From positions 186,001 through 250,000 of IMG/VR virus record IMGVR_UViG_3300044213_000107: a stretch of DNA of 64,000 bases, one strand, 5' to 3'. How positions within the stretch are numbered: the stretch's first letter is position 1; every line of letters begins with the position of its first letter. Shown here piece by piece: positions 1 to 64,000 of this stretch. The position numbers were made by a program, and so were the translations under genes. The notes under the pieces are model-generated. The model ran no database searches and was not told the origin of the DNA. It saw nothing but the letters and a program-made list of their open reading frames with translations.

Positions 1-2
1 GT

Positions 3-167
3 GCATACGATGCCATTAACATAGATTATCTTGTGCGTAGACTACAAAGTTTTTTACCACGCATAAACATTAGGATCAGCAAACCATTAAAATGGTCGTT
101 TGCCCAGGATCTTCTTACACATTATTATGTGCTTAAAAAACAAGACTACCAGGAGATCATGGCATGA
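3..167 (+). CDS. transketolase N-terminal (TPP-binding) subunit, 3' part only (truncated by window edge)
   Basis: Open frame AYDAINIDYLVRRLQSFLP...LLTHYYVL...EIMA* whose stop overlaps (ATGA) the start of the transketolase C-terminal subunit. Confidence 0.55.
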   Translation, partial: AYDAINIDYLVRRLQSFLPRINIRISKPLKWSFAQDLLTHYYVLKKQDYQEIMA

Positions 168-646
168 GAAAAGAATGTGCTCAACTGTTGTTAGAAGAAA
201 TGTCAGTAAATGATAAAATTCGTGTGATCACTGCTGATCTCGGGTTTGGCATTCTAGACCACATACGAAATGCTTACCCAGATCGTTTTTATAATGTGGG
301 TGCTGCAGAACAACTAATGATTGGTGTTGGCATAGGAATGGCCGAAGAAGGTCTTGTACCTGTTTGCTATTCAATGAGTAGTTTTTTATTGTATAGGCCT
401 TTTGAGTTTTTGCGTAACTATGTCAACTACGAGCACATACCAGTTAAGTTATTAGGGTCTGGTCGCGATCAAGATTATAGTCACGATGGTGTTAGTCACT
501 GGGCACACGACGACGAGCTAGTATTAAACGCATTACCAAATATTAAAATGTATAAGCCTAATAATTTAGATGAGTTAAACATTAATTTTAATGAATACAT
601 TAATAGTTCCAATCCTGCTTATTTAAATCTAAGGAGAGCAATTTGA
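164..646 (+). CDS. transketolase C-terminal (pyrimidine-binding) subunit
   Basis: TADLGFG, NVGAAEQLMIGVGIGMA and SHW motifs of split transketolases. Confidence 0.85.
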   Translation: MRKECAQLLLEEMSVNDKIRVITADLGFGILDHIRNAYPDRFYNVGAAEQLMIGVGIGMAEEGLVPVCYSMSSFLLYRPFEFLRNYVNYEHIPVKLLGSGRDQDYSHDGVSHWAHDDELVLNALPNIKMYKPNNLDELNINFNEYINSSNPAYLNLRRAI

Positions 647-1572
647 GTACTAAAGTAGTTTATGTAACAGGATGTCTTGGATTTATTGGATATCATGTAA
701 CTGTTGCTTGTTTAGAACGTGGTTGGTATGTTAGAGGCATTGACAATATAACTTATGCAAGTAATATTGATTTTTTGCCTAAATTACAAGCATACCCAAG
801 ATTTTATTTTGAGCAAACAGATATAAACAACATTGAAAAGTTATACGAGTGCGATTATATTATAAACACCGCCGCAGAAACTCACGTCGACAATAGTATT
901 GTTAGCAGTGATGTATTCTTGCGTAGCAATATTAATGGCGTACACCGACTATTAGAATTAATTAAAGCCAGTAAACAAAAACCTACTTTATTGCATTTTA
1001 GCACAGATGAAGTCTACGGAGACATTGTCGAAGGTGCACACACAGAAACAGATTTGCTAAAACCAAGTAATCCATACTCAGCAACCAAAGCTGCAGCTGA
1101 TATGTTGATTAGTGCCTGGGCCAGAACATTTGATGTACCATATGTTATGGTTCGGCCAACAAATAACTATGGTATAGGACAATACACAGAAAAGTTCATT
1201 CCTCATAGTATCAAATACTATATGCTAGGTCGAGCTATTCCTTTACACAATGCCGGTACTCCTAGACGAACATGGCTGCACGTAAGCGATACCGCTAGTG
1301 CAATTATTGCTATTATCGATGCCGGCGTAAAAAATGAAATTTATAACATCTCAGGAAACTACGAAACTGATAATTTAACTGTTGCTCAACGTATTGTTGA
1401 ACTAGCAGGCGGTGCAGGAGAATTTGATTTGAGCATTACTCGCCCTGGCCAAGATGTGCGTTACGCTGTTGATGACACCAAAATAAAAGCCCTAGGTTGG
1501 CAACCTAGAGCTGATTTTGACACTGAACTTGCATTAATTGTAGATTACTACAAAAACAAGTTTGTTTGGTAA
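643..1572 (+). CDS. rfbB: dTDP-glucose 4,6-dehydratase-like NAD-dependent epimerase/dehydratase
   Basis: VTGCLGFIG Rossmann motif, AAETHVDNSI, STDEVYG, YSATK, TNNYG, RPGQDVRYA. Confidence 0.88.
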   Translation: MSTKVVYVTGCLGFIGYHVTVACLERGWYVRGIDNITYASNIDFLPKLQAYPRFYFEQTDINNIEKLYECDYIINTAAETHVDNSIVSSDVFLRSNINGVHRLLELIKASKQKPTLLHFSTDEVYGDIVEGAHTETDLLKPSNPYSATKAAADMLISAWARTFDVPYVMVRPTNNYGIGQYTEKFIPHSIKYYMLGRAIPLHNAGTPRRTWLHVSDTASAIIAIIDAGVKNEIYNISGNYETDNLTVAQRIVELAGGAGEFDLSITRPGQDVRYAVDDTKIKALGWQPRADFDTELALIVDYYKNKFVW

Positions 1573-1737
1573 TTAATCAACAATTTCGTCTTTGCTGACT
1601 TTTTCACCTAAGTATTGTTTAATAACTCTGATTAACTTACGCTCAGTATCATAAACAAACTCATTTGCGTCATCTTCGGTATTTACTACAAGAATAAAGC
1701 CATTTGCGGCTCTGCGTATTTCGATAGATTCAAACAT
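1573..1737 (-). CDS. small hypothetical protein (54 aa, not in the ORF track)
   Basis: Hand translation MFESIEIRRAANGFILVVNTEDDANEFVYDTERKLIRVIKQYLGEKVSKDEIVD*, preceded by AGGAG. Confidence 0.65.
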   Translation of the reverse strand: MFESIEIRRAANGFILVVNTEDDANEFVYDTERKLIRVIKQYLGEKVSKDEIVD

Positions 1738-1781
1738 TGAAAAACTCCTGGATTATTGATAGTATAAGTATAGCAGATTTT

Positions 1782-2528
1782 TTATTCTGTGTCTACAGGA
1801 TATTCTTTTAAATCTAATAAATGGTAATCGAATTTAACAATTTGATTTTCGTAATTGTCGTAATTCTTAATAAGGTTGCCCATATATTTTGCGAATCGTG
1901 TATGATTTGCTTCTTCCAGGTGGCCTTTTCTATCATCCATACAAGGCATAGGATCAGTTGCCGAATTTTCATTATTAGTTATGGTTTCAAATGCAAAATC
2001 AAGCAATAAACCCTTTGTAAAATATTTACGAGCAATCGGTCTAGCCATTTCAACATTAGGTAAAAATATAAATTTAATATGTGGATATTGTGCAGGTAGC
2101 TCCATAATATACTTTACCATTAACTCATATTCAAACATTTTTTGATCAAATTCATAAAGATACTTATAGTACAATTTATATGCTAAATTGTATTCATCAT
2201 AATCATAATCCATAGTATCGGCGCGACCTTCCTGGAATGCCCTGTGTACTGCATTATGTTCGGGGTTGCCATGAAAAAATCTCTCTAGCCATGTAAAAGT
2301 AAATATAGCAAAATTATCATCAAATTCATCAAATTTATCTACATCACACTGAAATCCTAATATAGCGGCATATTGATTTGATCCCCCGAGCCCGGAACTA
2401 ATGCATTCTGGCGGACCATTAAATCCGAGTTCTTTTAATAACTTTGACCCCCACACTATTCCTTCATGGTCGTCACCATGTTCCAAATCTACATAACTAT
2501 CACCAAAATAACCTATACGAAATGTCAT
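1782..2528 (-). CDS. hypothetical protein, SGNH/GDSL-like N-terminus
   Basis: GYFGDSY and GLGGSNQY motifs, C-terminal GHL. Confidence 0.55.
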   Translation of the reverse strand: MTFRIGYFGDSYVDLEHGDDHEGIVWGSKLLKELGFNGPPECISSGLGGSNQYAAILGFQCDVDKFDEFDDNFAIFTFTWLERFFHGNPEHNAVHRAFQEGRADTMDYDYDEYNLAYKLYYKYLYEFDQKMFEYELMVKYIMELPAQYPHIKFIFLPNVEMARPIARKYFTKGLLLDFAFETITNNENSATDPMPCMDDRKGHLEEANHTRFAKYMGNLIKNYDNYENQIVKFDYHLLDLKEYPVDTE

Positions 2529-2548
2529 TAACGTTTGCCTTTAAAAAA

Positions 2549-2797
2549 ATGTTAGACACACAAAATCTACTTTACAACCGTGGACCACAATGATCAAGTT
2601 AATTACTTTTGCATCCAACCATAACAAGTTATAGCCATGTTCATGGAATCTCATACTCTCTGCGATGTTGATATCTATACTGCCCTCGGAAGCATCCGAT
2701 ATTATGCAAGGGGCTTAAATGTTTTACTGTATCGCTACAGCTATCATAGAGAGCACTACCACTGGTATTAGATGGTTGCCAAACCTGTGTCTAACAT
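2549..2797 (-). ncRNA. candidate structured RNA, about 250 nt, family unknown
   Basis: 12-bp terminal inverted repeat ATGTTAGACACA (2549-2560 / 2786-2797); inner helices CUGUA-GCGA-UACAG, UCGGA-UGCU-UCCGA, UGCUCUCU/AGAGAGUA; no convincing ORF. Strand inferred from the GNRA loop and an upstream TATAAT. Confidence 0.6.
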
Positions 2798-2856
2798 ATA
2801 AATTATATAGCAAATAAAATAAAACACAAGATATATTTTACCAAATAAATAATTAT

Positions 2857-3495
2857 ATGGAACTTTCAATTGAAAAAATAAGACACGCGGCTTTCAAACT
2901 TCATCTTGACACCGGATTTGATTTTAACGATATCCAAACTGCATTAGATTCTGAAGATTGGATTCCTTACAGCCAAACTGGGCTAAGTAGAGGGCACGTT
3001 GCTTATGCGACTCGGTTTAAGAAAAATCGTCCCGAAAGTGAAGTACTAAGAAGCATACTCACATTTTTAAGATCAGATGATATAAAGCGTAAGTACATAG
3101 AAACTTTCTATGCAACACATGACCCATACTTTGAAAGTATTTGGTGCATGAAACCCGACGAAATGATGAGTTTTGTTGACATTGGCGCCGACCTAGTACT
3201 AGATCGACCAGGATTCGAAATTGATATTCATGTCGATAATAGAATGTTAGTTAGTACTGGATGGATATACCTAACCCCTAGAGATGATCCAGAATGGAGT
3301 ACTTACTTTTATTTTGATAGGGAAAAGACCAGTGACCCAATACGCATGACAACCAATCCCGGCGACGGATGGTTAAATTTTAATGATTTTAATACCTGGC
3401 ACGATGGATATAACCGAACAGAAGAAAATAGATATGGTATTATTTTATCGCTTTCAATTAAGCATCCACGAGAATATAACTACAGACACAAATAA
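2857..3495 (+). CDS. putative 2OG-Fe(II) oxygenase-fold protein
   Basis: HxD (IHVD) ... WH ... R arrangement; paralogous pattern to 14889-15467. Confidence 0.55.
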   Translation: MELSIEKIRHAAFKLHLDTGFDFNDIQTALDSEDWIPYSQTGLSRGHVAYATRFKKNRPESEVLRSILTFLRSDDIKRKYIETFYATHDPYFESIWCMKPDEMMSFVDIGADLVLDRPGFEIDIHVDNRMLVSTGWIYLTPRDDPEWSTYFYFDREKTSDPIRMTTNPGDGWLNFNDFNTWHDGYNRTEENRYGIILSLSIKHPREYNYRHK

Positions 3496-4616
3496 TGTTA
3501 GATATCAATAATTTTTGTTCATTACCTTTTCGGGGTATACAAATAGAATATGACGGTTCACTTAAACCGTGTTGCATGTTCAAACAAGAAAAAGAACCTA
3601 ATTATAAAAATTACACTGTAGACCAATTTGAACAATATTGGTCTGACAATAGTATTAGACAACGATTTATCGATAATAGTATTCCTGAAGGTTGCAAAAT
3701 TTGTTTTGATGATCAAATGATTACCACCGGAGTAAGATCGTTTACTAACAATTCATTAATTAAAAACACGCCAAATATTACAGTATCAGACTCACCGGAA
3801 CATATCGAAATTAAATTCGGAAACTATTGCAATTTAAAATGCATTATGTGTGGGCCATATGCTAGCAGTCAATTGGAAACAGAATATCGAACACATAAAG
3901 ACAAATTTGATGCTATCGAAATATATCAACCTTTGCTTAAACAATACTACTGGTGGGAGGATCCTGATACTTTAAAAAAAGTACAACAAATGGTAAAAAC
4001 TGCAAAGTATATAAGTTTCTCTGGAGGTGAGCCGTTATTAATTAATGGAATCTATGACATTTTAGATCATGCACCGAGGGATTGTGTTATAACAATAAGC
4101 ACAAACTTAACAAGATTAACAAACAAACACATAGAATATTTTCAAAAATTTAAAAATATAAGAATTAGAATAAGTTTAGATGGAATAGGCACTCAAGAAG
4201 AATATTTAAGATACGGCACCGATTGGGACAAATTAAATGCTAACATACAACAATTAATCTCTATAGAAGAAATTGATGTAGGGTTTACTTATTTATTGCA
4301 ACATACATCTGTTTATACATATCCAGAGTTATGGAATTATGTAAAATCTACTGATAAAAGTTTAATTGTATCGACAGTTTATGGAGGGTCGATATCTGAA
4401 GGACTTCTTACTATTAATAGTGCTCCAGAAAAAGATGTCGAATCTTTTAAAAATTGGATTAAATTAAATTCTACGCCACATAATAATATGATAAAGAATT
4501 GGATTGAATCTTACAAATTCAATCCAATCCTACTAGAAAAATTTAAAAAATACGTTACCGTTCTTGACCAGGTGCGTGGCACAAATTATCAAGCCACATT
4601 TAATCCAAATTGGTAA
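3495..4616 (+). CDS. radical SAM protein with SPASM/twitch-type Cys cluster
   Basis: CNLKCIMC motif, GGEP, N-terminal C...LKPCC...CKIC. Confidence 0.9.
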   Translation: MLDINNFCSLPFRGIQIEYDGSLKPCCMFKQEKEPNYKNYTVDQFEQYWSDNSIRQRFIDNSIPEGCKICFDDQMITTGVRSFTNNSLIKNTPNITVSDSPEHIEIKFGNYCNLKCIMCGPYASSQLETEYRTHKDKFDAIEIYQPLLKQYYWWEDPDTLKKVQQMVKTAKYISFSGGEPLLINGIYDILDHAPRDCVITISTNLTRLTNKHIEYFQKFKNIRIRISLDGIGTQEEYLRYGTDWDKLNANIQQLISIEEIDVGFTYLLQHTSVYTYPELWNYVKSTDKSLIVSTVYGGSISEGLLTINSAPEKDVESFKNWIKLNSTPHNNMIKNWIESYKFNPILLEKFKKYVTVLDQVRGTNYQATFNPNW

Positions 4617-4625
4617 TTATATTGT

Positions 4626-4928
4626 TTATACTGTATATGTATAAGTTTCATCAGTGATTACTACAGAAACTGGAGTAACCTTACTTAGTGTTAAAAGATT
4701 ATGGATCATAGATACCCATTCTTCGGCAGCGGCCTGATCTGCACAATATCTTTTATAGATATTAGGTGCAGATAATATCCCATCCCCCGGATTTATTGAA
4801 TTATTTGCCGAGAAACTAATAATTGCATTTCTTAACATATTAGATGTAACAGGGTCATGTGTCAATAACTTAGCATCATCGGCTGTATTATATGTAGTGG
4901 TTACTGCTTTTGTCATTGTGTAATCCAT
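4626..4928 (-). CDS. hypothetical protein
   Basis: 100-aa ORF with AAGG upstream. Confidence 0.6.
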   Translation of the reverse strand: MDYTMTKAVTTTYNTADDAKLLTHDPVTSNMLRNAIISFSANNSINPGDGILSAPNIYKRYCADQAAAEEWVSMIHNLLTLSKVTPVSVVITDETYTYTV

Positions 4929-4947
4929 GGTATTTACCTTAAAAAAT

Positions 4948-5030
4948 AATAATAATATTTATCATTAAACTATTAAGTATTAATAATTTAATAATAATAT
5001 TTATCATTAAACTATTAAGTATTAATAATT
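4948..5030. repeat. 42-bp-period AT-rich tandem duplication (2 copies)
   Basis: AATAATAATATTTATCATTAAACTATTAAGTATTAATAATT starts at 4948 and at 4990. Confidence 0.9.
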
Positions 5031-5134
5031 GGGGCTTATTGCCCCGGATGTCCGTACCCAGGCGTTCCTTCCTGGTTCACTGGTAAATCCCAGCTATACG
5101 TCTTTGCAGTCCTCTTGGATCCTGTGCCGGACTA
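5031..5134 (-). ncRNA. candidate small structured RNA behind a late promoter
   Basis: TATAAATA at 5140-5147; GUCCG/CGGAC closing helix; hairpins CUGG-GAUUUA-CCAG and CCAGG-AAGGAACG-CCUGG; distal GGGGC/GCCCC hairpin; GC-rich island in AT-rich DNA. Confidence 0.4.
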
Positions 5135-5266
5135 TACTATATTTATATTTCGAGACTATTGTTATACTTTTCTATTCAAAATAAAACCTTTAGAATAGAC
5201 AAAGAATGCCCGACCGGTCCTGATCATTTGTTTAAAATAATATTTACGATAAGACATTCTTGCTCC

Positions 5267-5872
5267 TTACATTTCGGGGCCATTTCCATTCTTAAATCCT
5301 ATTTCTCCGCCCTGCTCTTTGATTTTTTTCAAAACATCTTCAAAGAGTATTGGGGCAAAGTCAGGTAGTTGCTCAACTGATACATTATAATAACGAGGAT
5401 CGATTTCGTTACTGTATAGTATTTCTCCTGTCCGAGCATCAACTGCACGAGGCTTCATAACACGATTAGCATGTAAATGCCCATGTATTGAGCAGCCAAA
5501 TCTACCCAAACTTTCAGTGTGTAATGGGATATGACTTAGTATCAAACCGTTCATAACATGGTAGGCACGTAGTTCTCTAAAGTATTGCCTGTACTCATCA
5601 TCACGAAAGATATCGTGATTACCACGGATCAACACTTTGTCGCCATTTAATCTAGCAAGTGTTGGCAAGGCTCGACGGTTGATAACACAGTCGCCCAAGT
5701 GATAGACCTTGTCTGTGGGCTTTACTCTTTCGTTCCATGCTTTTACCATTGCTTCATCCATTTCCGCAGGATCAGTCCATGGACGCAACTTTGTCACACC
5801 GTCGTTGCGAGTAAAACGACATACGCCTGCGTGACCAAAGTGCGTGTCGCTGACTAAAAATACACTTGGCAT
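5267..5872 (-). CDS. calcineurin-like metallophosphoesterase
   Basis: SDTHFGH, HLGD, RGNHD, SHIP, HGHLH motifs. Confidence 0.92.
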   Translation of the reverse strand: MPSVFLVSDTHFGHAGVCRFTRNDGVTKLRPWTDPAEMDEAMVKAWNERVKPTDKVYHLGDCVINRRALPTLARLNGDKVLIRGNHDIFRDDEYRQYFRELRAYHVMNGLILSHIPLHTESLGRFGCSIHGHLHANRVMKPRAVDARTGEILYSNEIDPRYYNVSVEQLPDFAPILFEDVLKKIKEQGGEIGFKNGNGPEM

Positions 5873-5883
5873 ATGTTTCTCCT

Positions 5884-6174
5884 TTATACATAAACATCTA
5901 AATTATTACCTAAAGTTATACTATATCTGTATTCACCGTACTCAATATGTTTTTTTAAATTCAAATATTGATTGATAGCCAAGTAGTCTTGATACTCTTT
6001 GTGGTGAATCATCCTGGTATGATTTTTGTGCCAATCAACATTTACTGCATTTTGATAATGATGTACCTTGTTGTTGTGCTCATTTTGAATATGATCCCGT
6101 TTAACTTCTTGTCTATTGTGCATTAAGGTATTATCAAAATGCGGTATAGGATAACTAATCGGGATTTTAAACAT
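5884..6174 (-). CDS. hypothetical protein
   Basis: ORF in a tightly packed minus-strand operon. Confidence 0.6.
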   Translation of the reverse strand: MFKIPISYPIPHFDNTLMHNRQEVKRDHIQNEHNNKVHHYQNAVNVDWHKNHTRMIHHKEYQDYLAINQYLNLKKHIEYGEYRYSITLGNNLDVYV

Positions 6175-6183
6175 ATTACATCA

Positions 6184-6375
6184 TCACCAATTTTCTACAC
6201 CTGCAATCTCTACAGTTACCAAAGACTTGCGGTTATTAATATCCATATCCATGGTAAGAGTTAGTATGCCACCAATGCCACTGGAATTATCGTTGCTTAA
6301 CTTGTATGATCTAGCATCCGGAAATTCATCCATGACTACTAGAATTTTTTCAATTTCTGACCTTGTAATATACAT
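6184..6375 (-). CDS. hypothetical protein
   Basis: ORF in operon, AAGG upstream. Confidence 0.65.
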   Translation of the reverse strand: MYITRSEIEKILVVMDEFPDARSYKLSNDNSSGIGGILTLTMDMDINNRKSLVTVEIAGVENW

Positions 6376-6384
6376 TATATATCC

Positions 6385-6669
6385 TTAACTCATTAAAGTG
6401 ACCATTGTAGCATCACTTTCATTGTTATAGTAAAACTCATGGTACCAACGTCGTCGTGTTTCCTTGTGTAAAACATAACGCCAGTTTTCATTGTACTTAC
6501 GAACTGGCAGAATTTGATCCGGCACATGTGTTTCTGTTACTGCTTGGCCGTACATTTGTTCAAATATTTTCCTAACATCTAAAATACGTGAATCCATTTT
6601 AGTAAGAATCATTTTGTATTTGTAAGTTCTACCTAACTTATATCTACCATCGAGTTTAATGATTTTCAT
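6385..6669 (-). CDS. hypothetical protein
   Basis: ORF track 6385-6687; ATG at 6669 (MKIIKLDG) abutting the upstream stop is the likelier start. Confidence 0.6.
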   Translation of the reverse strand: MKIIKLDGRYKLGRTYKYKMILTKMDSRILDVRKIFEQMYGQAVTETHVPDQILPVRKYNENWRYVLHKETRRRWYHEFYYNNESDATMVTLMS

Positions 6670-6671
6670 TT

Positions 6672-7148
6672 TTACCCCGCATACCAAATTTCGTCAAATC
6701 CTTCTTCATGGGTAGGATCTTCCCAGTTTTTAATCATGCTTGCAACAACATCACGTGGAATTTCTTTTCCAGGACGATTGTTTAATCTCGCCATCAACTC
6801 TGTCATTGGCGGTGTTTTAAACACAACCGCAATCTTGTAATAGTCCGGCAACATCGCAAACTTACGTTGACGACTTTTTACCGTGGTACTAGTTTGGTCC
6901 CAGACAATATCCCGCACTTCTTCATTGGCTAATTCAACCATTGTTGTCATTAGTTGGACTGCGTCGGGCATAAACTCTTCAAAAATTTCCGAGTATGTAG
7001 TACCACGACGTTTTGCTTCTTGTTCTACAAAAAAATCAGTGCCGACAACCGTACAGTTTTGAGTCCAATCTTGAGTAGCGATCCATGTGCTTTTTCCGCT
7101 ACCCGGAACGCCTACTAACACATAAAGTTTTGGTTGTTTTGTTTGCAT
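6672..7148 (-). CDS. P-loop kinase (polynucleotide kinase / AAA_33-like)
   Basis: LVGVPGSGKST Walker A, VWDQTS, R...R lid motif. Confidence 0.85.
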   Translation of the reverse strand: MQTKQPKLYVLVGVPGSGKSTWIATQDWTQNCTVVGTDFFVEQEAKRRGTTYSEIFEEFMPDAVQLMTTMVELANEEVRDIVWDQTSTTVKSRQRKFAMLPDYYKIAVVFKTPPMTELMARLNNRPGKEIPRDVVASMIKNWEDPTHEEGFDEIWYAG

Positions 7149-7181
7149 AATGTATATTATACTACAAAACGGATTTATTGG

Positions 7182-7349
7182 TCAACCAGTTATACCATCG
7201 TTTACATTTAATACTATGGTACTAATTACTTCTTCACCTAAAAGTAATTGAACTGTAAAGTTATCGCTGGTATTATAGGGATCTACAGTGTTGTAACTCT
7301 GCAACGATAAGTTGGCTTTTAGAAATGCGATTAATTCTTCCTGTGTCAT
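7182..7349 (-). CDS. small hypothetical protein (55 aa)
   Basis: Hand translation MTQEELIAFLKANLSLQSYNT...NDGITG*, AAGGA upstream. Confidence 0.55.
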   Translation of the reverse strand: MTQEELIAFLKANLSLQSYNTVDPYNTSDNFTVQLLLGEEVISTIVLNVNDGITG

Positions 7350-7373
7350 AACTCTGTTTCCTTTGTCATATAT

Positions 7374-8216
7374 TTAATTTTTATTTAATAATTTTTTAAA
7401 GAAGTTATTATATTCTTCTAATTTAATTTGTGTTTCTTTTTCGCTAGAAACTATTATATTTACTTTTCCAGATTTCTGTAACTCTTTGGTATTATCTATA
7501 TTACTTTGACATTTTTCAATTAATGTATTAATTTTTTCTTGAGGCATATCTTTTCGTGTCAATAAAAATATATTAATAGAAACCTTATTAAGAGGCGAAT
7601 TTTTTATATCTTTAAATTTAATATATGTAATACCTTTGTCAACATAATTTTGAGCAACAGATTCTGTAGCTATAGTAATATCAGCTCTGCCGGCTAGTGT
7701 ATCAATTAACGGGGCGGTACCACCTCCGTTATATAATACTTGAGTTACAGATATATTTTTTAATTTAAAATAAGTAGAGGTAATTAATGACGACTCTTCT
7801 CCTACATCGGCTGATAGTACTGTAGTCTTATCAATTTGTTTTTTAGAAATTAAATCATCAATGGATTTATATAATGGCGAAATTATGAATACTGGGTCAA
7901 CTGATGCTATTAAACTAATAAATCTAAATTTATCAGTAGGCATAAAATTAAAAAGATTTTTATCTGTCATCGGTGATAATAGAGCTGACGAATTTGGTAC
8001 TACCAAAAAGTCTATTTCTCCAGATTCTAGTGCTTTGTAACCTATATATCCTTTGGCTCCTTGTTTGTTTATAACAACAAAATTTTCATCTTTTGTTAAT
8101 AAACGCATTACCTGTTCATGAAGTGGAATTCCCACATGCCCAATTTTAATAATTTCTGCTGCCATTGTACAAGTTGATAATATCAATAGTATCGCAGTTA
8201 AGATTATTTTTTTCAT
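7374..8216 (-). CDS. Bug/TctC-like tripartite tricarboxylate transporter substrate-binding protein
   Basis: Signal peptide; VINKQGAKG and QVLYNGGGTAPLIDTLAGRADI resemble the Bug/TctC motifs NxxGAGG and VPYKGGAPALTDLLGGQVD. Confidence 0.7.
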   Translation of the reverse strand: MKKIILTAILLILSTCTMAAEIIKIGHVGIPLHEQVMRLLTKDENFVVINKQGAKGYIGYKALESGEIDFLVVPNSSALLSPMTDKNLFNFMPTDKFRFISLIASVDPVFIISPLYKSIDDLISKKQIDKTTVLSADVGEESSLITSTYFKLKNISVTQVLYNGGGTAPLIDTLAGRADITIATESVAQNYVDKGITYIKFKDIKNSPLNKVSINIFLLTRKDMPQEKINTLIEKCQSNIDNTKELQKSGKVNIIVSSEKETQIKLEEYNNFFKKLLNKN

Positions 8217-8228
8217 ATATATCCTCTT

Positions 8229-9374
8229 TTATTCTAAAAAATATGGGTTACTTATGCATGCTTTGACACTTTTTCCCATCTGTGTTGGGTCATTTTTCCA
8301 ATAATCTGGAAGTGTTTTCCACCATTTATCTAATCCAAATTTCCAATTTTTTAATTGAACAGTTTCTTCTTGTAATTTATTTCTAAACCATATGTCTCGA
8401 CCTCCAAAAATTATGCTAGGATATTTCTTGGCTACAATTGCTGTTGGATCCCAATCAGGATATATTAATGTATGAAGACCATCAAGACTTAACCAATACT
8501 TAGTACCATTAAATTCTCTACATGCAATATTACTTGTTTTAAGAGAACAAAATGGTAATTGAGTTATATTGCCTGACAAATAACGCTTAATCATATGTGC
8601 TTGTTTTATTATTGTTTTTGGGAAGTTTGGCGACCAATAAAATAATTCATCAGCATAAGGTTGTTTTCCGGCCATTGCAGTTGCAGTTGTTGCATTATCA
8701 ATTATATCTAAAAATTGAAAATAAAACTTGTCATTTTTATGAAATACCCTCGGCTTATCAGATCCATGCATTACACAAACTTTTTTTCCGGAGTGTATCA
8801 TGTCTGCCCATTCCGGAACAGACATTACCCAATCTCGCATTAACATACCGTTTGGGTTCCAGCACATGTTTAGTTCATAAATCCAATCGAATTTAATCGT
8901 TTTACTTGCCCAGAGATCTAGTTGCATCTGTGTAATATCAAGATATCGAAATTTAAAATTTTGTTTTTGTTGATATTTTTGAACTAATGGTATTGCAGTC
9001 TCAAATATTTCTTCGCTGTAAAGACCAAGTTTATTACCATCTCCTTCGACATTTACCTTACACACTACTTCGTCAAGTTTAATGTCGTTTTTTATAAATG
9101 TATGAAAGATATTTCCACTATCTGGTCCACCGCTCAAACTTAATATAACATAATCATAACTATCTCGTATTTGTTGGGCACGTTGCCGATATAATTCTTC
9201 TAATGATTCCGTAGGTTCTGTGGTCCAATCATAACTACTAAACACAGCTTCATTAAAGTCCCAGTGCAGATGTGTGCCAGTTTTTTGCATCATTTCAATA
9301 GCTTCAAGCTTGCTATAAAATTTTAAATCGCCGACACGATAAACACCGAGTTTATCAGGGAAATCATTTGTCAT
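8229..9374 (-). CDS. PP-loop (adenine nucleotide alpha hydrolase superfamily) protein, substrate unknown
   Basis: LSLSGGPDSG PP-loop motif. Confidence 0.6.
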   Translation of the reverse strand: MTNDFPDKLGVYRVGDLKFYSKLEAIEMMQKTGTHLHWDFNEAVFSSYDWTTEPTESLEELYRQRAQQIRDSYDYVILSLSGGPDSGNIFHTFIKNDIKLDEVVCKVNVEGDGNKLGLYSEEIFETAIPLVQKYQQKQNFKFRYLDITQMQLDLWASKTIKFDWIYELNMCWNPNGMLMRDWVMSVPEWADMIHSGKKVCVMHGSDKPRVFHKNDKFYFQFLDIIDNATTATAMAGKQPYADELFYWSPNFPKTIIKQAHMIKRYLSGNITQLPFCSLKTSNIACREFNGTKYWLSLDGLHTLIYPDWDPTAIVAKKYPSIIFGGRDIWFRNKLQEETVQLKNWKFGLDKWWKTLPDYWKNDPTQMGKSVKACISNPYFLE

Positions 9375-9377
9375 GTT

Positions 9378-9737
9378 TTACTGTTGCTCCCAATACATTT
9401 TGTTGTTGACTTGATAAAAATAATCTTTTTCTAAGTTTACCATGTCTGTGTAGTCTACTCTGTAATTTGTTGTTACTCCGTTGGCCCAGACCGTTATACG
9501 AACATAACTAGCAGGTTCACACTCAGGGCGTGGGCCAACTTTTTTATACTCAATGTTCCATCCAGTTTGTCCAGTTTTGACTCGAATACCCTGTCGCCAA
9601 TTTTGTATGATATTTTCAAATTGCTCTTGAGTTAAATGGTATGTATTTGTGCAGTTAGGTGATACTCTAATAGCAAAATCTACATCTCGTCGATCTTTAA
9701 AAAGATATATTTTTAATGGTTGTGAAAATTCTAACAT
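9378..9737 (-). CDS. hypothetical protein
   Basis: 119-aa ORF. Confidence 0.6.
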   Translation of the reverse strand: MLEFSQPLKIYLFKDRRDVDFAIRVSPNCTNTYHLTQEQFENIIQNWRQGIRVKTGQTGWNIEYKKVGPRPECEPASYVRITVWANGVTTNYRVDYTDMVNLEKDYFYQVNNKMYWEQQ

Positions 9738-9742
9738 AAAGT

Positions 9743-9816
9743 TGGAGCGGGTAGCGAGAATCGAACTCGCGAATAAACCTTGGCAAGGTTTCAGGTTACC
9801 ATTACATCATACCCGC
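9743..9816 (-). tRNA. tRNA-Gly(GCC), copy 1
   Basis: GCGGGTA/TACCCGC acceptor, U73, encoded CCA, loop CTTGCCAAG, TTCGATT. Confidence 0.95.
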
Positions 9817-9820
9817 ATTT

Positions 9821-10465
9821 TTATTCAAAAATGTTGTCTGGACTCATAACATGAATTTGTAATAATTCACGATATGGTATTTCTTTGTATTTCTTCCAAT
9901 TACTTGTGCAATGAACTTGCCGACCATTGAACAATACACCATCGCCGGCTACATAAGTGTAAACTCCATCAGCAGTTAGATAATCTACTAGATATTCGCC
10001 ATCATTAACACATGTATGATCTAAATCTTCAACTTCACTTAGATTACTTAACTTAGGCAATGTTTTAAAAACATCATTCCAGTTCATTACATAATCTCTA
10101 AACGCATCATTGTCTTGAAATTGTTCTTGCCATACTAGAGTTTTAAATTTAGGATTTGTATCCATGCTGATAACATATGTATAGCAAATACCTTCTTTGT
10201 CCCGGCCGTAGTCATCTATATGCAACTGATGTGCAAATGTTTGCCGTTGATACGCAGCCCATAAATTAGTTATATTTTTAAAATCCCGACGAGCAATATC
10301 TTCAATTATACGAAATTCGGGGGAGTCTTCGCGAATTTTTAATCTGTGATCCAACACTTCACCGTTAAGTTCATAGTTAACATATTTGTACCGTTCATTG
10401 TTTGTCCAGTAGGCTTTAAACTGTTCCACTTGATCCGGTGTTAGAATTTTTTCAATGTGCCTCAT
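9821..10465 (-). CDS. hypothetical protein, possible 2OG-Fe(II) oxygenase fold
   Basis: LHIDD ... QVHC ... R. Confidence 0.5.
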   Translation of the reverse strand: MRHIEKILTPDQVEQFKAYWTNNERYKYVNYELNGEVLDHRLKIREDSPEFRIIEDIARRDFKNITNLWAAYQRQTFAHQLHIDDYGRDKEGICYTYVISMDTNPKFKTLVWQEQFQDNDAFRDYVMNWNDVFKTLPKLSNLSEVEDLDHTCVNDGEYLVDYLTADGVYTYVAGDGVLFNGRQVHCTSNWKKYKEIPYRELLQIHVMSPDNIFE

Positions 10466-10683
10466 TGATTGCTTTTAACTCTTTTTAGATAATCTATACC
10501 AATTTTGCCTGCAGCAATTTCTGCAAGTGCAGTAGCAGATGGCCCACCAGCTTTGGCTACTTTTGGTTGATGTCCACGTTTAAGTTCACGTACTCTCGCG
10601 GCTGCAATTAATACTAAGTTAAATCTACCACCTACTTGTGCAGCAGCTTCGTCTGAACTATTGCGTGATGTAGTATTTACCAT
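10462..10683 (-). CDS. rpoZ: RNA polymerase omega subunit homolog
   Basis: GGRFNLVLIAAARVRELKRG...ALAEIAAGKI matches the omega core (NRFDLVLVAARRARQ...ALREI.EG). Confidence 0.88.
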   Translation of the reverse strand: MVNTTSRNSSDEAAAQVGGRFNLVLIAAARVRELKRGHQPKVAKAGGPSATALAEIAAGKIGIDYLKRVKSNQ

Positions 10684-10712
10684 GTTATCCTTTGTTTGTT
10701 GATTTTGTATTT

Positions 10713-10741
10713 ATTATACACAATGTCTATTGGATTGTCGA
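10713..10741 (-). promoter_or_regulatory. sigma70-type promoter of rpoZ
   Basis: TCGACA-N17-TATAAT, overlapping a TAAATA late motif. Confidence 0.6.
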
Positions 10742-10747
10742 TTAAAA

Positions 10748-10823
10748 TGGTGCCGCCTCTAGGTATCGAACCTAATTCTCTAGTGCTTCAAACTAGCGTG
10801 AGGACCTCCTTCACCAAAGCGGC
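10748..10823 (-). tRNA. tRNA-Phe(GAA)
   Basis: CTAGT-TTGAAGC-ACTAG anticodon arm, CCA. Confidence 0.9.
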
Positions 10824-10826
10824 ATA

Positions 10827-10901
10827 TGGTCCGGCCACCAGGAATCGAACCTGGATTACAAGATTAGAAGTCTCGGGTATTATCCATTATACGATGGCCA
10901 G
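10827..10901 (-). tRNA. tRNA-Arg(TCT)
   Basis: CGAGA-CTTCTAA-TCTTG, CCA. Confidence 0.95.
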
Positions 10902-10936
10902 CGTCTGTAAAATGGTGCGCTCGGAGGGACTTGAAC
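10898..10936. repeat. 39-bp direct repeat, copy 1 (tRNA-CAT T-loop to CCA, spacer, first 4 nt of tRNA-Arg)
   Basis: CCAGCGTCTGTAAAATGGTGCGCTCGGAGGGACTTGAAC; 37/39 identical to 12937-12975. Confidence 0.92.
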
Positions 10937-10971
10937 ATTTTTATTATTCATTATACGAACGCTAGAGATTT

Positions 10972-11409
10972 TTATAGTATAGCCGATAACCAATCAGTAT
11001 ACAATAAATTTTTATGTATTTTTATTTTCATTATCCCAGGAAAACTCATAAAGGAATGAGTCTTCCATACCTTGTTGCTTGTATCTTTGTACACAGATAT
11101 TTTAGATATGCTATTGATAAAATCTATAGTATCCACTGTTAACCTTTCCAACACAATATATAAATCTTCAGTTATATCATTGTTGGAATCAATTTTTGTG
11201 TCTGTTAGTTCCTTATTAACAAATTCTATTGAAACACTGGTTAAATCAGAATTAACAGGAATATTATAATGATGTATTTCTTCTATATCATTTTTATGTT
11301 CAATCGCATATTCGTACACACATAATTTATTGTTTATAAAAATGTTATATACAGGTTTTTTAGTAGACGTTGAATGGAGTAGCAACGATAGGGATAACTT
11401 TTTTGTCAT
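10972..11409 (-). CDS. hypothetical protein in the tRNA-inserted cassette
   Basis: 145-aa ORF overlapping the radical SAM C-terminus. Confidence 0.65.
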   Translation of the reverse strand: MTKKLSLSLLLHSTSTKKPVYNIFINNKLCVYEYAIEHKNDIEEIHHYNIPVNSDLTSVSIEFVNKELTDTKIDSNNDITEDLYIVLERLTVDTIDFINSISKISVYKDTSNKVWKTHSFMSFPGIMKIKIHKNLLYTDWLSAIL

Positions 11410-12892
11410 TTTGCTTGTGCTCTAAATATTTTTGCTCTAATCCTTCGATCTCTAATAATTTTTCATTTTGTCGGTTGATTTCAGAATAATACCCATATTC
11501 CTGCATTACTTCAACAAATCTTTTCCATCTGTTTACTCTAACATCAAATGTATTGTTTACAAATTGTGTGCTAGTCCAGAAAAAATCGCCCCACTGGTCA
11601 TGCCTATTATGTTCAAGACCGTATTCATCTGCATATCGTTGCATGAACCCGCTTCCATTTGTTAGCACCATTGGCAAAGATAAAAATACTTTTATCATAT
11701 TGTTAGTTGTTAAGTGGGCATGAGTTTTAAGTAAATCGATACTTTGTTGGAAATCATCTTCCGTTTCGGTGGGATATCCTACAAACATTAACCATACTTG
11801 TTTTATACCTTTATCAAAACAATTTTCAGCAAACCAAGTTATATCTTCATTACTGAATTTCTTCTTCATATCGTTACGAACTTTTTCACTACCCGACTCT
11901 ATGCCTACTTTAAACAATTTCGCTCCGGCAGTTGATGCTAGTTTAAAATCTGATTCAGGCATGGATATTTTAGATCGACAAATGGCATAGCCAGAATATT
12001 CTATTCTATTGGGAATTTCTTCAGTTAATACCGTATTCATTAAACGATAATTTGTGATACTCCCATTCACAAGATTGTCAGTAAACTCAAACTTATTAAT
12101 ACCATATTTAGAATGTGTTTCGATAATTTCACGTGCTATATCATTACCTTTTCTGTAGACGAATTTTGGCCAAGACGACTGCACATCGCAAAATGTACAC
12201 TCTCTGACACATCCTTTACTGCCAGTAACCGGTATAGTTAAATTTTTATTTTTGTAACTTGGATACAATGAAAAATTATATCCTTCCCATGAAGGTGCAG
12301 GTGTGTTACTAAGTGCCTCTGCAGATACAGGAGGTGCAGTGTGTATTCCTTTTTTCTTATTTTGGATGACAGAAATCAAATCATTTTCCGCATCCCCACG
12401 ATACACAGAATCTATCGGAAGATAATCCATGAAATAATTAGCATAATTAATTCCACTGATTCGTTCGTTGTTATCTAGACCTCTGCCACCTATCATTATG
12501 TAACTGTTAGGCGATATCTCTCGAACTATAGTGGATAAAGGTACAACAAAATCTAAACTTTGGCTAGAAAATACAGACAATAAAATTGTATCCGGATTAA
12601 AATTTTTTATTTGTTGTTTAACAGCTTTTCTAAGCCATTTTAAAATTTTTAAAATATTAATGCTATTTGCCGGTCTGTACCCTCTTATGGCAAACATATC
12701 TACTATTATATTCCATTGATCTGCAAATTCGCTAAACAAATCAATATTTAGGTCCCAAACTTTACTATTGTATCCATTATGTTTTAAAATGCCGTTTATA
12801 ACTGCAGGGCCGTATGGAACATCTCCGAAACTTTCTATTCCTGTATTAACAACTCTTACTGGAACTACTATTGTAAGGACATTTTTATTCAT
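11360..12892 (-). CDS. cobalamin-binding (class B-like) radical SAM protein
   Basis: N-terminal B12-binding-like domain (PYGPAVI...GG...GDAE), KGCVRECTFC, GIESGS, FVGYPTET. Confidence 0.85.
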   Translation of the reverse strand: MNKNVLTIVVPVRVVNTGIESFGDVPYGPAVINGILKHNGYNSKVWDLNIDLFSEFADQWNIIVDMFAIRGYRPANSINILKILKWLRKAVKQQIKNFNPDTILLSVFSSQSLDFVVPLSTIVREISPNSYIMIGGRGLDNNERISGINYANYFMDYLPIDSVYRGDAENDLISVIQNKKKGIHTAPPVSAEALSNTPAPSWEGYNFSLYPSYKNKNLTIPVTGSKGCVRECTFCDVQSSWPKFVYRKGNDIAREIIETHSKYGINKFEFTDNLVNGSITNYRLMNTVLTEEIPNRIEYSGYAICRSKISMPESDFKLASTAGAKLFKVGIESGSEKVRNDMKKKFSNEDITWFAENCFDKGIKQVWLMFVGYPTETEDDFQQSIDLLKTHAHLTTNNMIKVFLSLPMVLTNGSGFMQRYADEYGLEHNRHDQWGDFFWTSTQFVNNTFDVRVNRWKRFVEVMQEYGYYSEINRQNEKLLEIEGLEQKYLEHKQNDKKVIPIVATPFNVY

Positions 12893-12936
12893 AGTAATAT
12901 TTAGTAGACTAAACCAACCCAGTATACTATCTTATA

Positions 12937-12975
12937 CCAGCATCTGTAAAATGGTGCGCTTGGAGGGACTTGAAC
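12937..12975. repeat. 39-bp direct repeat, copy 2
   Basis: CCAGCATCTGTAAAATGGTGCGCTTGGAGGGACTTGAAC. Confidence 0.92.
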
Positions 12976-13028
12976 CCCCGACCAAGCGATTATGAGTCGC
13001 CTGCTCTGACCAACTGAGCTACAAGCGC
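12952..13028 (-). tRNA. tRNA-CAT (Ile2/lysidine or elongator Met)
   Basis: GGCGA-CTCATAA-TCGCT, canonical cloverleaf, CCA. Confidence 0.93.
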
Positions 13029-13034
13029 ATTAAC

Positions 13035-13120
13035 TGGTGCGACTGGCCGGAATCGAACCGGCACGGGAAAATCCCGGCAGATTTTAAGTCTGCTGCGGCT
13101 ACCGATTACGCCACAGTCGC
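13035..13120 (-). tRNA. tRNA-Leu(TAA)
   Basis: GCAGA-CTTAAAA-TCTGC, long variable arm. Confidence 0.95.
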
Positions 13121-13126
13121 TTATCC

Positions 13127-13202
13127 TGGTGCCGGAGAAAGGAGTCGAACCCTCGACCTTCGCATTACAAGTGCGCTGCTCTACCAACTGAGCTACTCCG
13201 GC
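13127..13202 (-). tRNA. tRNA-Thr(TGT)
   Basis: CGCA-CTTGTAA-TGCG. Confidence 0.95.
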
Positions 13203-13212
13203 TAAAACTTTT

Positions 13213-13305
13213 TGGCGGAGCGGGAGGGATTCGAACCCTCGATACAGTTCATCACCGTATGACACCTTAGCAGGGTGCTGACTTCAGCCGCTCATCCACC
13301 GCTCC
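13213..13305 (-). tRNA. tRNA-Ser(GCT)
   Basis: GCACC-CTGCTAA-GGTGT, long variable arm, G73. Confidence 0.95.
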
Positions 13306-13311
13306 AAATCC

Positions 13312-13387
13312 TGGTGGTCAGAAGAGCACTCGAAGCTCCACATTCATCCTTATGAGGGATGCTCTCTTCCTCTTAAGATATCTGACC
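13312..13387 (-). tRNA. tRNA-CAT (probably elongator Met), atypical D arm
   Basis: CATCC-CTCATAA-GGATG, T arm GGAGC-TTCGAGT-GCTCT, CCA. Confidence 0.85.
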
Positions 13388-13476
13388 ATATAAAAACACA
13401 CTCTTATCAATATCCCAGCGGTCGACTCGGTTTAACAGGGCCCAACGTAGAGGGTCGGGCGAATGTGTTTTTATAT
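13388..13476 (-). ncRNA. candidate structured RNA of about 89 nt filling a tRNA spacer
   Basis: 16-bp closing stem ATATAAAAACACATTC/GAGTGTGTTTTTATAT abutting tRNA ends on both sides; inner CCCGAC/GTTGGG hairpin. Confidence 0.6.
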
Positions 13477-13513
13477 GGTAGGAGCACGGGGATTTGAACC
13501 CTGAACCTATCAA
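13476..13513 (-). pseudogene. tRNA 3'-half remnant fused to the HNH stop codon
   Basis: TTGAT-AGGTT-CAGGG-TTCAAAT-CCCCG-TGCTCCT-A-CCA, with no matching 5' half found. Confidence 0.7.
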
Positions 13514-14085
13514 TGACTGAGTAGTCGTTTTGCCCTGGCGTGGCTAGCACCCTTGTCAGGCAACCCAACACTTCTCAATGCTTCTGAAATAGTATTATGT
13601 TTCTTAACAGCCTCTAATAATACTTCATCCGGAACAATTCTTTTTTTGTTATTTCTTCCTCGCCAAGTCTTAGTTTTTGAATGACAATTAGGACAAATAC
13701 ATTCTAAATTAGATCGGTCATTATTTTTTGTATCACCGTCTTTATGCTCTAATTCTAAAACAATAGGATCACCCATCCATTCTGAAATTCCACAATGGTT
13801 ACACTTATGACCTTGCTCTTCTAATACCCGTCGCTTTCTATTCTCGCTACCTAATTTTTCAAAAGGTGTGGATTGGTATTTCTCTAATGCCCAAGCTGTT
13901 GTCTTGGCACTTCGTAATCTTATTTCCTCGGTTGTAATTGGAGTTTTTCTAGTCCAACGACCGGCATTAGCAATACTTTTCTTCTTTTTGCTTTCTTCAG
14001 TAAACACTCTACTATTTGAACATTTTCTAGAACAGAATGTTCCAGGCTTAGTATGTGCTGTATTACATTTAGGACAATTTTTCAT
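13510..14085 (-). CDS. HNH homing endonuclease
   Basis: CPKC...FCSRKC zinc finger; CNHC...LELEHKDGDTKNNDRSNLECICPNCH. Confidence 0.92.
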   Translation of the reverse strand: MKNCPKCNTAHTKPGTFCSRKCSNSRVFTEESKKKKSIANAGRWTRKTPITTEEIRLRSAKTTAWALEKYQSTPFEKLGSENRKRRVLEEQGHKCNHCGISEWMGDPIVLELEHKDGDTKNNDRSNLECICPNCHSKTKTWRGRNNKKRIVPDEVLLEAVKKHNTISEALRSVGLPDKGASHARAKRLLSH

Positions 14086-14149
14086 AATATTGAACTCTTA
14101 CTTGTTATACTTTATTTATACTTAAAGTTCAATTTTATCAAAAATCAGT

Positions 14150-14223
14150 TGGTAGGCCCGGAGGGTACTGACCCCTCTTTTACGGATTAAAAGTCCGTTA
14201 CTTCACCTTAAAGTTTCAAGCCC
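14150..14223 (-). tRNA. tRNA-Lys(TTT) with non-canonical T-loop
   Basis: ACGGA-CTTTTAA-TCCGT; T arm GAGGG-GTCAGTA-CCCTC. Confidence 0.8.
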
Positions 14224-14228
14224 GTATG

Positions 14229-14304
14229 TGGTCCTTGCTCAGAGAATCGAACTCTGTTAGTCCGGGTAAGAGCCGGATACTTCGCCAGCAAAGTTTAGCA
14301 AGGA
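14229..14304 (-). tRNA. tRNA-Lys(CTT)
   Basis: TCCGG-CTCTTAC-CCGGA, CCA. Confidence 0.88.
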
Positions 14305-14311
14305 TGGTTTG

Positions 14312-14363
14312 TATTAACGAGTTCTTTAATGTCTTACAAACATATTAAAGAGTTCTTTAATGT
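14312..14363. repeat. 21-bp direct repeat, 2 copies, 1 mismatch
   Basis: TATTAA(C/A)GAGTTCTTTAATGT at 14312 and 14343. Confidence 0.85.
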
Positions 14364-14399
14364 GCCATCCCAGGACCAATACGGGGTCTTAGGATGACA

Positions 14400-14420
14400 C
14401 TACTGTTTACCTTGTTTCAT
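14400..14420 (-). other. 6-codon minigene MKQGKQ followed by a long hairpin (14362-14400)
   Basis: AAAGGAA SD, ATG AAA CAA GGT AAA CAG TAG, then GTGTCATCCTAAGACC/GGTCCTGGGATGGCAC. Confidence 0.5.
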
Positions 14421-14447
14421 GTCAAATTCCTTTGTGTTAAAAATGCT

Positions 14448-14476
14448 ATTATACAACTATCACAGCCAGTTGTCAA
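14448..14476 (-). promoter_or_regulatory. perfect sigma70 consensus promoter inside the tRNA array
   Basis: TTGACA-N17-TATAAT. Confidence 0.85.
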
Positions 14477-14484
14477 CTGTTTTT

Positions 14485-14559
14485 TGGTACCCGGTGCTGG
14501 AATTGAACCAGCGACCCTTGCGTTATCAGCACAATGCTCTACCCCTGAGCTAACCGGGT
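14485..14559 (-). tRNA. tRNA-Ile(GAT)
   Basis: TTGTG-CTGATAA-CGCAA. Confidence 0.95.
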
Positions 14560-14577
14560 ATTTTAATAAATATGTGT

Positions 14578-14757
14578 ATGATCTCTGAAGAAATTGAAAA
14601 CTCTTGGAAATACTTGTATAGATTCGTAGACGAATCCTACAAACCAAAATCATTTTGGTGTACACCCAGCGAGTTCAAACTTGAAGAACTGCCACAAATT
14701 GGTACCTCCGGAGAGACTCGAACTCCCGACTCTTTCGTTCGTAGCGAAATACTCTAA
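14578..14757 (+). CDS. small hypothetical protein antisense to the tRNA array
   Basis: TAAATA-N5-ATG; C-terminus overlaps tRNA-Arg(ACG) on the opposite strand. Confidence 0.45.
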   Translation: MISEEIENSWKYLYRFVDESYKPKSFWCTPSEFKLEELPQIGTSGETRTPDSFVRSEIL

Positions 14758-14776
14758 TCCACTGAGTTACGGAGGC
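14700..14776 (-). tRNA. tRNA-Arg(ACG)
   Basis: TTTCG-CTACGAA-CGAAA. Confidence 0.95.
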
Positions 14777-14779
14777 ATA

Positions 14780-14854
14780 TGGGGTGCGATACGAGAATCG
14801 AACTCGCGATAGCGGAATCACAACCCGCGGTTTTGCCACTAAACTAATCACACC
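14780..14854 (-). tRNA. tRNA-His(GTG) with encoded G-1
   Basis: Loop TTGTGAT, C73, extra 5' G. Confidence 0.93.
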
Positions 14855-14888
14855 ATATCAATAAATACTTGCAGGTACCAAGATAAGT

Positions 14889-15467
14889 ATGGAACACAAT
14901 TTAAATCTACAATATACACAAATACGTGATTATGTATTTGCATTATCTATACAATTTCCTTACTCCGACGAAGAAATTTTATCTGCAGCAAATACCGAGA
15001 TTCTTGAACGATGGGTTGGTCCCGGTGATAGGTACCGAACAAATTCTCCACAATCTAAAATATTAAAAGATATATTTGAAATATTTAAAGATCCTGCGAT
15101 ATTTAAACAACAAATATTAGATACGTTATACGCCACTGAAAAATACAAATATTTCTGGATTCGCAGCAAACAAGATTTGTTTACATCTTCAAGATTAAGT
15201 GTCGCACTCTACAAAGATTCTGCCAAATATTATTTAAAAAATCACCTGGATCCAAGAGACGTTATTGTATCAGGAATGTATTATCTCACAAAGTCAGATT
15301 TACAATATACAACAATCTACACTTCGGAAAATAATGATAATCCAATACAACTACTACCCAGTCAATACCAAGGTTGGATGTTAGCCAACACTGAAAATAG
15401 TTGGCACGATGGCAGAAATGAAGATTCTGTTGATAGGATTGCCATTTATTATGATTTGTATCTATAA
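14889..15467 (+). CDS. putative 2OG-Fe(II) oxygenase-fold protein
   Basis: NHLD...SGMYYL...SWHDG...DR, same layout as 2857-3495. Confidence 0.55.
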   Translation: MEHNLNLQYTQIRDYVFALSIQFPYSDEEILSAANTEILERWVGPGDRYRTNSPQSKILKDIFEIFKDPAIFKQQILDTLYATEKYKYFWIRSKQDLFTSSRLSVALYKDSAKYYLKNHLDPRDVIVSGMYYLTKSDLQYTTIYTSENNDNPIQLLPSQYQGWMLANTENSWHDGRNEDSVDRIAIYYDLYL

Positions 15468-15469
15468 CT

Positions 15470-15543
15470 TGGCGACCCATGAAGGAATCGAACCTCCGTC
15501 CTTAGTTTTGGAGACTAGTACACTACCATTGTGCTAATGGGCC
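15470..15543 (-). tRNA. tRNA-Trp(CCA)
   Basis: Loop CTCCAAA, G73. Confidence 0.93.
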
Positions 15544-15547
15544 AAAT

Positions 15548-15633
15548 TGGTGGAAGTCCAGGGACTCGAACCCCGTATGCCGTAAGACGTCGGATTTACA
15601 GTCCGATGCAGTAACCTGTTCTGCTCGACTTCC
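15548..15633 (-). tRNA. tRNA-Tyr(GTA)
   Basis: TCGGA-CTGTAAA-TCCGA, long variable arm. Confidence 0.95.
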
Positions 15634-15639
15634 TTTATG

Positions 15640-15724
15640 TGGTGCGGATGGTGAGACTCGAACTCACACACCTTACGGTAATGGCTTCTAAGACCATCTC
15701 GGCTACCAGTTACGACACATCCGC
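15640..15724 (-). tRNA. tRNA-Leu(TAG)
   Basis: ATGGT-CTTAGAA-GCCAT, long variable arm. Confidence 0.93.
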
Positions 15725-15731
15725 AAAAACT

Positions 15732-15805
15732 TGGAGCGGGATAGGAGAATCGAACTCCTAACTAAACCTTGGCAAGGTTTCGTTTGACCATTAAACTAAT
15801 CCCGC
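15732..15805 (-). tRNA. tRNA-Gly(GCC), copy 2
   Basis: Same anticodon arm as 9743-9816, different D and T arms. Confidence 0.95.
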
Positions 15806-15818
15806 AACTCCGAAAACA

Positions 15819-15894
15819 TGGCTGTCTAGGCAGGGATCGAACCTACGACAGGGTGATTAACAGTCACCTGCTCTACCAACTGAGCTACTAGACA
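15819..15894 (-). tRNA. tRNA-Asn(GTT)
   Basis: GGTGA-CTGTTAA-TCACC. Confidence 0.95.
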
Positions 15895-15906
15895 ATATTT
15901 ATACTC

Positions 15907-15980
15907 TGGTGCCTCGTGACAGAATCGAACTGCCGTCTGCACCGTGTAAGGATGCGGCCCTACCATTAGACGAACGAGGC
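15907..15980 (-). tRNA. tRNA-Val(TAC)
   Basis: GCATC-CTTACAC-GGTGC. Confidence 0.93.
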
Positions 15981-16052
15981 GAAATTTGGCGCCGATTTTT
16001 GTCATTTTAACTGAGGCTAACGAGCACTCCCTCAGATTAGTTGCAACTTATT

Positions 16053-16126
16053 TGGTGGAGAAGGAGAGAATCGAACTCTCAATTGAAGCTTGCAAAGCTA
16101 CCGTTATCCCATTTAACTACATCCCC
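16053..16126 (-). tRNA. tRNA-Ala(TGC)
   Basis: G3-U70 pair, loop TTTGCAA. Confidence 0.95.
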
Positions 16127-16130
16127 AAAA

Positions 16131-16280
16131 TTATTCTTTAGTTTGTTCTTTGTGTTCTAGTAGTTTTTGTTGATATTGATCTTCAGTTAAACCATGCCAA
16201 CCACAACACTTACCGTCTGGGCTACGGCCACAACCGCATTTACCAATGTCTTCTGCATTTTCTTGTACTCTCATTTGCAT
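16131..16280 (-). CDS. 49-aa CDGSH-like iron-sulfur/zinc-finger miniprotein (not in the ORF track)
   Basis: MQMRVQENAEDIGKCGCGRSPDGKCCGWHGLTEDQYQQ...; CxCxxS...CxGxH; AAGGA SD. Confidence 0.7.
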   Translation of the reverse strand: MQMRVQENAEDIGKCGCGRSPDGKCCGWHGLTEDQYQQKLLEHKEQTKE

Positions 16281-16300
16281 GCATTTCCTTTATTAAAAAA

Positions 16301-16377
16301 TGGTCCGTGTGACACGATTCGAACATGCGACCACCTGGTCCCAAACCAGGAGCTCTACCAGGCTGAGCTACACACGG
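16301..16377 (-). tRNA. tRNA-Pro(TGG)
   Basis: CCTGG-TTTGGGA-CCAGG. Confidence 0.95.
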
Positions 16378-16382
16378 AAAAC

Positions 16383-16457
16383 TGGATGCGGGAGACGGAA
16401 TTGCACCGCCGATCTTCAGGTTATGAGCCTGATGAGTTACTACTTCTCCATCCCGCG
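16383..16457 (-). tRNA. tRNA-fMet(CAT)
   Basis: C1:A72 mismatch, TCAGG-CTCATAA-CCTGA, T-loop TGCAATT. Confidence 0.88.
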
Positions 16458-16465
16458 ATAAACAA

Positions 16466-16539
16466 TGGTAAGGGAACTAGGAATCGAACCTAGAATAGCA
16501 GAATCAAAATCTGTTGTGATACCATTTCACTATTCCCCA
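16466..16539 (-). tRNA. tRNA-Gln(TTG)
   Basis: Loop TTTTGAT, unpaired 1:72. Confidence 0.92.
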
Positions 16540-16545
16540 ACGATG

Positions 16546-16621
16546 TGGTACTCGGTAGGGAATTCGAATCCCTGTTCACGCCGTGAAAGGGCGTTGTCCT
16601 AGGCCTCTAGACGAACCGAGC
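16546..16621 (-). tRNA. tRNA-Glu(TTC)
   Basis: ACGCC-CTTTCAC-GGCGT. Confidence 0.95.
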
Positions 16622-16630
16622 ATACTTGTT

Positions 16631-16709
16631 TGGCGACTTGTAGGGGATTTGAACCCCTGATCTCTACCGTGACAGGGTAGCGCATTAAGCCAGACTATGC
16701 TAACAAGCC
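16631..16709 (-). tRNA. tRNA-Asp(GTC)
   Basis: CTACC-CTGTCAC-GGTAG, G73. Confidence 0.95.
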
Positions 16710-16714
16710 AAATT

Positions 16715-16952
16715 CTCTATATGTAAACATACCTAAGGAACTCTTGAACAATATGGACTCTGCCGGCACCACGGGTTCGTCTCCCGATTGGGTTCATTCG
16801 TTATTACAGCCTACATGATCTGTCAGTACACTCGTACAGTATCTTGCGATCCGTAACTACCTTCATGTGCACTGCATACTCCGCCCCGGCGAGCTGTCCC
16901 CTTTGCAAGCACCTAACAGTATAGGTAACCTTTTGTACGTTTACATATAGAG
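16715..16952 (-). ncRNA. candidate structured RNA (238 nt) heading the tRNA transcript
   Basis: 18-bp closing stem CTCTATATGTAAACGTAC/GTATGTTTACATATAGAG; inner GCCGG/CCGGC, GGAC/GTCC, ACATGA/TCATGT, CGGG/CCCG helices. Confidence 0.65.
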
Positions 16953-16985
16953 GCTATTGTTTACAATAGCTTATATGTGATTAAC

Positions 16986-17156
16986 TTTTTAAAGAACACA
17001 GTTAATTGCTTAACAAGCATGTATTGTAACACCTTTTTGGACAATTAGCAAGTGTTTTTTACTGCTGTTGCTGATTTGCTACAACGTTTGTTCGATAACA
17101 AACTAGTTAATTTCTTAACTTGTATCTATTATAGCACCAAATAATAACCCGCACAA
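16986..17156 (-). promoter_or_regulatory. tandem sigma70 promoters, each followed by a GNRA hairpin, then a boxA-like site
   Basis: P1 TTGTGC-N17-TATAAT (17156-17128), GTTAA-GAAA-TTAAC (17106-17119); P2 TTGCTA-N17-TACAAT (17051-17023), GTTAA-GCAA-TTAAC (17001-17014); GTTCTTTAAAAA (16986-16997). Confidence 0.7.
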
Positions 17157-17189
17157 TCTTCGGGTTTTGGGTGTTGTTTTTTAATAACA

Positions 17190-17212
17190 TGGAGTAGGTG
17201 ACAGGACTTGAA
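17190..17212 (-). pseudogene. 3' remnant (T-loop to CCA) of an ancestral tRNA, probably Cys
   Basis: TTCAAGT-CCTGT-CACCTAC-T-CCA, U73. Confidence 0.8.
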
Positions 17213-17247
17213 ATATATATTATTTCGTTTTGAACATAAATAATAAC

Positions 17248-18033
17248 ATGAACACCTGTCAACAATGTACTTCATTATTTGCTCAAACTCCTGGAACGTA
17301 CGGTAAATTTTGCTCTGTATCCTGTAGTAGTAAGTTTAATAATAAAATTAGACGCCAACAGACTACGGAAAACTATTTATTAAATCCAAAAGTTTGTAAA
17401 AATTGCAATTCAATCATAAATTATTCTCAAAGAAAAAGTAATATTTTTTGTAGCCGATCCTGCGCCGCTGTGTTTAATAATGCCAAAAAAGATTGGACTA
17501 ATATTAAAACTGGGCCGACACCTAAACAAAAGGCACCGAAATTAAAAAGAAAAGCGAGAACTAATACTATCCCAGATGCAGACGGACCATACACTATTAT
17601 ATACCTATGCACTTGCAAATTTACTGGAAAAAAATGGTACTCCCCAACAGTTAAGACCATACACCCATCAACAATATCAACTAAAAAATTGTATTCTTAT
17701 CAATGTAGATTTAACTTTGGTATTAAGTCGTACCCTGAATGGTTTGCTTATGCATCAAATTTAATAAACACTAACGGCTGGTACTCAGCCTCTAATAGAG
17801 GTAATAATTTATCTGGATGTTCTCGTGATCATTTGTATTCAGTATCGGATGGATACAAAAACAATATAGATCCTAAAATAATATCTCATCCTGCAAACTG
17901 TGAGATAATTCCGCACAGGAAAAATCAGAGTAAAAACAAGACTTCGTCGATTACATTAGAAGAACTAAAAGAAAGAATCAAAAAATTTAATCAAAAATAT
18001 TTGGAGATGCCAGATGGGGTCGAGCCATCCTAG
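17248..18033 (+). CDS. HNH-family endonuclease with two Cys-rich zinc-finger repeats
   Basis: CQQC...FCSVSC and CKNC...FCSRSC; SRDHLYSV...HPANCEIIPHRKNQSK; start taken at ATG 17248 (TAAATA-N5-ATG) rather than TTG 17230. Confidence 0.8.
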   Translation: MNTCQQCTSLFAQTPGTYGKFCSVSCSSKFNNKIRRQQTTENYLLNPKVCKNCNSIINYSQRKSNIFCSRSCAAVFNNAKKDWTNIKTGPTPKQKAPKLKRKARTNTIPDADGPYTIIYLCTCKFTGKKWYSPTVKTIHPSTISTKKLYSYQCRFNFGIKSYPEWFAYASNLINTNGWYSASNRGNNLSGCSRDHLYSVSDGYKNNIDPKIISHPANCEIIPHRKNQSKNKTSSITLEELKERIKKFNQKYLEMPDGVEPS

Positions 18034-18075
18034 AAAGTTTTGCAGGCTTCCACCTAACCGCTCGGACATGGCATC
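18002..18075 (-). tRNA. tRNA-Cys(GCA) with non-canonical T-loop
   Basis: GATGCCA/TGGCATC, U73, loop CTGCAAA, T arm GATGG-CTCGACC-CCATC; overlaps the HNH C-terminus antisense. Confidence 0.85.
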
Positions 18076-18101
18076 GTAATATAAAAATTTTAGTGTGGTA
18101 G

Positions 18102-18117
18102 TTCGGCGCACACCTAC
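18102..18117 (-). pseudogene. 5' remnant of the ancestral tRNA
   Basis: GTAGGTG-TG-CGCCGAA; GTAGGTG is the exact partner of CACCTAC at 17194-17200. Confidence 0.65.
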
Positions 18118-18125
18118 ATAATAAA

Positions 18126-18218
18126 TGGTGGAAGCGGTGAGACTCGAACTCACACACCCTGTTGAGAGCCCTCAGTTTTCAAGACTGCTGCCGCTATGCC
18201 GATTCGGCTAACGCTTCC
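18126..18218 (-). tRNA. tRNA-Ser(TGA)
   Basis: Loop CTTGAAA, long variable arm. Confidence 0.93.
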
Positions 18219-18220
18219 AA

Positions 18221-19402
18221 TTATACTGGGAATACTTCCCTAAAATTTGTTTTTCTTATACGATCTAACATACCAATATATTCGTTAAATGTATTGATTA
18301 AGTTAGGATTGTGCACAGCATTTTCCAATGAGTTTATTGTAAATTTAATCGCTGATATATAGTTATATCGCAGATAATGCGTTAAAGGAATCTGAGATTT
18401 TAGTTCTTGCAAATCGAGAATAAATTGATTTCTTTGTGCATCTGTTAACACTTCTATGTCTAAATATGGTTTAGACATTAATCTACCAACATTCACAGCA
18501 TATGAGTTATCAACACAATATTGAATTAATGGTATCAACGCCCAGAAACTTGTATACTGTAGTGTATGGCCAATGGTAATAGGATTATTAGGCCATGTAG
18601 GATTAGGACGTGTGGCTAATTTTTTAATATTAGCATCTACGGTTGCCCACTCACTACCATATCTAACATATTCTGTATGTTGCTCGGTACCTTCTAAACT
18701 TACAACTATTGCAACAGATTTAAATTTTGAAATACAATCGTATACTTCATCTGTTAATGTTGTACCGTTTGTGGTAACTGTTAAATTTAATTGCTCCGGA
18801 TGCGGAATGCTTTTTAACATTGCAATAGCATTAGGAGTTATAAGTGGCTCGCCACCTGTTAAAAAAATATGTTCAACATTTTCTAATAGTCGAGGCTCCA
18901 GCTCTTGATATTCATCTGTTTCAAACCAATTTCTTTTTTGTATAAATTGATCATCATGAGTTAAGTGAACAAAATTTTTATATTGTTCTCTATTCATTTT
19001 TACTTCAGTTTCTATACTAGAACTGCAATAAGGATTACACATTATACATTTTAAATTACAGTGATTGCCAAATTCAACATGTAAATGTTTTATGCCATAA
19101 GATTTATCTGGTGAAAAATCTTGTCTAATAAAATTTTCAAATGTGCGATTACCATTTATTCTGTACGACGATGATCCATTGTCTTCTTCGTCCCAACAAC
19201 GACTACAACCTTCATGTCTTTGGCCATTGTCTAGTTCTTGACTAATTTTAATAACTTTTGTTTGTCGCCAACGATCAAATTGATCATATTTATCAACCAA
19301 ATTACCATCTTTTATTTGATAATTACAACAAGGTGTAAGTGTGCCGTCTGTGCGAATATTAACACCAATATGCGAATGTATACAAAATGTTTCTTGATTC
19401 AT
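18221..19402 (-). CDS. radical SAM protein with SPASM/twitch-type cluster
   Basis: CNLKCIMC, TGGEP, LTPCC...CSRC; start likely ATG 19402 (TATAAATA-N5-ATG); track gives 19423. Confidence 0.9.
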   Translation of the reverse strand: MNQETFCIHSHIGVNIRTDGTLTPCCNYQIKDGNLVDKYDQFDRWRQTKVIKISQELDNGQRHEGCSRCWDEEDNGSSSYRINGNRTFENFIRQDFSPDKSYGIKHLHVEFGNHCNLKCIMCNPYCSSSIETEVKMNREQYKNFVHLTHDDQFIQKRNWFETDEYQELEPRLLENVEHIFLTGGEPLITPNAIAMLKSIPHPEQLNLTVTTNGTTLTDEVYDCISKFKSVAIVVSLEGTEQHTEYVRYGSEWATVDANIKKLATRPNPTWPNNPITIGHTLQYTSFWALIPLIQYCVDNSYAVNVGRLMSKPYLDIEVLTDAQRNQFILDLQELKSQIPLTHYLRYNYISAIKFTINSLENAVHNPNLINTFNEYIGMLDRIRKTNFREVFPV

Positions 19403-19432
19403 AGTGATATTTATATGCAACATATATTGTAA

Positions 19433-19674
19433 TATTCTAAAACTGATTAGTTTCGGGAGATGTCCGTCCTATACAACCGGCCCTTTCAATGAGCCTGTAA
19501 AATATTCTTCTACTCAGTTTTAGAATACCCTTTATTGCTAGAGGATATGATAGGGTCAATACCCTACCCAGGAGTCTTACTAATCGGTTTCCGCCCGACG
19601 TTCATGTATCCTGTCCGCCCGTTTGTGCTAGTTAAAGTGAGCACGGGACCTCGTTTCCCTTGAGCACTCGATTC
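19433..19674 (-). ncRNA. candidate structured RNA of about 240 nt
   Basis: 14-bp helix TATTCTAAAACTGA (19433-19446 / 19514-19527), TAGGGT-ATTG-ACCCTA, CCCGT/ACGGG; GC-rich non-coding island. Confidence 0.55.
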
Positions 19675-19824
19675 TTAGCGTTTTTGCATCTTGCCTGCAA
19701 GTTTTTTTATTGCAGCAATATGCAGTTCTGCTCTACGTACTTTACTCTCTATTAAAGCAACTCGTTGTTCTGGTGTTAGAACATGTTGCTCTTTGAGAGG
19801 TTTAGTATTCTTTTTTTCTAACAT
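19675..19824 (-). CDS. 49-aa basic protein, first gene after the attenuator (not in the ORF track)
   Basis: MLEKKNTKPLKEQHVLTPEQRVALIESKVRRAELHIAAIKKLAGKMQKR*, AAAGGA SD. Confidence 0.7.
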   Translation of the reverse strand: MLEKKNTKPLKEQHVLTPEQRVALIESKVRRAELHIAAIKKLAGKMQKR

Positions 19825-19837
19825 CTTTTTCCTTTGT

Positions 19838-19875
19838 AAAAAACAAAACCCCGGAGTGTTTAGTTCCGGGGTTCT
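19838..19875 (-). terminator. intrinsic terminator of the putative attenuator
   Basis: AACCCCGGA-N9-TCCGGGGTT followed by TTGTTTTTT. Confidence 0.85.
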
Positions 19876-19897
19876 GTGAATCTCAACTAAACAGTTA

Positions 19898-20023
19898 CTA
19901 AGATTTAAGAACCCCTACACGATCATTATTAATACTTGTTGAACGCACAGATTCGCACCAAAAGGCTGGTGTTAGCTGTTTGCCTAACATATAATAATGA
20001 TTGCTAATGAGTTTGTTTAACAT
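19898..20023 (-). CDS. putative attenuator leader peptide (41 aa)
   Basis: MLNKLISNHYYMLGKQLTPAFWCESVRSTSINNDRVGVLKS*; contains all 20 amino acids; GGGGTTCT near the stop can pair with the 5' arm of the terminator. Confidence 0.65.
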   Translation of the reverse strand: MLNKLISNHYYMLGKQLTPAFWCESVRSTSINNDRVGVLKS

Positions 20024-20030
20024 AGTATCT

Positions 20031-20059
20031 ATTGTAGTATATTTATCTTTATTCGTCAA
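20031..20059 (-). promoter_or_regulatory. composite sigma70 plus late promoter of the leader
   Basis: TTGACG-N17-TACAAT with TAAATA in the spacer; ATG 7 nt after the -10 box. Confidence 0.75.
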
Positions 20060-20078
20060 CTATTTATTTATCCAAAAA

Positions 20079-20396
20079 TTATCCATGAATAATTGTTTCG
20101 TCGTCGAAATAACCTTGCGTAAGAGCAGTTAACTCAGGACTTGGCGTTGGTATATCCGGTGCGTTTTCTGCGCTTACTTCTTCCCAGCCGACTACAACAC
20201 CATTTTCAACGATTTCTGTTGCAGTAGAATGCCCGGCTGCTTGGTGTGCTTGTTTTTCGGCTGTGTGTTGTTCCCACAAAGTTTTAAATTTAGTTAAGTC
20301 ATCGCCTGTTAAATGGTCATTTACCCACTGTTCAATAGAATACGGAACTTTTGTTCCATCTGGCATTACCTTAACTGCAATCTTTTTTGTTGTCAT
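20079..20396 (-). CDS. hypothetical protein
   Basis: 105 aa, AAGGAG SD, TAAATA upstream. Confidence 0.7.
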   Translation of the reverse strand: MTTKKIAVKVMPDGTKVPYSIEQWVNDHLTGDDLTKFKTLWEQHTAEKQAHQAAGHSTATEIVENGVVVGWEEVSAENAPDIPTPSPELTALTQGYFDDETIIHG

Positions 20397-20455
20397 AATA
20401 GACTCCTTTAGTATATGTTTATATTTAGTTTTCTTTATAAAAAAGAATACAATAC

Positions 20456-21778
20456 CTATTTTTTAAACCATTGGTATACAATTGATTCTGCAGGTTTGTT
20501 TCTAATACTTTGACTGATATTAGGGAAAGTTGTGTGAGCTTGGATATTATCAGCTAACCAATATGAATTGATAGAAAACGACTCTACATTAACATATTGT
20601 TGTTCGTTAATTGTTTCTAACATAGATTCATAAGCAATTGCTTGAACACTAAAATCTGTAGTTAATGTAGCAGCACAATTTAGTGACCAACACCCGCTGT
20701 CTTCTACCCAGCCCTGGCTTAGGGTATGATTCCAACTTTGTACTTGTGCAACTATTTCTATCGGCTTTGTTGTACCGTATGTGTTTTGGGCACCATGCAA
20801 TGTTGTTGCATAATAGGGTTTAAGTACTGCAACACTAAGATTTTGTTCATCAGATGAACTAATTCTTCCCACTAATGATCCAATTGTTACAACAATTTTA
20901 TCTACAGAATCTGTAACCGATTTGCTATATACCCAGGATTGTTCTAGTACTAATTTACCAGAATAAATAGCTCTTAATTTATTTGCTAGATTGACCAATG
21001 ATTGTTCTCTTATACCTGCAAAATTTGTAAAGTCAGGAGTCCAATCGTCCCAATCTAAAGTCATGCTTTCATACCCAGAAGATTGTAATATGACTGCCTG
21101 CGATGTCATATAGTTACTATATGCGGTATATAAATCACTAAGCCATTGATTATTTGTAATGACTAAATTCTGCCCGACACTATCTGTAGTACATATCTGC
21201 ATTTTATAACGAATATTAAGTCCAATTGCATGAGCTTGTTGTGCCATCCAGGTTAAGTCTGCGGCAGGAATGCTTTCTCTTCCAAAAAGTGAAAAATCTT
21301 GTCCTGGCGTACTTGCTGATGCTATACAAATATATTGAGGTACTGTTACATATGTGCCACCTAATGCTTTTATTCTCTGTATTGTTTGCACAAATGCAGT
21401 ATGCATATCTGAATTACACCCTGGATTATTTGGTGTTTTTTGACTACCTGGATCTAACCAACTATCTTTTATAGTCAGACCCAATTGAAGAGTAGCCGGC
21501 ATGTGTCCCGATACAGCAGGCAAAGGAAATGCGCCTTGATATGATGCAGGATATTGAACTGTTGTAGTAGATAACAAACATGTATCGTCGACTACCGGCA
21601 ATGTTTGAATTTGTGTATATGTACCGGGATATGTATTTGCGGTAATGTTGGTATTGATTGCCACAAAAGATCCTGTTTGTGGTTGGACCGGGACTGAGGT
21701 CGATGCACCACCACCTCCGCATGCGGTTAATATCAAAGATGCAGAAAAAAGTAATACTAAAGTTTTAAACATATGCAT
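20456..21778 (-). CDS. lipoprotein with a putative glycoside hydrolase-like TIM barrel (GH113-like)
   Basis: Lipobox LILTAC followed by GGGG; the fold call is a weak pattern impression. Confidence 0.55.
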   Translation of the reverse strand: MHMFKTLVLLFSASLILTACGGGGASTSVPVQPQTGSFVAINTNITANTYPGTYTQIQTLPVVDDTCLLSTTTVQYPASYQGAFPLPAVSGHMPATLQLGLTIKDSWLDPGSQKTPNNPGCNSDMHTAFVQTIQRIKALGGTYVTVPQYICIASASTPGQDFSLFGRESIPAADLTWMAQQAHAIGLNIRYKMQICTTDSVGQNLVITNNQWLSDLYTAYSNYMTSQAVILQSSGYESMTLDWDDWTPDFTNFAGIREQSLVNLANKLRAIYSGKLVLEQSWVYSKSVTDSVDKIVVTIGSLVGRISSSDEQNLSVAVLKPYYATTLHGAQNTYGTTKPIEIVAQVQSWNHTLSQGWVEDSGCWSLNCAATLTTDFSVQAIAYESMLETINEQQYVNVESFSINSYWLADNIQAHTTFPNISQSIRNKPAESIVYQWFKK

Positions 21779-21844
21779 ACCTAGTTAAAAGACATGTGCG
21801 TATTATAATATATTTTTGAATGTTGGACAATTGGTTGTTGCAAA

Positions 21845-24216
<2,372 letters not shown>

Positions 24217-24230
<14 letters not shown>

Positions 24231-24468
24231 TTGTAAGTATCTCTAACGTTAATTTTTTCTTTAGTTCTTCAAGCCTAGGTTCAAGTTGGTAACATGCTTC
24301 CGCTATTTCATTGTCTGTGCCCCATCCAAGTTGGTTATTCAAATGCACAGCCCATTTAGATACCATGTCTTTTTCAAGTTGCAGATCAACTGCGTTGTGT
24401 TTAGGTTTAGCCTTAATACACAAATTAAAATCATCTAACAATGCTTGAGCGTGTTGCTTGATATCCAT
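24217..24468 (-). CDS. hypothetical protein
   Basis: Translationally coupled ORF. Confidence 0.65.
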
Positions 24469-24920
24469 TATACAACAATATCTTCCATGCCCGCAGTCCT
24501 TAATCGCACCACGTGCCCGAGCATAAAGTTTTTACTTTCTATACCTTTCATTACACCTAGCCACTTATTACGTAGTAGTGCAACTTCATTGATAATTGTT
24601 TCCATGTCGATTACTTCATCTTCGGCTTCGGCATATTTTTCAGCATCGCGACTTGTTAGTGCACGCTGATACGCTTCAAGATATTTTTTATAATGTCGCT
24701 GCCGAATTTTCCTTAACTGTATATTTAAATATTCGAGCACCGCTTCAATTTCTTGTAGTTGATTAAACCTGTGCTCAGTAAGCCCGGGTAAATTACTTAG
24801 TGCCTTTTCAACATTACCTGAAATTTTGATCTCACCTTTGGCTGAGCGCAACTCTGCATCATAGTAATCAATAAACTCGGGAATTACACTTAAATCAGCT
24901 ACTATTCTATTATAGAACAT
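24468..24920 (-). CDS. uvsY: recombination mediator UvsY-like protein
   Basis: Y...Y.RALTSRDAEKYAEAEDEVID...INEVALLR; near uvsX. Confidence 0.75.
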   Translation of the reverse strand: MFYNRIVADLSVIPEFIDYYDAELRSAKGEIKISGNVEKALSNLPGLTEHRFNQLQEIEAVLEYLNIQLRKIRQRHYKKYLEAYQRALTSRDAEKYAEAEDEVIDMETIINEVALLRNKWLGVMKGIESKNFMLGHVVRLRTAGMEDIVV

Positions 24921-24944
24921 AGTATACTTTATATAGTAGTTTGA

Positions 24945-25169
24945 TTAATCGTCGTATTCTTCGTATGCATCTTCGTCATCAGATGAATATTCTTTTAGTG
25001 CGCGAGAAAGTGCACTATCAGTTGATCCAAATTCTTTGATTGCATGATCATCTAACATATCAATCATTACACTCATAAGATTATCTGCGGCCTCTTGACG
25101 GTCTTTTACAGGTATATACTGCTTAAGAATTGTATATGCTTCACTTAATACATCCACATCTATACTCAT
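24945..25169 (-). CDS. hypothetical acidic protein
   Basis: 74 aa, coupled ORF. Confidence 0.65.
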   Translation of the reverse strand: MSIDVDVLSEAYTILKQYIPVKDRQEAADNLMSVMIDMLDDHAIKEFGSTDSALSRALKEYSSDDEDAYEEYDD

Positions 25170-25330
25170 TCTTTGGCTCCATATACAGTGTTTTCTAATG
25201 CCTGAAATGTTGTCTCTACTTTCGTCATTGCATCAATAAGATTCTGTTTATCCTCTTCAGATATAGTTTCGGGTAAATCAAAATTTAAACTGTTTACTTT
25301 ATCTTTAAGTTTACTAAGTTGTTCAATCAT
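25166..25330 (-). CDS. small hypothetical protein (54 aa, not in the ORF track)
   Basis: MIEQLSKLKDKVNSLNFDLPETISEEDK...YGAKE*; ATGA overlaps at both ends. Confidence 0.65.
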   Translation of the reverse strand: MIEQLSKLKDKVNSLNFDLPETISEEDKQNLIDAMTKVETTFQALENTVYGAKE

Positions 25331-26034
25331 TTTTCTATCCTTTTAATTTGCCAGCCTTTACATTTTCCTCTTTTTGGTATACTGTTATTTTGTAACGCTT
25401 TTTCCATTGTTGATATAGTCAATTTGTTATCGTTACAGAACTTATAAAACTCACCTACTATTATATATTCTATTCCTCCTGGAGATATAAAAATATATGT
25501 TTTGCTATTATTTTTATTACCTTTCATTCTAATAGAATGTGCTTGTTTGTTTTTTACAGAATGATGTTTTCCGTAAAATGGATTTAATTTGCCGGACCTT
25601 GCTATTTTCCGTTTTGTTTCTTCAGAGTGCGGTTTACGACCAATAGTTTTACAAGTTTCTATATAGCTTTTTACTCTATTCGTAACATGAGTTGCACTTT
25701 GTTTCTTACCTTTCCAACTTGGTGGTCTGTTGTCTACACATATATTTGTTAATATGCCGCCTGGATCAATATTTTCTCTACCATATTTTTTAATAAAAGT
25801 AGTTTCTATAATATATGCTTCGTCCTCATCTACTATATTATCCACTAGAATATTGACAGGAATTTCATATCCTGCTTGCTTTAGATAGTTTATTTTAAAA
25901 ATTTTGTGTCTATTACTGGTATTTTCTATAGATTCATTAAAATGATCAAGATGTCTATTGTTTATCTTTAATCCTTTGCCTATATAAAACGGTAGGTTGG
26001 TTCTTATATCCATTAGAGCGTAAATGTAATACAT
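25327..26034 (-). mobile_element. free-standing GIY-YIG homing endonuclease with NUMOD3-like repeats
   Basis: YYIYAL...PFYIGKG...R..DH...E...IKKYGR...LTN; HSEETKRKI, NPFYGKHHS. Confidence 0.9.
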
Positions 26035-26083
26035 AGCAGTTCTCCTACATTTATTTATCTAAACTGCTATGTATCCGTAAATA

Positions 26084-27157
26084 TCACTCCTCGATATTTT
26101 CTACTTGTTCTAATACGGGCTCGTCCCTATGTGGATGCTCTGTAATATCTTTCATTACTTGATCAAGGCATCCGTCTTCATTTCTTTCCCATGCTTTGCG
26201 GAATTTTTTAATCACAGTGCCATCAAATAAAGTGCATTTAAGACTATTACCATCTTTAGTTAGAATTCCTTTTCCTTCAAACAAATCAACAAGGCCCGAT
26301 GTTGGACTCATTCCTTGCTCATAAGGAATCTTAACCTGTACGCTTTCAAATGGTTTGGCATAGCGTGTCTTCATAATCTTACAAGCGGCGCGGATACCTT
26401 TAACTTCTGAGATCTTGTTGCCATCTTCGTCTTCTTTGAGTTTTAACTTACGCATAGCAACGACAATAGAGCTAGCATAGATAAAACCTTGACCGCCCGA
26501 GATTTTATCATCGGGGTCAAACATATCTTGGCTAGCGTACGTGTGATTAGTTGCAACTAAACCGATATTTAAAGCACCAATCATATTAACACAGTTACGA
26601 ACAAGTGCTGTTAATGCTTTAGGCTTACGACCTAAGTCGCCTTTTAAATCGCCTGCTTCAAATTGATTAACATCTGTAGGTGTTAACAACATACCTAGAC
26701 TGTCTAGTACAAACAATACTTTAGGACGAGATTCTTCAGGTAACGTTTTATATTCCTTAACAAACTCACTGATCATTTTAGCAACGTCATCAATCATTGC
26801 CATGTTAAGTTTAAGAAGTTTGTCTTCGCTGGTATCTACCCCAAGCGCATGCAACCATGCTTCATCAAGTGCGTTTTCTGTATCAATTAGAATAGGATAG
26901 ATACCTTGTGCCTGTGCGTTTTTAATTAAGTTGCCCGAACAGATAAACGATTTACCTGCGCCCGACTCGCCTGCAAATACAGTAACCTTGCCCATTGGTA
27001 TACCTTTGTAGAAGTCCCCGGAGATAAGATAGTTTAGTGCATAGTTGTTTGTTGATATCCAATCAGTGGGGTCATTAAATCCTACACTAATACCATCGAT
27101 ACTTTTTGTAATACTTTTTCTAAATTTGCTTACGTCAAATGGTTTTGCTATTGCCAT
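26084..27157 (-). CDS. uvsX: RecA-like recombinase UvsX
   Basis: AGESGAGKS Walker A, IDTENA, VLDSLG, NHTY, SGG.GF.YASS. Confidence 0.95.
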   Translation of the reverse strand: MAIAKPFDVSKFRKSITKSIDGISVGFNDPTDWISTNNYALNYLISGDFYKGIPMGKVTVFAGESGAGKSFICSGNLIKNAQAQGIYPILIDTENALDEAWLHALGVDTSEDKLLKLNMAMIDDVAKMISEFVKEYKTLPEESRPKVLFVLDSLGMLLTPTDVNQFEAGDLKGDLGRKPKALTALVRNCVNMIGALNIGLVATNHTYASQDMFDPDDKISGGQGFIYASSIVVAMRKLKLKEDEDGNKISEVKGIRAACKIMKTRYAKPFESVQVKIPYEQGMSPTSGLVDLFEGKGILTKDGNSLKCTLFDGTVIKKFRKAWERNEDGCLDQVMKDITEHPHRDEPVLEQVENIEE

Positions 27158-27167
27158 ACTTTTATTC

Positions 27168-27889
27168 CTTAAATAATTTTTTAAAATCTCTTACATTTTT
27201 TGGTGGGGTGGTTAACAAGTATAAATTATTATTTTTTGTATTAATTGAAAGTAATGATCTAATAATTGCTGTTTCAAAAAACGTATTTTCAATTTGGTAG
27301 TCTTTATTATATAACACATCATTGGCAATTGTAAAACATTTTTTAATCCTATTAAAATATTCTTCGTTTGCTTTTTAACTTGTTTAACAAAACGTTGTAT
27401 TTTTAATTTATCTGGGGTTAATCCACAGTCGATTAAAAATTTTTCTATCTTATTAAGATCTTCCCAAAACCACATTATATCAAAAATAATATCAGATTCT
27501 TGATTCATTAAATCAATTTTATCCATTAGTGTTAGACTTAATATTTCAATTTGTTCGCCGTAATTGCCAGTTCCTTGTTTATATAAGAAAGGTTTATTAA
27601 ATTCTGGTAGTTGATTATTAAATTTATAAAGACCCATCATTAGTATTAGAAGTTTTCCAAATATAGATTCAGATGTCGAATATATCAATTTATTACCGAT
27701 AGATCTTTCATACTCAATGTCTATATTAGGATGTTTGATGTAGTAAAATTTTTCATTGTGAGCAAAATGATGTAGATTTTTACCTACAATAAACAAAGGA
27801 AAACTAGAACTTCCTTCTTCTGTACAACAAGAAAGCATCGCACCAATGGTATTTCCTAAAGCTCCATTATGGTAATGTATTACAAGCAT
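27168..27889 (-). CDS. hypothetical protein with an apparent -1 frameshift near 27371-27377
   Basis: The track ORF ends at 27212; the -1 frame opening at GTT AAA AAG runs to TAA at 27168 beside the uvsX SD. Confidence 0.55.
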
Positions 27890-27896
27890 AAAAGAG

Positions 27897-27922
27897 TAAA
27901 TGGGGGCGGACCCCCATTTTTT
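27897..27922 (-). terminator. intrinsic terminator after gp32
   Basis: GC hairpin flanked by A and T runs; coordinates approximate. Confidence 0.6.
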
Positions 27923-27933
27923 ACCACGTTAAG

Positions 27934-28947
27934 TTATTGTGTTTTACGATTTCTAATCATTGCCAAAATATCTTCGGCACGTTGACTTGATGGTTTTGCA
28001 GCCGGAGTTGCTACTGGTGCAGCAGCTTCTGCTGGTTCTTCATCTATGTCAAATGGAGCAGCTTCTGCAACTGGTGCTGGTATGGCTTTTGCTACAGGAG
28101 CAGGTGCGGCTTTTGCTGATGATTCGTTGTCATCTCCAGTACTGCCAGCACCACCTTGGAAGCCACTTGGCTTGTAGTAGTTGGCCCAACGATCTGGATC
28201 GTACGGTTGACCATCAACACTAGCCTCAAACATTTCCTTGATTACTTTCAATTCGACGTCCGTGGGTTGCTTTGGCAAAAAGTCGCTCAAATTAAACAAA
28301 CCATATTGTTCGACTGCAGCAGCTTCATCTGAGTTCAACGCAGACTCTTTGCGTGACCACTTGCTTGTTGAATAGTCTGCATAACCACCTTTGCTGGTTT
28401 TAGTGACCGTAAAGTCTAGTCCGGCTTCGTAGTCAGTTGGCAAGTTTTCCAACTCTGGGTCCATCAACGCAGATTTGATCAGATTAAAAATCTGTGGACT
28501 AATAACAAATCTACGAATAGGATTTGCTGGTGCACGATCATCAGTTAAAGAATTTTCACGTACAAAACCTTGGAACAAATAAGATTTTTTCTTCCAATAC
28601 TTACGACCCATTTCTTCTAAACCTGGGTCTTTGAACCATGTACGTACTTCTGCCAAGATTGGGCAGGCAGCTCCGTACATTTCTACACACGGAACTTGTA
28701 CAACAACTGGTTTTGAATCTGATTGACCTTTAATGCCAGCAAAAGGTAAACGAATCATTAGTCGTTCAACCCAGAAAAAGTCATTTTTTGTATTTCCGTC
28801 TGGTAAAAAGCGAATTCTACTGCTTGTGCCTTCGGGGATGTTCCAATGTGGATAAATTGCGTTATCACCTTGGGATTGTGAGTTACCGCCGGAGCGGTCT
28901 GCTTGTGCTTGTAATTTAGCGCGAATTTCTGCGAGAGATGTAGCCAT
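27934..28947 (-). CDS. gp32: single-stranded DNA-binding protein (T4 gp32 family)
   Basis: RIRFLP, CPI, YWKKKSYLFQG, DFTVTKT...GYADY..S, acidic tail. Confidence 0.92.
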   Translation of the reverse strand: MATSLAEIRAKLQAQADRSGGNSQSQGDNAIYPHWNIPEGTSSRIRFLPDGNTKNDFFWVERLMIRLPFAGIKGQSDSKPVVVQVPCVEMYGAACPILAEVRTWFKDPGLEEMGRKYWKKKSYLFQGFVRENSLTDDRAPANPIRRFVISPQIFNLIKSALMDPELENLPTDYEAGLDFTVTKTSKGGYADYSTSKWSRKESALNSDEAAAVEQYGLFNLSDFLPKQPTDVELKVIKEMFEASVDGQPYDPDRWANYYKPSGFQGGAGSTGDDNESSAKAAPAPVAKAIPAPVAEAAPFDIDEEPAEAAAPVATPAAKPSSQRAEDILAMIRNRKTQ

Positions 28948-29012
28948 AATAATTTTCCTTTATAAAATGTGCCATGATTGTTTTAAGATTGTCTTAATTT
29001 TGCACACACGTT

Positions 29013-29042
29013 AGTATATGCAATTGTATTTATCTTTGTCAA
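29013..29042 (-). promoter_or_regulatory. composite sigma70 plus late promoter of gp32
   Basis: TTGACA-N18-TATACT with TAAATA in the spacer. Confidence 0.6.
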
Positions 29043-29052
29043 AGATTTTTTG

Positions 29053-30495
29053 TTATTTTTTACCCAGACCAGCTAGTGTTCGGATAAACGCCAAATCGTC
29101 AGATTCAGTAACAGGTTCATCCATTCCGGTTGCACCAACTGTGTTGTTCTGCGGCGTTGCAGGTTGCGCAGGTGGTTGTTGCGGAGTTTGATTTACTTGT
29201 GTAAGTTCAGCATAGATCTCATCAGCGAGATCAGTCATACCGTTTGACTTCATCCATGCCAATACTGTTTGGCGTGTGTCAACGTCTGGACCAAAATCAC
29301 TGCTTAATTTGGTTAGCGTACTTTCCATATCTGGATCTATATCGCTGAAGTAGAATTTTAATTCATTCCATGCATCCTGTCCATCTATACCGGCTGGCAA
29401 CGGATGCTTCATTAATTCTTTAAAGTCTTCTTGTTTGTATTCATCTTCAATGTTTTCTAACACCGAAGTTTCGTTAACCCAGGATTCAAATTCTTTGCCC
29501 ATTATTGGTTGAGAATCTTTGTATTTTTTATATGCACGATATACATATGGCAGTGCCGCATCAAATTTATCATTGTAGACTTTTTTAACAAATCGTTCAC
29601 GCAAACTAGGAATGTCAACGGAATCTTCTACTGCAGCGTCAGGGACAAAATTTTCTGCATAGTGGCGATAGCCTTTGGGCCCACCAATGTGACGTAGACG
29701 ATCGCGTAACTCACCATAGTGATGTATAGCTGCATGAGCCATTTGTTGTGTTTCTGTGTCTTCAAATTGGCGACGTTTTGCTTCACGCACAAAATGTGCC
29801 ATTGCCGACATTTCCATGCATATTCCACTTATGCTTTCACCAATTGCATCATCAACTGATCCACCATTGCTACAATGTTGCGCCATTGCACGAGCACCGT
29901 GTAGGTTTTTAAACGGCAATAGTCTGCGTTCGCCGACATGATTTTCAATAAACACACTGTCGATATTACGACTACGTGCACCACGTTTTTCATCATCTAC
30001 ATTGGCGCTATGGCGAACAATAATACGGGCAGGACCACATTCTTGATAACTGCTGCGACTTGTGCCCCACATACGACTTTCTGTAACTGCATCAACTTCG
30101 CCGGCGTCGAACGTACTGTCATGACGACTTTGTTGTTTTACATCGCGTAGTTCTAAATTGCCTTTTGTGTTGTCTCTTACATCAAATCGCATCATGTTAC
30201 TGCGAGCAAACTTTTTCATTGTAATCAAAAATTTATTCCATTCTGCGGTTTCTTCAGCGTCTAAGTGTTCACCGATGTTTTTACCAAATAAAATTTTTAA
30301 ACTTTCTTCATCAACAATACTAATAGTTACATTACCAAATTTCTTTCCATTCTGACCAATGTAATCAAAATTAAAGAAACGTGCACGTGCAGGATCACTG
30401 GTTGCTTGTGATTTTTCGTCGCCTAAACTGACGTTTTCAAAGCGACTACGGATTTTATTAAATAGTTCTGTAGCTACGTTTTCGCTGTTTATCAT
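29053..30495 (-). CDS. hypothetical, probably structural protein
   Basis: 480 aa, late promoter, located beside the terminase. Confidence 0.65.
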   Translation of the reverse strand: MINSENVATELFNKIRSRFENVSLGDEKSQATSDPARARFFNFDYIGQNGKKFGNVTISIVDEESLKILFGKNIGEHLDAEETAEWNKFLITMKKFARSNMMRFDVRDNTKGNLELRDVKQQSRHDSTFDAGEVDAVTESRMWGTSRSSYQECGPARIIVRHSANVDDEKRGARSRNIDSVFIENHVGERRLLPFKNLHGARAMAQHCSNGGSVDDAIGESISGICMEMSAMAHFVREAKRRQFEDTETQQMAHAAIHHYGELRDRLRHIGGPKGYRHYAENFVPDAAVEDSVDIPSLRERFVKKVYNDKFDAALPYVYRAYKKYKDSQPIMGKEFESWVNETSVLENIEDEYKQEDFKELMKHPLPAGIDGQDAWNELKFYFSDIDPDMESTLTKLSSDFGPDVDTRQTVLAWMKSNGMTDLADEIYAELTQVNQTPQQPPAQPATPQNNTVGATGMDEPVTESDDLAFIRTLAGLGKK

Positions 30496-30529
30496 AATTC
30501 ATGTCCAATATTAGTATATTTAGTGAAAT

Positions 30530-31624
30530 TTAAAATCCTGCGAGCATAACAAATGGCATTGGATCTATGAAATCTTCTAGGTCATTACGTACACTTTCGT
30601 CTAATTCGGCATCAAAAGTCTGCAATAATTGTATCATACGAACACACAATAACATACTCATAACTAAATCGTCAGTTTCGCCTATTTTTGCAGCAAAGCT
30701 AGTGCCGTGTGCTACAAAGTTTTTAAGTTCACTAATTAAATTATTACTTGCAATGTGCAGACGTTTGTTTTCAATTAATGCTTTTAACTTAGCACAAACT
30801 GATATCTTGGATTTATTTGAAGTGGTAAATCCTTTGCGATACACCCTTGATACACCCGCACGCTTAGGTTCACTTAAAAAGGTACCACGAATATTTTCTT
30901 CGCCCATTTCCGCAATGGTAACCAATGCTGCTTCCCCTAATGTATTATTTTCTACGCTGTAATAGATGTTATTTTCTGTGCCAATTATATCGTATATGTA
31001 TTGGCAAACTTCTTTCATTATACCTACTTGTTTTTGGATAGGAGTTTTATTGTGTTGCCATTCGGCTACCTGTTTCATTGATGGCAATTCAACCACTTGT
31101 AGTGCTGCGTAATCGCCACCGGTGCCCAGGCTAGGATCCAGGCCGACTGCATAAGTATATCCTTTTTCAGGTTTTTTATACCAGCGAACTTGCCCTTGTT
31201 TTTCAATTGGATCTATACCGGCCAGTTCTACTAGATGCAAAGGGTTAATAAGCGTCTCATCAAAAATAATGAATTCGCAATTTGATGACAGCACTCCGTT
31301 TGTGTAATATCTATGACCACCTTCAACCTCTACTAAGTCATATACTAACTGTGTTTTGCCCGTGTCCGTGACCCCAATGATCTTAATTTCTCCGTTCTTG
31401 GATAATACTATGTCCCCAACAGTAAGTTCGTTCAACGGAACTCTAGTAGTATCATCAATAAACAACTTATGGTTGTTGGTGCACTCTAACCAATAGTCCT
31501 GCTCAAACTCAACTCTGCATATTGGGCGAGTTCCCAGGCAACGTATTCCTACAAATGATTTATATCCATCAGGAGTCAAAACTTTATACCCGTGTATATT
31601 TTCTTTAAAAGTTACTTCTGCCAT
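30530..31624 (-). CDS. gp17: terminase large subunit C-terminal nuclease part, fused to a 115-aa C-intein (31280-31624)
   Basis: MAEVTF...CTNNHKL...VYDL.V...HRYYTNGVLSSN | CEFIIFDETLI; GLDPS.G.GGD, SVENN, DDLVMS. Confidence 0.92.
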   Translation of the reverse strand: MAEVTFKENIHGYKVLTPDGYKSFVGIRCLGTRPICRVEFEQDYWLECTNNHKLFIDDTTRVPLNELTVGDIVLSKNGEIKIIGVTDTGKTQLVYDLVEVEGGHRYYTNGVLSSNCEFIIFDETLINPLHLVELAGIDPIEKQGQVRWYKKPEKGYTYAVGLDPSLGTGGDYAALQVVELPSMKQVAEWQHNKTPIQKQVGIMKEVCQYIYDIIGTENNIYYSVENNTLGEAALVTIAEMGEENIRGTFLSEPKRAGVSRVYRKGFTTSNKSKISVCAKLKALIENKRLHIASNNLISELKNFVAHGTSFAAKIGETDDLVMSMLLCVRMIQLLQTFDAELDESVRNDLEDFIDPMPFVMLAGF

Positions 31625-32616
31625 GTTAGTATCTCGTAGTTATTTTTATCAGTAAACAGCCAAACCTCGTACTCAAATCCCTGTTGTAAAACGGAATCTT
31701 TTTTACGTACATTATTAGTTAATCGTGATTTGTATTTTTTATCTCCGTTACCGTCCCACCACCACCGACTTTTTACTTCAATTATTTTATTTTCTTTTGT
31801 AATCAATATATCTGGATAATATAAAGCTGTGTGTTGATTGACGTTTATATATTCAAACTTTGGTAGATCATAGACCGATTTCCTATCATCAAATTGTAGG
31901 TCGGATTCCTCATAAATTTCTAATAACTTAGTTATTGTTATATCTTCATACCCCCTAACACCAATTACACGCCCAGATGGAAGGACAAATTCTCTTCCTA
32001 AACTATTTGATTTTGCTGAATTTGTTCTTGCTTCAGGTTTCATTAATGCGTTCTCAACACCAAATTTTGTCAAACATGTTGCACGCCGTTTGTCGGCAAT
32101 TTCACTGATTTTTTCAGCTGACATTGCTTGCCAAGATGCACTTGTTTGTTTGCTATTAGCATAATATTCATCACCATAACGTTCAAATTTGGTTTTCTTA
32201 GATTTATGTTTGTATGTTGCAGATTGCGTTACCCATTCTACATCATATTTTTTTCTAAAAGTTTCTTTGGATTTTATAACTTGTGATTGTATTTGTTCTT
32301 GTGTTCTTGCACTGGCCGCTAATCTTTTATTATTAGAATCGGTATTCCTTTGTTCTATAGTCCAAGACCGTTTAGTATTGGATATGCTTAGTCCCACACA
32401 TTTAGGGTCACCGCAACTATTAGCATAGGTTTCTGTTTTTTGATAAAATGATAGGGCATTCCCGCATCTACATTTTGGGGATGTTTTGGTAATATATGTT
32501 TCAATATACTGTTGGTACGTTAGATTGTTATTTCTTAAATGCCTAGTAAATTGACCATTGGTTTTACAATAAGTTTTATGATCTATTACTGATGTTATAT
32601 ATTTTGTTTTAGACAT
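31612..32616 (-). mobile_element. free-standing endonuclease (PD-(D/E)xK-like) between the terminase halves
   Basis: N-terminal CxCG...CG...C; K..T..KKYG-type repeats; YYPDILI...KIIEVKS; start probably MSKTKY at 32616 (track 32646). Confidence 0.75.
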
Positions 32617-32648
32617 ACATTTCTCTGCTAAATCGTTCACGAGCAAGA

Positions 32649-33566
32649 TTATTTATCTAAAATATCAAACAATTCAGAAATTGTTAAGGTTCGTGCACTG
32701 TCATCGACTACAACATCTAATAGTGTATTACCGTTACAGCACTCCATTTCACGACGGAAGCGTTCTTCACCAAGTTGTGCTCGCATTTCTGCAGCCCATT
32801 TTTCATCACGATCTGGGTGTTCTCGCCAAGCACTACGGAATGCTTTAAATCCATTGATGCCTAGCTCAGTTTGGTTTCCAAACTCGTCAATGGTCTTATT
32901 AGCACCTTTCCAAATCTGTGCAAATTGATCTTCGTCTGAGTTTGGGGTACTAGTAATAATACACTTACCACCAGTTGATAGCGTAGGTGTAATCGACGTC
33001 CAGAATTCTTGTGCAATAGTCGGTCTTACGAAAGCAAACTCATCACAGTATAATAAGGATATACTCATACCACGACCGGTATTTTCTGTAGTCGTAGCAC
33101 TTACAATACGTGATCCATTTTCAAAGTCTAATGATCCCTTGTTATAACTTGTTACTCCTGCTCGTATATGATCTGGGCAATTTTCATATGCATATCGCAC
33201 ACGTTGCATAATTTCTTGTGCACCTGTATATTTGTGGGCTGCAACCAAAATAGTTGAATCGGGAACAAACATAGCATACCAAAGTAAATACCCTGCAGCA
33301 CTTGTAGATTTCCCCGTTTGTCTTGGCATTAGGCTAATAGAGAACCTATAATTGTGATAGCTATCTATTAGACGTTCTTGATACTCAAAAGGATGATATT
33401 GGATGGCTCCTTTTGTTGGGTGTTGTATAAAAAAGTAATTGTTCATGAAATATTGTGGACCAGTTACTGGGTCGGCACAATGAACAAATTCTGTAAATTG
33501 TTCTTTCGAAAGACTCATTTTTTTATAAGGAGTCTTTATGATAGATAGTTCGTTGGAATTACTCAT
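32649..33566 (-). CDS. gp17: terminase large subunit N-terminal ATPase part, ending in a 30-aa N-intein (32652-32741)
   Basis: PRQTGKS Walker A, LLYCDEFAF Walker B, TSTPN; FRREME | CCNGNTLLDVVVDDSARTLTISELFDILDK*. Confidence 0.93.
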   Translation of the reverse strand: MSNSNELSIIKTPYKKMSLSKEQFTEFVHCADPVTGPQYFMNNYFFIQHPTKGAIQYHPFEYQERLIDSYHNYRFSISLMPRQTGKSTSAAGYLLWYAMFVPDSTILVAAHKYTGAQEIMQRVRYAYENCPDHIRAGVTSYNKGSLDFENGSRIVSATTTENTGRGMSISLLYCDEFAFVRPTIAQEFWTSITPTLSTGGKCIITSTPNSDEDQFAQIWKGANKTIDEFGNQTELGINGFKAFRSAWREHPDRDEKWAAEMRAQLGEERFRREMECCNGNTLLDVVVDDSARTLTISELFDILDK

Positions 33567-33581
33567 GTTAAATATACTTAT

Positions 33582-34112
33582 ATGGAAACACTATTATTAA
33601 ATCGAGATTTGGCACCTATATCAATATTACCACTAAGTGTTATTGGTTGGCAACATGCTATAAAATTAATGTTTTTAGATCGCATTGAAGTACTTGAATC
33701 ATATGAAGATCGAGTAGTCCGTAGTGAAAAGTTGACCATTAATGTCCCTGCTGTGGCCATGACCAAAGAGTATTTTAACTATAAAAAAGGTGTAAAATTC
33801 AGTCGCCATAATTTGTATTTACGTGATTTGTATCAATGCCAGTATTGTGCAGACACATTTAATGTTAAAGATCTTACCATTGATCATGTTATACCTAGAG
33901 TAAGTGGTGGTGGCACTAATTGGGAAAATTGTGTTACTTCTTGTAGAACGTGCAATAGTCGCAAAGGCAGCAAATTACAAAAGCCATTGCGTATGCCGTT
34001 TAAGCCTAGTTACTATAAATTGATACAAACATGGAAAGATCGTCATTTTCATGTTAACCATCCAAGTTGGTATCGTTATTTAGGTGTAGAAGAAAAACAG
34101 GCCAACACTTAA
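33582..34112 (+). CDS. HNH endonuclease (McrA/HNH_5-like)
   Basis: LRDLYQCQYC...TIDHVIPR..GG...WENCVTSCRTCN..K. Confidence 0.92.
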   Translation: METLLLNRDLAPISILPLSVIGWQHAIKLMFLDRIEVLESYEDRVVRSEKLTINVPAVAMTKEYFNYKKGVKFSRHNLYLRDLYQCQYCADTFNVKDLTIDHVIPRVSGGGTNWENCVTSCRTCNSRKGSKLQKPLRMPFKPSYYKLIQTWKDRHFHVNHPSWYRYLGVEEKQANT

Positions 34113-34465
34113 TCGTTGGTTGGTTTTTCGCCGGTTAGATATGGCTTGCTAAACCAAAGTTGAAACCATTCATCTGTGCCCGGACAAATGTCTTTGTCGT
34201 GCTCGATCTTGCGTTTTTCCATTGCAGTCTTGCTGATATTAGCACCTTCGCCTTTGGCAAAGTCTGTATGACTAAAATCAGATTGTGTGTTACTGCCTAC
34301 AGGACTATTAACATTAACTGGATCAGGTCGTTGATATTCTGTTAGCAAAGATAGTCCTGCCAGTCTACGTATATCGTTTATTTCTGTGATATCCATTACT
34401 GCATCGGGTACTGTTGAATCCCCGGCCGGAACATAATCTGTACTAGTAAAACGATACTGTTTCAT
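34109..34465 (-). CDS. hypothetical protein
   Basis: 118 aa, coupled ORF. Confidence 0.65.
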   Translation of the reverse strand: MKQYRFTSTDYVPAGDSTVPDAVMDITEINDIRRLAGLSLLTEYQRPDPVNVNSPVGSNTQSDFSHTDFAKGEGANISKTAMEKRKIEHDKDICPGTDEWFQLWFSKPYLTGEKPTND

Positions 34466-34839
34466 TAGACACCGTGTTTGTTTTTCTTACGTGCAGCAAC
34501 TGGACTGGTACGATGCACTTCATCTGCTTCAGTGCTATTATTTGGTGTTAACCTTTTGCTCTTAGCTCCAAATGCACGTTCTGCTTGATCTAATATTTTG
34601 TGTTCGCCATCAGAATAAGCAACTGTAACAAGGGCCTGCCCATTGGGGCCTTCTTTGTCAGGTTCGTGCTCATACTTACCACTGGGATCTCCTGCGCCAC
34701 CTAAAAAGTGTGCAGCAAAACGCCAAGGAGCATAAGGACTAGAGTTATCCAAATTTGGATGGGTCTTCATACCAGGAGTTGCAGCAGTATGCGACTTTGG
34801 TAATTGACTAGTTTCTGTGATGATCTCAGTTATTTTCAT
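34465..34839 (-). CDS. hypothetical, probable internal head protein
   Basis: MKITEIITE N-terminus, late promoter. Confidence 0.6.
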   Translation of the reverse strand: MKITEIITETSQLPKSHTAATPGMKTHPNLDNSSPYAPWRFAAHFLGGAGDPSGKYEHEPDKEGPNGQALVTVAYSDGEHKILDQAERAFGAKSKRLTPNNSTEADEVHRTSPVAARKKNKHGV

Positions 34840-34841
34840 AG

Positions 34842-36014
34842 TCAAGTATTTATCAGTAGTTGGTAGAACTCAGGGTGTGTGTCTGCATATGAAGTGTCTG
34901 TTGCGGCATCATATTTTTTAACATAAGATAAAAAATCAGCAGAACTAAAATTTTCATCTACAATAATGTAATCTGCCAAAAAATCCAGTTCTTTAATACC
35001 GGCAGTTTTATCTAATATGGCAGTTCTAAGACTAGAACTCACTTCTTGTGCCGAGCACTTTCCGAGTCCGGTGTTAAAAGGTGTAAAGTTTTTATAGACA
35101 GCAGGGAATTCTGTAGATAAAAAATTACACAATTCTGAAATGTAAAATATATTATACAGGCTGTAGGTTATGTTAAAACATAATTCTACTCTAGGTCCAC
35201 AATTGGCTTGGAACCATTTAATATTTTCTACTACTTGATCCCATTTTGCGCCACGGCGTTGATATTCAAATCTTTTGCCGATGTCATCTATACTAAAAAA
35301 TAATCTAACTTTTTCAACAGAATTTAATATTTCTAAAAATTCCGGAGTCGGCAAGGTTGTGGCATTTGTAAATATCCAAATAGTTAGATCATCGTAGCTG
35401 CGATATTTTCCCATGTTTCGAAAAAATTCATAGTATGCCGGTTCCATAAATATTTCGCCGCCTTGCAGTTGTACCAATTTAAGACTTTTAAATAATGCAG
35501 GATCATCAATTACAGGACGGTCATTCTTTTTATATTTCATTCCAGGCCAAATAAATCCCCAGTGTTTTTCGTACAAAGGAATCCAACTACTGCTGTTAAA
35601 AGGACCACATATAGCACAACTTAGATTACAAAGGTTTCCTAGATTTAAATCAATCCTTGTTAAAACTTCTACTTCACTAGTGCCGTGCTCTCTAATAGCA
35701 TGATATCTTCCACTGGCGTGAGGATTTATTTGATCTTGCTGATAACAATGGCCGCAACCAGGATGCTTTTCGTTATTTTTATTTTTTTCTCGTAGCTCAA
35801 CAATAAATGGTGCAGAATTATAATCATTGTAAATTTCATTGCTGCGAGAAATAAACATATCCTCACCTTTAGGCTTATAATCCCTATTAAAATAACAACA
35901 GGGTTTATAATCAAAGCGATCGTTCAGTTGATTTATGTATGCTCTATTCCATATCTCAGGGCAATAGACATCAGGATCTACATCGGTGTGATGTATCTTT
36001 ATTGGATATTCCAT
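34842..36014 (-). CDS. radical SAM protein with SPASM/twitch-type cluster
   Basis: CNLSCAIC, QGGE, KPCC...CGHC. Confidence 0.88.
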   Translation of the reverse strand: MEYPIKIHHTDVDPDVYCPEIWNRAYINQLNDRFDYKPCCYFNRDYKPKGEDMFISRSNEIYNDYNSAPFIVELREKNKNNEKHPGCGHCYQQDQINPHASGRYHAIREHGTSEVEVLTRIDLNLGNLCNLSCAICGPFNSSSWIPLYEKHWGFIWPGMKYKKNDRPVIDDPALFKSLKLVQLQGGEIFMEPAYYEFFRNMGKYRSYDDLTIWIFTNATTLPTPEFLEILNSVEKVRLFFSIDDIGKRFEYQRRGAKWDQVVENIKWFQANCGPRVELCFNITYSLYNIFYISELCNFLSTEFPAVYKNFTPFNTGLGKCSAQEVSSSLRTAILDKTAGIKELDFLADYIIVDENFSSADFLSYVKKYDAATDTSYADTHPEFYQLLINT

Positions 36015-36058
36015 ATTGAAAAAGTTAAGTGATTATGTATTTAACCACTTAACTAATT

Positions 36059-38092
36059 TCACTTTTGTATTTTAATGCTGTTATATTCACGCATTAGTCG
36101 GCGACCCATTTCCTCAATGGGATCAAAACTTTCCATTGGGTTATCACCTTTGGCGGCTGCAAATGGATGTTGTGATTTTTCACGATTTAAATCTGCACCT
36201 TGATGAATAATAGTATCTACAGGTTGATATTCTTCGTGTGGAACATTAGCATATTCTGCTTCTGCTTCGTCAACGTGTTCGTCACCAGAAATAGCAATAA
36301 TCTCTGGTTCTCCGTGTTCTTCATCACCACATGCACATGGTGTTTGTCCACAGACTTCGCAACCGTGATCTTCATGGTCGCTGCCCAACCCCGCCAACTT
36401 TAACATTTGTAATAGTTCTGCGGCTTTTGAACCATTGGCATTTACACTAACGTTCTTTTCACCATCTGTACTCATGTTTGTACTAATACTAATCTTGTCT
36501 TCTTCGGGAGTCATGCTTTCATCAAGATTACTAGTATCTTTGTATTTTTTTCCATCTAGTTCAAATTCATCGCCTTTGTTGGTATCTTTTAACTTTCCAG
36601 TAAATGCATTACCTTCGTCTGCGACTTCTTCATCTACTTCTTTGCTTGCTAGACTGCTGGTATTAGTATATTGTTTTCCACCAACCTCAAACTCTTCACC
36701 TTTGTGAGTATGAGCTAATTTACCAGTTAATGCATTACCCTCAGCAGTAACAGAAGCTTCGTCCATGTGTACACCGGCTAACTTTGCTAACTCATTTAGT
36801 TCAGCATCCATTGTTGGTTTTGGTTGTGGACGCAGATTTGCTGAATGACTCATCTTGTCGCTAACATCTGTAACTTGATCCATTGTAACAGGGAAGTTTT
36901 GACCTGCTTGCTTGCGGTGTACGGCAGGGATATCTTCAGGGCGAACTGCATCTTGGAGTTGTTTTTTACCATGGTGGTGTACTTTCAAAAAGGCTTCTAA
37001 CTTATCACTTAATTGTCCAGTGGTTTTAAAAGTTTGAATGTCTTTTTGTATTTCACCGAGCATTTCGCTGACATGTCCGTCGGTTTCTTTGACCATGTCG
37101 CTGAAGTTGATACCTTCAGTTAATTTACCTTCGACTACACCTTTGTTATGTGCTTTCCATGTAGTAGCGTATGCAATTGCTTTATCTTTGTTGCTTAGAT
37201 GACCATCCTTGCTAAGAGATTTTTTAATATGTTTAACCATGCGTTCGGCCTTGGCTCCAGGAGGTGCTTTTTCATCAACTTCACCAGGAGTAGGATCTCC
37301 ATCAGCCATGTGTTCTGTAACAGACTTATCTGCTTTTTTAGTTGCTTTAACAACACCAGGTTGGCTACGATCAACATCGTGTCCAGTTTTGCTTGATGAT
37401 TTTCCAGTTTCTTTTTTCTTTGTGTCAATTTTATCACTTAGTTCACGACTATGTTTGATCATGTCTTCCCAACTTTCAGACATACTATGATCACATCCGC
37501 ATTGGCTTTCGTACATGCCGCATTCCATGCAGGTTTCTTCTTCCATACTTTCTTTTTTCAAGTACCGGTCTTTGATGCGACCTTTTTCTTCTTCGCCGGC
37601 ACCTTCACGTCCGGCTTTTTGTAAGGCTTCAAAACCTTCTTTGCCATACTTCTTAATACCAGTATAGCGTTGTAGACCGTTTTCTTTTACTTGATATTTT
37701 TTACCGTCGACTTCAAAACTATCTCGGTGTTCTGCACGTGCTTTGGCTAGCTCGCCTGAAAACTCGTTACCTTCGCCCATATCACCTTCGCCCATTTTCT
37801 TACCCGAAGCTGCAGCTTTTTGGAATGCTGTCTTACCGTATTTTTTGCGACCGATACTTGCGGCTACTGCGGCAGGATCGTCGGCTCCGCCTTTCTTAGC
37901 GGCTTTTTCAACTGCTTTGAAGCCCATATATTTTTCGTTAAGTGCAGCTTCTACACGGCCAACACCACTGAGAATACTACCACGAGCTTCAACACTTTCG
38001 TACACTGGTTGTGTAGGCTTTGTGGTTTTTGCTGGTGCAGGATTTAAACTGGCCAGCTTGCCTAAAATATCATACATATTGTTGTCGCTCAT
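36059..38092 (-). CDS. charged low-complexity virion (core/scaffold-like) protein with internal repeats
   Basis: Three EGN.F.G.L...FE..GK.Y repeats; many (I/L/V/M)xE motifs. Confidence 0.6.
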   Translation of the reverse strand: MSDNNMYDILGKLASLNPAPAKTTKPTQPVYESVEARGSILSGVGRVEAALNEKYMGFKAVEKAAKKGGADDPAAVAASIGRKKYGKTAFQKAAASGKKMGEGDMGEGNEFSGELAKARAEHRDSFEVDGKKYQVKENGLQRYTGIKKYGKEGFEALQKAGREGAGEEEKGRIKDRYLKKESMEEETCMECGMYESQCGCDHSMSESWEDMIKHSRELSDKIDTKKKETGKSSSKTGHDVDRSQPGVVKATKKADKSVTEHMADGDPTPGEVDEKAPPGAKAERMVKHIKKSLSKDGHLSNKDKAIAYATTWKAHNKGVVEGKLTEGINFSDMVKETDGHVSEMLGEIQKDIQTFKTTGQLSDKLEAFLKVHHHGKKQLQDAVRPEDIPAVHRKQAGQNFPVTMDQVTDVSDKMSHSANLRPQPKPTMDAELNELAKLAGVHMDEASVTAEGNALTGKLAHTHKGEEFEVGGKQYTNTSSLASKEVDEEVADEGNAFTGKLKDTNKGDEFELDGKKYKDTSNLDESMTPEEDKISISTNMSTDGEKNVSVNANGSKAAELLQMLKLAGLGSDHEDHGCEVCGQTPCACGDEEHGEPEIIAISGDEHVDEAEAEYANVPHEEYQPVDTIIHQGADLNREKSQHPFAAAKGDNPMESFDPIEEMGRRLMREYNSIKIQK

Positions 38093-38694
38093 TATTTCTT
38101 TCCTTTAACTGGGCTTGGTATTTTGTTTTGGTGTGTGCCAACAGGACTTGTGGTTGATACTTTTTCTGCGTTGGTTGTTTTTCCGTATGATGGATCTTTT
38201 GCACCACCTATAGTTTTGTCTGATCCGGCGATTTCATAATCACGAGCTTGTAATTCTTTTAATAAACTACCAACACGTGCTTGTCCTGCCATTTCTTGGC
38301 CACCAGGTGCATCTTCTAATTCAGGAGTTAATAAAGCCGATTCTGCACGCGATACAGGTTCTGCAGCTTCTCTATTCATGTCATCAAGTTTTGTTCTAAC
38401 ACTAACTAGATTTTTACTAACTTGTGCTCGTTCGCCAATGATTTGTCTTAATTGTTCTGGTGTAGTAGGATAGCGTAATGCTATCTCATACATAGTAACT
38501 TCTGCAGCACCACATTGTGGGAATTCTGCGTATTCTTGTATTGGCAATCTTTTGCCTGCACTAATACTTTCAAGTTGATAAGCATCTAATGCATGTTTAA
38601 TATTGTCTAATCTATCTTTGACATCACAAGCAAACTTAACACGAAATTCATATATCTTGTTAGTTTTGCTCAAATAATCCTGAAATGTGTTCAT
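38092..38694 (-). CDS. hypothetical protein
   Basis: 200 aa, late promoter. Confidence 0.7.
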   Translation of the reverse strand: MNTFQDYLSKTNKIYEFRVKFACDVKDRLDNIKHALDAYQLESISAGKRLPIQEYAEFPQCGAAEVTMYEIALRYPTTPEQLRQIIGERAQVSKNLVSVRTKLDDMNREAAEPVSRAESALLTPELEDAPGGQEMAGQARVGSLLKELQARDYEIAGSDKTIGGAKDPSYGKTTNAEKVSTTSPVGTHQNKIPSPVKGKK

Positions 38695-38712
38695 TATTCA
38701 GCCCTCTATGCT

Positions 38713-39216
38713 TTATTTACCACTTTTGCCTTTGTTTAGTATCTCAGCTAACAATGCATTACGATCTAAAATTATACCTTGTCCGTCAACTGCTTCTTCC
38801 TCAGGAGCAGTTGTTTTTTTATCTTTTTCAATTTGATGATCTAGTCTTGCTTTTTGTAACTGCAGGCTTATCATGCGCAATTTTTTATCCATCTTGGCTG
38901 TTTTAGCAGTTATAGCATGTCCCAGTAATGTCCCAGCAGTCTGCATAATTACCCCACCAAATCTTGGATCAACGTTCATTCCGAGATCAAGCAGGTCTTC
39001 TGCTTTGGTTTTAGCTAACTGGGCCAATTCATCTAATTCAGCATCGCCAGCTTCAAGATCTCGTACCAATGGTAAACTAGCATCTATTTTATCAATTGCA
39101 AGATTTACTTCATCAATTATATCTTTATTTTGTTGTGCAACTTCCACTGCTTCTGTAACAGTCATTGTTGCACTTATCTCAGGAAGATCAAATAAGTTTT
39201 CAAGTTTTTTAGTCAT
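38713..39216 (-). CDS. hypothetical helical protein, possibly terminase small subunit
   Basis: Size, helical pattern and position only. Confidence 0.4.
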   Translation of the reverse strand: MTKKLENLFDLPEISATMTVTEAVEVAQQNKDIIDEVNLAIDKIDASLPLVRDLEAGDAELDELAQLAKTKAEDLLDLGMNVDPRFGGVIMQTAGTLLGHAITAKTAKMDKKLRMISLQLQKARLDHQIEKDKKTTAPEEEAVDGQGIILDRNALLAEILNKGKSGK

Positions 39217-39224
39217 ATCCGTAT

Positions 39225-39659
39225 TTAGCGGCCAGTACCTTGATGGAAAATATCATCTTCGCTGACAATTCTAAATACAAGACCTTGATTTCGACACCAA
39301 GCTCTGGCTGCTTCCCATTTGGCCATATTAAGTACAACTGCAGCCTGGTCCCTGACCGATTTGGCATTTTCAAGTGTAATTTCTTTTTTGGGTTTTATCT
39401 CAATTACTTCTGCGTGTTTAGTACCCGACTTATCAACATATACAATTAAAAAATCCGGTACATATATTGTGGCTTTACCTGTTAATGGATTACGATAGTT
39501 TACATGCACCGCTTCACTGGCCCACTGTAGTATAGCAGGATTGTTATCACAAAATTGCATAAACACAAATTCCCAACTACTACGGTATGTAGGAGTTTTG
39601 TTGCCTACATACTTTTCCGGGAATTTCATTTGGAATTTGCCTTGGGCGTATTTACTCAT
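39225..39659 (-). CDS. gp4: head completion nuclease (T4 gp4 / TnsA-like)
   Basis: YRSSWE..F...CD, WASE, YVPDF, EIKP. Confidence 0.88.
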   Translation of the reverse strand: MSKYAQGKFQMKFPEKYVGNKTPTYRSSWEFVFMQFCDNNPAILQWASEAVHVNYRNPLTGKATIYVPDFLIVYVDKSGTKHAEVIEIKPKKEITLENAKSVRDQAAVVLNMAKWEAARAWCRNQGLVFRIVSEDDIFHQGTGR

Positions 39660-40042
39660 GGTAATATTGATCGATATACGTATTTGTTTGCAAGTGGTGC
39701 ATTTGTTATACCTAAATAACTTGTACCAACACGCTCAAAATTTAAAAACATAACTAGATAATTGTTTAATTGACCTTGTGGTAGATTTTTAAATTCCATT
39801 AATACTGTCATTGGGTCCAGGCCTTTTGTGGCCGCGGTATATATAACTGCACTTGCTAGTGCACGAGCAGCATCTTTGTTTTCTGCTACTTGTTCAAAAT
39901 AACTAATGATCGCCCCATCAATATCCGGCCCGACTGTAATTTTTTGTTGAAAATAGTTATTAAAATATTTGTTTGCATTAACCGTAGGTGTTGTATTATT
40001 AACATTAACTGCGGAGTAATTTGTAGGGTATTGTACTGCCAT
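39656..40042 (-). CDS. hypothetical protein
   Basis: 128 aa, coupled ORF. Confidence 0.7.
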   Translation of the reverse strand: MAVQYPTNYSAVNVNNTTPTVNANKYFNNYFQQKITVGPDIDGAIISYFEQVAENKDAARALASAVIYTAATKGLDPMTVLMEFKNLPQGQLNNYLVMFLNFERVGTSYLGITNAPLANKYVYRSILP

Positions 40043-40055
40043 TTTGTATTATAAG

Positions 40056-41543
40056 TTATTCTGGTGCAGCATTTTGATCTTGGCTATTTCCAGCCGCTTG
40101 ATTTAATTGACCAGATTGTGTGTCTGTATTTTCTGCTGCGGCTGCGTCTGCTGCGGCCTGGGCTGCGGCAGCTTGATCTTGATTGTATGCATCTAATACT
40201 GCCTGTTGATTTTCTTCAGCAGTTGCAGCAGTTGGATAATTGCTTTCGGCATTCGCTAATGCTTGTTCAGCATCAGTTTGTGTAGGTAAGTTTGTTGTAC
40301 CAGTGACTGCACCAGATTTATCAATTGTAGTTAATTTGCCAAGACTTGATGCTTTACGTAATACACCTGTTGTTATTGCTGCGGTAATTGCTACACCTGC
40401 TGCACCTGTTGGTGCAGCTAATGCGCCAATAGATAAACCTGCAGCAGCTAACGCTCCACCAACTGCAGATCCATTGGTTGTAATACCGCCTGTTGCAATA
40501 GGACTATTAACTGTCGGCAATCCAAACGCTGGAGTTCCTGCTAGATTTCCAGAGTTAGGAACAAACACAGTATTAAGCGGATTATTACCAGAAATAATAT
40601 TGCGCCCTAGCGCAGCAAGACTACCTGCTGCAATAGTTGTTAAATTTGTATTTTTTAATATTGTTCCGGCGTTTATTGCTTTTAATCCTGCGGCCAGATA
40701 ATTTTGATTATCGAGATCGTCGGTTATTTCTGTAGCAGATTGTACCAGTCCGCCAGGGCCAAATAAACTAGCAGTTCCACCGCCTAGAGGACTTAGTGGA
40801 CTTGGTGTTTTATCATAATATGTTGTAGCAAAGCCATCGACTGCAGGACCAACTGTTCCTCTACCGTATAGCACACCTTCGTAGGCGATAGTCATTGAGT
40901 GTTCTAGTGTACCAGTTCCATTGCTGCTGTTATGCGTGCCATGTCTAAATGAAGTTATATACGGATTAACCAGTATGTATTCGGTAAAAGACTTTTGATG
41001 CAGACTATATATTTTTATAGCCTTGATAATATTAACGCCGCCGGGATTATCTGTGGAACCACTTGGTTGATAGCCAAATTGATTTAATTGGCCAGATCTG
41101 TCTCCGTATTTGGTCGAGGTATAGTATGTAGGATTAGGACTACCATTTTGTTGACCAATATCTGCGTCTCTATAATAATATCTATAATACAAGTTCCAGA
41201 AATTTAAAACACTTTCTGCAGAGTCATCGTGAAAAGTAATATTAACTGGGTCATATTTTATTTTTGATTGTATTACCGTTGGACGATTATAACTATTCAT
41301 AGTTTTTGCTTCAACTGTGAATTTAGGCAAATCTATATTTTTAACCATTAACCCAGTTACTAATGCATCATCAGCGGCCAATCCGTAGTGTGTATCTAAA
41401 CTAAAACTAACGTGATATAACCAAGCAGATTTAGGCGAATGTTCATAGTTATTACCAACATACAATCTAGAAGCATGTTGATAATCGTGAATACCACTGT
41501 GTGTAGTAAATCCTTGTAACAGTAAATCTGCAACTGAAGCCAT
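40056..41543 (-). CDS. tail tube-like baseplate-tube junction protein (gp48/gp54-like)
   Basis: VKNIDLPKF...YNR....Q..I.Y.P..ITFHDD tube fold with an Ala/Gly-rich extension. Confidence 0.65.
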   Translation of the reverse strand: MASVADLLLQGFTTHSGIHDYQHASRLYVGNNYEHSPKSAWLYHVSFSLDTHYGLAADDALVTGLMVKNIDLPKFTVEAKTMNSYNRPTVIQSKIKYDPVNITFHDDSAESVLNFWNLYYRYYYRDADIGQQNGSPNPTYYTSTKYGDRSGQLNQFGYQPSGSTDNPGGVNIIKAIKIYSLHQKSFTEYILVNPYITSFRHGTHNSSNGTGTLEHSMTIAYEGVLYGRGTVGPAVDGFATTYYDKTPSPLSPLGGGTASLFGPGGLVQSATEITDDLDNQNYLAAGLKAINAGTILKNTNLTTIAAGSLAALGRNIISGNNPLNTVFVPNSGNLAGTPAFGLPTVNSPIATGGITTNGSAVGGALAAAGLSIGALAAPTGAAGVAITAAITTGVLRKASSLGKLTTIDKSGAVTGTTNLPTQTDAEQALANAESNYPTAATAEENQQAVLDAYNQDQAAAAQAAADAAAAENTDTQSGQLNQAAGNSQDQNAAPE

Positions 41544-41576
41544 TTATTATAAAACCTTATAATATTATTTATTCGT

Positions 41577-41604
41577 AAAAAAACCGGACTTTGAAGTCCG
41601 GTTT
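41577..41604 (-). terminator. intrinsic terminator after the tail tube gene
   Basis: AAACCGGACTT-TG-AAGTCCGGTTT plus a U run on the minus strand. Confidence 0.8.
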
Positions 41605-41623
41605 AGTATTTGTTGTATAACTA

Positions 41624-42259
41624 TTAGCCCGATACACTTTGACCCAAAGTTCTTTGGATAGCAGTACCAACACCAACTGCACCACCGCCAGGACCTGCAG
41701 TCTGTTCAGCATTATCAAACTTAATTGTTAATGCAACTGTTGCTGGCTCGCTGGTAGCATAGTTCATTTCGCCCCAGTTTACTTCTTGGATGAAACAACC
41801 ATATAGTTCCCAAGTTTCTAAAGTATTAGCTGCATTAGCACCATTACCACCATCGAGCATTTCAAAAGTTAAACCAAACTTATAGTCAATGCCAGAAGCT
41901 GCACTAGATTGTTCTGCAAAATCAAATTGCTTTTGAATTTGTTCGCCAACTAAATTACTAATGTTATTGTTTACATCGTCGCGTAAATTAACTGTAACTG
42001 CTTGCCATTCCGGTTTGCCAATTAAATTAATTTTACTATTGTAGATATCAATAACAAAAGGATTAAAGTTAATATTAGGACGAGTAATATCTACTACCTG
42101 TTTAGTTAACTCCATCACGTTAGTTGTGTTAACTCCAAATCCATTGAATGTTGCTCTAAAACGATATTTTAATTTTGGCATTAACAGACCTTGGCTAGAA
42201 GCACTTTGTCCGCCTCCCCCTAATGGTACTGTAATATTTCTTAATGATGCTGATGCCAT
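41624..42259 (-). CDS. gp19: tail tube protein
   Basis: PKLKYRFR, RP, GKPEW, W.LYGCF..EVNWGE..Y; follows the sheath gene. Confidence 0.88.
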   Translation of the reverse strand: MASASLRNITVPLGGGGQSASSQGLLMPKLKYRFRATFNGFGVNTTNVMELTKQVVDITRPNINFNPFVIDIYNSKINLIGKPEWQAVTVNLRDDVNNNISNLVGEQIQKQFDFAEQSSAASGIDYKFGLTFEMLDGGNGANAANTLETWELYGCFIQEVNWGEMNYATSEPATVALTIKFDNAEQTAGPGGGAVGVGTAIQRTLGQSVSG

Positions 42260-42339
42260 TTTATTCTCCTGATACTGTATTTAGTATTTTTATTATGGGA
42301 CTAATGGGCAGCATCACCGCCCATTAAGTACCTATATTA

Positions 42340-45300
42340 TTATATACCTGCTTTGATATCGCCTGGATTCTTCAAGCGAATTGGAATGTAAATAAACTCA
42401 ACCGATTTCATTGGTTCGATAGCAATATCGACCCAAAGTTCGTTACGTTCAATACGTGTTGGTGTGTTGTTTGAATCATCACAGATAACAACATAATCGT
42501 AAATACCACGTTTAGCAATCAAGTCATTAATAGCACCATTGATGATACTTCTGATTTGATTACGTGTGATCTTGTCATTTGGTTCAAACAAGAACGCATC
42601 GCCTACACGTGCTAGGATAGTACGAATATAATTAACTAAACGTGCTACATTTACACGATCCAAACTTGTTGCAGTTGGGTTACGAGTAATTTGTCCCCAG
42701 ACAACCAATCCAATGCCAGGAATCTGTGCAATAGGATTAATCTTGTTAGAATATAACAAATCACGTGTTCCTTGGTTAACCCCGTTTAGAGTAAACTCTT
42801 CGGTTGTACTGTTGATATAACCAAGATTTGTTGCATTATCTACTAAACCACGGCGTGTACCAGCTGGTGCAAACCACTGATAACTTACATTGTCATTATG
42901 TATAAATGTGCGCAATGCTACATGGCTTGGAGGAACAACAATTGTGTTGCCAGACAAGTCTACAGTTTCTGCACTTGGATAGTATACGCCCAAGTATGGG
43001 TCAGCAGTTGCCAATCCATCACCATTTGTATTATTACTCCACTCACTGATACTTACCGCATCAGGTGCTAAACGGAATGGTGTATCACCAATAACGAATG
43101 CAGTATTGGCACGATCGTTATTTAATGCCACCATTTCTGGAATCAATTCTGGATATCCAGGAGCAACAATCAAATTAAACTGATATTGTTCTTCACGAAC
43201 TGTTGTGTTTGTACTTACTGCTGCAGCCAATGCTTTAACAACCATATTGCGTTGTGCTTTACGACCTGCCCACATAGCACCGTTGTCTTGCAATCCACTA
43301 GCAGATACCCACGCATCAGTTACCGTTGGCAAAGATATATTAGGATAACTTTCAGCATTAAAATAATCGCTGTGGAATTTCTTAATATTATATCCGCTGC
43401 GGCGTGTGTTAAACAACAATGTACCACGTGGATACAATCTTGCATCTGGTGCATCTAAATCCAAATAATTGCTAAACAACAATCCTGTTGCGCCATCACT
43501 GATAGTTGGCAATGCATCGTTAATAACATCAGCAGTACCAGCGGTATCCCAACGTGCATCAGCAAATACAATACCGTTTTGTGTAATTTGGTCTGTGTTA
43601 TCTATAGCAACCCAAGCTTTGCCATTGTAACGACTTAGTTTTGGCCAATTTTCTAGATCGCTAGTATCTAACCAAATATCTCCTGCAGCAACTGCAGTTA
43701 ACCCATCACTATGATATTTAGGTGCTGCACCGGCACTTGCAATAACACCCATTGGATCTGTTTCTGTTAAATTGTATCCGCGTGCATCGCTAGATACATT
43801 TTGGTAACCTTTCCAACCGTTATCATTGATCATAATATCAACATCTAGTGCAGATCCATAATACCATACTGTCCCATCTGCAGGGTTTGTATGTGGTTCT
43901 TTATCACTAACGGTATAAGTTAAATTAGACCAGTTAGAAATTCTATAGTAAGGTGTTGTAACCGTTAAGTTAGCTATCGGATTTGTTCTAGAAGCTCCAT
44001 TTGGGAACAACGAACTACCAGCTGCAGTTCCACTTCCGTTGTCTATTAATAAAATCTCTCCGCCTGCAGTATGTGTATACACAATAGCCCCAGAAGCCGA
44101 AATATCTATATTAAAATTAGGTATTGATAAATTTTTAAGTCCAATAACAAAATTTGTAACGCTAACATTATTTGTGCCTACACTACCCGGAACCGTGTAT
44201 GTGTAAACAGAAGGTAGTGCTTGCGCCGGTTGACTTACTTTAATGGTGATTACATCTCCGCCATTGAATACTGTTGCAGCATTTGTTGGTGCACGGCCTG
44301 TTACAACTGTTTTGCCAACTGCAGTTCTTACTTTTGGTGTAAGTCCACTTGACAAATTGCCATAATTAGGATTTGTTTTTAAGAATATTGTTCCTGCCGG
44401 AATACCTAAACCACCGTTAATCGGGTCTAATCCATAATCTGCAGACGTTTCGCTGTCATATACTGGGGCAGGAACTAAATTCCATGTGTTAGATGATGCA
44501 TTGTATTTTTTCAAAACAATATTAAGACCATTACCGGTTGCACTTGTTTTTAAGAACACCGATCCAGATGGTCTTGGCACAGAATCCGAACTTCTCCAAC
44601 TTGGTATCTGTGCAAATGTACCTTCTGTATAAGTACAACAAAAATACGTTGTTCCGCTAGTAAGTCCTAATGTACCTAGTGGCGAAGTATTTTGTGCTCC
44701 AGAGCCTTGGCGAACATTATCGACAATATATATTCCGCCATCTACTATATAACCTGTAGATGAACCAGTAGCGTCAATTAATATCATATTTGATCCGCCT
44801 AATGCGGTACTTAAGGTAATGTGAGTACTATCAACAATACTTGTTACATAATATGGTGTTCCGGTAGCAACACCGCTAGAAATTGTTGAACTAGCCAAAT
44901 TACCAATAGCACCATTAATATACAATTTTGTACCTACAGACAAGTTACTAGTTGATGACACAGTTACATTATTTGTACCTTGCTGTGTAGCAGTAATACT
45001 AATACGTGCAGCTGAATTTCCTGCTCCACTTATTGAATTTCTATTAGAATAAAATTCTATTGATTTTCCATCACTGCTTAATGAAGCTATGATACCTGCT
45101 GCACTTAACGCACTAGCATATGTATTAATTTTTGATGCTATTCCAGCTATATTTACATTGTTAGCGGTATCACCTAGTACAACATTAATACCATTAACAA
45201 GAATACTACATGCAGGATTATTATTTGCAGAATAAAAAATTGGTTGATTTGCAGCAAAAGAGTTTGTAGATGCTGCTGGACTAGATTGTTCCCATGCTAA

Positions 45301-45960
45301 TGATTCTACTGAGACCCATGCGCCAAAATTATTTTTATGATAAATCAATGCTGAACTATTTGGATTTAAAGTTGCACTTTCAGCAAATACTACTGCATAA
45401 TCGCCTAATGCACCAACTGTAGAAATTGGATACCATGTGCCAAATTGATATGTTAATAATGCAGGATCTGTAATTATAATTGGTGTTTGCAGATTAAATT
45501 GTCCCGCAACCGCATCCCATTCGTAAATACCCCAATTAGAATCGGCAGTATCTAACCATACGATTCCGTCTGCTACTGTACCTGTTGGACGAACTGCAGT
45601 CGGTGTTAATTCATTAAGATCAATATCTGCACGAATTGCATATAACAAATTGCTTTGGCCAAGAGCACTGTACGCAGCAATTAAACCATACTCGTTTCTT
45701 TCGTCGCCGTGTAAAGGTGTTCCTGCTGCGCTTTGTTCAAACGTTGGGTATCCCATTGCAGTAATAAGATCTCGTTGACTTGTGAAACTTAATAGTTTAC
45801 CGGCGGTTGCTTGAGTGGTGTCTGAAGCCAATGCGCCAGCGGGATTTGTTTTGTCTTGAGCGGTTGCCAACAATACTAAAGCTGTTGTGCCCACTGCGCC
45901 TGGTACATACTGGCTTTCGTCAGTAATTGTAATTTGTGAACCTGGTGATACTAATGCCAT
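42340..45960 (-). CDS. gp18: tail sheath protein (large, 1206 aa, with inserted domains)
   Basis: MALVSPG.QI...DES; PPS, WFAPAG..RG, INPI, WGQ, LDRVNV.RL, FEPND. Confidence 0.95.
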   Translation of the reverse strand: MALVSPGSQITITDESQYVPGAVGTTALVLLATAQDKTNPAGALASDTTQATAGKLLSFTSQRDLITAMGYPTFEQSAAGTPLHGDERNEYGLIAAYSALGQSNLLYAIRADIDLNELTPTAVRPTGTVADGIVWLDTADSNWGIYEWDAVAGQFNLQTPIIITDPALLTYQFGTWYPISTVGALGDYAVVFAESATLNPNSSALIYHKNNFGAWVSVESLAWEQSSPAASTNSFAANQPIFYSANNNPACSILVNGINVVLGDTANNVNIAGIASKINTYASALSAAGIIASLSSDGKSIEFYSNRNSISGAGNSAARISITATQQGTNNVTVSSTSNLSVGTKLYINGAIGNLASSTISSGVATGTPYYVTSIVDSTHITLSTALGGSNMILIDATGSSTGYIVDGGIYIVDNVRQGSGAQNTSPLGTLGLTSGTTYFCCTYTEGTFAQIPSWRSSDSVPRPSGSVFLKTSATGNGLNIVLKKYNASSNTWNLVPAPVYDSETSADYGLDPINGGLGIPAGTIFLKTNPNYGNLSSGLTPKVRTAVGKTVVTGRAPTNAATVFNGGDVITIKVSQPAQALPSVYTYTVPGSVGTNNVSVTNFVIGLKNLSIPNFNIDISASGAIVYTHTAGGEILLIDNGSGTAAGSSLFPNGASRTNPIANLTVTTPYYRISNWSNLTYTVSDKEPHTNPADGTVWYYGSALDVDIMINDNGWKGYQNVSSDARGYNLTETDPMGVIASAGAAPKYHSDGLTAVAAGDIWLDTSDLENWPKLSRYNGKAWVAIDNTDQITQNGIVFADARWDTAGTADVINDALPTISDGATGLLFSNYLDLDAPDARLYPRGTLLFNTRRSGYNIKKFHSDYFNAESYPNISLPTVTDAWVSASGLQDNGAMWAGRKAQRNMVVKALAAAVSTNTTVREEQYQFNLIVAPGYPELIPEMVALNNDRANTAFVIGDTPFRLAPDAVSISEWSNNTNGDGLATADPYLGVYYPSAETVDLSGNTIVVPPSHVALRTFIHNDNVSYQWFAPAGTRRGLVDNATNLGYINSTTEEFTLNGVNQGTRDLLYSNKINPIAQIPGIGLVVWGQITRNPTATSLDRVNVARLVNYIRTILARVGDAFLFEPNDKITRNQIRSIINGAINDLIAKRGIYDYVVICDDSNNTPTRIERNELWVDIAIEPMKSVEFIYIPIRLKNPGDIKAGI

Positions 45961-46058
45961 TTTGTGATTCCTTTATAATACACTTTAACATATTTAGTTA
46001 TATATAACTTTTTTTGGTTATTAGAGGTGCCTTTAAGAAAACCTTTATAAATATTTTT

Positions 46059-46679
46059 ATGAAAAAATACGCTGGATTTGTATACGAAACAACAAATGTC
46101 ATAACAGGTATGAAATATATCGGGAGTTATATTGGCTTAGATACTGATATTTGTTTTGGTAATAGTAGATCTATAGAAAAAGATATTAAAAAATACGGGA
46201 TAGAAAACTTTTCAAGAAGTATATTAGAATATGTAAAATCAATTAATGTTCTAGCTGAAGCCGAGTCTGCGTGGCTTAAAAGCGTAAATGCTAAATCTAA
46301 CCCAATGTATTTTAATCGCAGCAATAAATCTTCGCAAAGAGAAGTTTGCGGTGCATGTAATACAAATCTAGTAGCAGTAAATTATGTCACTGCAAATAGA
46401 ACATATTATAGAAAACTATGTTCAAGTTGTATTCGTAAAGGTAAAAAAATAAAACTCTCAGCACCTGCTTGGTTTAAGGCGGGATATAGGAAACGTGACA
46501 AATGTGAAAATTGTGGCTTCAAAGGCAAACACCTTGAACAACTTAGGGTGTTCTATATAGATGGCGATAAAGAAAACAATAACGCTTACAATTTAAGAAC
46601 AATATGCTTAAACTGTCAAGTTGATGCAGTTAAAAGTAAAACTCGTTGGTTACCTGCCGAAATTATAGCAGATTTTTAA
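46059..46679 (+). CDS. GIY-YIG-like domain fused to an HNH-like zinc-finger domain
   Basis: FVYETTN..TGMKYIG...IKKYG.ENF...E, then CGAC..CSSC..CENC..FYIDGD..NN...NL.TICLNC; start at ATG 46059 after TATAAATA-N5. Confidence 0.7.
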   Translation: MKKYAGFVYETTNVITGMKYIGSYIGLDTDICFGNSRSIEKDIKKYGIENFSRSILEYVKSINVLAEAESAWLKSVNAKSNPMYFNRSNKSSQREVCGACNTNLVAVNYVTANRTYYRKLCSSCIRKGKKIKLSAPAWFKAGYRKRDKCENCGFKGKHLEQLRVFYIDGDKENNNAYNLRTICLNCQVDAVKSKTRWLPAEIIADF

Positions 46680-47292
46680 TTTGTTTATGTAGTTCGTCAA
46701 TTGTAGAATTGTTGTCGGCAACAAAGTCAAATTTTGAGCCAACCCAACTATATTCACTTGGGTGTACTTTTAATTTTCTTAGTTTTTCTTGACTTAGGCT
46801 CCAGGTTGAATTTCCATTAGGTCCACAATTAACACTACAAGCTGCATCATACCACTCGGGTTCAGATCCACGTTTTACTCGTATGCAAATACCACCTGAA
46901 TTTTTAATAGCAGCAATTTCATTTGGAAAACGTACATCACTAATAACAATATTATCTGTGGTTTTACGCAATTTATTTTCAAGGCTTGCAATCCACATAT
47001 CGTCATGGAAGGCGTTTCTAATAACTTCTGTGCCCCAATATTGTAGTACCCAACGCGGAGTTAAGTCGGGCATATTGAGTCGTTCTGCCCACCAGGGATC
47101 TACTTGCTCACGCCATTCACGAGCTTCTTTTGTACGGCCTTCTAGTAAGATTCTGTCCCAGCCAAATACAACTGCAACAGCATCTTTTAAGGTATTTGCA
47201 AAACTTTCTCTTCTAAATTCATGACAATTAACAAGATAATCTGCAACTGTGTCTTTGCCTGAGCCGATAAAGCCTGATATTCCAATAATCAT
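46663..47292 (-). CDS. deoxynucleoside monophosphate kinase (T4 gp1 family)
   Basis: MIIGISGFIGSGKDTVA, SFA..LKD, R..LQ.WGT, SDVRF.NE, HPSE; track start 47346. Confidence 0.9.
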   Translation of the reverse strand: MIIGISGFIGSGKDTVADYLVNCHEFRRESFANTLKDAVAVVFGWDRILLEGRTKEAREWREQVDPWWAERLNMPDLTPRWVLQYWGTEVIRNAFHDDMWIASLENKLRKTTDNIVISDVRFPNEIAAIKNSGGICIRVKRGSEPEWYDAACSVNCGPNGNSTWSLSQEKLRKLKVHPSEYSWVGSKFDFVADNNSTIDELHKQIKNLL

Positions 47293-47347
47293 TGAGATGC
47301 CTTTTAAAATATACAGTATTTTTACATACTGTAATATATTTGTCAAA

Positions 47348-47683
47348 TTAGATAGTAATTATTTTATCCGCCGATGGTGTTAGAGCAGGTTTTTCTGGAT
47401 AAACTGTTTTTAAAATAAATTTTAGTTTTGTTGAGCTTATTCTGCGTAGACCTAATGCTATTTCTCTACTCCAGTCATAAACCCAAAATTTTTCGCCTGA
47501 TTCTATGCTGGAAAGTTTATCTAGGTGTCTATTTAAACGACGAAGTGTGTAATCTACTGCACGTGGATCGACACCACGTAAGTCTGCACGAGCTATAGCA
47601 TGATCATCAACAACAATTTCTAACTGGCCACCAACAAACAATGTACCAACCGCGGATTCGGATATTATTTCAGCTAATAACAT
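47348..47683 (-). CDS. hypothetical protein
   Basis: MLLAEIISE N-terminus. Confidence 0.65.
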   Translation of the reverse strand: MLLAEIISESAVGTLFVGGQLEIVVDDHAIARADLRGVDPRAVDYTLRRLNRHLDKLSSIESGEKFWVYDWSREIALGLRRISSTKLKFILKTVYPEKPALTPSADKIITI

Positions 47684-48615
47684 TATCCGGTTATCCAGGT
47701 TAACGGTTGTGAACCATCTACATAAGTCTTGAGATCTTCGATTAGTTGATCCATTTCTGCTTTGGCTTCTGTGACCATTGTGGCACCATTTAGGCTTGTA
47801 CCACCTTGTGGACCTGCAATAGTTGAGAATTTACTGTATGCTTGACCCAGCAACATCTTGGCAAAACTATATGCATATTCTTGTATCCAAGGAAAGGACT
47901 GTATATCATTTAAAATCATGCTGTCAGGCTTATAGTTAAATGTCCAAAGCAAAACATTTTCGTAGTCTTCATTTTTCATGTTAGGGCCAGCAAAAGGGAT
48001 TTTTCTAACAAGTGTGAGTTTTTTGGTAGTTTTATTAAAAGTGTAGTTGATGTATCCACCGAACATCGTCATAGCAAGCTTCTGATAATCAACAAACAAT
48101 TCGTAGTTTGTTAAACCGCCAACACGACCAGCAACCAACATATAAGTGTTTAAATATCCACTGGCAAAAGGTTCAAACTGGCTTGCAGTTGTTCCGGTGA
48201 CGCTGCCAATACCACGTCTAAAAACTGCCCGCACTTCCATGATTTCTTTGGGCAGAATGTATTCTTGTGTTTCGGGTAATAGCGTCAAGCTTACATAACT
48301 TTCTTCTTGACTGTTTTGCGCACGTTGGCGATATTTAATCAATGCTTGATTAATAGCCATTTCGTAGTGTTCTTTTTCTAGTTCAACATCAACCAATCCA
48401 TCACCTAGACGCATGCGGATATAGTCGGTTATTTCGCTGCGAACTTTATCTGTTGATGTTAATTGGCTCTCATCATATGCAATAGCCCCAGGCCCTGTAC
48501 CTTTTGCGTTATCGTATAAACTGCTGGTAGCAACATTCAGATTAGCATCTAATCCTGTTTTTAATGTTGTGGCCCCTGCATAAGGTGTATACCCTGTTGA
48601 TGCGTCTGTTGGCAT
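47683..48615 (-). CDS. gp13: neck protein (T4 gp13-like)
   Basis: RLG...V.VEL, W...YA.A..K..LG....KF....GP.GG..LNG. Confidence 0.85.
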   Translation of the reverse strand: MPTDASTGYTPYAGATTLKTGLDANLNVATSSLYDNAKGTGPGAIAYDESQLTSTDKVRSEITDYIRMRLGDGLVDVELEKEHYEMAINQALIKYRQRAQNSQEESYVSLTLLPETQEYILPKEIMEVRAVFRRGIGSVTGTTASQFEPFASGYLNTYMLVAGRVGGLTNYELFVDYQKLAMTMFGGYINYTFNKTTKKLTLVRKIPFAGPNMKNEDYENVLLWTFNYKPDSMILNDIQSFPWIQEYAYSFAKMLLGQAYSKFSTIAGPQGGTSLNGATMVTEAKAEMDQLIEDLKTYVDGSQPLTWITG

Positions 48616-48661
48616 TCTAATACTCCGTATTGTAGTATTTATAACTACAACACAGAGTTAG

Positions 48662-49819
48662 TTAGACAACTTTGAGTAAGACTATATCAGTGTTGATACG
48701 TCCGTTTAGCGATGTTTGCGTGGCTTTAATTTCACTGATAAACTTACGAAGTTGGATTTTTGTTGCACGTGCAAACTCTCGAAGTTTTTCTTCTGGTTTA
48801 CGAACTGTTTTGCAAACAGATTTTGCTTCATCGTAGCCAGTTATAGTCGTTCCTTTAACTCCCAAAGGACCTGTTAACTCGTCTGCAACATACTGCCCAA
48901 TTTTACGAGTTTTAGTGTTGTAGATCCAAAGTTCCTTAGCACCAAGTATGTCTGCAGGATTAACGCTAACAATTTTAAGTTCTTTGTTTTCTTTTGCATA
49001 CTTGAGTTTAGCAACTGTCTTTTCTTTGCTAACTGCACGTGGAGCACGAACTTTCTTTGTAGCCTTTTTAACGCTTCTATACTGTTCTATAGAACTTAAC
49101 AGATCGTTAATCCATGCAATGGATCGTTTAAAGTCTGCAGATTTATAATGTCTGTAGGCTTCCTTGAGTTGGTCATCTCGGCCTGCTTGTGCTTCAGTTA
49201 ACTCTGCATGACGTTTGTTGTAAACTTCTAGATATTTGCCAAGTTGGCTTTGTGGAACATTGTTAGCAACTAGAAAATCATATGGCTTAAACTTGGTGTC
49301 CATTTCGTCATAATGGCCTTCGAGTTCGCCGATTGTTTCGGCAGTTTTTTCGTTCAAGCGATCCTGAATAGTAGGTACGTATGCTTTGGGTTTCTCTTCA
49401 GCAGTCTCAACTATTTCAGGTTCAGCTGAACTGATTGCTTTATTAATTGATTCTGTTAAAAATTCAATATGGCGTCCACGGAATGGCATTCCTTGACGAT
49501 GTGCCATAACTAGACTGCAGGCAGTCATACTGATGTTTCTGTCACTACTACGAATAAACGCACTTATATCTTGTTTAGAGAATGTAGTTGGTTGTGTTTG
49601 CATCCACTCAACCACATGTTTTTTAAGGTCTTTTTGTGTGTAGTAATAATTGTAATAGTAAAAACTTTTGCGCAAGTGATGGTCAAACGTTTCGTTATCA
49701 AACTTTTCAGCACGTTCAGTATCCCATTGTGGCTCTCCACCGGTGTACTTTTCGTCAGCAAATGCACCTAAACGTGGTTTTGCTACTTTAGTTTTAATTT
49801 TGATACCTGCTACTACGGC
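48662..49819 (-). CDS. hypothetical protein
   Basis: 397-aa track ORF; likely start MAVVAG. Confidence 0.7.
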   Translation of the reverse strand, partial: AVVAGIKIKTKVAKPRLGAFADEKYTGGEPQWDTERAEKFDNETFDHHLRKSFYYYNYYYTQKDLKKHVVEWMQTQPTTFSKQDISAFIRSSDRNISMTACSLVMAHRQGMPFRGRHIEFLTESINKAISSAEPEIVETAEEKPKAYVPTIQDRLNEKTAETIGELEGHYDEMDTKFKPYDFLVANNVPQSQLGKYLEVYNKRHAELTEAQAGRDDQLKEAYRHYKSADFKRSIAWINDLLSSIEQYRSVKKATKKVRAPRAVSKEKTVAKLKYAKENKELKIVSVNPADILGAKELWIYNTKTRKIGQYVADELTGPLGVKGTTITGYDEAKSVCKTVRKPEEKLREFARATKIQLRKFISEIKATQTSLNGRINTDIVLLKVV

Positions 49820-49838
49820 CATTTTTTGCTCCCGTTGT

Positions 49839-50273
49839 TTATAACAATTTATCAATTATAGCATAAAGACGTGTTGCTAGCAAACGTTCTTTAGACCACG
49901 CTTCCATTTCCCAGGGTTGATTGTAGTAATCAGCCACAACCCGTTTACCTTTCCAGTAGTAAACACTACGTTTTGGAGTTTCTTTGATAACCATTTGTTT
50001 GCGAACAAACTGTTTTACATGCACCATTTCGTGACTAAGTGTATTCAGTAAGTCATCAAAAGATAACTGGCTATCTAGCAGCATTAGTACATACGACGGG
50101 CCCATCCTAACAACACAACCCTTCATATCTTCATTTCGTTTGAGCCCACGTTTTGTTTGAATTTCCAGGGTCCAACGACTACGATTAATTTTTAATTGTT
50201 GTGCCAGAAATTCTGCTGATGCGGCAATAAATGCACTACGATTTTTACTGCGGCAATTTACTATAATGTTCAT
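49839..50273 (-). CDS. zincin/SprT-like metallopeptidase
   Basis: TLSHEMVHVKQ (HExxH) and PWEMEA. Confidence 0.75.
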   Translation of the reverse strand: MNIIVNCRSKNRSAFIAASAEFLAQQLKINRSRWTLEIQTKRGLKRNEDMKGCVVRMGPSYVLMLLDSQLSFDDLLNTLSHEMVHVKQFVRKQMVIKETPKRSVYYWKGKRVVADYYNQPWEMEAWSKERLLATRLYAIIDKLL

Positions 50274-50282
50274 ACGTGTATT

Positions 50283-50534
50283 TTAATACAAAAGCTTGGA
50301 AAAAGTAACCCAATTTTCAAAGTTTTTTACACTGTCGTCTAATTGCAACAGTAAATCTGTGTACTTTGGTGTTACACGTTTTAGTCGTTTGCACTCTACA
50401 GATTCTCTGCTTAGATCATCTGCAATTCGACGACAATTTTGGTACATTTTAAATAGTTGACTTTTTGCCCGCATATCTGTAGTACTTTTTACTACATTAA
50501 ACAGTTCATTTAGTCTTGCTACTTGTTCGTCCAT
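50283..50534 (-). CDS. hypothetical protein
   Basis: Start MDEQV at 50534, 6 nt after a sigma70 -10 box. Confidence 0.65.
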   Translation of the reverse strand: MDEQVARLNELFNVVKSTTDMRAKSQLFKMYQNCRRIADDLSRESVECKRLKRVTPKYTDLLLQLDDSVKNFENWVTFSKLLY

Positions 50535-50540
50535 AATGTA

Positions 50541-50569
50541 ATTATACAACAAAACCCTAACCTAGTCAA
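50541..50569 (-). promoter_or_regulatory. sigma70 early promoter
   Basis: TTGACT-N17-TATAAT. Confidence 0.8.
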
Positions 50570-50601
50570 TACCATAAATACATAAAATAACGGAGAATAT
50601 T

Positions 50602-51780
50602 TTGGCTCGTTTAAGTCTGTGGAAAGAAGGAAAACACACCAATGATTACAAGTTCTTTGACCGCAGGATTTCAGAGATGTTTACTATTGGTGGCACTGGA
50701 GTTTATGTTCACAAATATCTAGGGCCGGCTGCCAACGATGGCGCCGCTAGTCCCGAACAACCGGCAAACACAACACCAAGTATTCAAAATATACAAGATC
50801 TTTTATTTTTAGAAAATCGTGATCGCAAATATGATCCGGATGTTTATAACCTTCGTGGTCATTATCAAGTAACAGATAACAGTTTTGATTTGAGTCAGTT
50901 TGGTTTGTTTTTGCAAACCGGGACCTTGTTTATGGTATTTCACATAAACGATATGGTGGATTGTCTAGGACGAAAAATAATGAACGGCGACGTATTAGAG
51001 TTGCCACACCTAAAAGATTACTATGCATTAGATTCATCAATTCCTGTTGCACTAAAAAGATTTTTTGTAGTTAGCGATTGTACAAATGCCAGTGAAGGTT
51101 TTGGCCCTAGCTGGTGGCCGCATTTATGGCGTTGTAAAATCAACCCACTAACCGATTCACAAGAATACAAAGATATCTTAAATCAGTTGTCGGCAGGTGA
51201 TAATACCACTGCAAACTTAGCAAGCGTGTCTAGCACACTAAGCAAGTATCAACAGATAAATGACGCTATTATCGCTGAAGCAGAACTTGATGTCCCATAT
51301 TCAGGTTATGATACTAGCCATTTGTACTTTCCATCAATAACTCCAACATACGAACCCGGTGATCCAGTCGGCTTAACCGCAGATGCTTTTTCGCCTACCG
51401 CCGACGATACTAGTTCTGGAAATTCTGCAGATAGTGCAGTACTAAGTGCTGATATTAAACCTGAAGGATACTTAACCGGTGATGGTTTAGTGCCAAATGG
51501 CCTACCTTGTGCAGTCGGTATAGCGTTTCCTGTACAACCGACTGCTGGAGATTTTTGTTTGCGTACCGATTACTTTCCTAATAGGCTTTTTAGATACGAT
51601 GGTCGTCGTTGGGTTAAGATTGAGGACAATGTACGTACAGATCTTACTCCGGGGCCAGATAATAAAACTCAACGTAGTTTATTTGTTAATGACACTTCTA
51701 CATTCACTGATGGTACAGGAACACATCCAGTACGTCAAAGTTTAAGTAAAGCATTAACACCAGAAGCGGATAATCAATAA
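50602..51780 (+). CDS. gp14: neck/head-closure protein (T4 gp14-like)
   Basis: IQDLLFLENRDRKY, FDLSQFGL, GD.LELP; precedes gp15. Confidence 0.75.
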   Translation: MARLSLWKEGKHTNDYKFFDRRISEMFTIGGTGVYVHKYLGPAANDGAASPEQPANTTPSIQNIQDLLFLENRDRKYDPDVYNLRGHYQVTDNSFDLSQFGLFLQTGTLFMVFHINDMVDCLGRKIMNGDVLELPHLKDYYALDSSIPVALKRFFVVSDCTNASEGFGPSWWPHLWRCKINPLTDSQEYKDILNQLSAGDNTTANLASVSSTLSKYQQINDAIIAEAELDVPYSGYDTSHLYFPSITPTYEPGDPVGLTADAFSPTADDTSSGNSADSAVLSADIKPEGYLTGDGLVPNGLPCAVGIAFPVQPTAGDFCLRTDYFPNRLFRYDGRRWVKIEDNVRTDLTPGPDNKTQRSLFVNDTSTFTDGTGTHPVRQSLSKALTPEADNQ

Positions 51781-53135
51781 TGTATCAAGAATATTTTTAC
51801 GACGGGCAAATACGTAGATTCCTTACACAGTTTATTCGTGCAGTAAGTAATTTCCAATGGCAGTATAACAATAACGGTGTTAAAACTCTACAACGTGTTC
51901 CTGTATACTATGGCGACAGCAGTCGTCAAGTTAGTGCAATACTTCGCAATAATAGTGAGAATTCATTAAATGCAGTACCAGCAATGGCAGTTTATATTAA
52001 TTCACTAACTTACGAACAAAATAGACTACAAGATCCTAGTTTTGTTAGCAAAATGACCATAAGAGAACGTGTTTATGATCCTGCTACACAAACGCTAGGA
52101 ACAACACAAGGCGGTGCGTATAGTGTAGAGCGTTTAATGCCTATCCCATATAAGTTAGGTTTAAAACTTGATCTATGGACCAGCAACAATGATCAAAAAC
52201 TACAGATCTTAGAACAAATTACACAGTTGTTTAATCCAAGTTTAGAAATACAAAGCACAGACAATTATCTAGATTGGACAAGTTTAAGTTATATCCAGTT
52301 AACTGATACTACCTGGACAAGTAGAACTGTACCAATGGGCAGCGAAGATGCTATTGATGTTGCTACGTTTAGTTTTGATTTACCTATATGGATTAGCCCA
52401 CCTGCAAAAGTTAAAAAGCTTGGTGTTATACAAAAAATTATTTCTAGCATTTATGATGCACAAGGACAAGTAAATGCCGACGCAATATTAGACAGCAACT
52501 TAATGAGTCGTCAATATGTTACTCCGTTAAATTATGATATCCTTTATGTCGGAAATCAAATTACATTAATGGCCAGTAATGAAGTTGTTGATCCCAACAA
52601 CGACACACAAAAAATAGGTAAACCACAAAATTGGCGTAATCTAATAAATGTCTATGGTAATCTCGTAGCCGGAACCAGTGAAATAAGAATGAATTTAGAT
52701 ACCGGCACCGATTTAATTGGACAAATTGCATATCATCCAGTTGACCCAACTATTATGTTGTTTACCCCAATTGAAGATACTAATCCTGGTAATACGTTAA
52801 GTCCAGTAAATGCGATCATAAATCCACGCAACGTAGAAGTAAACAATAATATTTTAAATCCTGCAGTCGGAACTAGATATCTAATATTACACGATATAGG
52901 CAATGTAGGAAATCAGACGCCCGCAGAAGCCTGGGGATATTTGGTTGCAAACAAACATGATATTATAGAATGGACTGGTACGGGGTGGCAAGTTGTATTT
53001 GACAGCAACGAGCATTCTAGTGTAGAATATGTTACAAATTTAACTACAGGAACACAATACCGCTGGACTGGTTCCGCGTGGGTTAAGAGTGTTGAAGGGT
53101 ATTATCGAGAAGGCACATGGAGCATAGTAATATAA
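51780..53135 (+). CDS. gp15: tail terminator / sheath stabilizer (T4 gp15-like)
   Basis: YFYD.QIRR, RVP..YG, P.M, P.PY...L.LW, EQI...FNP. Confidence 0.85.
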   Translation: MYQEYFYDGQIRRFLTQFIRAVSNFQWQYNNNGVKTLQRVPVYYGDSSRQVSAILRNNSENSLNAVPAMAVYINSLTYEQNRLQDPSFVSKMTIRERVYDPATQTLGTTQGGAYSVERLMPIPYKLGLKLDLWTSNNDQKLQILEQITQLFNPSLEIQSTDNYLDWTSLSYIQLTDTTWTSRTVPMGSEDAIDVATFSFDLPIWISPPAKVKKLGVIQKIISSIYDAQGQVNADAILDSNLMSRQYVTPLNYDILYVGNQITLMASNEVVDPNNDTQKIGKPQNWRNLINVYGNLVAGTSEIRMNLDTGTDLIGQIAYHPVDPTIMLFTPIEDTNPGNTLSPVNAIINPRNVEVNNNILNPAVGTRYLILHDIGNVGNQTPAEAWGYLVANKHDIIEWTGTGWQVVFDSNEHSSVEYVTNLTTGTQYRWTGSAWVKSVEGYYREGTWSIVI

Positions 53136-53590
53136 CACAAGGATGTGGAGCGTTAATATACAGTCGAACTAGTCAGAGATATTTGTTTTTACTGCGTAAT
53201 CAAAAACGTCATGCAGGTTATTGGGGTTTAGTGGGTGGTGGTGTAGAACCTGGAGAACCAATAGTCGCTGCACTACAAAGAGAAATCAAAGAAGAAATAG
53301 GCGACATCACGTATTCAAAAATAATTCCATTGGAAAAATTTACCAGTTCAACTGGCAACTTTGAATATCATACTTATGTTATATCTGTTGAACATGAATT
53401 TGTTCCCAAACTCAATCAAGAACATCGTGGATATGCATGGACTACTATAGAAGATCACCCCGGGCCATTACATCCCGGGGTGTGGAGAACATTTAGTTTT
53501 AATGTTATATTAGAAAAAATACGTACAGTTGAGGACGCTTTAGCCAATGTCGCACTCGACAACAAAGTCTCTGTAACTAATTTGTCGTAG
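53117..53590 (+). CDS. NUDIX hydrolase
   Basis: GGGVEPGE....ALQREIKEEIG Nudix box. Confidence 0.92.
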   Translation: MEHSNITQGCGALIYSRTSQRYLFLLRNQKRHAGYWGLVGGGVEPGEPIVAALQREIKEEIGDITYSKIIPLEKFTSSTGNFEYHTYVISVEHEFVPKLNQEHRGYAWTTIEDHPGPLHPGVWRTFSFNVILEKIRTVEDALANVALDNKVSVTNLS

Positions 53591-54283
53591 ATTCATTTGA
53601 TATTTCCATGAATCGGGCATATATTGATTACCCCATTCAGTTACTAATACAAAATCAACATCTGGGTAGGTGTTAAACACTTCTAACATAGCAAGAGTCC
53701 AGAACGCATCGTTGCGATCTACTTTATCAACATCATACCCATTTGTCCCAGCATAGATATTATACTGGTATCCATCTGTATCATTGTTGTCAAACCCTAA
53801 TAGGTATACTTGCTTGTGTCCATCAAAACATGCAATATAGGTTGCAATAGCACCACTATTCCAAGCAGGGTCTTGTGGAGTTAAATAAAATTTTCCAGGA
53901 TATTGAATAATATCCTGCGCATTTGCATAAACAATATTGTTTTCACAGTATCCAGAGTTAGCAATTTCTTCTATAAATTTGTCATCGCCGGTTACAACTA
54001 AAAAATGCGGTTGATAATCGCGATACAATGCATTGCACCCGTATGTTTGAAATGCACCAGATGCTAACAATCCACCTTTGTGATTCTTAATAAGATTAAG
54101 ATCAAAATCGGCTCTATGGCTTCCGTTGCCGATAATTACTGCGCGATCTGATATTTGATTATTGAAAATTGCGTTTGGAATATTTTCTTTTTCGTAGGCC
54201 CATTTACCGCCTTCTAGAGTGGCGCTAGTGATTACATCTTCGCCTACATATTCGCTACGATACATTTGTTTAATAGTCTGCAT
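53540..54283 (-). CDS. hypothetical protein, nucleotide-binding GT29/MptE-like fold
   Basis: AVIIGNG.HR, YGCNA.YRD, NSG..A, VYLLGFD. Confidence 0.55.
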   Translation of the reverse strand: MQTIKQMYRSEYVGEDVITSATLEGGKWAYEKENIPNAIFNNQISDRAVIIGNGSHRADFDLNLIKNHKGGLLASGAFQTYGCNALYRDYQPHFLVVTGDDKFIEEIANSGYCENNIVYANAQDIIQYPGKFYLTPQDPAWNSGAIATYIACFDGHKQVYLLGFDNNDTDGYQYNIYAGTNGYDVDKVDRNDAFWTLAMLEVFNTYPDVDFVLVTEWGNQYMPDSWKYQMNLRQISYRDFVVECDIG

Positions 54284-54315
54284 TTTAGTTTCCTGTTATA
54301 GTGTATTTATAATAG

Positions 54316-55548
54316 TTACATTGGTAATGCGGTTCTAGATAGTTTTACTGTGTTATTTGTGCTTACCCCCGTGGCCCAAAGTGTAACAGTACCAGAACTT
54401 ATATTTGAACTAAATGTCATTCTTTGTGTAGGTCCAGTATATACTACACCGTAACTAGTTATATTAACATTAGCACCATCTTGTGCTAGTAAAATTTCCG
54501 ACACTTGGCTTTGAGAATTAACTACATCTTGTACTGAAATTACATATTTTGCTCCGCGTATTGCTGTGTTAGCAAAACTGTCAATTGATGTTGGCGATGT
54601 TCCTATACTTGTAGTAACAGTTGATATTTCTGTAGCAGTTGCAGATCCACGTGTTAGTGTCCCGGTAACATTTAGGTTTGTTCCAACATATAAGTTACCG
54701 CCGACGCCAGCACCACCTGCTACAACAAATGCACCAGTTGTGGTGCTGGTACTTGATGTAGACGGAACTACGTTGACTTGTGTGCTCGACAATGCAGATA
54801 CAAAAGTGTTTGCAGCCCAGGTTCCAATCCAACCTGTTTGTGCCGAACTACCACGAATATATTGTGTAAATGTGTCCCAACCTGTGCTGCCAGCATAGTT
54901 AACACCAAACCGTGCTACTTCTGTGCCTGTTGCGTTACTATTAACACCATTTTGTGCTGATAGTTGGAAGTTGTTATCAGTACCGTGTGTGAGTACCGCA
55001 GTAATGCTACTTGAAATAGTATTGTTTGAATAAATGTTACCACCAACATATAAGTTACCACTAATACCTGCTCCGCCAGTAACTACTAGTGCACCTGTTG
55101 TGGTACTAGTACTTGCAGTTGCAGAATTGGCTACTAAATTTGACCCGAATGTGGATTGATTTGCTATGTATCCGCCAGTGAACGGAGTCGCAGTCCATGC
55201 AACACCTGCATTAGTTGCTGTGATAAATTGTCCTGGTGTACCCATTACACCATTTAAATAAATATTGCCATTAATCGATAACAAACTACCAATTGTCAAA
55301 TTTGCATAACCTGTAGTTACTACATTAGAATTTGTTGATCCTGTATTATTAGTAAATGCTGTTACTATGCTCTGGCTGGCTTCCGACCAATACACAGCAA
55401 CATTACTGACCAATCCATTTGCACGATTAAATAAAAATCCTACATCAACGTTGGCTTGTGTTGCACCTTGATGCAACACCGTAATGGGATCCATAAAATA
55501 CTCAATGTTAGTATCAAGATCCCATATCTTTGGTCTAGTTAATCCCAT
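54316..55548 (-). CDS. virion fibre/appendage protein
   Basis: T/S/G/N-rich; TGA.VV.GG.G repeats; N- and C-terminal domains resemble those of 56730-63830. Confidence 0.7.
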   Translation of the reverse strand: MGLTRPKIWDLDTNIEYFMDPITVLHQGATQANVDVGFLFNRANGLVSNVAVYWSEASQSIVTAFTNNTGSTNSNVVTTGYANLTIGSLLSINGNIYLNGVMGTPGQFITATNAGVAWTATPFTGGYIANQSTFGSNLVANSATASTSTTTGALVVTGGAGISGNLYVGGNIYSNNTISSSITAVLTHGTDNNFQLSAQNGVNSNATGTEVARFGVNYAGSTGWDTFTQYIRGSSAQTGWIGTWAANTFVSALSSTQVNVVPSTSSTSTTTGAFVVAGGAGVGGNLYVGTNLNVTGTLTRGSATATEISTVTTSIGTSPTSIDSFANTAIRGAKYVISVQDVVNSQSQVSEILLAQDGANVNITSYGVVYTGPTQRMTFSSNISSGTVTLWATGVSTNNTVKLSRTALPM

Positions 55549-55587
55549 CTCTTTAAATCCGTGTTATTAACTATTTAGCAAAAAGAC

Positions 55588-55610
55588 AAAAGGCGCAAAC
55601 TGCGCCTTTT
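55588..55610. terminator. hairpin terminator, potentially bidirectional
   Basis: AAAAGGCGCA-AAC-TGCGCCTTTT. Confidence 0.75.
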
Positions 55611-55630
55611 GGTAGTAGTTATCGTGTAGA

Positions 55631-56650
55631 TTAAACGCGACCAACTACGATTTCAATTTGACCTTTTGCACCAGTAAAGTCTGCTAGAGCTTTACCAATA
55701 ACGGTTCCAATTGCAGGATGTGCAGATGGTTTAGCATAGCCGTGACCAGCACTTACCATTAGATCACCTTTCTTTACCGGTCCAATAACATTAGTTGGCA
55801 CACGGCCTTGTAATGCTAACGGAACTACTGCAACTCCAGTTAATCCACCATTCATTAAGTGAGCAGGATTTGTAGATACTACTCCGGCTACTGCAGAAGT
55901 TTCTTGATCTGCTATTGTAACTTCTTCTGAGCCGCCAAACATCAATACTGTGCCAGGAGCATAAGATTTATCTGCTTGATAGTTCTCTGCCAAGTCAGCG
56001 TATTTTGCTTGAGTAGCGACACCATAAAAGTTATTCCACCAGTTTGTTGAACTGCCTAAGTTCAACGATACGTTAGCAGTTGGTATAACAGAAACGTTTG
56101 ATTGCCATGCAGTTGCACTGTTGTTAAATGTAAATGCTGCATAAGGAGTAACTAGACCTGCGTTATTTGCAGCTGCAGCACTTCCAGCATTGGCTGCTGC
56201 AATATATTGCAAATCGTTTGTTGTTACGGTTGTTGCATTTACTGTAGTTGAGTTTCCGCTAACAAACAAATTACCAGCAACAATTAAGTTGTTAGTAATA
56301 AATTCACCTTGCCCAGTAATCTGAACGTTACCCTGCAATGTTGTTGTACCACTTACTGTTAAACCAGTTAGCGTACCTACACTAGTAATGTTAGTCTGAG
56401 CCGCGGTACTTAATGTACCAGTCAATGTAGCGCCGGTATTACCAATTGTGCCAGCATTGATTGTTCCTGCAGTGAGTGTACCGTTTACTACCTGACTTGA
56501 AAATGTGCCTGCGCCACCGGGTGTGGGCATTGCTACACCATTAACTAAAACTGCAGATCCAGATGCTAAACTAATATTACCCGATGTGGCGTCAATTGTT
56601 GTTGAGCCTACTGTAAGTCCATTTTGGACTACGAAATTGCTATTTGCCAT
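55631..56650 (-). CDS. fibre protein with a C-terminal autocleaved chaperone-like (peptidase G2-like) domain
   Basis: YADLAENY, GVVSTNPAHLMN, LALQGRVP, KGDL.VS, VIGKAL. Confidence 0.75.
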   Translation of the reverse strand: MANSNFVVQNGLTVGSTTIDATSGNISLASGSAVLVNGVAMPTPGGAGTFSSQVVNGTLTAGTINAGTIGNTGATLTGTLSTAAQTNITSVGTLTGLTVSGTTTLQGNVQITGQGEFITNNLIVAGNLFVSGNSTTVNATTVTTNDLQYIAAANAGSAAAANNAGLVTPYAAFTFNNSATAWQSNVSVIPTANVSLNLGSSTNWWNNFYGVATQAKYADLAENYQADKSYAPGTVLMFGGSEEVTIADQETSAVAGVVSTNPAHLMNGGLTGVAVVPLALQGRVPTNVIGPVKKGDLMVSAGHGYAKPSAHPAIGTVIGKALADFTGAKGQIEIVVGRV

Positions 56651-56690
56651 TTTTTTCTATCTTTCTTGGTTCCATATTCCCCAATTAACA

Positions 56691-56719
56691 AGTTAAGGGT
56701 AGCCCATCTACCCTTAACT
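56691..56719 (-). terminator. hairpin after the giant fibre gene
   Basis: 12-bp stem AGTTAAGGGTAG/CTACCCTTAACT. Confidence 0.7.
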
Positions 56720-56729
56720 GTTATTACCA

Positions 56730-59700
56730 TTAAACTGGTACGTACTCTCTAAATAAGCGTACACTATTTGTTGCATTTACCGCAGTAAATTGTAATAATG
56801 TATTACCACCGCTTACTGTTGCAGTAACTACACCCAAGTTGCCTCCGGTTTGTACGATGCCATATGATGTAACATATGCAGATCCACCACCTTGTACAAC
56901 CAACACTTCTTGTGATTGATAGTTTCCACCGTTAGTAACCTGTACAATGTACTTGGCAGTACGATATGAAGTATTACTAAATGTGTCTAGTGTAGTAGCA
57001 GTACCAGCACTGGCTACGCTTACGTTGGCTTCTTGTGTTACTAAACCACCACTTGTTGGCATTGTAAAGCGTGCTGTTGCTGCACCAGAACCGCTATTAA
57101 ACTGTAGACCTGCTATATCATCTGGTGTAATATTTACATTACCAGTTGTACTTGCTAATCCACTAATAGTTGTAGTTGTAGTCAACATTCTAACGTCAAT
57201 GACATCACCGGCAGCAGGAGCTTCAGTAAATGTCAATGTTGTATTAGAAACGCTGTAAGCTAGTGTTGGGATTTGAACCACACCGTTAATACTTACAATA
57301 GTACCAGCAGTTGTTGCAGACTGGCTTAATGTAAATGTAGTTGTTGATCCGTCGCCGTTAAACTGCTGATCTGCAATAATTGTAAACGTTTGTGCGCTTG
57401 CTTGCCATATACTTCCTGTGTAAACTTCAAACTGGTTAGTTGTGCTGTTATAACGGAACATACCTTGTGTAGCAGTTCCATATCCACCTGAACCAGGACG
57501 TTGAGCAGTAGTACCAACTGGTAGTAAAATAGAATCAGTTGTATTGAATACTACTTTAGCACCAGGAACTAAAGTACTTGCGGTTGCACTGTTACCAAAA
57601 ATAACACTGTCGTAAGTACTGCTTGGTCTTGCCCAAACCAAAGTTTGGTCATTTACACCACGGATGATTGTATCAAAGTTAGCGTTATTAGTGTTGTTAA
57701 ACACTGCTCCGCCATTATGATATGTATTGCCACTTATACCAACTCCACCAATAACAACCAACGCACCAGTTGTAGCATTTGTGCTTGCGGTGCCTGCGGC
57801 TGCAACAATGTTACCATTGTGGATTGCAAAGCCTGTTGTTGTGATATTTGCAGTACTAGCAATATAACCACCGTTAATAACTGCATTAGCACTATAGAAG
57901 TTAGTTGCAGTCAAGTTAGTTACTGTACCAGTTGTGATCGTTGCATTTGTCAATGCACTGATATAACCACCACTGATTACAACGTTACCAGAACTGAAGT
58001 TTGTAGCAACTGCAGTTGTTAGGTTAGCACTTGTTGAACCAAATGTTGCGATATTACCTGTAGCAGCACTTAGACCACTTAGGTTAGTTGCAGTACCACC
58101 TGTGATAACTGCATTAGCTGTACTAAAGTTTGTTGCTTGTAGTGTTGTAACTGCAGCAGTTGTGATCGTTGCATTTGTCAATGCACTGATATAACCACCA
58201 CTGATTACTGCATTACCAGTACTGAAGTTTGTAACACTGCCGGTTGTGGCATATACATTGGCCAAACCACTTGCATAACCACCTGTAATCGCAGCATTTG
58301 CAGTACTAAAGTTAGTTGCCACTGCAGTTGTCAAGTTAGCACTTGTACTGTTCAATGAAGTAACATAACCAGTTGCTGCTGCAATATTAGTCAAGTTATT
58401 AATATAACCGCCAGTGATAACTGCATTACCAGAACTTAGATTTGTTGCTTGAGCAGTTGTAGCATATACATTAGCCAAACCACTTGCATAACCACCAGTT
58501 ACTGCAATGTTACCAGAACTGAAGTTAGTTGCTTGAGCAGTTGTTGCAGTTAGGTTTGTTAAGCCAGTTGCTGAACCACCAGTTACTGCAATGTTACCAG
58601 AACTGAAGTTAGTTGCTTGAGCAGTTGTTGCAGTTAGGTTTGTTAAGCCAGTTGCTGAACCACCAGTTACTGCAATGTTACCAGAACTGAAGTTAGTTGC
58701 TTGAGCAGTTGTTGCAGTTAGGTTTGTTAAGCCAGTTGCTGAACCACCTGTTATTTGTGCATTACCAGTACTGAAGTTGGTTGCTTGAGCAGTTGTAGCA
58801 TATACATTGGCCAAACCACTTGCATAACCACCTGTCACTGCAATATTACCAGAACTGAAGTTAGTAGCAACTGCAGTTGTTAGGTTAGCACTTGTAGATC
58901 CAAATGTTGCAATGTTACCAGTAGCAGCACTTAGACCACTTAGACCAGTAATTGAACCACCTGTTACATATGCATTACCTGTGCTGAAGTTAGTAGCAAC
59001 TGCAGTTGTTAGGTTAGCACTTGTTGAACCAAATGTTGCAATATTACCTGTTGCGGCACTCAATCCACTCAAGTTGGTAGCAGTACCGCCAGTAATTACT
59101 GCGTTAGCAGTTGATAGGTTTGTTGCTTGTATGGTTGTTACAGTTTCGTTGGTAATTGTTGCAGTTGTGATTGTTGCATTTGTTAACGCACTAATATAAC
59201 CACCACTGATAACAACGTTTGGTGAACTAAAGTTAGCTGCATACAATGTTGTTACATTACCAGTAGTACTATTCATTGAAGCAACATAACCAGTTGCTGC
59301 AGTAATATTTGCCAAGTTATTGATATAACCACCAGTTACTACTGCATTAGCAGTATTGATACTACCTGTGTAGAGAGTAGTAATATTACCAGCAGTTGCA
59401 CCAAATGTTGCAATATTACCTGTTGCCGCACTCAATCCACTCAAGTTGGTAGCAGTACCACCTGTGATAACTGCGTTAGCAGTTGATAGGTTTGTTGCTT
59501 GTAGTGTTGTAACTGCAGCAGTTGTGATCGTTGCATTTGTCAATGCGCTGATATAACCACCACTGATTACTGCATTACCGGTACTAAAGTTAGTTGCTTG
59601 AGCAGTTGTAGCATATACATTAGCCAAACCACTTGCATAACCACCTGTTACTGCAACATTTGGTGAGCTAAAGTTTGTTGCATATAATGTAGTAAATGTA

Positions 59701-62700
59701 CCAGTTGTGATCGTTGCATTTGTCAATGCGCTGATATAACCACCACTGATTACTGCATTACCGGTACTAAAGTTAGTTGCTTGAGCAGTTGTAGCATATA
59801 CATTAGCCAAACCACTTGCATAACCACCTGTAATTGCTGCGTTAGCAGTTGATAGGTTTGTTGCTTGTAGTGTTGTAACTGCAGCAGTTGTGATTGTTGC
59901 ATTTGTCAATGCACTGATATAACCACCACTGATTACTGCATTGGCAGTGTTAATACTACCAGCATACAATGTTGTGATGTTGCCATTTGTACTACCAAAT
60001 GTTGCAATGTTACCTGTAGCAGCACTCAATCCACTCAAGTTGGTAGCAGTTCCGCCTGTGATAACTGCATTACCAGTACTAAAGTTAGTTGCTTGTAATG
60101 TTGTTAAGCCATTAGCAGAACCACCAGTAATAACTGCATTAGCAGTACTAAATCCAGTGGTAGCAACTAGATATGTAAATGCACCGGTACTTGGACTTGT
60201 ATTACCAATTGGTGTGTTGTTTAAACTAGATACAGCGATACCGCCACCTAAAGTTAACGAACCACCAATAAACAAGTTACCGGAGATACTTTCGTCGCCC
60301 CAGATCTGCACCGCACCAGTGTTGGCACTTAGACCGCCGCCCAATACACGAGCATTAGCAACTGTTAATGAACCCATTTCAACAGGGTCATAGATTGCGT
60401 TTGTGTAGTTTGTTACACCTGCTGAGGGTTCTGGAACATTACTAAAGAATTTCCAAGTATTTGTAACATAATCACGTGTCAATCCAGTATGTTGATATGT
60501 TCCGCTAGAACCACCAACAAAGTGTGAATAGAAACCAACATCATAATTGTAGTTACTTGGGTTACTTGCATTCAAATATAACAATGGATCGTTAACAGAT
60601 TCAATTGTTGTTACTTGTGAAGTTAAGTTACCGTAAATGTTACCGCCAACCCATAGGTTGCCTAAAATACTTGCACCGCCAGTTAACTGTACTGCACCAG
60701 TGTTTAAACCAGTTGAGTCTGTGGCATTAGTAAATGTTGTTAAACCATTTGATGTTAGTGTTGTAAATGCGCCAGTTGCAGCAGTATTTGCACCAATTGG
60801 ATGGTTATCTGAATATCCGCCCGTAATACGTGCATTACCTGTGCTGAAGTTAGTTGCTTGAGCAGTTGTAGCATATACGTTGGCTAAACCACTTGCATAG
60901 CCACCAGTAATAGCAACGTTAGGCGAACTAAAGTTAGCTGCGTATAATGTTGTAAAGTTACCATTTGTAACTGTAGCAGTTGTGATCGTTGCATTTGTCA
61001 ATGCACTGATATAACCACCACTGATTACTGCATTACCGGTACTAAAGTTAGTTGCAACCGCAGTTGTCAAGTTAGCACTTGTAGATCCAAATGTTGCAAT
61101 GTTACCTGTAGCGGCACTTAGACCACTTAGGTTAGTTGCAGTACCACCTGTGATAACTGCATTGGCTGTACTGAAGTTAGTTGCTTGAGCAGTTGTTGCA
61201 GTTAGGTTTGTTAAGCCAGTTGCTGAACCACCAGTTACCTGTGCATTACCTGTACTGAAGTTAGTTGCTTGAGCAGTTGTTGCAGTTAGATTTGTTAAAC
61301 CAGTTGCTGAACCACCAGTTACCTGTGCATTGCCTGTACTGAAGTTTGTTGCTTGAGCAGTTGTTGCAGTTAGGTTTGTTAAACCAGTTGCTGAACCACC
61401 TGTTATTTGTGCATTACCAGAACTGAAGTTAGTTGCTTGTAGTGTTGTGACTGCAGCAGTTGTTACTGTAGCAGTTGTGATTGTTGCATTTGTCAATGCG
61501 CTGATGTAACCACCACTAATTACTGCATTGCCAGTACTGAAGTTAGTTGCTTGAGCAGTTGTTGCAGTTAGATTTGTTAAACTAGTTGCTGAACCACCTG
61601 TTATTTGTGCATTGCCTGTACTGAAGTTCGTTGCAACAGCGGTTGTCAAATTAGCACTTGTTGAACCAAATGTTGCAATATTACCTGTTGCAGCACTCAA
61701 GCCACTCAAGTTAGTAGCAGTACCACCTGTGATAACTGCGTTAGCAGTACCAAATCCTGTTGTTGCAACTAATGTACCAATGTTTCCGTTTGTACTGTTT
61801 AACTGAGCAAAAGTACCTACACCAGCAGCAACGTTGGCTAGATTATTAGCATAGCCGCCAGTTAAAACAACATTACCAGAACTTAAATTTGTTGCTTGAG
61901 CAGTTGTTGCAGTTAGGTTTGTTAAACCAGTTGCCGAACCACCAGTTACCTGTACATTACCAGAACTGAAGTTAGTAGCAACTGCAGTTGTCAAGTTGGC
62001 ACTTGTAGATCCAAATGTTGCAATGTTACCTGTAGCGGCACTCAAGCCACTCAAGCCAGTAATTGAACCACCTGTTACGTATGCATTACCAGTACTGAAG
62101 TTAGTTGCAACAGCGGTTGTCAAATTAGCACTTGTTGAACCAAATGTTGCAATGTTACCAGTTGCAGCACTTAGACCGCTTAGGTTAGTAGCAGTACCAC
62201 CTGTAATAACTGCATTAGCAGTACTGAAGTTTGTTGCTTGTAATGTTGTAACAGCACCAGTTGTGATTGTTGCATTTGTCAATGCGCTGATATAACCACC
62301 ACTAATTACTGCATTGCCAGTACTGAAGTTAGTTGCTTGAGCAGTTGTTGCAGTTAGATTTGTTAAACCAGTTGCTGAACCACCAGTTACCTGTGCATTG
62401 CCTGTACTGAAGTTTGTTGCTTGAGCAGTTGTTGCAGTTAGGTTTGTTAAACCAGTTGCTGAACCACCTGTTATTTGTGCATTACCAGAACTGAAGTTAG
62501 TTGCTTGAGCAGTTGTAGCATATACGTTAGCCAAACCACTTGCATAACCACCTGTAATTGCAGCATTTGCAGTACTGAAGTTTGTTGCTTGAGCAGTTGT
62601 TGCAGTTAGGTTTGTTAAACCAGTTGCTGAACCACCTGTTATTTGTGCATTACCAGTACTGAAGTTTGTTGCGACTGCAGTTGTCAAATTAGCACTTGTT

Positions 62701-63830
62701 GAACCAAATGTTGCAATGTTACCTGTAGCGGCACTTAGACCGCTTAAGCCAGTAGCAGTACCGCCAGTAATTACTGCGTTAGCTGTACTGAAGTTTGTTG
62801 CTTGTAGTGTTGTAACTGCAGCAGTTGTGATTGTTGCATTTGTCAATGCACTGATGTAACCACCACTGATAACCGCGTTAGCAGTATTCATACTACCTGC
62901 GTACAACGTTGTTACATTACCGGCAGTAGCACCAAATGTTGCGATATTACCAGTTGCAGCACTTAGACCGCTTAAGCCAGTAGCAGTACCGCCAGTAATT
63001 ACTGCATTAGCGGTATTCATACTACCTGCATATAATGTTGTTACATTACCTGCGGTTGCGCTAAATGTTGCAATGTTACCGGTTACGGCACTCAATCCAC
63101 TCAAGTTAGTTGCTGTACCACCTGTGATAACTGCGTTAGCAGTTGATAGGTTTGTGGCCTGAAGAGTTGTTATTGCACCAGTTGTGATCGTTGCATTTGT
63201 CAATGCACTGATATAACCACCGCTGATTACTGCATTGGCAGTATTTAAACTTGATGAGAACAATGGACCTGTAACATTAGCACCGCTGGAATTTAACTGA
63301 GTTATATATCCTGTTGCGGCTGCTAGTGTGGTGAAAGTACCTGCAGCGGGAGTAACATTACCAATAACGGTATTGTTAATTGCGCTTGCAGACACGGAAA
63401 CTGCGGTTAAATTACCAAGTTTTACGTTAGCAAATCCAGAGTTGTTAATACTTGTTACACCTGAGCCAGTGTCAGTAGTTACAACGGCTTCGAACGCTCC
63501 GTCGGCTTCTACCCACACCCACGCGGTGTTTACACTACCGTATCCACTAAGCGAACTTAGATTACGGTTTACTAAAATACCAATATCGTATCCTGTTAAC
63601 GATCCTGAATACCCGTTGTTAAAAACAACTAATGGGTCATTAACATATGTGTTTGTTGAACTTACTGTGCTGGATGAACCTGATACGCTAAGGTTACCAA
63701 CAATAGTAACGTTAGAATTTAACGTTAAATTTGGGTTAAATAATGCACCTGTCAACGTTCCGGATGCGATTTTCGCATACGTTATCGTTGCATCAGTGAT
63801 CTGATTATTTTTAATTCTTGTTACTGCCAC
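56730..63830 (-). CDS. giant repetitive tail fibre / adhesin-like virion protein (2366 aa)
   Basis: GTG start with AGGAG SD and TAAATA; dozens of TxATNFSTxNAxITGG modules. Confidence 0.85.
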   Translation of the reverse strand: MAVTRIKNNQITDATITYAKIASGTLTGALFNPNLTLNSNVTIVGNLSVSGSSSTVSSTNTYVNDPLVVFNNGYSGSLTGYDIGILVNRNLSSLSGYGSVNTAWVWVEADGAFEAVVTTDTGSGVTSINNSGFANVKLGNLTAVSVSASAINNTVIGNVTPAAGTFTTLAAATGYITQLNSSGANVTGPLFSSSLNTANAVISGGYISALTNATITTGAITTLQATNLSTANAVITGGTATNLSGLSAVTGNIATFSATAGNVTTLYAGSMNTANAVITGGTATGLSGLSAATGNIATFGATAGNVTTLYAGSMNTANAVISGGYISALTNATITTAAVTTLQATNFSTANAVITGGTATGLSGLSAATGNIATFGSTSANLTTAVATNFSTGNAQITGGSATGLTNLTATTAQATNFSTANAAITGGYASGLANVYATTAQATNFSSGNAQITGGSATGLTNLTATTAQATNFSTGNAQVTGGSATGLTNLTATTAQATNFSTGNAVISGGYISALTNATITTGAVTTLQATNFSTANAVITGGTATNLSGLSAATGNIATFGSTSANLTTAVATNFSTGNAYVTGGSITGLSGLSAATGNIATFGSTSANLTTAVATNFSSGNVQVTGGSATGLTNLTATTAQATNLSSGNVVLTGGYANNLANVAAGVGTFAQLNSTNGNIGTLVATTGFGTANAVITGGTATNLSGLSAATGNIATFGSTSANLTTAVATNFSTGNAQITGGSATSLTNLTATTAQATNFSTGNAVISGGYISALTNATITTATVTTAAVTTLQATNFSSGNAQITGGSATGLTNLTATTAQATNFSTGNAQVTGGSATGLTNLTATTAQATNFSTGNAQVTGGSATGLTNLTATTAQATNFSTANAVITGGTATNLSGLSAATGNIATFGSTSANLTTAVATNFSTGNAVISGGYISALTNATITTATVTNGNFTTLYAANFSSPNVAITGGYASGLANVYATTAQATNFSTGNARITGGYSDNHPIGANTAATGAFTTLTSNGLTTFTNATDSTGLNTGAVQLTGGASILGNLWVGGNIYGNLTSQVTTIESVNDPLLYLNASNPSNYNYDVGFYSHFVGGSSGTYQHTGLTRDYVTNTWKFFSNVPEPSAGVTNYTNAIYDPVEMGSLTVANARVLGGGLSANTGAVQIWGDESISGNLFIGGSLTLGGGIAVSSLNNTPIGNTSPSTGAFTYLVATTGFSTANAVITGGSANGLTTLQATNFSTGNAVITGGTATNLSGLSAATGNIATFGSTNGNITTLYAGSINTANAVISGGYISALTNATITTAAVTTLQATNLSTANAAITGGYASGLANVYATTAQATNFSTGNAVISGGYISALTNATITTGTFTTLYATNFSSPNVAVTGGYASGLANVYATTAQATNFSTGNAVISGGYISALTNATITTAAVTTLQATNLSTANAVITGGTATNLSGLSAATGNIATFGATAGNITTLYTGSINTANAVVTGGYINNLANITAATGYVASMNSTTGNVTTLYAANFSSPNVVISGGYISALTNATITTATITNETVTTIQATNLSTANAVITGGTATNLSGLSAATGNIATFGSTSANLTTAVATNFSTGNAYVTGGSITGLSGLSAATGNIATFGSTSANLTTAVATNFSSGNIAVTGGYASGLANVYATTAQATNFSTGNAQITGGSATGLTNLTATTAQATNFSSGNIAVTGGSATGLTNLTATTAQATNFSSGNIAVTGGSATGLTNLTATTAQATNFSSGNIAVTGGYASGLANVYATTAQATNLSSGNAVITGGYINNLTNIAAATGYVTSLNSTSANLTTAVATNFSTANAAITGGYASGLANVYATTGSVTNFSTGNAVISGGYISALTNATITTAAVTTLQATNFSTANAVITGGTATNLSGLSAATGNIATFGSTSANLTTAVATNFSSGNVVISGGYISALTNATITTGTVTNLTATNFYSANAVINGGYIASTANITTTGFAIHNGNIVAAAGTASTNATTGALVVIGGVGISGNTYHNGGAVFNNTNNANFDTIIRGVNDQTLVWARPSSTYDSVIFGNSATASTLVPGAKVVFNTTDSILLPVGTTAQRPGSGGYGTATQGMFRYNSTTNQFEVYTGSIWQASAQTFTIIADQQFNGDGSTTTFTLSQSATTAGTIVSINGVVQIPTLAYSVSNTTLTFTEAPAAGDVIDVRMLTTTTTISGLASTTGNVNITPDDIAGLQFNSGSGAATARFTMPTSGGLVTQEANVSVASAGTATTLDTFSNTSYRTAKYIVQVTNGGNYQSQEVLVVQGGGSAYVTSYGIVQTGGNLGVVTATVSGGNTLLQFTAVNATNSVRLFREYVPV
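58521..58740. repeat. near-identical 84-bp tandem repeat inside the fibre gene
   Basis: Unit GAAGTTAGTTGCTTGAGCAG...GTTACCAGAACT begins at 58521, 58605 and 58689 (28-aa module). Confidence 0.9.
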
Positions 63831-64000
63831 GGCTAAATCTCCTAAACTGCTATGTATTTAGTTTAAGAGTTTATTTCGGGCTTACTGGATATGATTTCTA
63901 AAGGATTTTGAATTACACAGCAAAGTATGTTTTTTGTATTCGCAATTGGTAATTGCTTACCGAACCTGTTGCTAAAAGATTAACTGTAGATCCGTTAACA

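What the first reader, a model, noticed from the sequence alone, without database searches (positions are those of the whole stretch)
2549..2797. Stand-alone structured RNA of about 250 nt between accessory genes
Seen: a 12-bp terminal inverted repeat encloses a multibranch fold (UACCA/UGGUA, CUGUA-GCGA-UACAG, UCGGA/UCCGA inside GCCC/GGGC, UGCUCUCU/AGAGAGUA, GCUAUAAC/GUUAUGGU). A TATAAT lies just upstream on the minus strand and there is no start-to-stop ORF of note. The closed-stem architecture matches the RNAs in the tRNA array, but it is 7 kb away. Function unknown.
Basis: partly seen in the sequence, partly recalled or inferred. Interest (0 to 1): 0.6.

Follow-up and report, generated by a model that had tools for sequence, protein, structure and literature searches.

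The report
New structured RNA in jumbo-phage tRNA arrays
The flagged 250-base stretch is a real, previously uncatalogued, elaborately folded non-coding RNA gene of a lineage of lake-water jumbo phages, usually embedded among the phage's tRNA genes; what it does is still unknown.

Summary
Window 2549-2797, read on the minus strand, is one member of a conserved structured-RNA family. I found 21 distinct homologs (about 240-310 nt), all in uncultivated phage contigs, many of them over 100 kb, and in freshwater metagenome contigs. A covariance-model alignment pairs 99.3% of 564 cells; 64 cells carry compensatory double changes against 16.5 in shuffles (0/500), and slid registers pair only 25-44%.

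The fold is a 12-16 bp closing stem P1, a small hairpin P1a, a P2-P3 stalk with an invariant A-rich internal loop, a P4 domain, and variable 3' hairpins. The P4 domain holds an optional P5 and an invariant hairpin (UCGGR-N4-YCCGA) stacked on a covarying helix with a one-sided bulge.

- **Strand:** minus. The core helices hold 6 G.U pairs and no A.C; 20 of 21 members fold better in sense.
- **Known families:** no Rfam family matches at E<=10. ARAGORN finds no tRNA or tmRNA. No reading frame is conserved.
- **Context in relatives:** the RNA lies inside tRNA arrays, sometimes 5-17 nt from a tRNA on both sides. It is therefore most likely a stable trans-acting RNA cut out of tRNA precursors.
- **Context in the window:** it has been separated from the array and carries its own TATAAT and a U-tract.

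The molecular function is unknown. The closest analogues are GOLLD, ROOL and the T4 species 1/2 RNAs.

The parts
2549..2797 (-). RNA gene: the whole structured RNA, about 249 nt from the first to the last base of closing stem P1. RNA position i corresponds to window coordinate 2798-i.
   Evidence: The covariance-model hit covers window 2540-2801 on the minus strand at 216.5 bits, E 9e-50. The family alignment A8 has 21 sequences. The minus strand folds with z -2.9 against -1.6 for the plus strand.
2786..2797 (-). P1 5' strand (AUGUUAGACACA). It pairs with 2549-2560.
   Evidence: Perfect 12-bp inverted repeat. In the 10 modelled P1 pairs, 8 have compensatory double changes and 99% of cells are paired.
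2549..2560 (-). P1 3' strand (UGUGUCUAACAU).
2774..2785 (-). P1a: small hairpin GGU(U)-UGGC-(A)ACC with a conserved loop of the form N-U-G-G-C-R.
   Evidence: A local hairpin is present in nearly all members, with different stems: AGC/GCU, GGU/ACC, UGGC/GCCA, GGG/CCC, GUC/GAC, AGCAG/CUGCU.
2769..2773 (-). P2 5' strand (AUCUA). It pairs with 2565-2569 (UAGAU).
   Evidence: 100% of cells are paired. The closing pair varies GC:18, AU:2, UA:1.
2759..2766 (-). P3 5' strand (ACC-A-GUGG, with a bulged A). It pairs with 2577-2583 (CCAC-GGU).
Evidence: Pair 40/348 is CG:8, UA:8, AU:3, UG:1. Pair 44/345 is GC:17, AU:4.
2565..2583 (-). 3' conserved block CCAC-GGUUG-UAAAG-UAGAU. It holds the 3' strands of P3 and P2 and the A-rich internal loop (2570-2576).
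   Evidence: ACGGUUGNAAANNAGAUUU is invariant in the first 9 members. It reads AC[A/U]GUCG in a second subgroup, with matching changes in the partners.
2654..2755 (-). P4 domain. Outer helix UGCUCUCU (2748-2755) pairs with AGAGAGUA (2654-2661); inner helix UGAU (2743-2746) pairs with AUCG (2663-2666). The domain encloses P5, P6 and the J6/4 strand.
   Evidence: The outer helix covaries among the window, L003 and L088. The inner helix appears as CAGAC/GUCUG, UAGAU/AUCUA, CAAAC/GUUUG, AUAAC/GUUGU and CAUUCAC/GUGAAUG in other members. This was read by hand.
2727..2740 (-). P5 hairpin CUGUA-GCGA-UACAG (optional or variable).
   Evidence: Kept in L003 and L088. Replaced by unrelated hairpins in L120, L147 and L155. 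Absent in L121 and L091.
2682..2714 (-). P6. Outer helix GCCC (2711-2714) pairs with GGGC (2682-2685). An 11-nt one-sided bulge ending AAUA lies at 2700-2710. The invariant hairpin UCGGA-UGCU-UCCGA lies at 2686-2699.
   Evidence: The inner hairpin is paired in 21 of 21 members, with AU:12 and GC:9 at the loop-closing pair. The outer helix falls into four classes, including GCCC/GGGU with a G.U pair in 12 sequences (five automatic picks corrected by eye).
2667..2681 (-). J6/4, the junction strand. The family consensus is GAUUUUAAAG; the window reads AGUAUAGAUAUCAAC.
   Evidence: Conserved block in alignments.
2587..2653 (-). 3' domain. It holds the conserved junction (A)AGAUUCCAUGAA (2640-2653), hairpin P8 GGCUAUAAC-UU-GUUAUGGUU (2617-2636) and a variable terminal region (2587-2616).
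   Evidence: Hairpins of variable length and sequence occupy this region in all members.
2543..2548 (-). U-tract directly after P1 (7 U counting the last base of P1). It is followed by AAAGG and the ATG of ORF 1782-2528.
   Evidence: Read. U-rich runs follow P1 in the close relatives L003 and L088; the runs are weaker in other members.
2802..2807 (-). -10 hexamer TATAAT, 5-7 nt upstream of P1. A -35-like TTGTGT lies at 2824-2829 with a 16-nt spacer.
   Evidence: Read. L003 has TATAAT, and L088 has TGTACAAT with TTGCAA at -35. This site is not listed by the consensus scan, whose first-hexamer threshold it fails.
1782..2528 (-). Downstream neighbour: a 248-aa ORF with FGDSY and GGSN motifs (SGNH/GDSL-hydrolase-like). 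It is a syntenic neighbour, not part of the RNA.
   Evidence: A homolog lies downstream of the RNA in 7 of 21 loci.
2857..3495 (+). Divergent upstream neighbour: a 212-aa ORF of unknown function. Its presence separates the RNA from upstream transcription in this phage.

Best explanation
Window 2549-2797 (minus strand) is a gene for a stable, intricately folded non-coding RNA. It belongs to a family confined, as far as these searches reach, to one lineage of uncultivated freshwater contractile-tailed jumbo phages.

Shown: the secondary structure is conserved by compensatory substitutions. Its elements are P1, P1a, P2, P3, P4, an optional P5, P6 with a one-sided bulge, and 3' hairpins. The strand is minus. 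No protein is encoded. The gene is single-copy. In relatives it sits inside tRNA gene arrays on the tRNA strand.

Inferred: the RNA is transcribed with, or like, the tRNAs. It is released from the precursor by the host enzymes that trim the neighbouring tRNAs: RNase P at the 5' end of the downstream tRNA, and 3'-end processing of the upstream tRNA. The 12-16 bp closing stem then protects both ends from exonucleases, so the RNA accumulates as a stable species during infection.

Inferred for this window: an inserted, oppositely oriented gene pair has cut the RNA off from upstream transcription. It has acquired its own sigma-70-type promoter (TATAAT 2802-2807) and a U-tract after P1.

Most speculative: the many invariant junction and loop nucleotides, the A-rich internal loop and a possible loop-to-loop contact point to a defined tertiary fold. 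That fold would act in trans, either as the RNA part of a ribonucleoprotein or as an RNA-only machine linked to tRNA or translation takeover. The phage RNAs GOLLD and ROOL, which also lie near tRNA arrays, are the comparison.
For: Homologs. 21 distinct sequences were found through neighbour proteins and degenerate DNA patterns and confirmed with a covariance model at E 1e-24 to 2e-52.

Covariation. 99.3% of 564 cells are paired against 89.3% in shuffles. 13 pairs and 64 cells show double changes against 7.7 and 16.5 in shuffles (0/500). Slid registers pair 25-44%. P1a and the outer P6 helix also covary.

Strand. The core helices hold 6 G.U and 0 A.C. A G.U pair in outer P6 occurs in 12 members. 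Sense is more stable than antisense in 20 of 21 members, by 9.5 kcal/mol on average. The orientation matches adjacent tRNA genes.

tRNA embedding.
- L287: tRNA-Ser, 6 nt, RNA, 10 nt, tRNA-Thr.
- L305: Ser, 5 nt, RNA, 12 nt, Thr.
- L252: Val, 17 nt, RNA, 10 nt, Thr.
- L296, L120, L130, L003: a tRNA starts 0-12 nt after the RNA.
Spacers this short leave no room for a separate promoter or terminator.

Not coding. No frame is open across the family.

Not a known RNA. Rfam gives nothing at E<=10 for the window or for 5 homolog loci. ARAGORN finds no tRNA or tmRNA there.

Promoter. TATAAT or TACAAT is conserved in the three members that follow a divergent gene.
Against: There are no expression data. 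Transcription, the ends of the RNA and its stability are all inferred.

All homologs come from one related phage lineage with shared synteny (Metallophos, then RNA, then tRNAs, then the SGNH-like ORF). The repeated tRNA adjacency is therefore partly inherited rather than independently evolved.

In the window itself, the layout promoter, RNA, U7, Shine-Dalgarno, ATG would equally fit a cis-acting leader of the 248-aa ORF.

No protein partner or target is identifiable. Neighbours are unrelated auxiliary genes (DctP, redoxin, radical SAM, SGNH-like).

Seventy-nine loci from phages carrying a homolog of the Metallophos gene lack the RNA, so it is dispensable for the lineage.
Confidence: 0.7

Rival explanations
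1. It is a cis-acting leader (riboswitch-, T-box- or attenuator-like). The RNA folds co-transcriptionally. Formation of P1 next to the U-tract terminates transcription, so a ligand or tRNA that stabilises or destabilises the fold controls expression of whatever lies downstream: the 248-aa ORF here, tRNAs elsewhere.
For: In the window the order is TATAAT, RNA, a run of 7 U directly after P1, AAAGG, then ATG at 2528. U-rich runs follow P1 in L003 and L088. An alternative pairing of the P1a region (CARCY) with the invariant GGUUG is 96% paired in 10 sequences and changes in step in one subgroup. That could reflect a conformational switch. The many invariant junction bases resemble an aptamer.
Against: The downstream genes are heterogeneous: tRNA-Thr, Leu, Pro, Met, a DctP solute-binding protein and an SGNH-like ORF. 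In L287, L305 and L252 the RNA lies between two tRNAs with 5-17 nt spacers, and the U-tract is reduced to CUUAUU. A closing stem that spans 230 nt is a poor intrinsic terminator. The alternative pairing competes with P1a and with lower P3, both of which have stronger covariation. No Rfam riboswitch or T-box model matches.
Confidence: 0.12
2. It is a processing or spacer element. The long P1-P2-P3 stalk would be an RNase III-type processing site, like the stems that flank rRNAs or the T7 early-RNA hairpins. Its job would be only to punctuate the polycistronic tRNA and gene transcript, and the interior would have no function of its own.
For: The window has several other long closed stems next to tRNAs or ORFs on the same strand: 13385-13480, 16715-16955 and 19433-19530, with z-scores of -3.7 to -7.1. 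P1 extends to about 16 bp in many members.
Against: The interior carries the strongest sequence conservation: the invariant UCGGR-N4-YCCGA hairpin, GAUUUUAAAG and AGAUUCCAUGAA. It also has covarying helices. A mere spacer would not need these. The other closed-stem elements are not homologous.
Confidence: 0.06
3. It is a diverged member of a known housekeeping RNA class that phages sometimes carry near tRNAs and that current models cannot recognise: tmRNA, RNase P RNA, 6S, SRP RNA or a Y RNA.
For: The position in tRNA arrays, the 5'/3' closing stem and the 240-310 nt size are typical of such stable RNAs. A long-range contact between the P1a loop and the internal loop is possible.
Against: There is no Rfam hit at E<=10 in six members under permissive filters. 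ARAGORN finds no tmRNA. By inspection the family lacks a tRNA-like acceptor/T-arm and a CCA end. It also lacks the RNase P P4 signature (GGAAAGUCC / ACAGAA) and the rod with central bubble of 6S (alignments; the family signatures are from my own knowledge).
Confidence: 0.05
4. It is not an RNA gene but a DNA-level element (a MITE-like insertion with terminal inverted repeats, a recombination or replication site) or the remnant of a decayed protein gene.
For: A 12-bp terminal inverted repeat around 225 bp is the shape of a MITE. The element is present in only some phages that carry a homolog of the neighbouring Metallophos gene, as an insertion would be. Its G+C content (about 0.40) is gene-like in an AT-rich spacer.
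Against: It is single-copy in the window and in every locus examined. The terminal repeats differ in sequence between homologs but stay complementary, as do eight internal helices. G.U pairs occur with no A.C pairs, which indicates selection on one RNA strand. No reading frame is conserved, and indels are not multiples of three.
Confidence: 0.02

Closest known systems
GOLLD and ROOL RNAs (Rfam families; large ornate RNAs of phages and prophages)
   Same: They are encoded by phages, often next to or within tRNA islands. They are multi-helix RNAs supported by covariation and have no known protein partner or function (literature read). The genomic niche is the same, and the maturation route alongside tRNAs is probably the same too.
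   Different: GOLLD and ROOL are two to three times larger (many GOLLD members exceed 800 nt). Their sequences and architectures are unrelated to this RNA. Their Rfam models give no hit here at E<=10. Nothing here shows oligomerisation.
Phage T4 stable RNAs species 1 and 2 (rnaC/rnaD) in the T4 tRNA gene cluster (own knowledge, not tested)
   Same: They are small stable RNAs of unknown function, encoded within a phage tRNA cluster. They are co-transcribed and processed with the tRNAs, and their 5' and 3' ends are paired.
   Different: The T4 RNAs are about 120-140 nt and simpler. The INPHARED phage collection gave no DNA match to the element.
Phage-encoded tmRNA
   Same: A stable RNA of a few hundred nucleotides found in phage tRNA regions, with its ends joined in a stem.
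   Different: This RNA has no tRNA-like domain, no tag reading frame and no CCA end. ARAGORN and the Rfam tmRNA models are negative.
Riboswitch or T-box leaders
   Same: Size, a P1-closed multi-helix fold, invariant junction nucleotides and, in the window, a U-tract and a gene directly downstream.
   Different: There is no constant downstream gene. The RNA can lie between two tRNAs. No known aptamer or T-box signature matches.

Membership tests
Any Rfam 15 family (including RNase P, tmRNA, 6S, SRP, GOLLD, ROOL, group I/II introns, riboswitches, T-box, YrlA) | A match to the family covariance model at or near its gathering score. | tested here: not met
   There is no match overlapping the element at gathering thresholds. 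There is none at E<=10 in window 2300-3100. There is none at E<=10 over five homolog loci.
tRNA / tmRNA | A cloverleaf, or a tRNA-like domain with a tag peptide reading frame, detectable by ARAGORN. | tested here: not met
   ARAGORN finds 25 tRNAs in the window and many in the related loci, but nothing at the element.
Bacterial RNase P RNA | The P4 pseudoknot with the conserved GGAAAGUCC and ACAGAA strands, and the L15 GGU (signatures from my own knowledge). | tested here: not met
   These strings are absent from the conserved blocks of alignments A5 and A8. The Rfam RNase P models are silent. Catalysis was not testable.
Phage tRNA-array-associated structured ncRNA (functional category, not a homology family) | Encoded on the tRNA strand, within or at the edge of a phage tRNA array. 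| tested here: met
   A tRNA lies within 0-110 nt downstream in 10 or more of the 21 loci. Three loci are flanked by tRNAs on both sides with 5-17 nt spacers. In the window itself the nearest tRNA is 7 kb away.
Phage tRNA-array-associated structured ncRNA (functional category) | A conserved secondary structure supported by covariation, with no coding potential. | tested here: met
Phage tRNA-array-associated structured ncRNA (functional category) | Accumulates as a discrete stable RNA during infection. | not testable with these tools
Riboswitch / transcription-attenuating leader | A constant position upstream of a functionally coherent set of genes, and an expression platform (a terminator or a sequestered Shine-Dalgarno). 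| tested here: not met
   The downstream genes are tRNA-Thr, Leu, Pro and Met, DctP and the SGNH-like ORF. A strong U-tract exists only in the window subgroup.
MITE / transposable element | Multiple copies with conserved terminal inverted repeats and target-site duplications. | tested here: not met
   There is one copy per locus and per window. The terminal-repeat sequence varies but stays complementary.
Retron ncRNA (msr-msd) | An adjacent reverse-transcriptase gene. | tested here: not met
   The ORFs flanking the element in the window and several neighbours in related loci gave no reverse-transcriptase match in Pfam or PHROGs.

The most novel reading that the evidence does not exclude
The RNA is a new class of large functional RNA. 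It would be a ribozyme or an RNA-only or RNP machine that the phage deploys together with its tRNA set, for example to act on tRNAs, on the translation apparatus or against tRNA-targeting host defences. Its compact tertiary fold would be built around the invariant P2/P3 internal loop, the P1a loop contact and the bulged P6 hairpin.
Probability: 0.2. Interest if true: 0.85.

Novelty: new variant of a known kind. Interest (0 to 1): 0.62.

Why it matters
Complex-folded bacterial and phage RNAs above about 200 nt with many invariant junction nucleotides are rare. They have repeatedly turned out to be ribozymes, riboswitches or unusual assemblies; GOLLD and ROOL form RNA-only cages.

This family adds a compact (about 250 nt), well-defined and experimentally tractable example from the same niche, the phage tRNA array. 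Members sandwiched between two tRNAs give a direct in-vitro test of how such RNAs mature. The family could also help explain why large phages carry extra RNAs alongside their tRNA sets. For annotation, it identifies a recurrent 'empty' 250-300 bp gap in freshwater jumbo-phage genomes as an RNA gene.

Tried and rejected
- **Near and distant BLASTN** of the element, and TBLASTN of the 248-aa neighbour, against about 50,700 GenBank phage records gave no match.
- **First exact 14-mer scan of IMG/VR** (AACCGTGGACCACA) gave 83 hits; all but the window's own contig were chance.
- **Two-block pattern scans.** Two genome-contig scans found none, so there is no sign of the RNA in cellular or prophage genomes with these exact patterns. 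Two further viral scans returned only chance hits or loci already known.
- **Metallophos neighbour as a handle.** More than 600 IMG/VR loci were reported and 80 fetched. None of the 79 new ones carries the RNA.
- **Other jumbo contigs with the 248-aa homolog** (L151, L153, L092, L251, L254, L255) have no RNA within the fetched flanks.
- **Pseudoknot or alternative helix P2b** (CARCY/GGUUG). It looked supported with 10 sequences. With 21 sequences it competes with P1a and lower P3, which covary more strongly. I keep only a possible 2-bp loop contact (C-R with Y-G), and that rests on a single phylogenetic split.
- **Antisense ORFs of 67-102 aa** overlapping the RNA in 8 loci. Their extents are inconsistent and some run into tRNA genes, so they are spurious.
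- **Search for a linked protein partner** by clustering ORFs within 3 kb in all 21 loci found only auxiliary genes.
An nhmmer profile was used instead and found nothing new.
- **The literature search** found no description of this RNA. The large IMG/VR structured-RNA survey reports candidates of only 29-151 nt.

Full report
**Where the window comes from.** The window is part of IMG/VR contig IMGVR_UViG_3300044213_000107, 260,723 bp long. It carries a contractile-tail gene set, including a 1206-aa tail sheath. It also carries 25-26 tRNA genes on the minus strand and many auxiliary metabolic genes. It is therefore an uncultivated jumbo myovirus.

Many of its relatives come from lake and other freshwater metagenomes. 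None is in the GenBank phage collection at the sensitivity used.

**Checking the observation.** The finding lies in a 328-nt gap between two divergent ORFs: 1782-2528 (minus, 248 aa) and 2857-3495 (plus, 212 aa).

By itself the repeat proves little. About two such repeats per 64 kb are expected by chance, and the single-sequence fold is only moderately unusual (z -2.9 on the minus strand, -1.6 on the plus strand). The decisive evidence had to come from relatives.

**Finding relatives.** The two flanking proteins led to syntenic contigs. Aligning the intergenic DNA showed blocks of identity alternating with helices that had changed on both sides.

Degenerate patterns taken from the invariant blocks, together with look-ups of neighbour proteins, then raised the family to 21 distinct sequences of about 240-310 nt. 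A covariance model built from the first eight scores all of them at E 1e-24 to 2e-52.

There is one copy per locus and one in the window. Two pattern scans of 185,579 bacterial and archaeal genomes found none.

**Structure.** On the model-guided alignment of 21 sequences, the four core helices pair in 99.3% of 564 cells, against 89.3% in shuffles. Thirteen of 27 pairs and 64 cells carry changes on both sides, against 7.7 and 16.5 in shuffles; no shuffle out of 500 reached the observed values. Sliding the 3' partners by 1-3 columns drops pairing to 25-44%.

The helices, from the outside in:
- **P1** has 10 modelled pairs. It is 12 bp in the window and up to about 16 bp elsewhere. Eight of the ten pairs covary.
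- **P1a** is a 3-5 bp hairpin with loop N-U-G-G-C-R. Its stem takes at least six different sequences.
- **P2** is AUCUG/CAGAU.
- **P3** is ACC-A-GUGG/CCAC-GGU. Its third pair appears as C-G, U-A, A-U and U.G, and its upper pairs switch GC to AU.

An invariant, A-rich, asymmetric internal loop (YG-N-AAA-R opposite AU) lies between P2 and P3.

Inside the stalk lies the P4 domain. P4 takes at least seven different sequences; this was read by hand. P5 is a hairpin that is unrelated in sequence between subgroups or missing. P6 is an invariant hairpin, UCGGR-N4-YCCGA, stacked directly on an outer helix. That outer helix occurs as GCCC/GGGC, GCCC/GGGU, CGCC/GGCG or CGCU/AGCG. P6 also carries a one-sided 11-21 nt bulge ending in AAUA. 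In one subgroup this bulge holds an extra mini-hairpin (read).

Conserved junction strands follow (GAUUUUAAAG, GAAAG, AGAUUCCAUGAA), then variable 3' hairpins. Window coordinates for every element are in the parts list.

**A candidate extra helix.** An additional pairing, CARCY with GGUUG, looked good with ten sequences. It overlaps P1a and lower P3, which are better supported with 21 sequences. What may survive is a 2-bp contact between the last two P1a loop bases (C-R) and the Y-G that follows P3. It changes A-U to G-C between the two main subgroups, but that is a single evolutionary event.

**Strand and coding.** The core helices contain six G.U pairs and no A.C pair. The outer P6 helix has a G.U pair in 12 sequences (five of the automatic picks were corrected by eye). 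Sense folds are more stable than antisense in 20 of 21 members, by 9.5 kcal/mol on average. The RNA always has the orientation of adjacent tRNA genes. The RNA strand is therefore the window's minus strand.

No frame stays open across the family. In L091 the longest stop-free stretch in any frame is 34 codons. The antisense ORFs called in some loci have inconsistent ends and overlap tRNA genes.

**Genomic context.**
- In L287, L305 and L252 the RNA lies between two tRNA genes (Ser or Val upstream, Thr downstream) with spacers of only 5-17 nt.
- In L296, L120, L130 and L003 a tRNA begins 0-12 nt after the RNA.
- In L273, L276 and L299 tRNA-Ser ends 6-10 nt before it.
- In several others auxiliary genes (DctP, redoxin) have been inserted between the RNA and the same Ser and Thr tRNAs.

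The wider neighbourhood is syntenic: a 201-aa Metallophos phosphoesterase, then the RNA, then tRNAs, then the 248-aa ORF. These are therefore orthologous loci of one phage lineage, not independent associations.

The Metallophos gene is 81-87% identical in the 79 best of more than 600 matching IMG/VR loci. None of those 79 has the RNA, so the RNA is an accessory gene.

The 248-aa ORF carries FGDSY and GGSN motifs typical of SGNH/GDSL hydrolases and sits among sugar-modifying genes. Nothing suggests it is an RNA partner.

**How it most likely works.** Spacers of 5-17 nt to tRNAs on both sides leave no room for a separate promoter or terminator. In those phages the RNA must be part of the tRNA precursor, and its ends must be set by the enzymes that trim the neighbouring tRNAs. 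The closing stem then shields both termini, as in other stable RNAs. This step is inferred, not shown.

In the window, L003 and L088, an oppositely oriented gene lies upstream. A TATAAT or TACAAT sits 5-7 nt before P1, with a TTG-type -35, and a U-run follows P1. This looks like a secondary adaptation to being cut off from the array.

The function of the mature RNA cannot be read from sequence. The density of invariant unpaired nucleotides and A-rich junctions argues for a specific tertiary fold acting in trans. Its niche links it to tRNA or translation biology. I put 0.7 on 'stable trans-acting RNA matured with the tRNAs'.

Much less weight goes to the rivals:
- a cis-acting leader (0.12);
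- a mere processing stalk (0.06);
- an unrecognisable member of a known housekeeping class (0.05);
- a DNA element or decayed gene (0.02).

**Comparison with known RNAs.** No Rfam 15 family matches the window element or five homologs, even at E<=10 with permissive filters. ARAGORN sees no tRNA or tmRNA there. By inspection the RNase P P4 signature, a tRNA-like domain and a 6S-type bubble are all absent.

In niche and character the nearest known RNAs are GOLLD and ROOL. Both are phage or prophage RNAs often near tRNA islands, of unknown function, and now known to form RNA-only cages. From my own knowledge, the T4 species 1 and 2 stable RNAs of the T4 tRNA cluster are also comparable. This family is much smaller than GOLLD and ROOL and is unrelated to them in sequence and fold.

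A large survey of IMG/VR structured RNAs reported only candidates of 29-151 nt. I found no description of this RNA. I therefore rate it a new family within a known kind: structured RNAs associated with phage tRNA arrays.

**Limits.**
- There are no expression data.
- The interior helices P4, P5 and the 3' hairpins rest on hand alignment of variable regions.
- The homolog set comes from exact-pattern scans that miss divergent members.

Noticed in passing
window 16715-16955 (minus strand): A second closed-stem RNA candidate of about 240 nt. It has an 18-bp closing stem, MFE -82.8 kcal/mol and z -3.7. It ends 6 nt before tRNA-Asp (16709-16631). It is not homologous to the 2549-2797 family, and no homolog was found in the fetched loci.
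   Followed up: partly
window 13385-13480 (minus strand): A structure of about 96 nt with a 19-bp perfect AU-rich closing stem (z -7.1). It abuts the 5' end of tRNA-Met (13387-13312). It could be another small RNA or a processing hairpin.
   Followed up: partly
window 19433-19530 (minus strand): A structure of about 98 nt with a 16-bp closing stem (z -4.0), directly upstream of ORF 18221-19423 on the same strand.
   Followed up: partly
window 1782-2528 (minus strand): This 248-aa ORF has no Pfam, PHROG or NCBIfam hit. It does have N-terminal FGDSY and GGSN motifs typical of SGNH/GDSL hydrolases. It has 57 homologs, mostly on large phage contigs next to sugar-modifying genes.
   Followed up: partly
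window 5267-5872 (minus strand): A 201-aa calcineurin-like phosphoesterase. It is 81-87% identical in the 79 best of more than 600 matching IMG/VR loci and is usually found at the edge of tRNA arrays. It marks a very large lineage of uncultivated phages.
   Followed up: partly
window 56730-63830 (minus strand): A 2366-aa ORF made of about 30 diverged tandem repeat units (nhmmer self-hits). This accounts for several of the long inverted repeats in that region.
   Followed up: no
L308:1901-2001 (minus strand): ARAGORN reports a tRNA with a four-base anticodon (tacc) inside a tRNA array of a related phage. It could be a frameshift-suppressor-like tRNA or a mis-call.
   Followed up: no
L287:7049-7141; also L297, L298 and L299: The tRNA-Ser genes directly upstream of the RNA are called with the unusual anticodon ACT in four related phages.
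   Followed up: no
L287:6755-6985 and homologs in 8 loci: A 68-78 aa ORF family; the one member scanned (L287, 76 aa) matches RNA polymerase Rpb6/omega (Pfam PF01192). It recurs near the tRNA arrays. eIF-1A/IF1-like ORFs recur in related contigs.
   Followed up: no

What the first reader, a model, noticed from the sequence alone, without database searches (positions are those of the whole stretch)
10898..12975. B12 radical-SAM cargo inserted into the tRNA array with a 39-bp target duplication and no integrase
Seen: a 2-kb two-gene cassette (510-aa cobalamin-type radical SAM plus a 145-aa ORF) with its own TAAATA-N5-ATG start. It is flanked by 39-bp direct repeats (2 mismatches) that comprise the tRNA-CAT T-loop to CCA, the spacer and the first 4 nt of tRNA-Arg. 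Removing one repeat and the insert restores adjacent tRNA-CAT and tRNA-Arg genes. No integrase is present in the window. Inferred: a metabolic moron captured by att-like or UvsX-mediated recombination at a phage tRNA, and possibly excisable. Its position raises the untested idea that it modifies tRNA.
Basis: partly seen in the sequence, partly recalled or inferred. Interest (0 to 1): 0.72.

Follow-up and report, generated by a model that had tools for sequence, protein, structure and literature searches.

The report
Radical-SAM gene pair inside phage tRNA array
A two-gene radical-SAM module that is common in aquatic phages sits between two tRNA genes of a freshwater jumbo phage, flanked by a real 39-base duplication of the tRNA junction; it looks like a scar of ordinary phage recombination rather than an integrase site, and nothing yet ties the enzyme to tRNA.

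Summary
A 39-nt direct repeat (37/39 identical) at 10898-10936 and 12937-12975 flanks exactly 2,000 bp. That stretch holds a 510-aa class-B-type radical SAM gene and an overlapping 145-aa gene. Deleting the insert and one repeat rejoins a CAT-anticodon tRNA (probably tRNA-Ile2) to tRNA-Arg(TCT) with an 11-nt spacer, which is normal for this array. An independent assembly of the source sample spans both junctions.

No tyrosine or serine recombinase and no DDE transposase was found in the 260-kb record. The insert has no terminal inverted repeats. A UvsX/RecA-like gene lies in the window.

The cargo is not an odd moron. The enzyme plus its small partner is a conserved, virus-dominated module found in about 85 contigs. 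The partner is a CBM60-like beta-sandwich, and modelling supports binding between the two proteins. Seven of the eight closest lineages carry the module inside tRNA arrays, each between different tRNAs. Most distant relatives carry it among T4-like core genes.

The insert ends with a 24-nt fragment of a foreign tRNA-Arg, which points to recombination between arrays. No empty site or excision junction was found, and close relatives in three other lakes keep the insert. The tRNA-modification idea has no support beyond position.

The parts
12937..12975 (-). Upstream repeat copy (R1). It forms the functional 3' end of the CAT tRNA (24 nt), followed by the 11-nt spacer and CTGG.
10898..10936 (-). 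Downstream repeat copy (R2). It is an orphan 3' piece of the CAT tRNA, followed by the spacer and the true first 4 nt of tRNA-Arg. It serves as the 5' leader of tRNA-Arg.
12952..13028 (-). tRNA with anticodon CAT, probably tRNA-Ile2 (lysidine type).
   Evidence: The best E. coli matches are annotated tRNA-Ile, at 81% identity.
10827..10901 (-). tRNA-Arg(TCT), intact.
11360..12892 (-). 510-aa radical SAM enzyme. It has an N-terminal Rossmann (B12-domain-like) fold, a CX3CX2C barrel and a C-terminal helical domain.
10972..11409 (-). 145-aa partner, a CBM60/CBM36-like beta-sandwich with a conserved C-terminal helix. It overlaps the enzyme gene by 50 nt, as in the relatives.
10942..10965 (-). 24-nt fragment of a second, homeologous tRNA-Arg 5' end, located 6 nt after the partner's stop codon. 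It matches the resident tRNA-Arg at 20 of 24 positions. Its first 10 nt are closer to the tRNA-Arg of L090.
12898..12903 (-). TAAATA motif 5 nt before the ATG. It resembles a T4 late promoter and is shared by about 40% of genes in the window.
26084..27157 (-). UvsX/RecA-like recombinase, the candidate enzyme for homology-driven exchange.
   Evidence: PF00154, 51.5 bits
13476..13507 (-). Orphan tRNA 3' fragment directly after the HNH endonuclease gene (13510-14085). This is a second recombination scar in the same array.

Best explanation
The thing is a conserved phage two-gene module. It consists of a class-B-architecture radical SAM enzyme and a small CBM60-like beta-sandwich protein. The small protein is predicted to dock by its C-terminal helix on the enzyme's N-terminal domain.

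In this jumbo-phage lineage the tRNA region is the place where accessory genes accumulate. I infer the following history. A 2,000-bp piece was copied from another array, or from a co-infecting relative, in which the module was followed by a tRNA-Arg(TCT). It was joined into the resident tRNA-Ile2(CAT)/tRNA-Arg(TCT) junction by the phage's own recombination and repair machinery, not by a site-specific recombinase or transposase.

The two joins lie 39 nt apart on the target, so the junction sequence is present twice. Only such overlapping joins keep both tRNAs intact with their 3' trailer and 5' leader, so selection would favour them. The two copies have since diverged by 2 of 39 positions, and the arrangement is fixed in the sampled population.

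The module is probably transcribed from its own late-type TAAATA motif and by read-through of the tRNA operon. The partner gene is probably translationally coupled to the enzyme gene.

The 39-nt repeats could support rare loop-out deletion by UvsX-type recombination, as PeSL repeats do in T4-type phages. This is not shown. The enzyme's chemistry is unknown. My best guess is a radical, possibly methylating, reaction on a sugar-bearing substrate rather than on tRNA.
For: Structure of the site:
- The repeat, its sharp ends and an independent contig across both junctions.
- No PF00589, PF00239, PF00665 or PF01609 in 260 kb.
- No terminal inverted repeats: the match between the insert ends scored no better than 30% of shuffles.
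- A RecA/UvsX-like gene in the window.
- A foreign tRNA-Arg 5' fragment at the insert's end. In the whole record the resident 24-mer, allowing up to 5 mismatches, matches only itself and this fragment.

Relatives:
- L091 has the module followed 5 nt later by tRNA-Arg(TCT).
- L090 has an uninterrupted Ile2-like(CAT)-Arg(TCT) pair with the module about 290 nt further on.
- An HNH gene in the same array is also followed by an orphan tRNA 3' fragment.

Module conservation:
- 461 homologues, the best at 63% identity, and 77 IMG/VR loci.
- The partner lies downstream in about 50 loci.
- The 47-59-nt overlap recurs in L007, L089 and L091.

Protein modelling:
- Complex model score 0.68 against a best control of 0.29. 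That mark was reached by 58 of 80 solved complexes and 2 of 110 mismatched pairs.
- The enzyme fold is nearest to TsrM, AprD4, MgmA, BchE and Fom3.
- The partner fold is nearest to CBM60/CBM36.

Precedent: short (<50 bp) repeats that flank ORFan cassettes and make mini-circles without an integrase in T4-type phages (PMC2839356).
Against: - The order of events cannot be reconstructed uniquely. Neither junction shows microhomology. A segmental duplication of the tRNA pair followed by decay of the redundant copies would give a similar picture.
- No empty site in a close relative was found, so 'insertion' rests on logic and on a distant relative whose tRNAs are only 69-73% identical.
- The record is about 74% complete, so a recombinase could lie in the missing part.
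- The complex score comes from my own alignments, and one of the three runs scored only 0.26.
- The sugar-substrate guess rests on a weak fold match (TM 0.5-0.6) with no Pfam hit.
Confidence: 0.6

Rival explanations
1. This is an integrase-type island at a tRNA attachment site. The 39-nt repeat is the att core, and the cassette was inserted, and can be excised, by a site-specific recombinase encoded elsewhere or supplied by the host or a co-infecting element.
For: The duplicated segment starts in the T-loop and runs through CCA, the classic target of tRNA-directed integrases. Its edges are sharp. The record is only about 74% complete.
Against: - No PF00589 or PF00239 hit in 260 kb.
- The insert has no recombinase gene.
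- The core would have to extend across a spacer into the next tRNA.
- The same module in seven other lineages has no such repeat.
- No empty site or circle was seen.
- A foreign tRNA-Arg fragment sits at the insert's end.
Confidence: 0.07
2. This is a segmental duplication followed by decay. The tRNA-CAT/tRNA-Arg pair once stood on both sides of a module that was already resident, for example after unequal crossing-over between misaligned arrays. The redundant tRNA-Arg upstream and the redundant tRNA-CAT downstream were later deleted down to the present stumps.
For: - tRNA arrays of the relatives are heavily reshuffled, and the module sits between different tRNAs in each.
- In L007 the module is also preceded by a CAT tRNA, and in L091 it is followed by tRNA-Arg(TCT).
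- The stretch from the tRNA-Arg-like fragment through R2 folds into a 7-bp stem ending in ACCA, with z-scores of -2.6 to -4.
Against: - The sequence after R1 shows no significant remnant of tRNA-Arg: 30% of shuffles align as well.
- The Arg-like fragment is out of register with R2 as a tRNA.
- This route needs more steps than a single insertion.
Confidence: 0.2
3. The module is a tRNA-modifying enzyme kept in the array because it acts on the co-transcribed tRNAs. The duplicated tRNA piece is a functional processing or recognition element.
For: - Seven of the eight closest lineages (45-63% identity) carry the module inside tRNA arrays on the tRNA strand. The gene starts 7-60 nt after a tRNA.
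- MiaB is among the structural neighbours.
- R2 together with the upstream fragment folds into an acceptor-like stem with ACCA.
Against: - 65 of 77 viral loci of the family have no tRNA within 5 kb, and their neighbours are T4-like core genes.
- The enzyme has no N-terminal cysteines and no TRAM domain.
- MiaB-family scores are far below their cut-offs.
- The partner resembles a carbohydrate-binding module, not an RNA-binding fold.
- The array also holds unrelated genes such as an HNH endonuclease and a twitch radical SAM, as expected of a hyperplastic region.
Confidence: 0.1
4. This is an assembly artefact: a chimeric join at a repeated tRNA sequence.
For: The data come from a metagenome assembly, and tRNA sequences recur.
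Against: - The exact shared runs are only 18 and 14 nt.
- An independent contig of the source run spans 10776-13060 without a difference.
- Contigs from other lakes bridge the R1 junction (X2, 12545-12992) and reach into R2 (X3, 10907-11234).
Confidence: 0.01

Closest known systems
PeSL cassettes of T4-type phages (Arbiol et al. 2010, PMC2839356; PMC4122927)
   Same: Accessory ORFs in hyperplastic regions are flanked by short (<50 bp) direct repeats. There is no integrase. Phage recombination machinery is held to insert and delete them.
   Different: Here the repeat is a duplicated tRNA junction, not a promoter plus stem-loop. It occurs only once and is not a genome-wide motif. No indel polymorphism or mini-circle was seen.
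tRNA-gene attachment sites of integrases (prophages, genomic islands)
   Same: The 3' part of a tRNA gene is duplicated on both sides of the inserted DNA, and the tRNA stays intact.
   Different: No recombinase was found. The duplication runs through the spacer into the next tRNA. The host replicon is itself a lytic-type jumbo phage. The insert carries a fragment of another tRNA.
Class B (cobalamin-domain) radical SAM enzymes: TsrM, Fom3, BchE, HpnP, MgmA, AprD4
   Same: A three-part architecture with the CX3CX2C motif. Foldseek E-values are 1e-14 to 1e-22 and TM is about 0.6.
   Different: Sequence identity is 13-17%. Every NCBIfam hit is far below its cut-off. The family is virus-dominated. 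It comes with a dedicated beta-sandwich partner. Cobalamin binding is not shown.
T4-like phages with many radical SAM genes (Campylobacter phages CP220/CPt10, PMC2853527; radical SAM cassettes of pelagimyophages, PMC7029224)
   Same: Many radical-SAM genes occur per genome (14 hits here). They behave as exchangeable cassettes of unknown role.
   Different: This is a different host environment and lineage. Homology of this particular enzyme to those genes was not tested.
T4 tRNA gene region with freestanding homing endonuclease genes (from my own knowledge of T4 segB)
   Same: Protein genes and an HNH endonuclease are interspersed among phage tRNAs. The array acts as a recombination hot spot.
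   Different: No endonuclease gene lies inside or next to the insert; the nearest one begins 535 nt beyond the upstream repeat copy.

Membership tests
Integrase-mediated tRNA-att island | Tyrosine or serine recombinase encoded by the element or the genome | tested here: not met
   PF00589 and PF00239 gave no hit at E<=1 in the 260-kb record, and the controls were positive. The record is about 74% complete.
Integrase-mediated tRNA-att island | Direct repeat that contains the 3' end of a tRNA at both borders | tested here: met
   A 39-nt repeat that includes the tRNA from the T-loop to CCA.
Integrase-mediated tRNA-att island | Empty site or excised circle detectable | tested here: inconclusive
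   No 2,039-nt skip in contigs of four runs. No pattern hit in viral or JGI metagenome contigs. Contigs drop rare variants, and raw reads were not available.
Transposon / insertion sequence | Transposase gene | tested here: not met
   PF00665 and PF01609 were negative. The insert holds only the two genes.
Transposon / insertion sequence | Terminal inverted repeats | tested here: not met
   The best local match between the two insert ends is 8 nt, and 30% of shuffles do as well.
PeSL-type cassette of T4-type phages | Short direct repeats flanking an accessory cassette, with no integrase | tested here: met
PeSL-type cassette of T4-type phages | Repeat made of an early promoter plus a stem-loop terminator, recurring across the genome | tested here: not met
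   The repeat is tRNA-derived and occurs only as this pair.
PeSL-type cassette of T4-type phages | Presence/absence polymorphism between close relatives, and mini-circles | tested here: inconclusive
   Relatives in three other samples keep the cassette. Circles are not testable with contigs.
Class B cobalamin-dependent radical SAM | CX3CX2C cluster motif in a radical SAM barrel | tested here: met
   C228, C232 and C235 are invariant in 48 sequences. PF04055 4.5e-17.
Class B cobalamin-dependent radical SAM | N-terminal Rossmann-type B12-binding domain | tested here: inconclusive
   The fold matches TsrM, Fom3 and BchE. PF02310 scores only 18 bits against a cut-off of 32.1.
Class B cobalamin-dependent radical SAM | Binds cobalamin | not testable with these tools
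   Needs purified protein.
MiaB/MtaB/RimO methylthiotransferases (tRNA/ribosome modifiers) | N-terminal UPF0004 domain with three cysteines for a second cluster, and a C-terminal TRAM domain | tested here: not met
   There is no cysteine in residues 1-227 (sequence). NCBIfam MiaB-family scores are 22-37 bits against cut-offs of 251-357.
CBM60/CBM36 carbohydrate-binding modules (partner protein) | Beta-sandwich fold of the family | tested here: inconclusive
   TM 0.50-0.63 and Foldseek E-values of 1e-3 to 1e-4. The Atlas feature score for CBM60 is 0.86, which is a lead only.
CBM60/CBM36 carbohydrate-binding modules (partner protein) | Sequence match to PF16841 and calcium/sugar-binding residues | tested here: not met
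   No Pfam, PHROG or NCBIfam hit. The binding residues were not examined.

The most novel reading that the evidence does not exclude
Duplicated tRNA junctions could serve phage tRNA arrays as portable recombination sites, the tRNA-array counterpart of PeSLs. They would let gene cassettes loop out as small circles and re-enter other arrays. The cargo here would be a widespread, uncharacterised viral heterodimer (class-B radical SAM plus a CBM60-like subunit) that acts on the co-transcribed tRNAs or on another RNA or sugar substrate that no known enzyme modifies.
Probability: 0.1. Interest if true: 0.7.

Novelty: new variant of a known kind. Interest (0 to 1): 0.4.

Why it matters
This is a clean, datable example of how accessory genes are moved within phage tRNA arrays without a dedicated recombinase, and of how both neighbouring tRNAs survive the event. 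More usefully, it flags a large, virus-dominated and wholly uncharacterised enzyme pair that recurs in aquatic T4-like and jumbo phages. These phages carry up to 14 radical-SAM genes each. Finding its substrate would open a piece of phage biochemistry that has been noted since 2010 but never explained.

Tried and rejected
Searches that found nothing:
- GenBank phages hold no close relative of the region. Only tRNA matches appeared, and the enzyme hit only Streptomyces phage SF3 at 26% identity.
- Single-protein scans of IMG/VR with the enzyme and with the neighbouring 214-aa ORF found nothing.
- Empty-site and repeat patterns: 0 hits in viral contigs and 0 in JGI metagenome contigs.
- A 31-nt tRNA-Arg pattern: 0 hits in viral contigs.

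Weak or inconclusive leads:
- Read laying gave joints 10901->13035 (X2, plus 6 nt) and 10894->13035 (X3, plus 14 nt). These would put tRNA-Leu next to tRNA-Arg. Their sides are only about 30 nt at an 85% likeness limit, so they may come from other phages. I left this as a lead.
- The joint 10936->12987 (X4) is best read as a homologous tRNA from another organism.
- tRNA orthology between the window and relatives is mostly too weak (55-75% identity) to trace array history.
- The sequence after R1 is not a detectable remnant of tRNA-Arg.

Ideas rejected:
- Flanking repeats are not a general feature of the cassette.
- The window has no GOLLD RNA.
- The gp32 Pfam search was uninformative because its controls failed.
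- The literature search for phage B12 radical SAM enzymes linked to tRNA found nothing specific.
Full report
**1. What is in the sequence**

The window is bases 186001-250000 of a 260,723-bp IMG/VR virus record, estimated to be 74% complete. Runs that hold it are labelled freshwater metagenomes.

A minus-strand array of tRNA genes runs from about 9.7 to 18.2 kb. ARAGORN called 25 genes and Rfam found 2 more.

Within the array, the repeat finder reports a 39-nt direct repeat at 10898-10936 and 12937-12975, with 37 of 39 positions identical. Read on the coding strand, the order of features is:
- the CAT tRNA (13028-12952);
- an 11-nt spacer;
- CTGG;
- 44 nt of leader with TAAATA-N5-ATG;
- a 510-aa ORF (12892-11360);
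- a 145-aa ORF that overlaps it by 50 nt (11409-10972);
- 6 nt;
- a 24-nt piece that resembles the 5' end of tRNA-Arg (10965-10942; 20 of 24 positions match the real one);
- AAAAT;
- the second repeat copy, which holds the last 24 nt of the CAT tRNA, the spacer and CTGG;
- the rest of an intact tRNA-Arg(TCT), which ends at 10827.

Identity between the two repeat copies begins and ends abruptly. The material between them is exactly 2,000 bp.

**2. The repeat is real and not chance**

Outside one internally repetitive giant ORF, the whole record has about ten direct repeats of 28 nt or more within 10 kb of each other. Five block shuffles gave none.

The two copies share exact runs of only 18 and 14 nt, which is too short to mislead a de Bruijn assembler. 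A separately assembled contig of the source run covers 10776-13060 with no difference.

Contigs from three other freshwater samples also hold the cassette. They hold about 40-47% of the sampled 31-mers, which I estimate as roughly 2-3% divergence. One bridges the upstream junction (12545-12992). One runs from inside the downstream copy into the small ORF (10907-11234).

In the source sample the cassette's depth (97) is not below that of its flanks (64 and 102). There is therefore no sign of a large sub-population without it.

**3. No dedicated mobility gene**

Pfam searches of all six frames of the record found none of the following, while the control genomes responded:
- tyrosine integrase;
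- resolvase or serine recombinase;
- rve-type transposase;
- DDE_Tnp_1 transposase.

The insert ends are not inverted repeats. A RecA/UvsX-like gene lies at 26084-27157. An HNH endonuclease gene sits in the array at 13510-14085.

**4. The cargo is a conserved phage module**

The enzyme has 461 homologues in the large protein collection, the best at 63% identity. It has 77 confirmed loci in IMG/VR. The ESM Atlas neighbours of both proteins are almost all viral clusters.

A homologue of the small ORF follows the enzyme gene in about 50 of the fetched loci. The overlap of 47-59 nt recurs in L007, L089 and L091. This argues that both reading frames are real and are translationally coupled.

- **Enzyme model.** AlphaFold gives a confident model (pLDDT 88). 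Its nearest solved and Swiss-Prot folds are class-B radical SAM enzymes: TsrM, MgmA, AprD4, OxsB, BchE, Fom3 and HpnP. MiaB comes behind them.
- **Family assignment.** No curated family is reached. The B12-domain Pfam hit is below threshold. There are no cysteines before residue 228, so it is not a methylthiotransferase.
- **Partner model.** The partner models as a beta-sandwich with a C-terminal helix (pLDDT 88). It weakly resembles the calcium-dependent carbohydrate-binding modules CBM60 and CBM36.
- **Complex model.** The model supports binding with a score of 0.68 against a best control of 0.29. That mark was reached by 58 of 80 solved complexes and 2 of 110 mismatched pairs. The counts hold only roughly because my own alignments were used, and one of the three runs scored 0.26. 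The partner's conserved C-terminal helix lies on residues 66-159 of the enzyme.

**5. Where the module sits in relatives**

I examined eight lineages with 45-63% enzyme identity. Seven carry the module inside a tRNA array on the tRNA strand, with the gene starting 7-60 nt after a tRNA. The flanking tRNAs differ each time:

| Lineage | tRNA before the module | tRNA after the module |
|---|---|---|
| L002 | a tRNA found only by Rfam (365-436), downstream of Thr(TGT) | Asn |
| L004 | Gly | Ser |
| L007 | Met(CAT) | Ala (the next tRNA called) |
| L089 | Gly | Leu |
| L090 | Ser | Trp |
| L091 | Phe | Arg(TCT) |

The eighth lineage (L088) has the module near a tmRNA and not in an array.

Among the 77 IMG/VR loci (25-61% identity), 65 have no tRNA within 5 kb. 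Their recurrent neighbours are T4-type genes:
- large terminase, gp32, UvsX and the gp46/47 nuclease;
- a segE-type endonuclease;
- several other radical SAM genes.

The link to tRNAs is therefore a property of one clade. In that clade the tRNA region also holds unrelated accessory genes, so it behaves as the hyperplastic region.

The record as a whole has 14 radical-SAM hits. This recalls the T4-like Campylobacter phages with 11-12 such genes (PMC2853527). It also recalls the 'radical SAM cassettes' that vary between pelagimyophages (PMC7029224).

**6. How the arrangement most likely arose**

Three observations guide the reading.
- **Uninterrupted pair in a relative.** L090 has an Ile2-like(CAT) tRNA followed after 7 nt by a tRNA-Arg(TCT). 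That tRNA-Arg has the same unusual CTGGC...GCCGGACCA acceptor as in the window. The L090 module lies about 290 nt further on. An uninterrupted pair therefore exists in the clade.
- **Donor context in a relative.** In L091 the module is followed after 5 nt by tRNA-Arg(TCT). In the window the module is followed after 6 nt by a 24-nt fragment of a tRNA-Arg. In the whole record the resident 24-mer, allowing up to 5 mismatches, matches only itself and this fragment. The fragment's first 10 nt match the L090 tRNA-Arg better (9/10) than the resident one (7/10). The inserted DNA thus brought a piece of its former neighbour with it.
- **Repeat unique to this lineage.** None of the relatives has a comparable repeat around the module. 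The HNH gene in the same array is likewise followed by an orphan tRNA 3' fragment that matches no resident tRNA.

I therefore read the 39-nt duplication as the by-product of two joins made by general recombination and repair. On the downstream side the homeologous tRNA-Arg sequence may have guided the join. Selection allowed only products in which the CAT tRNA keeps its 3' end and tRNA-Arg keeps its 5' end and leader. With an 11-nt spacer, such joins will usually overlap.

The steps themselves are inferred. No microhomology is visible at either junction. A duplication-and-decay route remains possible.

The 5% divergence between the copies, and the presence of the cassette in all sampled populations, suggest that the event is not recent.

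Loop-out through the repeat is mechanistically plausible in a phage with UvsX-type recombination. In T4-type phages, patches of homology under 50 bp suffice, and PeSL repeats yield mini-circles (PMC2839356). I found no trace of it here.

**7. Function**

Position alone suggested tRNA modification. Against it stand the family's wider distribution, the absence of MiaB-type features and the carbohydrate-module-like partner.

I commit to the following, with low confidence (about 0.25). The pair is a heterodimeric radical SAM enzyme in which the beta-sandwich subunit helps to hold a sugar-bearing substrate.

Expression is probably from the TAAATA motif. That motif precedes 20 of 49 genes in the window, against the one or two I estimate from its overall frequency. 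Read-through of the tRNA operon probably contributes too.

**8. Verdict**

It is unsupported on 'att-like' and 'moron', and speculative on tRNA modification.

This is a new variant of a known kind of event: repeat-flanked cassette shuffling in T4-type phages. It carries a member of a large, unstudied family of viral enzyme pairs.

Noticed in passing
whole record G000; in the window 3810-4193(+), 11729-12220(-), 18608-19078(-), 35169-35645(-): The 260-kb phage record has 14 radical-SAM domain hits, 13 of them above the Pfam cut-off, scattered over the genome. That is more than the 11-12 reported as 'highly unusual' for Campylobacter phages CP220/CPt10.
   Followed up: partly
window 18221-19423 (-): A twitch-domain radical SAM protein (NF033640, 255 bits) lies directly beside tRNA-Ser. 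A BLAST cluster of ~400-aa radical SAM proteins that is present in this stretch of the window, and probably includes this ORF, co-occurs with the class-B enzyme in 32 loci, sometimes as 4-5 copies in a row.
   Followed up: partly
window 8229-9374 (-): A 381-aa protein with a PP-loop motif (SGGPDSG) lies next to the tRNA array. It has only a weak PHROG match to PAPS-reductase-type ATPases. It could be a tRNA-thiolation or lysidine-type enzyme, given the tRNA-Ile2-like gene nearby.
   Followed up: no
window 10462-10683 (-); also L002:9670-9903, L088:7640-7876, L066: A phage-encoded protein that resembles RNA polymerase omega/Rpb6 (PF01192, 4e-10) recurs close to the module in several relatives.
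   Followed up: no
window 13385-13507 (-): After the HNH gene comes an orphan tRNA 3' fragment (13476-13507). A 19-nt inverted repeat (13385-13403 / 13461-13479) encloses 57 nt just before the next tRNA. It may be a structured RNA or a processing element.
   Followed up: no
whole window, upstream of ORF starts: TAAATA (compare the T4 late promoter TATAAATA) lies within 40 nt upstream of 20 of 49 ORFs. It is often only 4-8 nt from the start codon with no Shine-Dalgarno sequence, which hints at leaderless or very short-leader late messages.
   Followed up: partly
window 56730-63830 (-): A giant 2,366-aa ORF is built of many diverged repeats, with common offsets in multiples of 84 nt. It accounts for nearly all long direct repeats in the record.
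   Followed up: no
L007:7330-7790; tmRNAs in L007, L088, L089, L091: One relative carries a GOLLD RNA (193 bits; gathering score 150) about 200 nt upstream of the module. Several relatives encode tmRNAs next to their arrays. The window has neither.
   Followed up: partly
window 14153-14223 (-) and 18005-18075 (-): Rfam found two further tRNA genes that ARAGORN missed (44 and 38 bits). The first reads as tRNA-Lys(TTT).
   Followed up: no
window 10901/13035 (contigs of runs X2 and X3): Contigs in two other lakes appear to join tRNA-Leu(TAA) directly to tRNA-Arg(TCT), with 6 or 14 other letters between. That would skip both the CAT tRNA and the cassette. The aligned sides are short, so these may be other phages.
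   Followed up: partly
G000:C1:75087-75123 and 75387-75423 (outside the window): A 37-nt direct repeat with 1 mismatch, 300 nt apart, is AT-rich and promoter-like. It is the only other short repeat pair of this kind outside repeat-rich stretches (presumably coding; not examined).
   Followed up: no

What the first reader, a model, noticed from the sequence alone, without database searches (positions are those of the whole stretch)
13476..14223. Second HNH cassette: tRNA 3' half fused to the nuclease stop codon, next to a tRNA-Lys with an aberrant T-loop
Seen: the HNH stop (UGA) lies within the anticodon-stem 3' strand of a tRNA remnant running to CCA. Upstream is tRNA-Lys(UUU) with T-loop GUCAGUA. 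Apart from the fMet variant, the only clearly abnormal T-loops in the array (this one and tRNA-Cys) are both beside HNH genes. The HNH late promoter TATAAATA sits inside an inverted repeat TTGAACT/AGTTCAA that covers its ribosome-binding region, as in T4 homing endonuclease control. Inferred: T-loop recoding gives immunity to the neighbouring nuclease.
Basis: partly seen in the sequence, partly recalled or inferred. Interest (0 to 1): 0.6.

Follow-up and report, generated by a model that had tools for sequence, protein, structure and literature searches.

The report
Homing nuclease gene truncating a tRNA-Lys
A selfish HNH nuclease gene sits in the lysine-tRNA slot of a freshwater giant phage and has cut off the front of one tRNA-Lys gene. 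The odd T-loop of the neighbouring tRNA-Lys is a widespread family trait, not a shield against this nuclease.

Summary
The sequence features are real. A 191-aa HNH nuclease ORF (14085..13510, minus strand) follows a tRNA-Lys(UUU) with T-loop GUCAGUA. Its leader is a hairpin with TATAAATA in the loop and the ribosome-binding region in the 3' arm. Its stop codon abuts a tRNA 3' piece ending in CCA.

I identified that piece. It is the last 34 nt (position 43 to CCA) of a canonical tRNA-Lys(UUU). That tRNA is intact, with the same downstream flank, in 8 related viral contigs and in contigs from the same kind of lakes.

- In this clade the T-loop co-varies with the D-loop: 18:55 is G:U or A:G with no exceptions.
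- 90 of 100 Lys(UUU) members have no HNH relative within 1.5 kb.
- GUCAGUA itself occurs without any HNH.
- Two HNH orthologues sit beside a tRNA-Lys(UUU) with a normal T-loop.

The nuclease belongs to the F-TflIV-like family that lives in tRNA arrays of T5-like, T4-like and giant phages. It is an ordinary kind of element with an informative scar. The swapped-elbow tRNAs are the more interesting by-product.

The parts
14229..14303 (-). tRNA-Lys(CUU), canonical T-loop TTCGATT, D-arm related to the odd tRNA-Lys
   Evidence: ARAGORN; sequence
14150..14223 (-). Intact tRNA-Lys(UUU) of the 'swapped-elbow' clade (A8/U14, T-loop GUCAGUA = G54/G58). It is the only tRNA-Lys(UUU) in the 260.7-kb record.
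   Evidence: Rfam 44 bits; missed by ARAGORN; clade statistics
14086..14149 (-). Cassette leader: hairpin arms about 14137..14124 and 14099..14086, TATAAATA 14120..14113 in the loop, SD-like AAGAG 14099..14095 in the 3' arm
   Evidence: genome-wide positioning of TATAAATA
13510..14085 (-). HNH homing-endonuclease ORF, 191 aa: N-terminal CxxC..CxxxC zinc finger, zinc-HNH core (about residues 82-142), C-terminal three-helix domain; stop TGA 13512..13510
   Evidence: PHROG 14736 E 1e-25; Pfam HNH_3 below cut-off; invariant C95 C98 H114 N126 C131 C134 H135; model pLDDT 81 with best fold hits all HNH nucleases
13476..13509 (-). 34-nt 3' stub (position 43/44 to CCA) of a canonical tRNA-Lys(UUU) ('type A'), with one change (U64 to C) that breaks T-stem pair 50-64
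   Evidence: intact parent in L012-L019; alignment A2; metagenome contigs that continue into the anticodon arm; no 5' half in the window
13386..13478 (-). Conserved inter-tRNA hairpin. A perfect 15-nt inverted repeat CCATATAAAAACACA pairs the CCA of the stub with the first bases of the next tRNA.
   Evidence: z -4.9; the same element follows intact tRNA-Lys in relatives
13312..13387 (-). tRNA-Met(CAU), the next gene of the array

Best explanation
This is a free-standing F-TflIV-like HNH homing-endonuclease cassette lodged in the tRNA-Lys slot of the tRNA array of an uncultured freshwater jumbo phage.

The cassette starts a few bases after the CCA of an intact tRNA-Lys(UUU). It ends exactly where the last 34 nt of a second, canonical tRNA-Lys(UUU) gene begin. 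So the nuclease gene has replaced positions 1-42 of that gene (shown).

Inferred mechanism:
1. The enzyme is made late. Read-through transcripts from the array fold the leader hairpin and hide the ribosome-binding site. Transcripts started at the TATAAATA in the loop lack the 5' arm and are translated.
2. In mixed infections the nuclease cuts HNH-less relatives at or near their canonical tRNA-Lys(UUU) gene.
3. Repair from the HNH-plus genome copies in the cassette and its flanks.

The loss of the canonical tRNA-Lys(UUU) is covered by the upstream copy. That copy belongs to a large clade of phage tRNA-Lys with a rebuilt elbow: A8-U14 and A54-U58, or here G54/G58. Its odd T-loop is a clade trait under RNA-structural constraint, not an adaptation to this nuclease.
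For: Nuclease identity: PHROG HNH families, E down to 1e-25. Invariant zinc-HNH residues in 9 relatives. Best fold matches are all HNH domains.

Family habit:
- Close relatives L005, L006, L122, L109 and L117 all sit directly after a tRNA-Lys(UUU); L007 sits directly after a tRNA-Lys(CUU).
- Eneladusvirus orthologues sit after a tRNA-Lys-like gene.
- Relatives lie in the tRNA array of a T5-like phage and at the edge of a T4-like array, annotated F-TflIV.

Stub identity: 8 contigs carry the intact tRNA plus the same flank. In the fetched loci an intact type A and a clade tRNA never occur together. Only HNH-plus loci pair a type A piece with a clade member.

Both alleles are present in nature. 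The HNH-plus sequence is identical in contigs from 3 other freshwater studies. Other contigs at 13503/13509 run on into an intact tRNA-Lys anticodon arm.

Sporadic presence: 76 of 80 clade Lys(UUU) genes with enough downstream sequence lack the HNH.

Control hairpin. TATAAATA is rare in the genome (19 copies), but 10 of the 19 lie within 45 nt upstream of an ORF start, against 7.4% for permuted 8-mers.

Need for the tRNA: AAA makes up 78% of Lys codons, and no other tRNA-Lys(UUU) is in the record.

Published precedent: SegB in the T4 tRNA cluster cuts tRNA genes and shows the same hairpin logic (PMC2330249).
Against: - No cleavage data exist. The target site is inferred only from the insertion point.
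- No HNH-less twin of this very genome was found, so the empty site is reconstructed from more distant, mosaic arrays.
- A T4 gp55-like late sigma factor was not found in the 74%-complete record. 'Late promoter' therefore rests on motif position alone.
- The window's own hairpin is weak (z -1.7).
- The stub is much better preserved than expected for an old fossil, given 26-48% divergence among the nucleases. That needs either recent or repeated homing, or selection on the stub.
Confidence: 0.75

Rival explanations
1. One reading: the GUCAGUA T-loop of the neighbouring tRNA-Lys was recoded so that this HNH cannot cut it.
For: The gene destroyed by the cassette had a canonical T-loop, and the survivor in the window does not. 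A tRNA-cluster homing nuclease, SegB, is known to read the T-loop motif GGTTCRANTCC (PMC2330249).
Against: GTCAGTA occurs in L026 without an HNH. 90 of 100 clade members have no HNH relative within 1.5 kb. In L005 and L006 the surviving tRNA-Lys(UUU) next to the HNH has a canonical T-loop. HNH-plus L109, L117 and L122 carry the same ATCGTTC loop as dozens of HNH-less loci.
Confidence: 0.06
2. A general version of the same idea. The swapped T-loop (GGATCGTTCC in place of GGTTCGAATCC) spread in these phages because it removes the DNA motif read by T-loop-recognising homing nucleases of tRNA arrays in general. The D-loop changes followed as RNA-level compensation.
For: SegB's recognition core is the T-loop motif. 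These arrays are full of nuclease genes: HNH copies, a DUF559 nuclease in L010, and a group I intron in L008. The swapped loop occurs in many isoacceptors, 85 of 1408 unique tRNAs.
Against: There is no association with an adjacent nuclease. Most tRNAs in the same arrays keep the canonical loop. Nothing shows that the nucleases here read the T-loop.
Confidence: 0.12
3. The rebuilt elbow serves the RNA. It lets the phage tRNA escape a host tRNA-directed defence or modification enzyme, or changes its handling by the translation machinery. It has nothing to do with homing nucleases.
For: Strict tertiary co-variation: 18:55 G:U or A:G in 43 of 43 unique sequences; 8:14 A:U in 40 and U:A in 2; compensatory T-stem pairs. 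Phage tRNA-Lys variants that resist a host nuclease are known: T5 tRNA-Lys against PARIS AriB (PMC11464382).
Against: The known tRNA-Lys nucleases read the anticodon stem-loop, which is ordinary here. No host or defence system is known for this uncultured phage.
Confidence: 0.25
4. The 34-nt stub is kept because it works. Together with the hairpin it could act as a processing or stabilising 3' end for the nuclease mRNA, or as a signal for maturation of the downstream tRNA-Met.
For: The stub differs by 1 nt from the living tRNA, while the nuclease proteins differ by 26-48%. Its CCA is part of the conserved hairpin. Related HNH genes end inside an intact downstream tRNA, so tRNA processing would cut their mRNA. 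The same was proposed for segB.
Against: The stub is shorter and degraded in L005, L122, L109 and L117, and absent in L006. The T-stem mismatch in the window argues against selection on the arm.
Confidence: 0.15
5. A split or intron-containing tRNA-Lys: the HNH lies in an intron and the tRNA is restored by splicing.
For: HNH genes often live in group I introns. One intron sits near a second HNH copy in L008.
Against: No 5' half of the parent tRNA exists anywhere in the window. No intron family is detected here. The sequence upstream of the cassette is a complete, different tRNA.
Confidence: 0.01

Closest known systems
Phage T5 HNH endonucleases of the tRNA gene region (F-TflI, F-TflII, F-TflIV; Akulenko et al. 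2004, as cited in PMC2330249)
   Same: HNH nuclease ORFs placed between tRNA genes. The query is up to 46% identical over its C-terminal half to proteins annotated F-TflIV, and 40-42% identical to HNH genes inside T5-like tRNA arrays. In Salmonella phage S124 the ORF runs 6 nt into the next tRNA.
   Different: Here the downstream tRNA gene is truncated to a 34-nt stub. The leader carries a TATAAATA-in-hairpin module. The host is an uncultured freshwater jumbo phage. No biochemistry is available for this member.
Phage T4 SegB, a free-standing homing endonuclease in the tRNA cluster (PMC2330249)
   Same: A selfish nuclease inside a phage tRNA array whose targets are tRNA genes. Its RBS is hidden in a hairpin and its stop codon sits at the edge of the next tRNA. 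It drives preferential inheritance of the tRNA region.
   Different: SegB is GIY-YIG, not HNH. It has no promoter of its own. It leaves its neighbouring tRNA genes intact.
T4 I-TevI/II/III and Aeh1 MobE expression control (as summarised in PMC2330249)
   Same: A late or middle promoter lies within or next to a hairpin that sequesters the RBS on longer early transcripts. The same layout is conserved in 10 members of this HNH family.
   Different: Timing and transcript starts are untested here. No gp55 homologue was found in the incomplete record.
Phage T5 tRNA-Lys that neutralises PARIS (PMC11464382)
   Same: A phage-encoded tRNA-Lys(UUU) that departs from the canonical sequence and whose departure has a function.
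   Different: The T5 changes are in the anticodon stem. Here the anticodon arm is ordinary and the elbow (positions 8, 14, 18, 54, 55, 58) is rebuilt. No link to any defence system is shown.

Membership tests
HNH (His-Me finger) endonucleases | Catalytic His...Asn...His/Asn motif on a beta-beta-alpha metal finger | tested here: met
   Invariant H114, N121/N122/N126 and H135 in 9 relatives. PHROG HNH families, E 1e-25 to 1e-15. All best fold matches are HNH domains of Cap5, Cas9 and McrA, at E 6e-3 or weaker. Pfam HNH_3 scores only 18.7 bits, below its 24.8 cut-off.
HNH (His-Me finger) endonucleases | Two CxxC pairs that bind structural zinc (zinc-HNH subclass) | tested here: met
   C95, C98, C131 and C134 are invariant.
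Free-standing homing endonuclease genes | Present or absent at one locus among otherwise related genomes | tested here: met
   The same tRNA-Lys plus hairpin slot occurs with the HNH in 4 and without it in 76 of 80 clade Lys(UUU) loci. Both alleles are present in lake metagenome contigs.
Free-standing homing endonuclease genes | The enzyme cleaves the nuclease-less allele near the insertion point, and the gene is copied in with its flanks | not testable with these tools
   Needs purified protein and substrates, or mixed infections.
F-TflIV-like nucleases of phage tRNA arrays | Sequence relationship plus residence between tRNA genes | tested here: met
   tblastn hits to T5-like and T4-like phages; their contexts.
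T4-type late promoter with RBS-sequestering hairpin | TATAAATA placed so that the late transcript lacks the 5' arm, and the RBS lies in the 3' arm | tested here: met
   Geometry in the window. Conserved in 10 relatives, with 3 compensatory pairs. The motif is positioned before ORFs genome-wide.
T4-type late promoter with RBS-sequestering hairpin | A gp55-type late sigma factor in the genome | tested here: inconclusive
   T4 gp55 finds nothing in the record, which is 74% complete, and the query is a single distant sequence.
Functional elongator tRNA (the upstream tRNA-Lys(UUU)) | Cloverleaf with co-varying stems, Lys identity elements (UUU anticodon, A73), encoded CCA | tested here: met
   Rfam 44 bits. 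All T-stem pairs are Watson-Crick with several pair types; A73 in 42 of 43; CCA in 43 of 43.
Functional elongator tRNA (the upstream tRNA-Lys(UUU)) | Canonical T-loop T54-Psi55-C56-R57-A58 and U8-A14 | tested here: not met
   G54, U55, C56, A57, G58 and A8/U14 in the window. The clade consensus is A54/U58 and A8/U14.
Intron-split tRNA gene | Both tRNA halves flank the insert | tested here: not met
   No 5' half within 3 mismatches anywhere in the window. No intron family hit.

The most novel reading that the evidence does not exclude
The nuclease and a divergent tRNA-Lys(UUU) travel together. Homing destroys the recipient's canonical tRNA-Lys(UUU) gene and installs a replacement isoacceptor that the enzyme cannot cut, so the phage becomes dependent on the incoming module.

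More broadly, the swapped-elbow tRNAs of freshwater phages (A54-U58, often also A8-U14) may be an undescribed tRNA architecture, selected because it is invisible to nucleases that read the universal T-loop, either on DNA or on RNA.
Probability: 0.2. Interest if true: 0.75.

Novelty: new member of a known kind. Interest (0 to 1): 0.4.

Why it matters
The locus shows at base resolution how a selfish nuclease gene remodels a phage tRNA array. One tRNA-Lys(UUU) gene is cut off at position 43 and a second, structurally unusual copy carries the load. This adds an environmental jumbo-phage case to the T5 (F-Tfl) and T4 (SegB) examples, and it names a concrete candidate target for a cleavage test.

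The by-product may matter more. Many tRNAs in these phages have the T54-A58 pair swapped, and in the tRNA-Lys clade the U8-A14 pair is swapped as well, with clean co-variation. That is a natural experiment on the tRNA elbow and a possible route of escape from T-loop-reading enzymes.

Tried and rejected
- Megablast of the region against deposited phages gave only short tRNA-Met matches.
- The neighbouring radical-SAM protein found no relatives in viral contigs, so it could not be used to fetch close relatives.
- A marker search with the unusual tRNA-Met next door found 6 contigs, but their arrays are mosaic. None is an empty-site twin of this locus.
- T4 gp55 found nothing in the record.
- A sequence search of solved structures gave no meaningful hit.
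- Foldseek gave only weak HNH hits, E 6e-3 at best.
- A paper search for A54/U58 T-loops found nothing in the held library, which does not show novelty.
- The sigma-70 promoter and terminator scan found nothing on the coding strand of the cassette.
- The intron or split-tRNA reading was rejected.
- The apparent match of the codons for the C-terminal K-K-L-L-G motif in L122 and L109 to the tRNA-Lys anticodon loop in alignment A2 was judged coincidental. The motif is a conserved protein feature across contexts.
- The large protein searches, the metagenome and genome contig scans and the complex predictor were not used. The questions were settled without them.
- Read laying was given 3,001 bases.

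Full report
**Where the window lies.** The window is bases 186001-250000 of a 260.7-kb IMG/VR virus record estimated 74% complete. GC is 38.5%. Near-identical sequence is found only in freshwater metagenomes. All 25 ARAGORN tRNAs of the record lie in the window, on the minus strand. Rfam adds two more, at 14223..14153 and 18075..18005.

**The observation.** Read on the minus strand, the order is:
- tRNA-Lys(CUU), 14303..14229
- tRNA-Lys(UUU), 14223..14150
- a 64-nt leader
- a 191-aa ORF, 14085..13510
- a tRNA 3' piece ending in CCA, 13509..13476
- a long hairpin
- tRNA-Met, 13387..13312

The tRNA-Lys(UUU) has T-arm GAGGG-GTCAGTA-CCCTC. It is missed by ARAGORN but scores 44 bits with the Rfam tRNA model. 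In the leader, TATAAATA lies between TTGAACT and AGTTCAA, and the second arm ends 4 nt before the ATG. Two points need qualifying: what the remnant is, and whether the ORF beside tRNA-Cys is an HNH (see 'The second odd T-loop').

**The nuclease.**
- PHROGs place the ORF in HNH endonuclease families, with E values down to 1e-25. Pfam HNH_3 is below its cut-off.
- An alignment of nine relatives shows three invariant features: an N-terminal CxxC..CxxxC finger, two CxxC pairs, and the H..N..H residues.
- An AlphaFold model (pLDDT 81) finds only HNH domains among its best, weak fold matches.
- By tblastn, the nearest deposited relatives are in Eneladusvirus jumbo phages (37-39% identity, full length), in T5-like phages and in T4-like phages, where the protein is annotated F-TflIV.
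- In Salmonella phage S124 the gene lies between tRNA-Ala and tRNA-Leu and runs 6 nt into the latter. In Escherichia phage BP32 it ends 6 nt before the tRNA array.
- In both Eneladusvirus genomes it follows a tRNA-Lys(UUU)-like gene and has the same hairpin leader.

**What the remnant is.** A pattern taken from the remnant found eight viral contigs (L012-L019). In each it is the 3' end of an intact, fully canonical tRNA-Lys(UUU), Rfam 67-74 bits. That tRNA is followed by the same flank that follows the remnant in the window, TATAAAAACACA.

In alignment A2 the window matches the L017 form from position 43/44 to the CCA and on into the flank. The only change within the tRNA part is U64 to C, which explains the mismatch in the remnant's T-stem. 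Upstream of that point there is no similarity. The TGA stop sits immediately 5' of the junction. No 5' half of this tRNA exists in the window, and no intron is detected. So the nuclease gene occupies the place of positions 1-42 of a canonical tRNA-Lys(UUU) gene.

Relatives show the same scar in different states of decay:
- L005 (74% identical nuclease) keeps a stub with indels.
- L122 and L109 (53-54%) keep 18 nt.
- L117 keeps traces.
- L006 keeps none.

A more distant branch (L008, L127, L035) lies before an intact tRNA-Asn, preceded by a tRNA-Thr in L008 and L127, with its stop codon inside the D-arm of the tRNA-Asn.

**Both alleles exist in nature.** Contigs from three other freshwater studies carry the HNH-plus sequence without a single difference. 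Other contigs that match the stub run on, at 13503 or 13509, into an intact tRNA-Lys anticodon arm. These contigs are short, so they show presence, not linkage.

**The odd T-loop.** With loci already fetched, this gives 121 complete instances and 43 unique sequences. Eight unique sequences have a CUU anticodon and 35 have UUU.

- The T-loops are ATCGTTC, ATCGTTA, AGCATTA, AGCGTTA, ATCATTA, GTCAGTA and GGCAGTA.
- Positions outside the search pattern co-vary cleanly. 18:55 is G:U in 31 and A:G in 12 unique sequences, with no exception. 54:58 is A:U in 37 and G:G in 4. 8:14 is A:U in 40 and U:A in 2, and the last D-loop base changes with it.
- T-stem and acceptor pairs show several Watson-Crick types. 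A73 is present in 42 of 43 and the encoded CCA in all.

These are real tRNAs with a rebuilt elbow. The window's GUCAGUA is the minor G54/G58 state of that clade.

The A54/U58 loop is not even confined to tRNA-Lys. It occurs in 85 of 1408 unique tRNAs of the fetched arrays, including Ile, Asp, His, Glu, Phe and Met.

**Test of the immunity idea.**
- Of 80 clade tRNA-Lys(UUU) genes with at least 700 nt of downstream sequence, 76 have no orthologue of the nuclease after them.
- Of 100 instances, 90 have no relative of it within 1.5 kb. 53 are flanked by other tRNAs within 300 nt on both sides, which leaves no room for any nuclease gene.
- The exact GTCAGTA loop is in L026, whose downstream genes are a small membrane-like ORF and a pyrimidine-dimer glycosylase.
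- The nuclease orthologues in L005 and L006 sit after a tRNA-Lys(UUU) with the canonical TTCGAAT loop.
- Those in L109, L117 and L122 sit after clade members with the commonest loop, ATCGTTC.

One weaker statement remains compatible with the data. In every locus that keeps a stub, the destroyed gene had a canonical T-loop, and an intact tRNA-Lys of different sequence stands just upstream. In the fetched loci an intact type A and a clade tRNA never occur together; only HNH-plus loci pair a clade member with a type A piece. That fits a nuclease aimed at the canonical gene. Because L005 and L006 keep a canonical T-loop upstream, the T-loop cannot be the discriminating feature there.

**The control hairpin.**
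- The window's hairpin is modest: -8.7 kcal/mol, z -1.7.
- The same layout recurs in ten family members, including the Eneladusvirus genes. The stem is TTGAAC/GTTCAA or a variant of it. ATAAATA is nearly invariant in the loop. The SD (AAGAG or GGAGG) lies in the 3' arm. Three of eight consensus pairs change on both sides.
- Across the genome TATAAATA is rare: 19 copies, against a median of 43 for permuted 8-mers. Ten of the 19 lie within 45 nt upstream of the ATG of an ORF of at least 80 aa, against 7.4% for the controls.
- A gp55 homologue was not found, which is inconclusive in an incomplete record.
- The logic matches what is described for I-TevI-III, Aeh1 MobE and, in part, segB (PMC2330249).

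**How it most likely works.**
- Shown: an HNH gene with a conserved regulated leader, sporadically present in the tRNA-Lys slot, that has replaced the 5' two-thirds of a canonical tRNA-Lys(UUU) gene.
- Inferred: late expression; cleavage of HNH-less genomes at or near the canonical tRNA-Lys(UUU) gene, probably close to position 43/44; and repair that copies in the cassette and flanks.
- The near-perfect stub in the window stands against 26-48% divergence of the proteins. Recent or repeated homing into canonical-allele genomes, with the right-hand exchange inside the tRNA 3' part, would explain this. Selection on the stub is the alternative.
- The upstream tRNA-Lys(UUU) is the only one in the record, and AAA is 78% of Lys codons. 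It is therefore probably needed.

**The second odd T-loop.** The tRNA-Cys at 18075..18002 has loop CTCGACC. A 267-aa ORF on the opposite strand (17230..18033) runs 32 nt into its 3' end. That ORF matches PHROG 23051 (unknown function), and only its N-terminal zinc-finger region resembles HNH nucleases. The claimed pairing of 'two odd T-loops, two HNH genes' is therefore not established.

[quoted passage not shown] SegB has recently been tied to amplification of tRNA genes under defence pressure (PMC13096335). This locus is a new member of that kind, with an unusually legible insertion scar. The swapped-elbow tRNAs are not something I could find described (a limited search), and they deserve their own study.

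**Limits.** There is no biochemistry, no transcript data and no empty-site twin of this genome. Viral contigs are fragments. The clade statistics come from one capped pattern scan whose pattern fixes positions 24-47 of the tRNA.

Noticed in passing
window 14150-14223 (-); L005-L136: A large clade of phage tRNA-Lys has both reverse-Hoogsteen tertiary pairs swapped (A8-U14, A54-U58) and strict 18:55 co-variation (G:U or A:G). The swapped T-arm GGATCGTTMCC also occurs in tRNA-Ile, Asp, His, Glu, Phe, Met and others: 85 of 1408 unique tRNAs in the fetched freshwater phage arrays.
   Followed up: partly
window 13386-13478; L016 about 30-560 (-); L139, L142 upstream of tRNA-Met: A conserved inter-tRNA hairpin runs CCATAT..N40-70..ATATGG. 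Its base pairs the CCA of one tRNA with the first bases or leader of the next. There are three tandem copies in L016, and the arm sequences co-vary between contigs (AAAAACACA/TGTGTTTyT versus TGAAGTACA/TGTACTTCA). It may be a processing signal or a recombination module.
   Followed up: partly
L018:4861-5326: A GOLLD RNA (Rfam 216 bits) lies just downstream of the intact canonical tRNA-Lys(UUU) and its hairpin in a related contig. None is found in the window.
   Followed up: no
window 17230-18033 (+) and 18002-18075 (-): A 267-aa ORF with N-terminal zinc fingers (PHROG 23051, unknown function) converges on tRNA-Cys (T-loop CTCGACC) and overlaps its 3' 32 nt on the opposite strand. Its HNH identity is not confirmed by Pfam.
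   Followed up: partly
L008:3001-3689, L127:2477-2980 (-), L035:64-570 (-); L144 (Salmonella phage S124) 1378-1907: In distant members of the HNH family the stop codon lies inside an intact downstream tRNA: TAG in the D-arm of tRNA-Asn, or a 6-nt overlap with tRNA-Leu. tRNA processing would therefore cut the nuclease mRNA at its stop, as proposed for segB.
   Followed up: partly
L010:3585-4322 (-): A different nuclease (DUF559 plus a C-terminal helix-turn-helix, 245 aa) occupies the same slot directly after a clade tRNA-Lys(UUU). A TATAAATA lies in its upstream leader. The slot seems to be a hot spot for several nuclease families.
   Followed up: partly
L004:3819-3940, L003:3815-3935 (Eneladusvirus): Genes of 121-122 nt are annotated tRNA-Lys(ttt) or undetermined. 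They have normal acceptor, D and T arms but about 46 extra nt between the D arm and the anticodon arm. They lie directly upstream of the HNH orthologue. Several such long 'pseudo-tRNAs' are nearby.
   Followed up: no
L008:5212-5397: A group I intron (Rfam 64 bits) lies just after a second copy of the HNH family in the same contig.
   Followed up: no
window 11360-12892 (-) and 18221-19423 (-): Two large radical-SAM-like ORFs bracket the tRNA array. The first (510 aa) has a Radical_SAM domain and a weak B12-binding match, and it found no relatives in viral contigs by the pattern method.
   Followed up: no
whole record G000: TATAAATA is depleted genome-wide (19 copies), but half of the copies sit just upstream of ORF starts. 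No T4 gp55 homologue was found in the 74%-complete record.
   Followed up: partly
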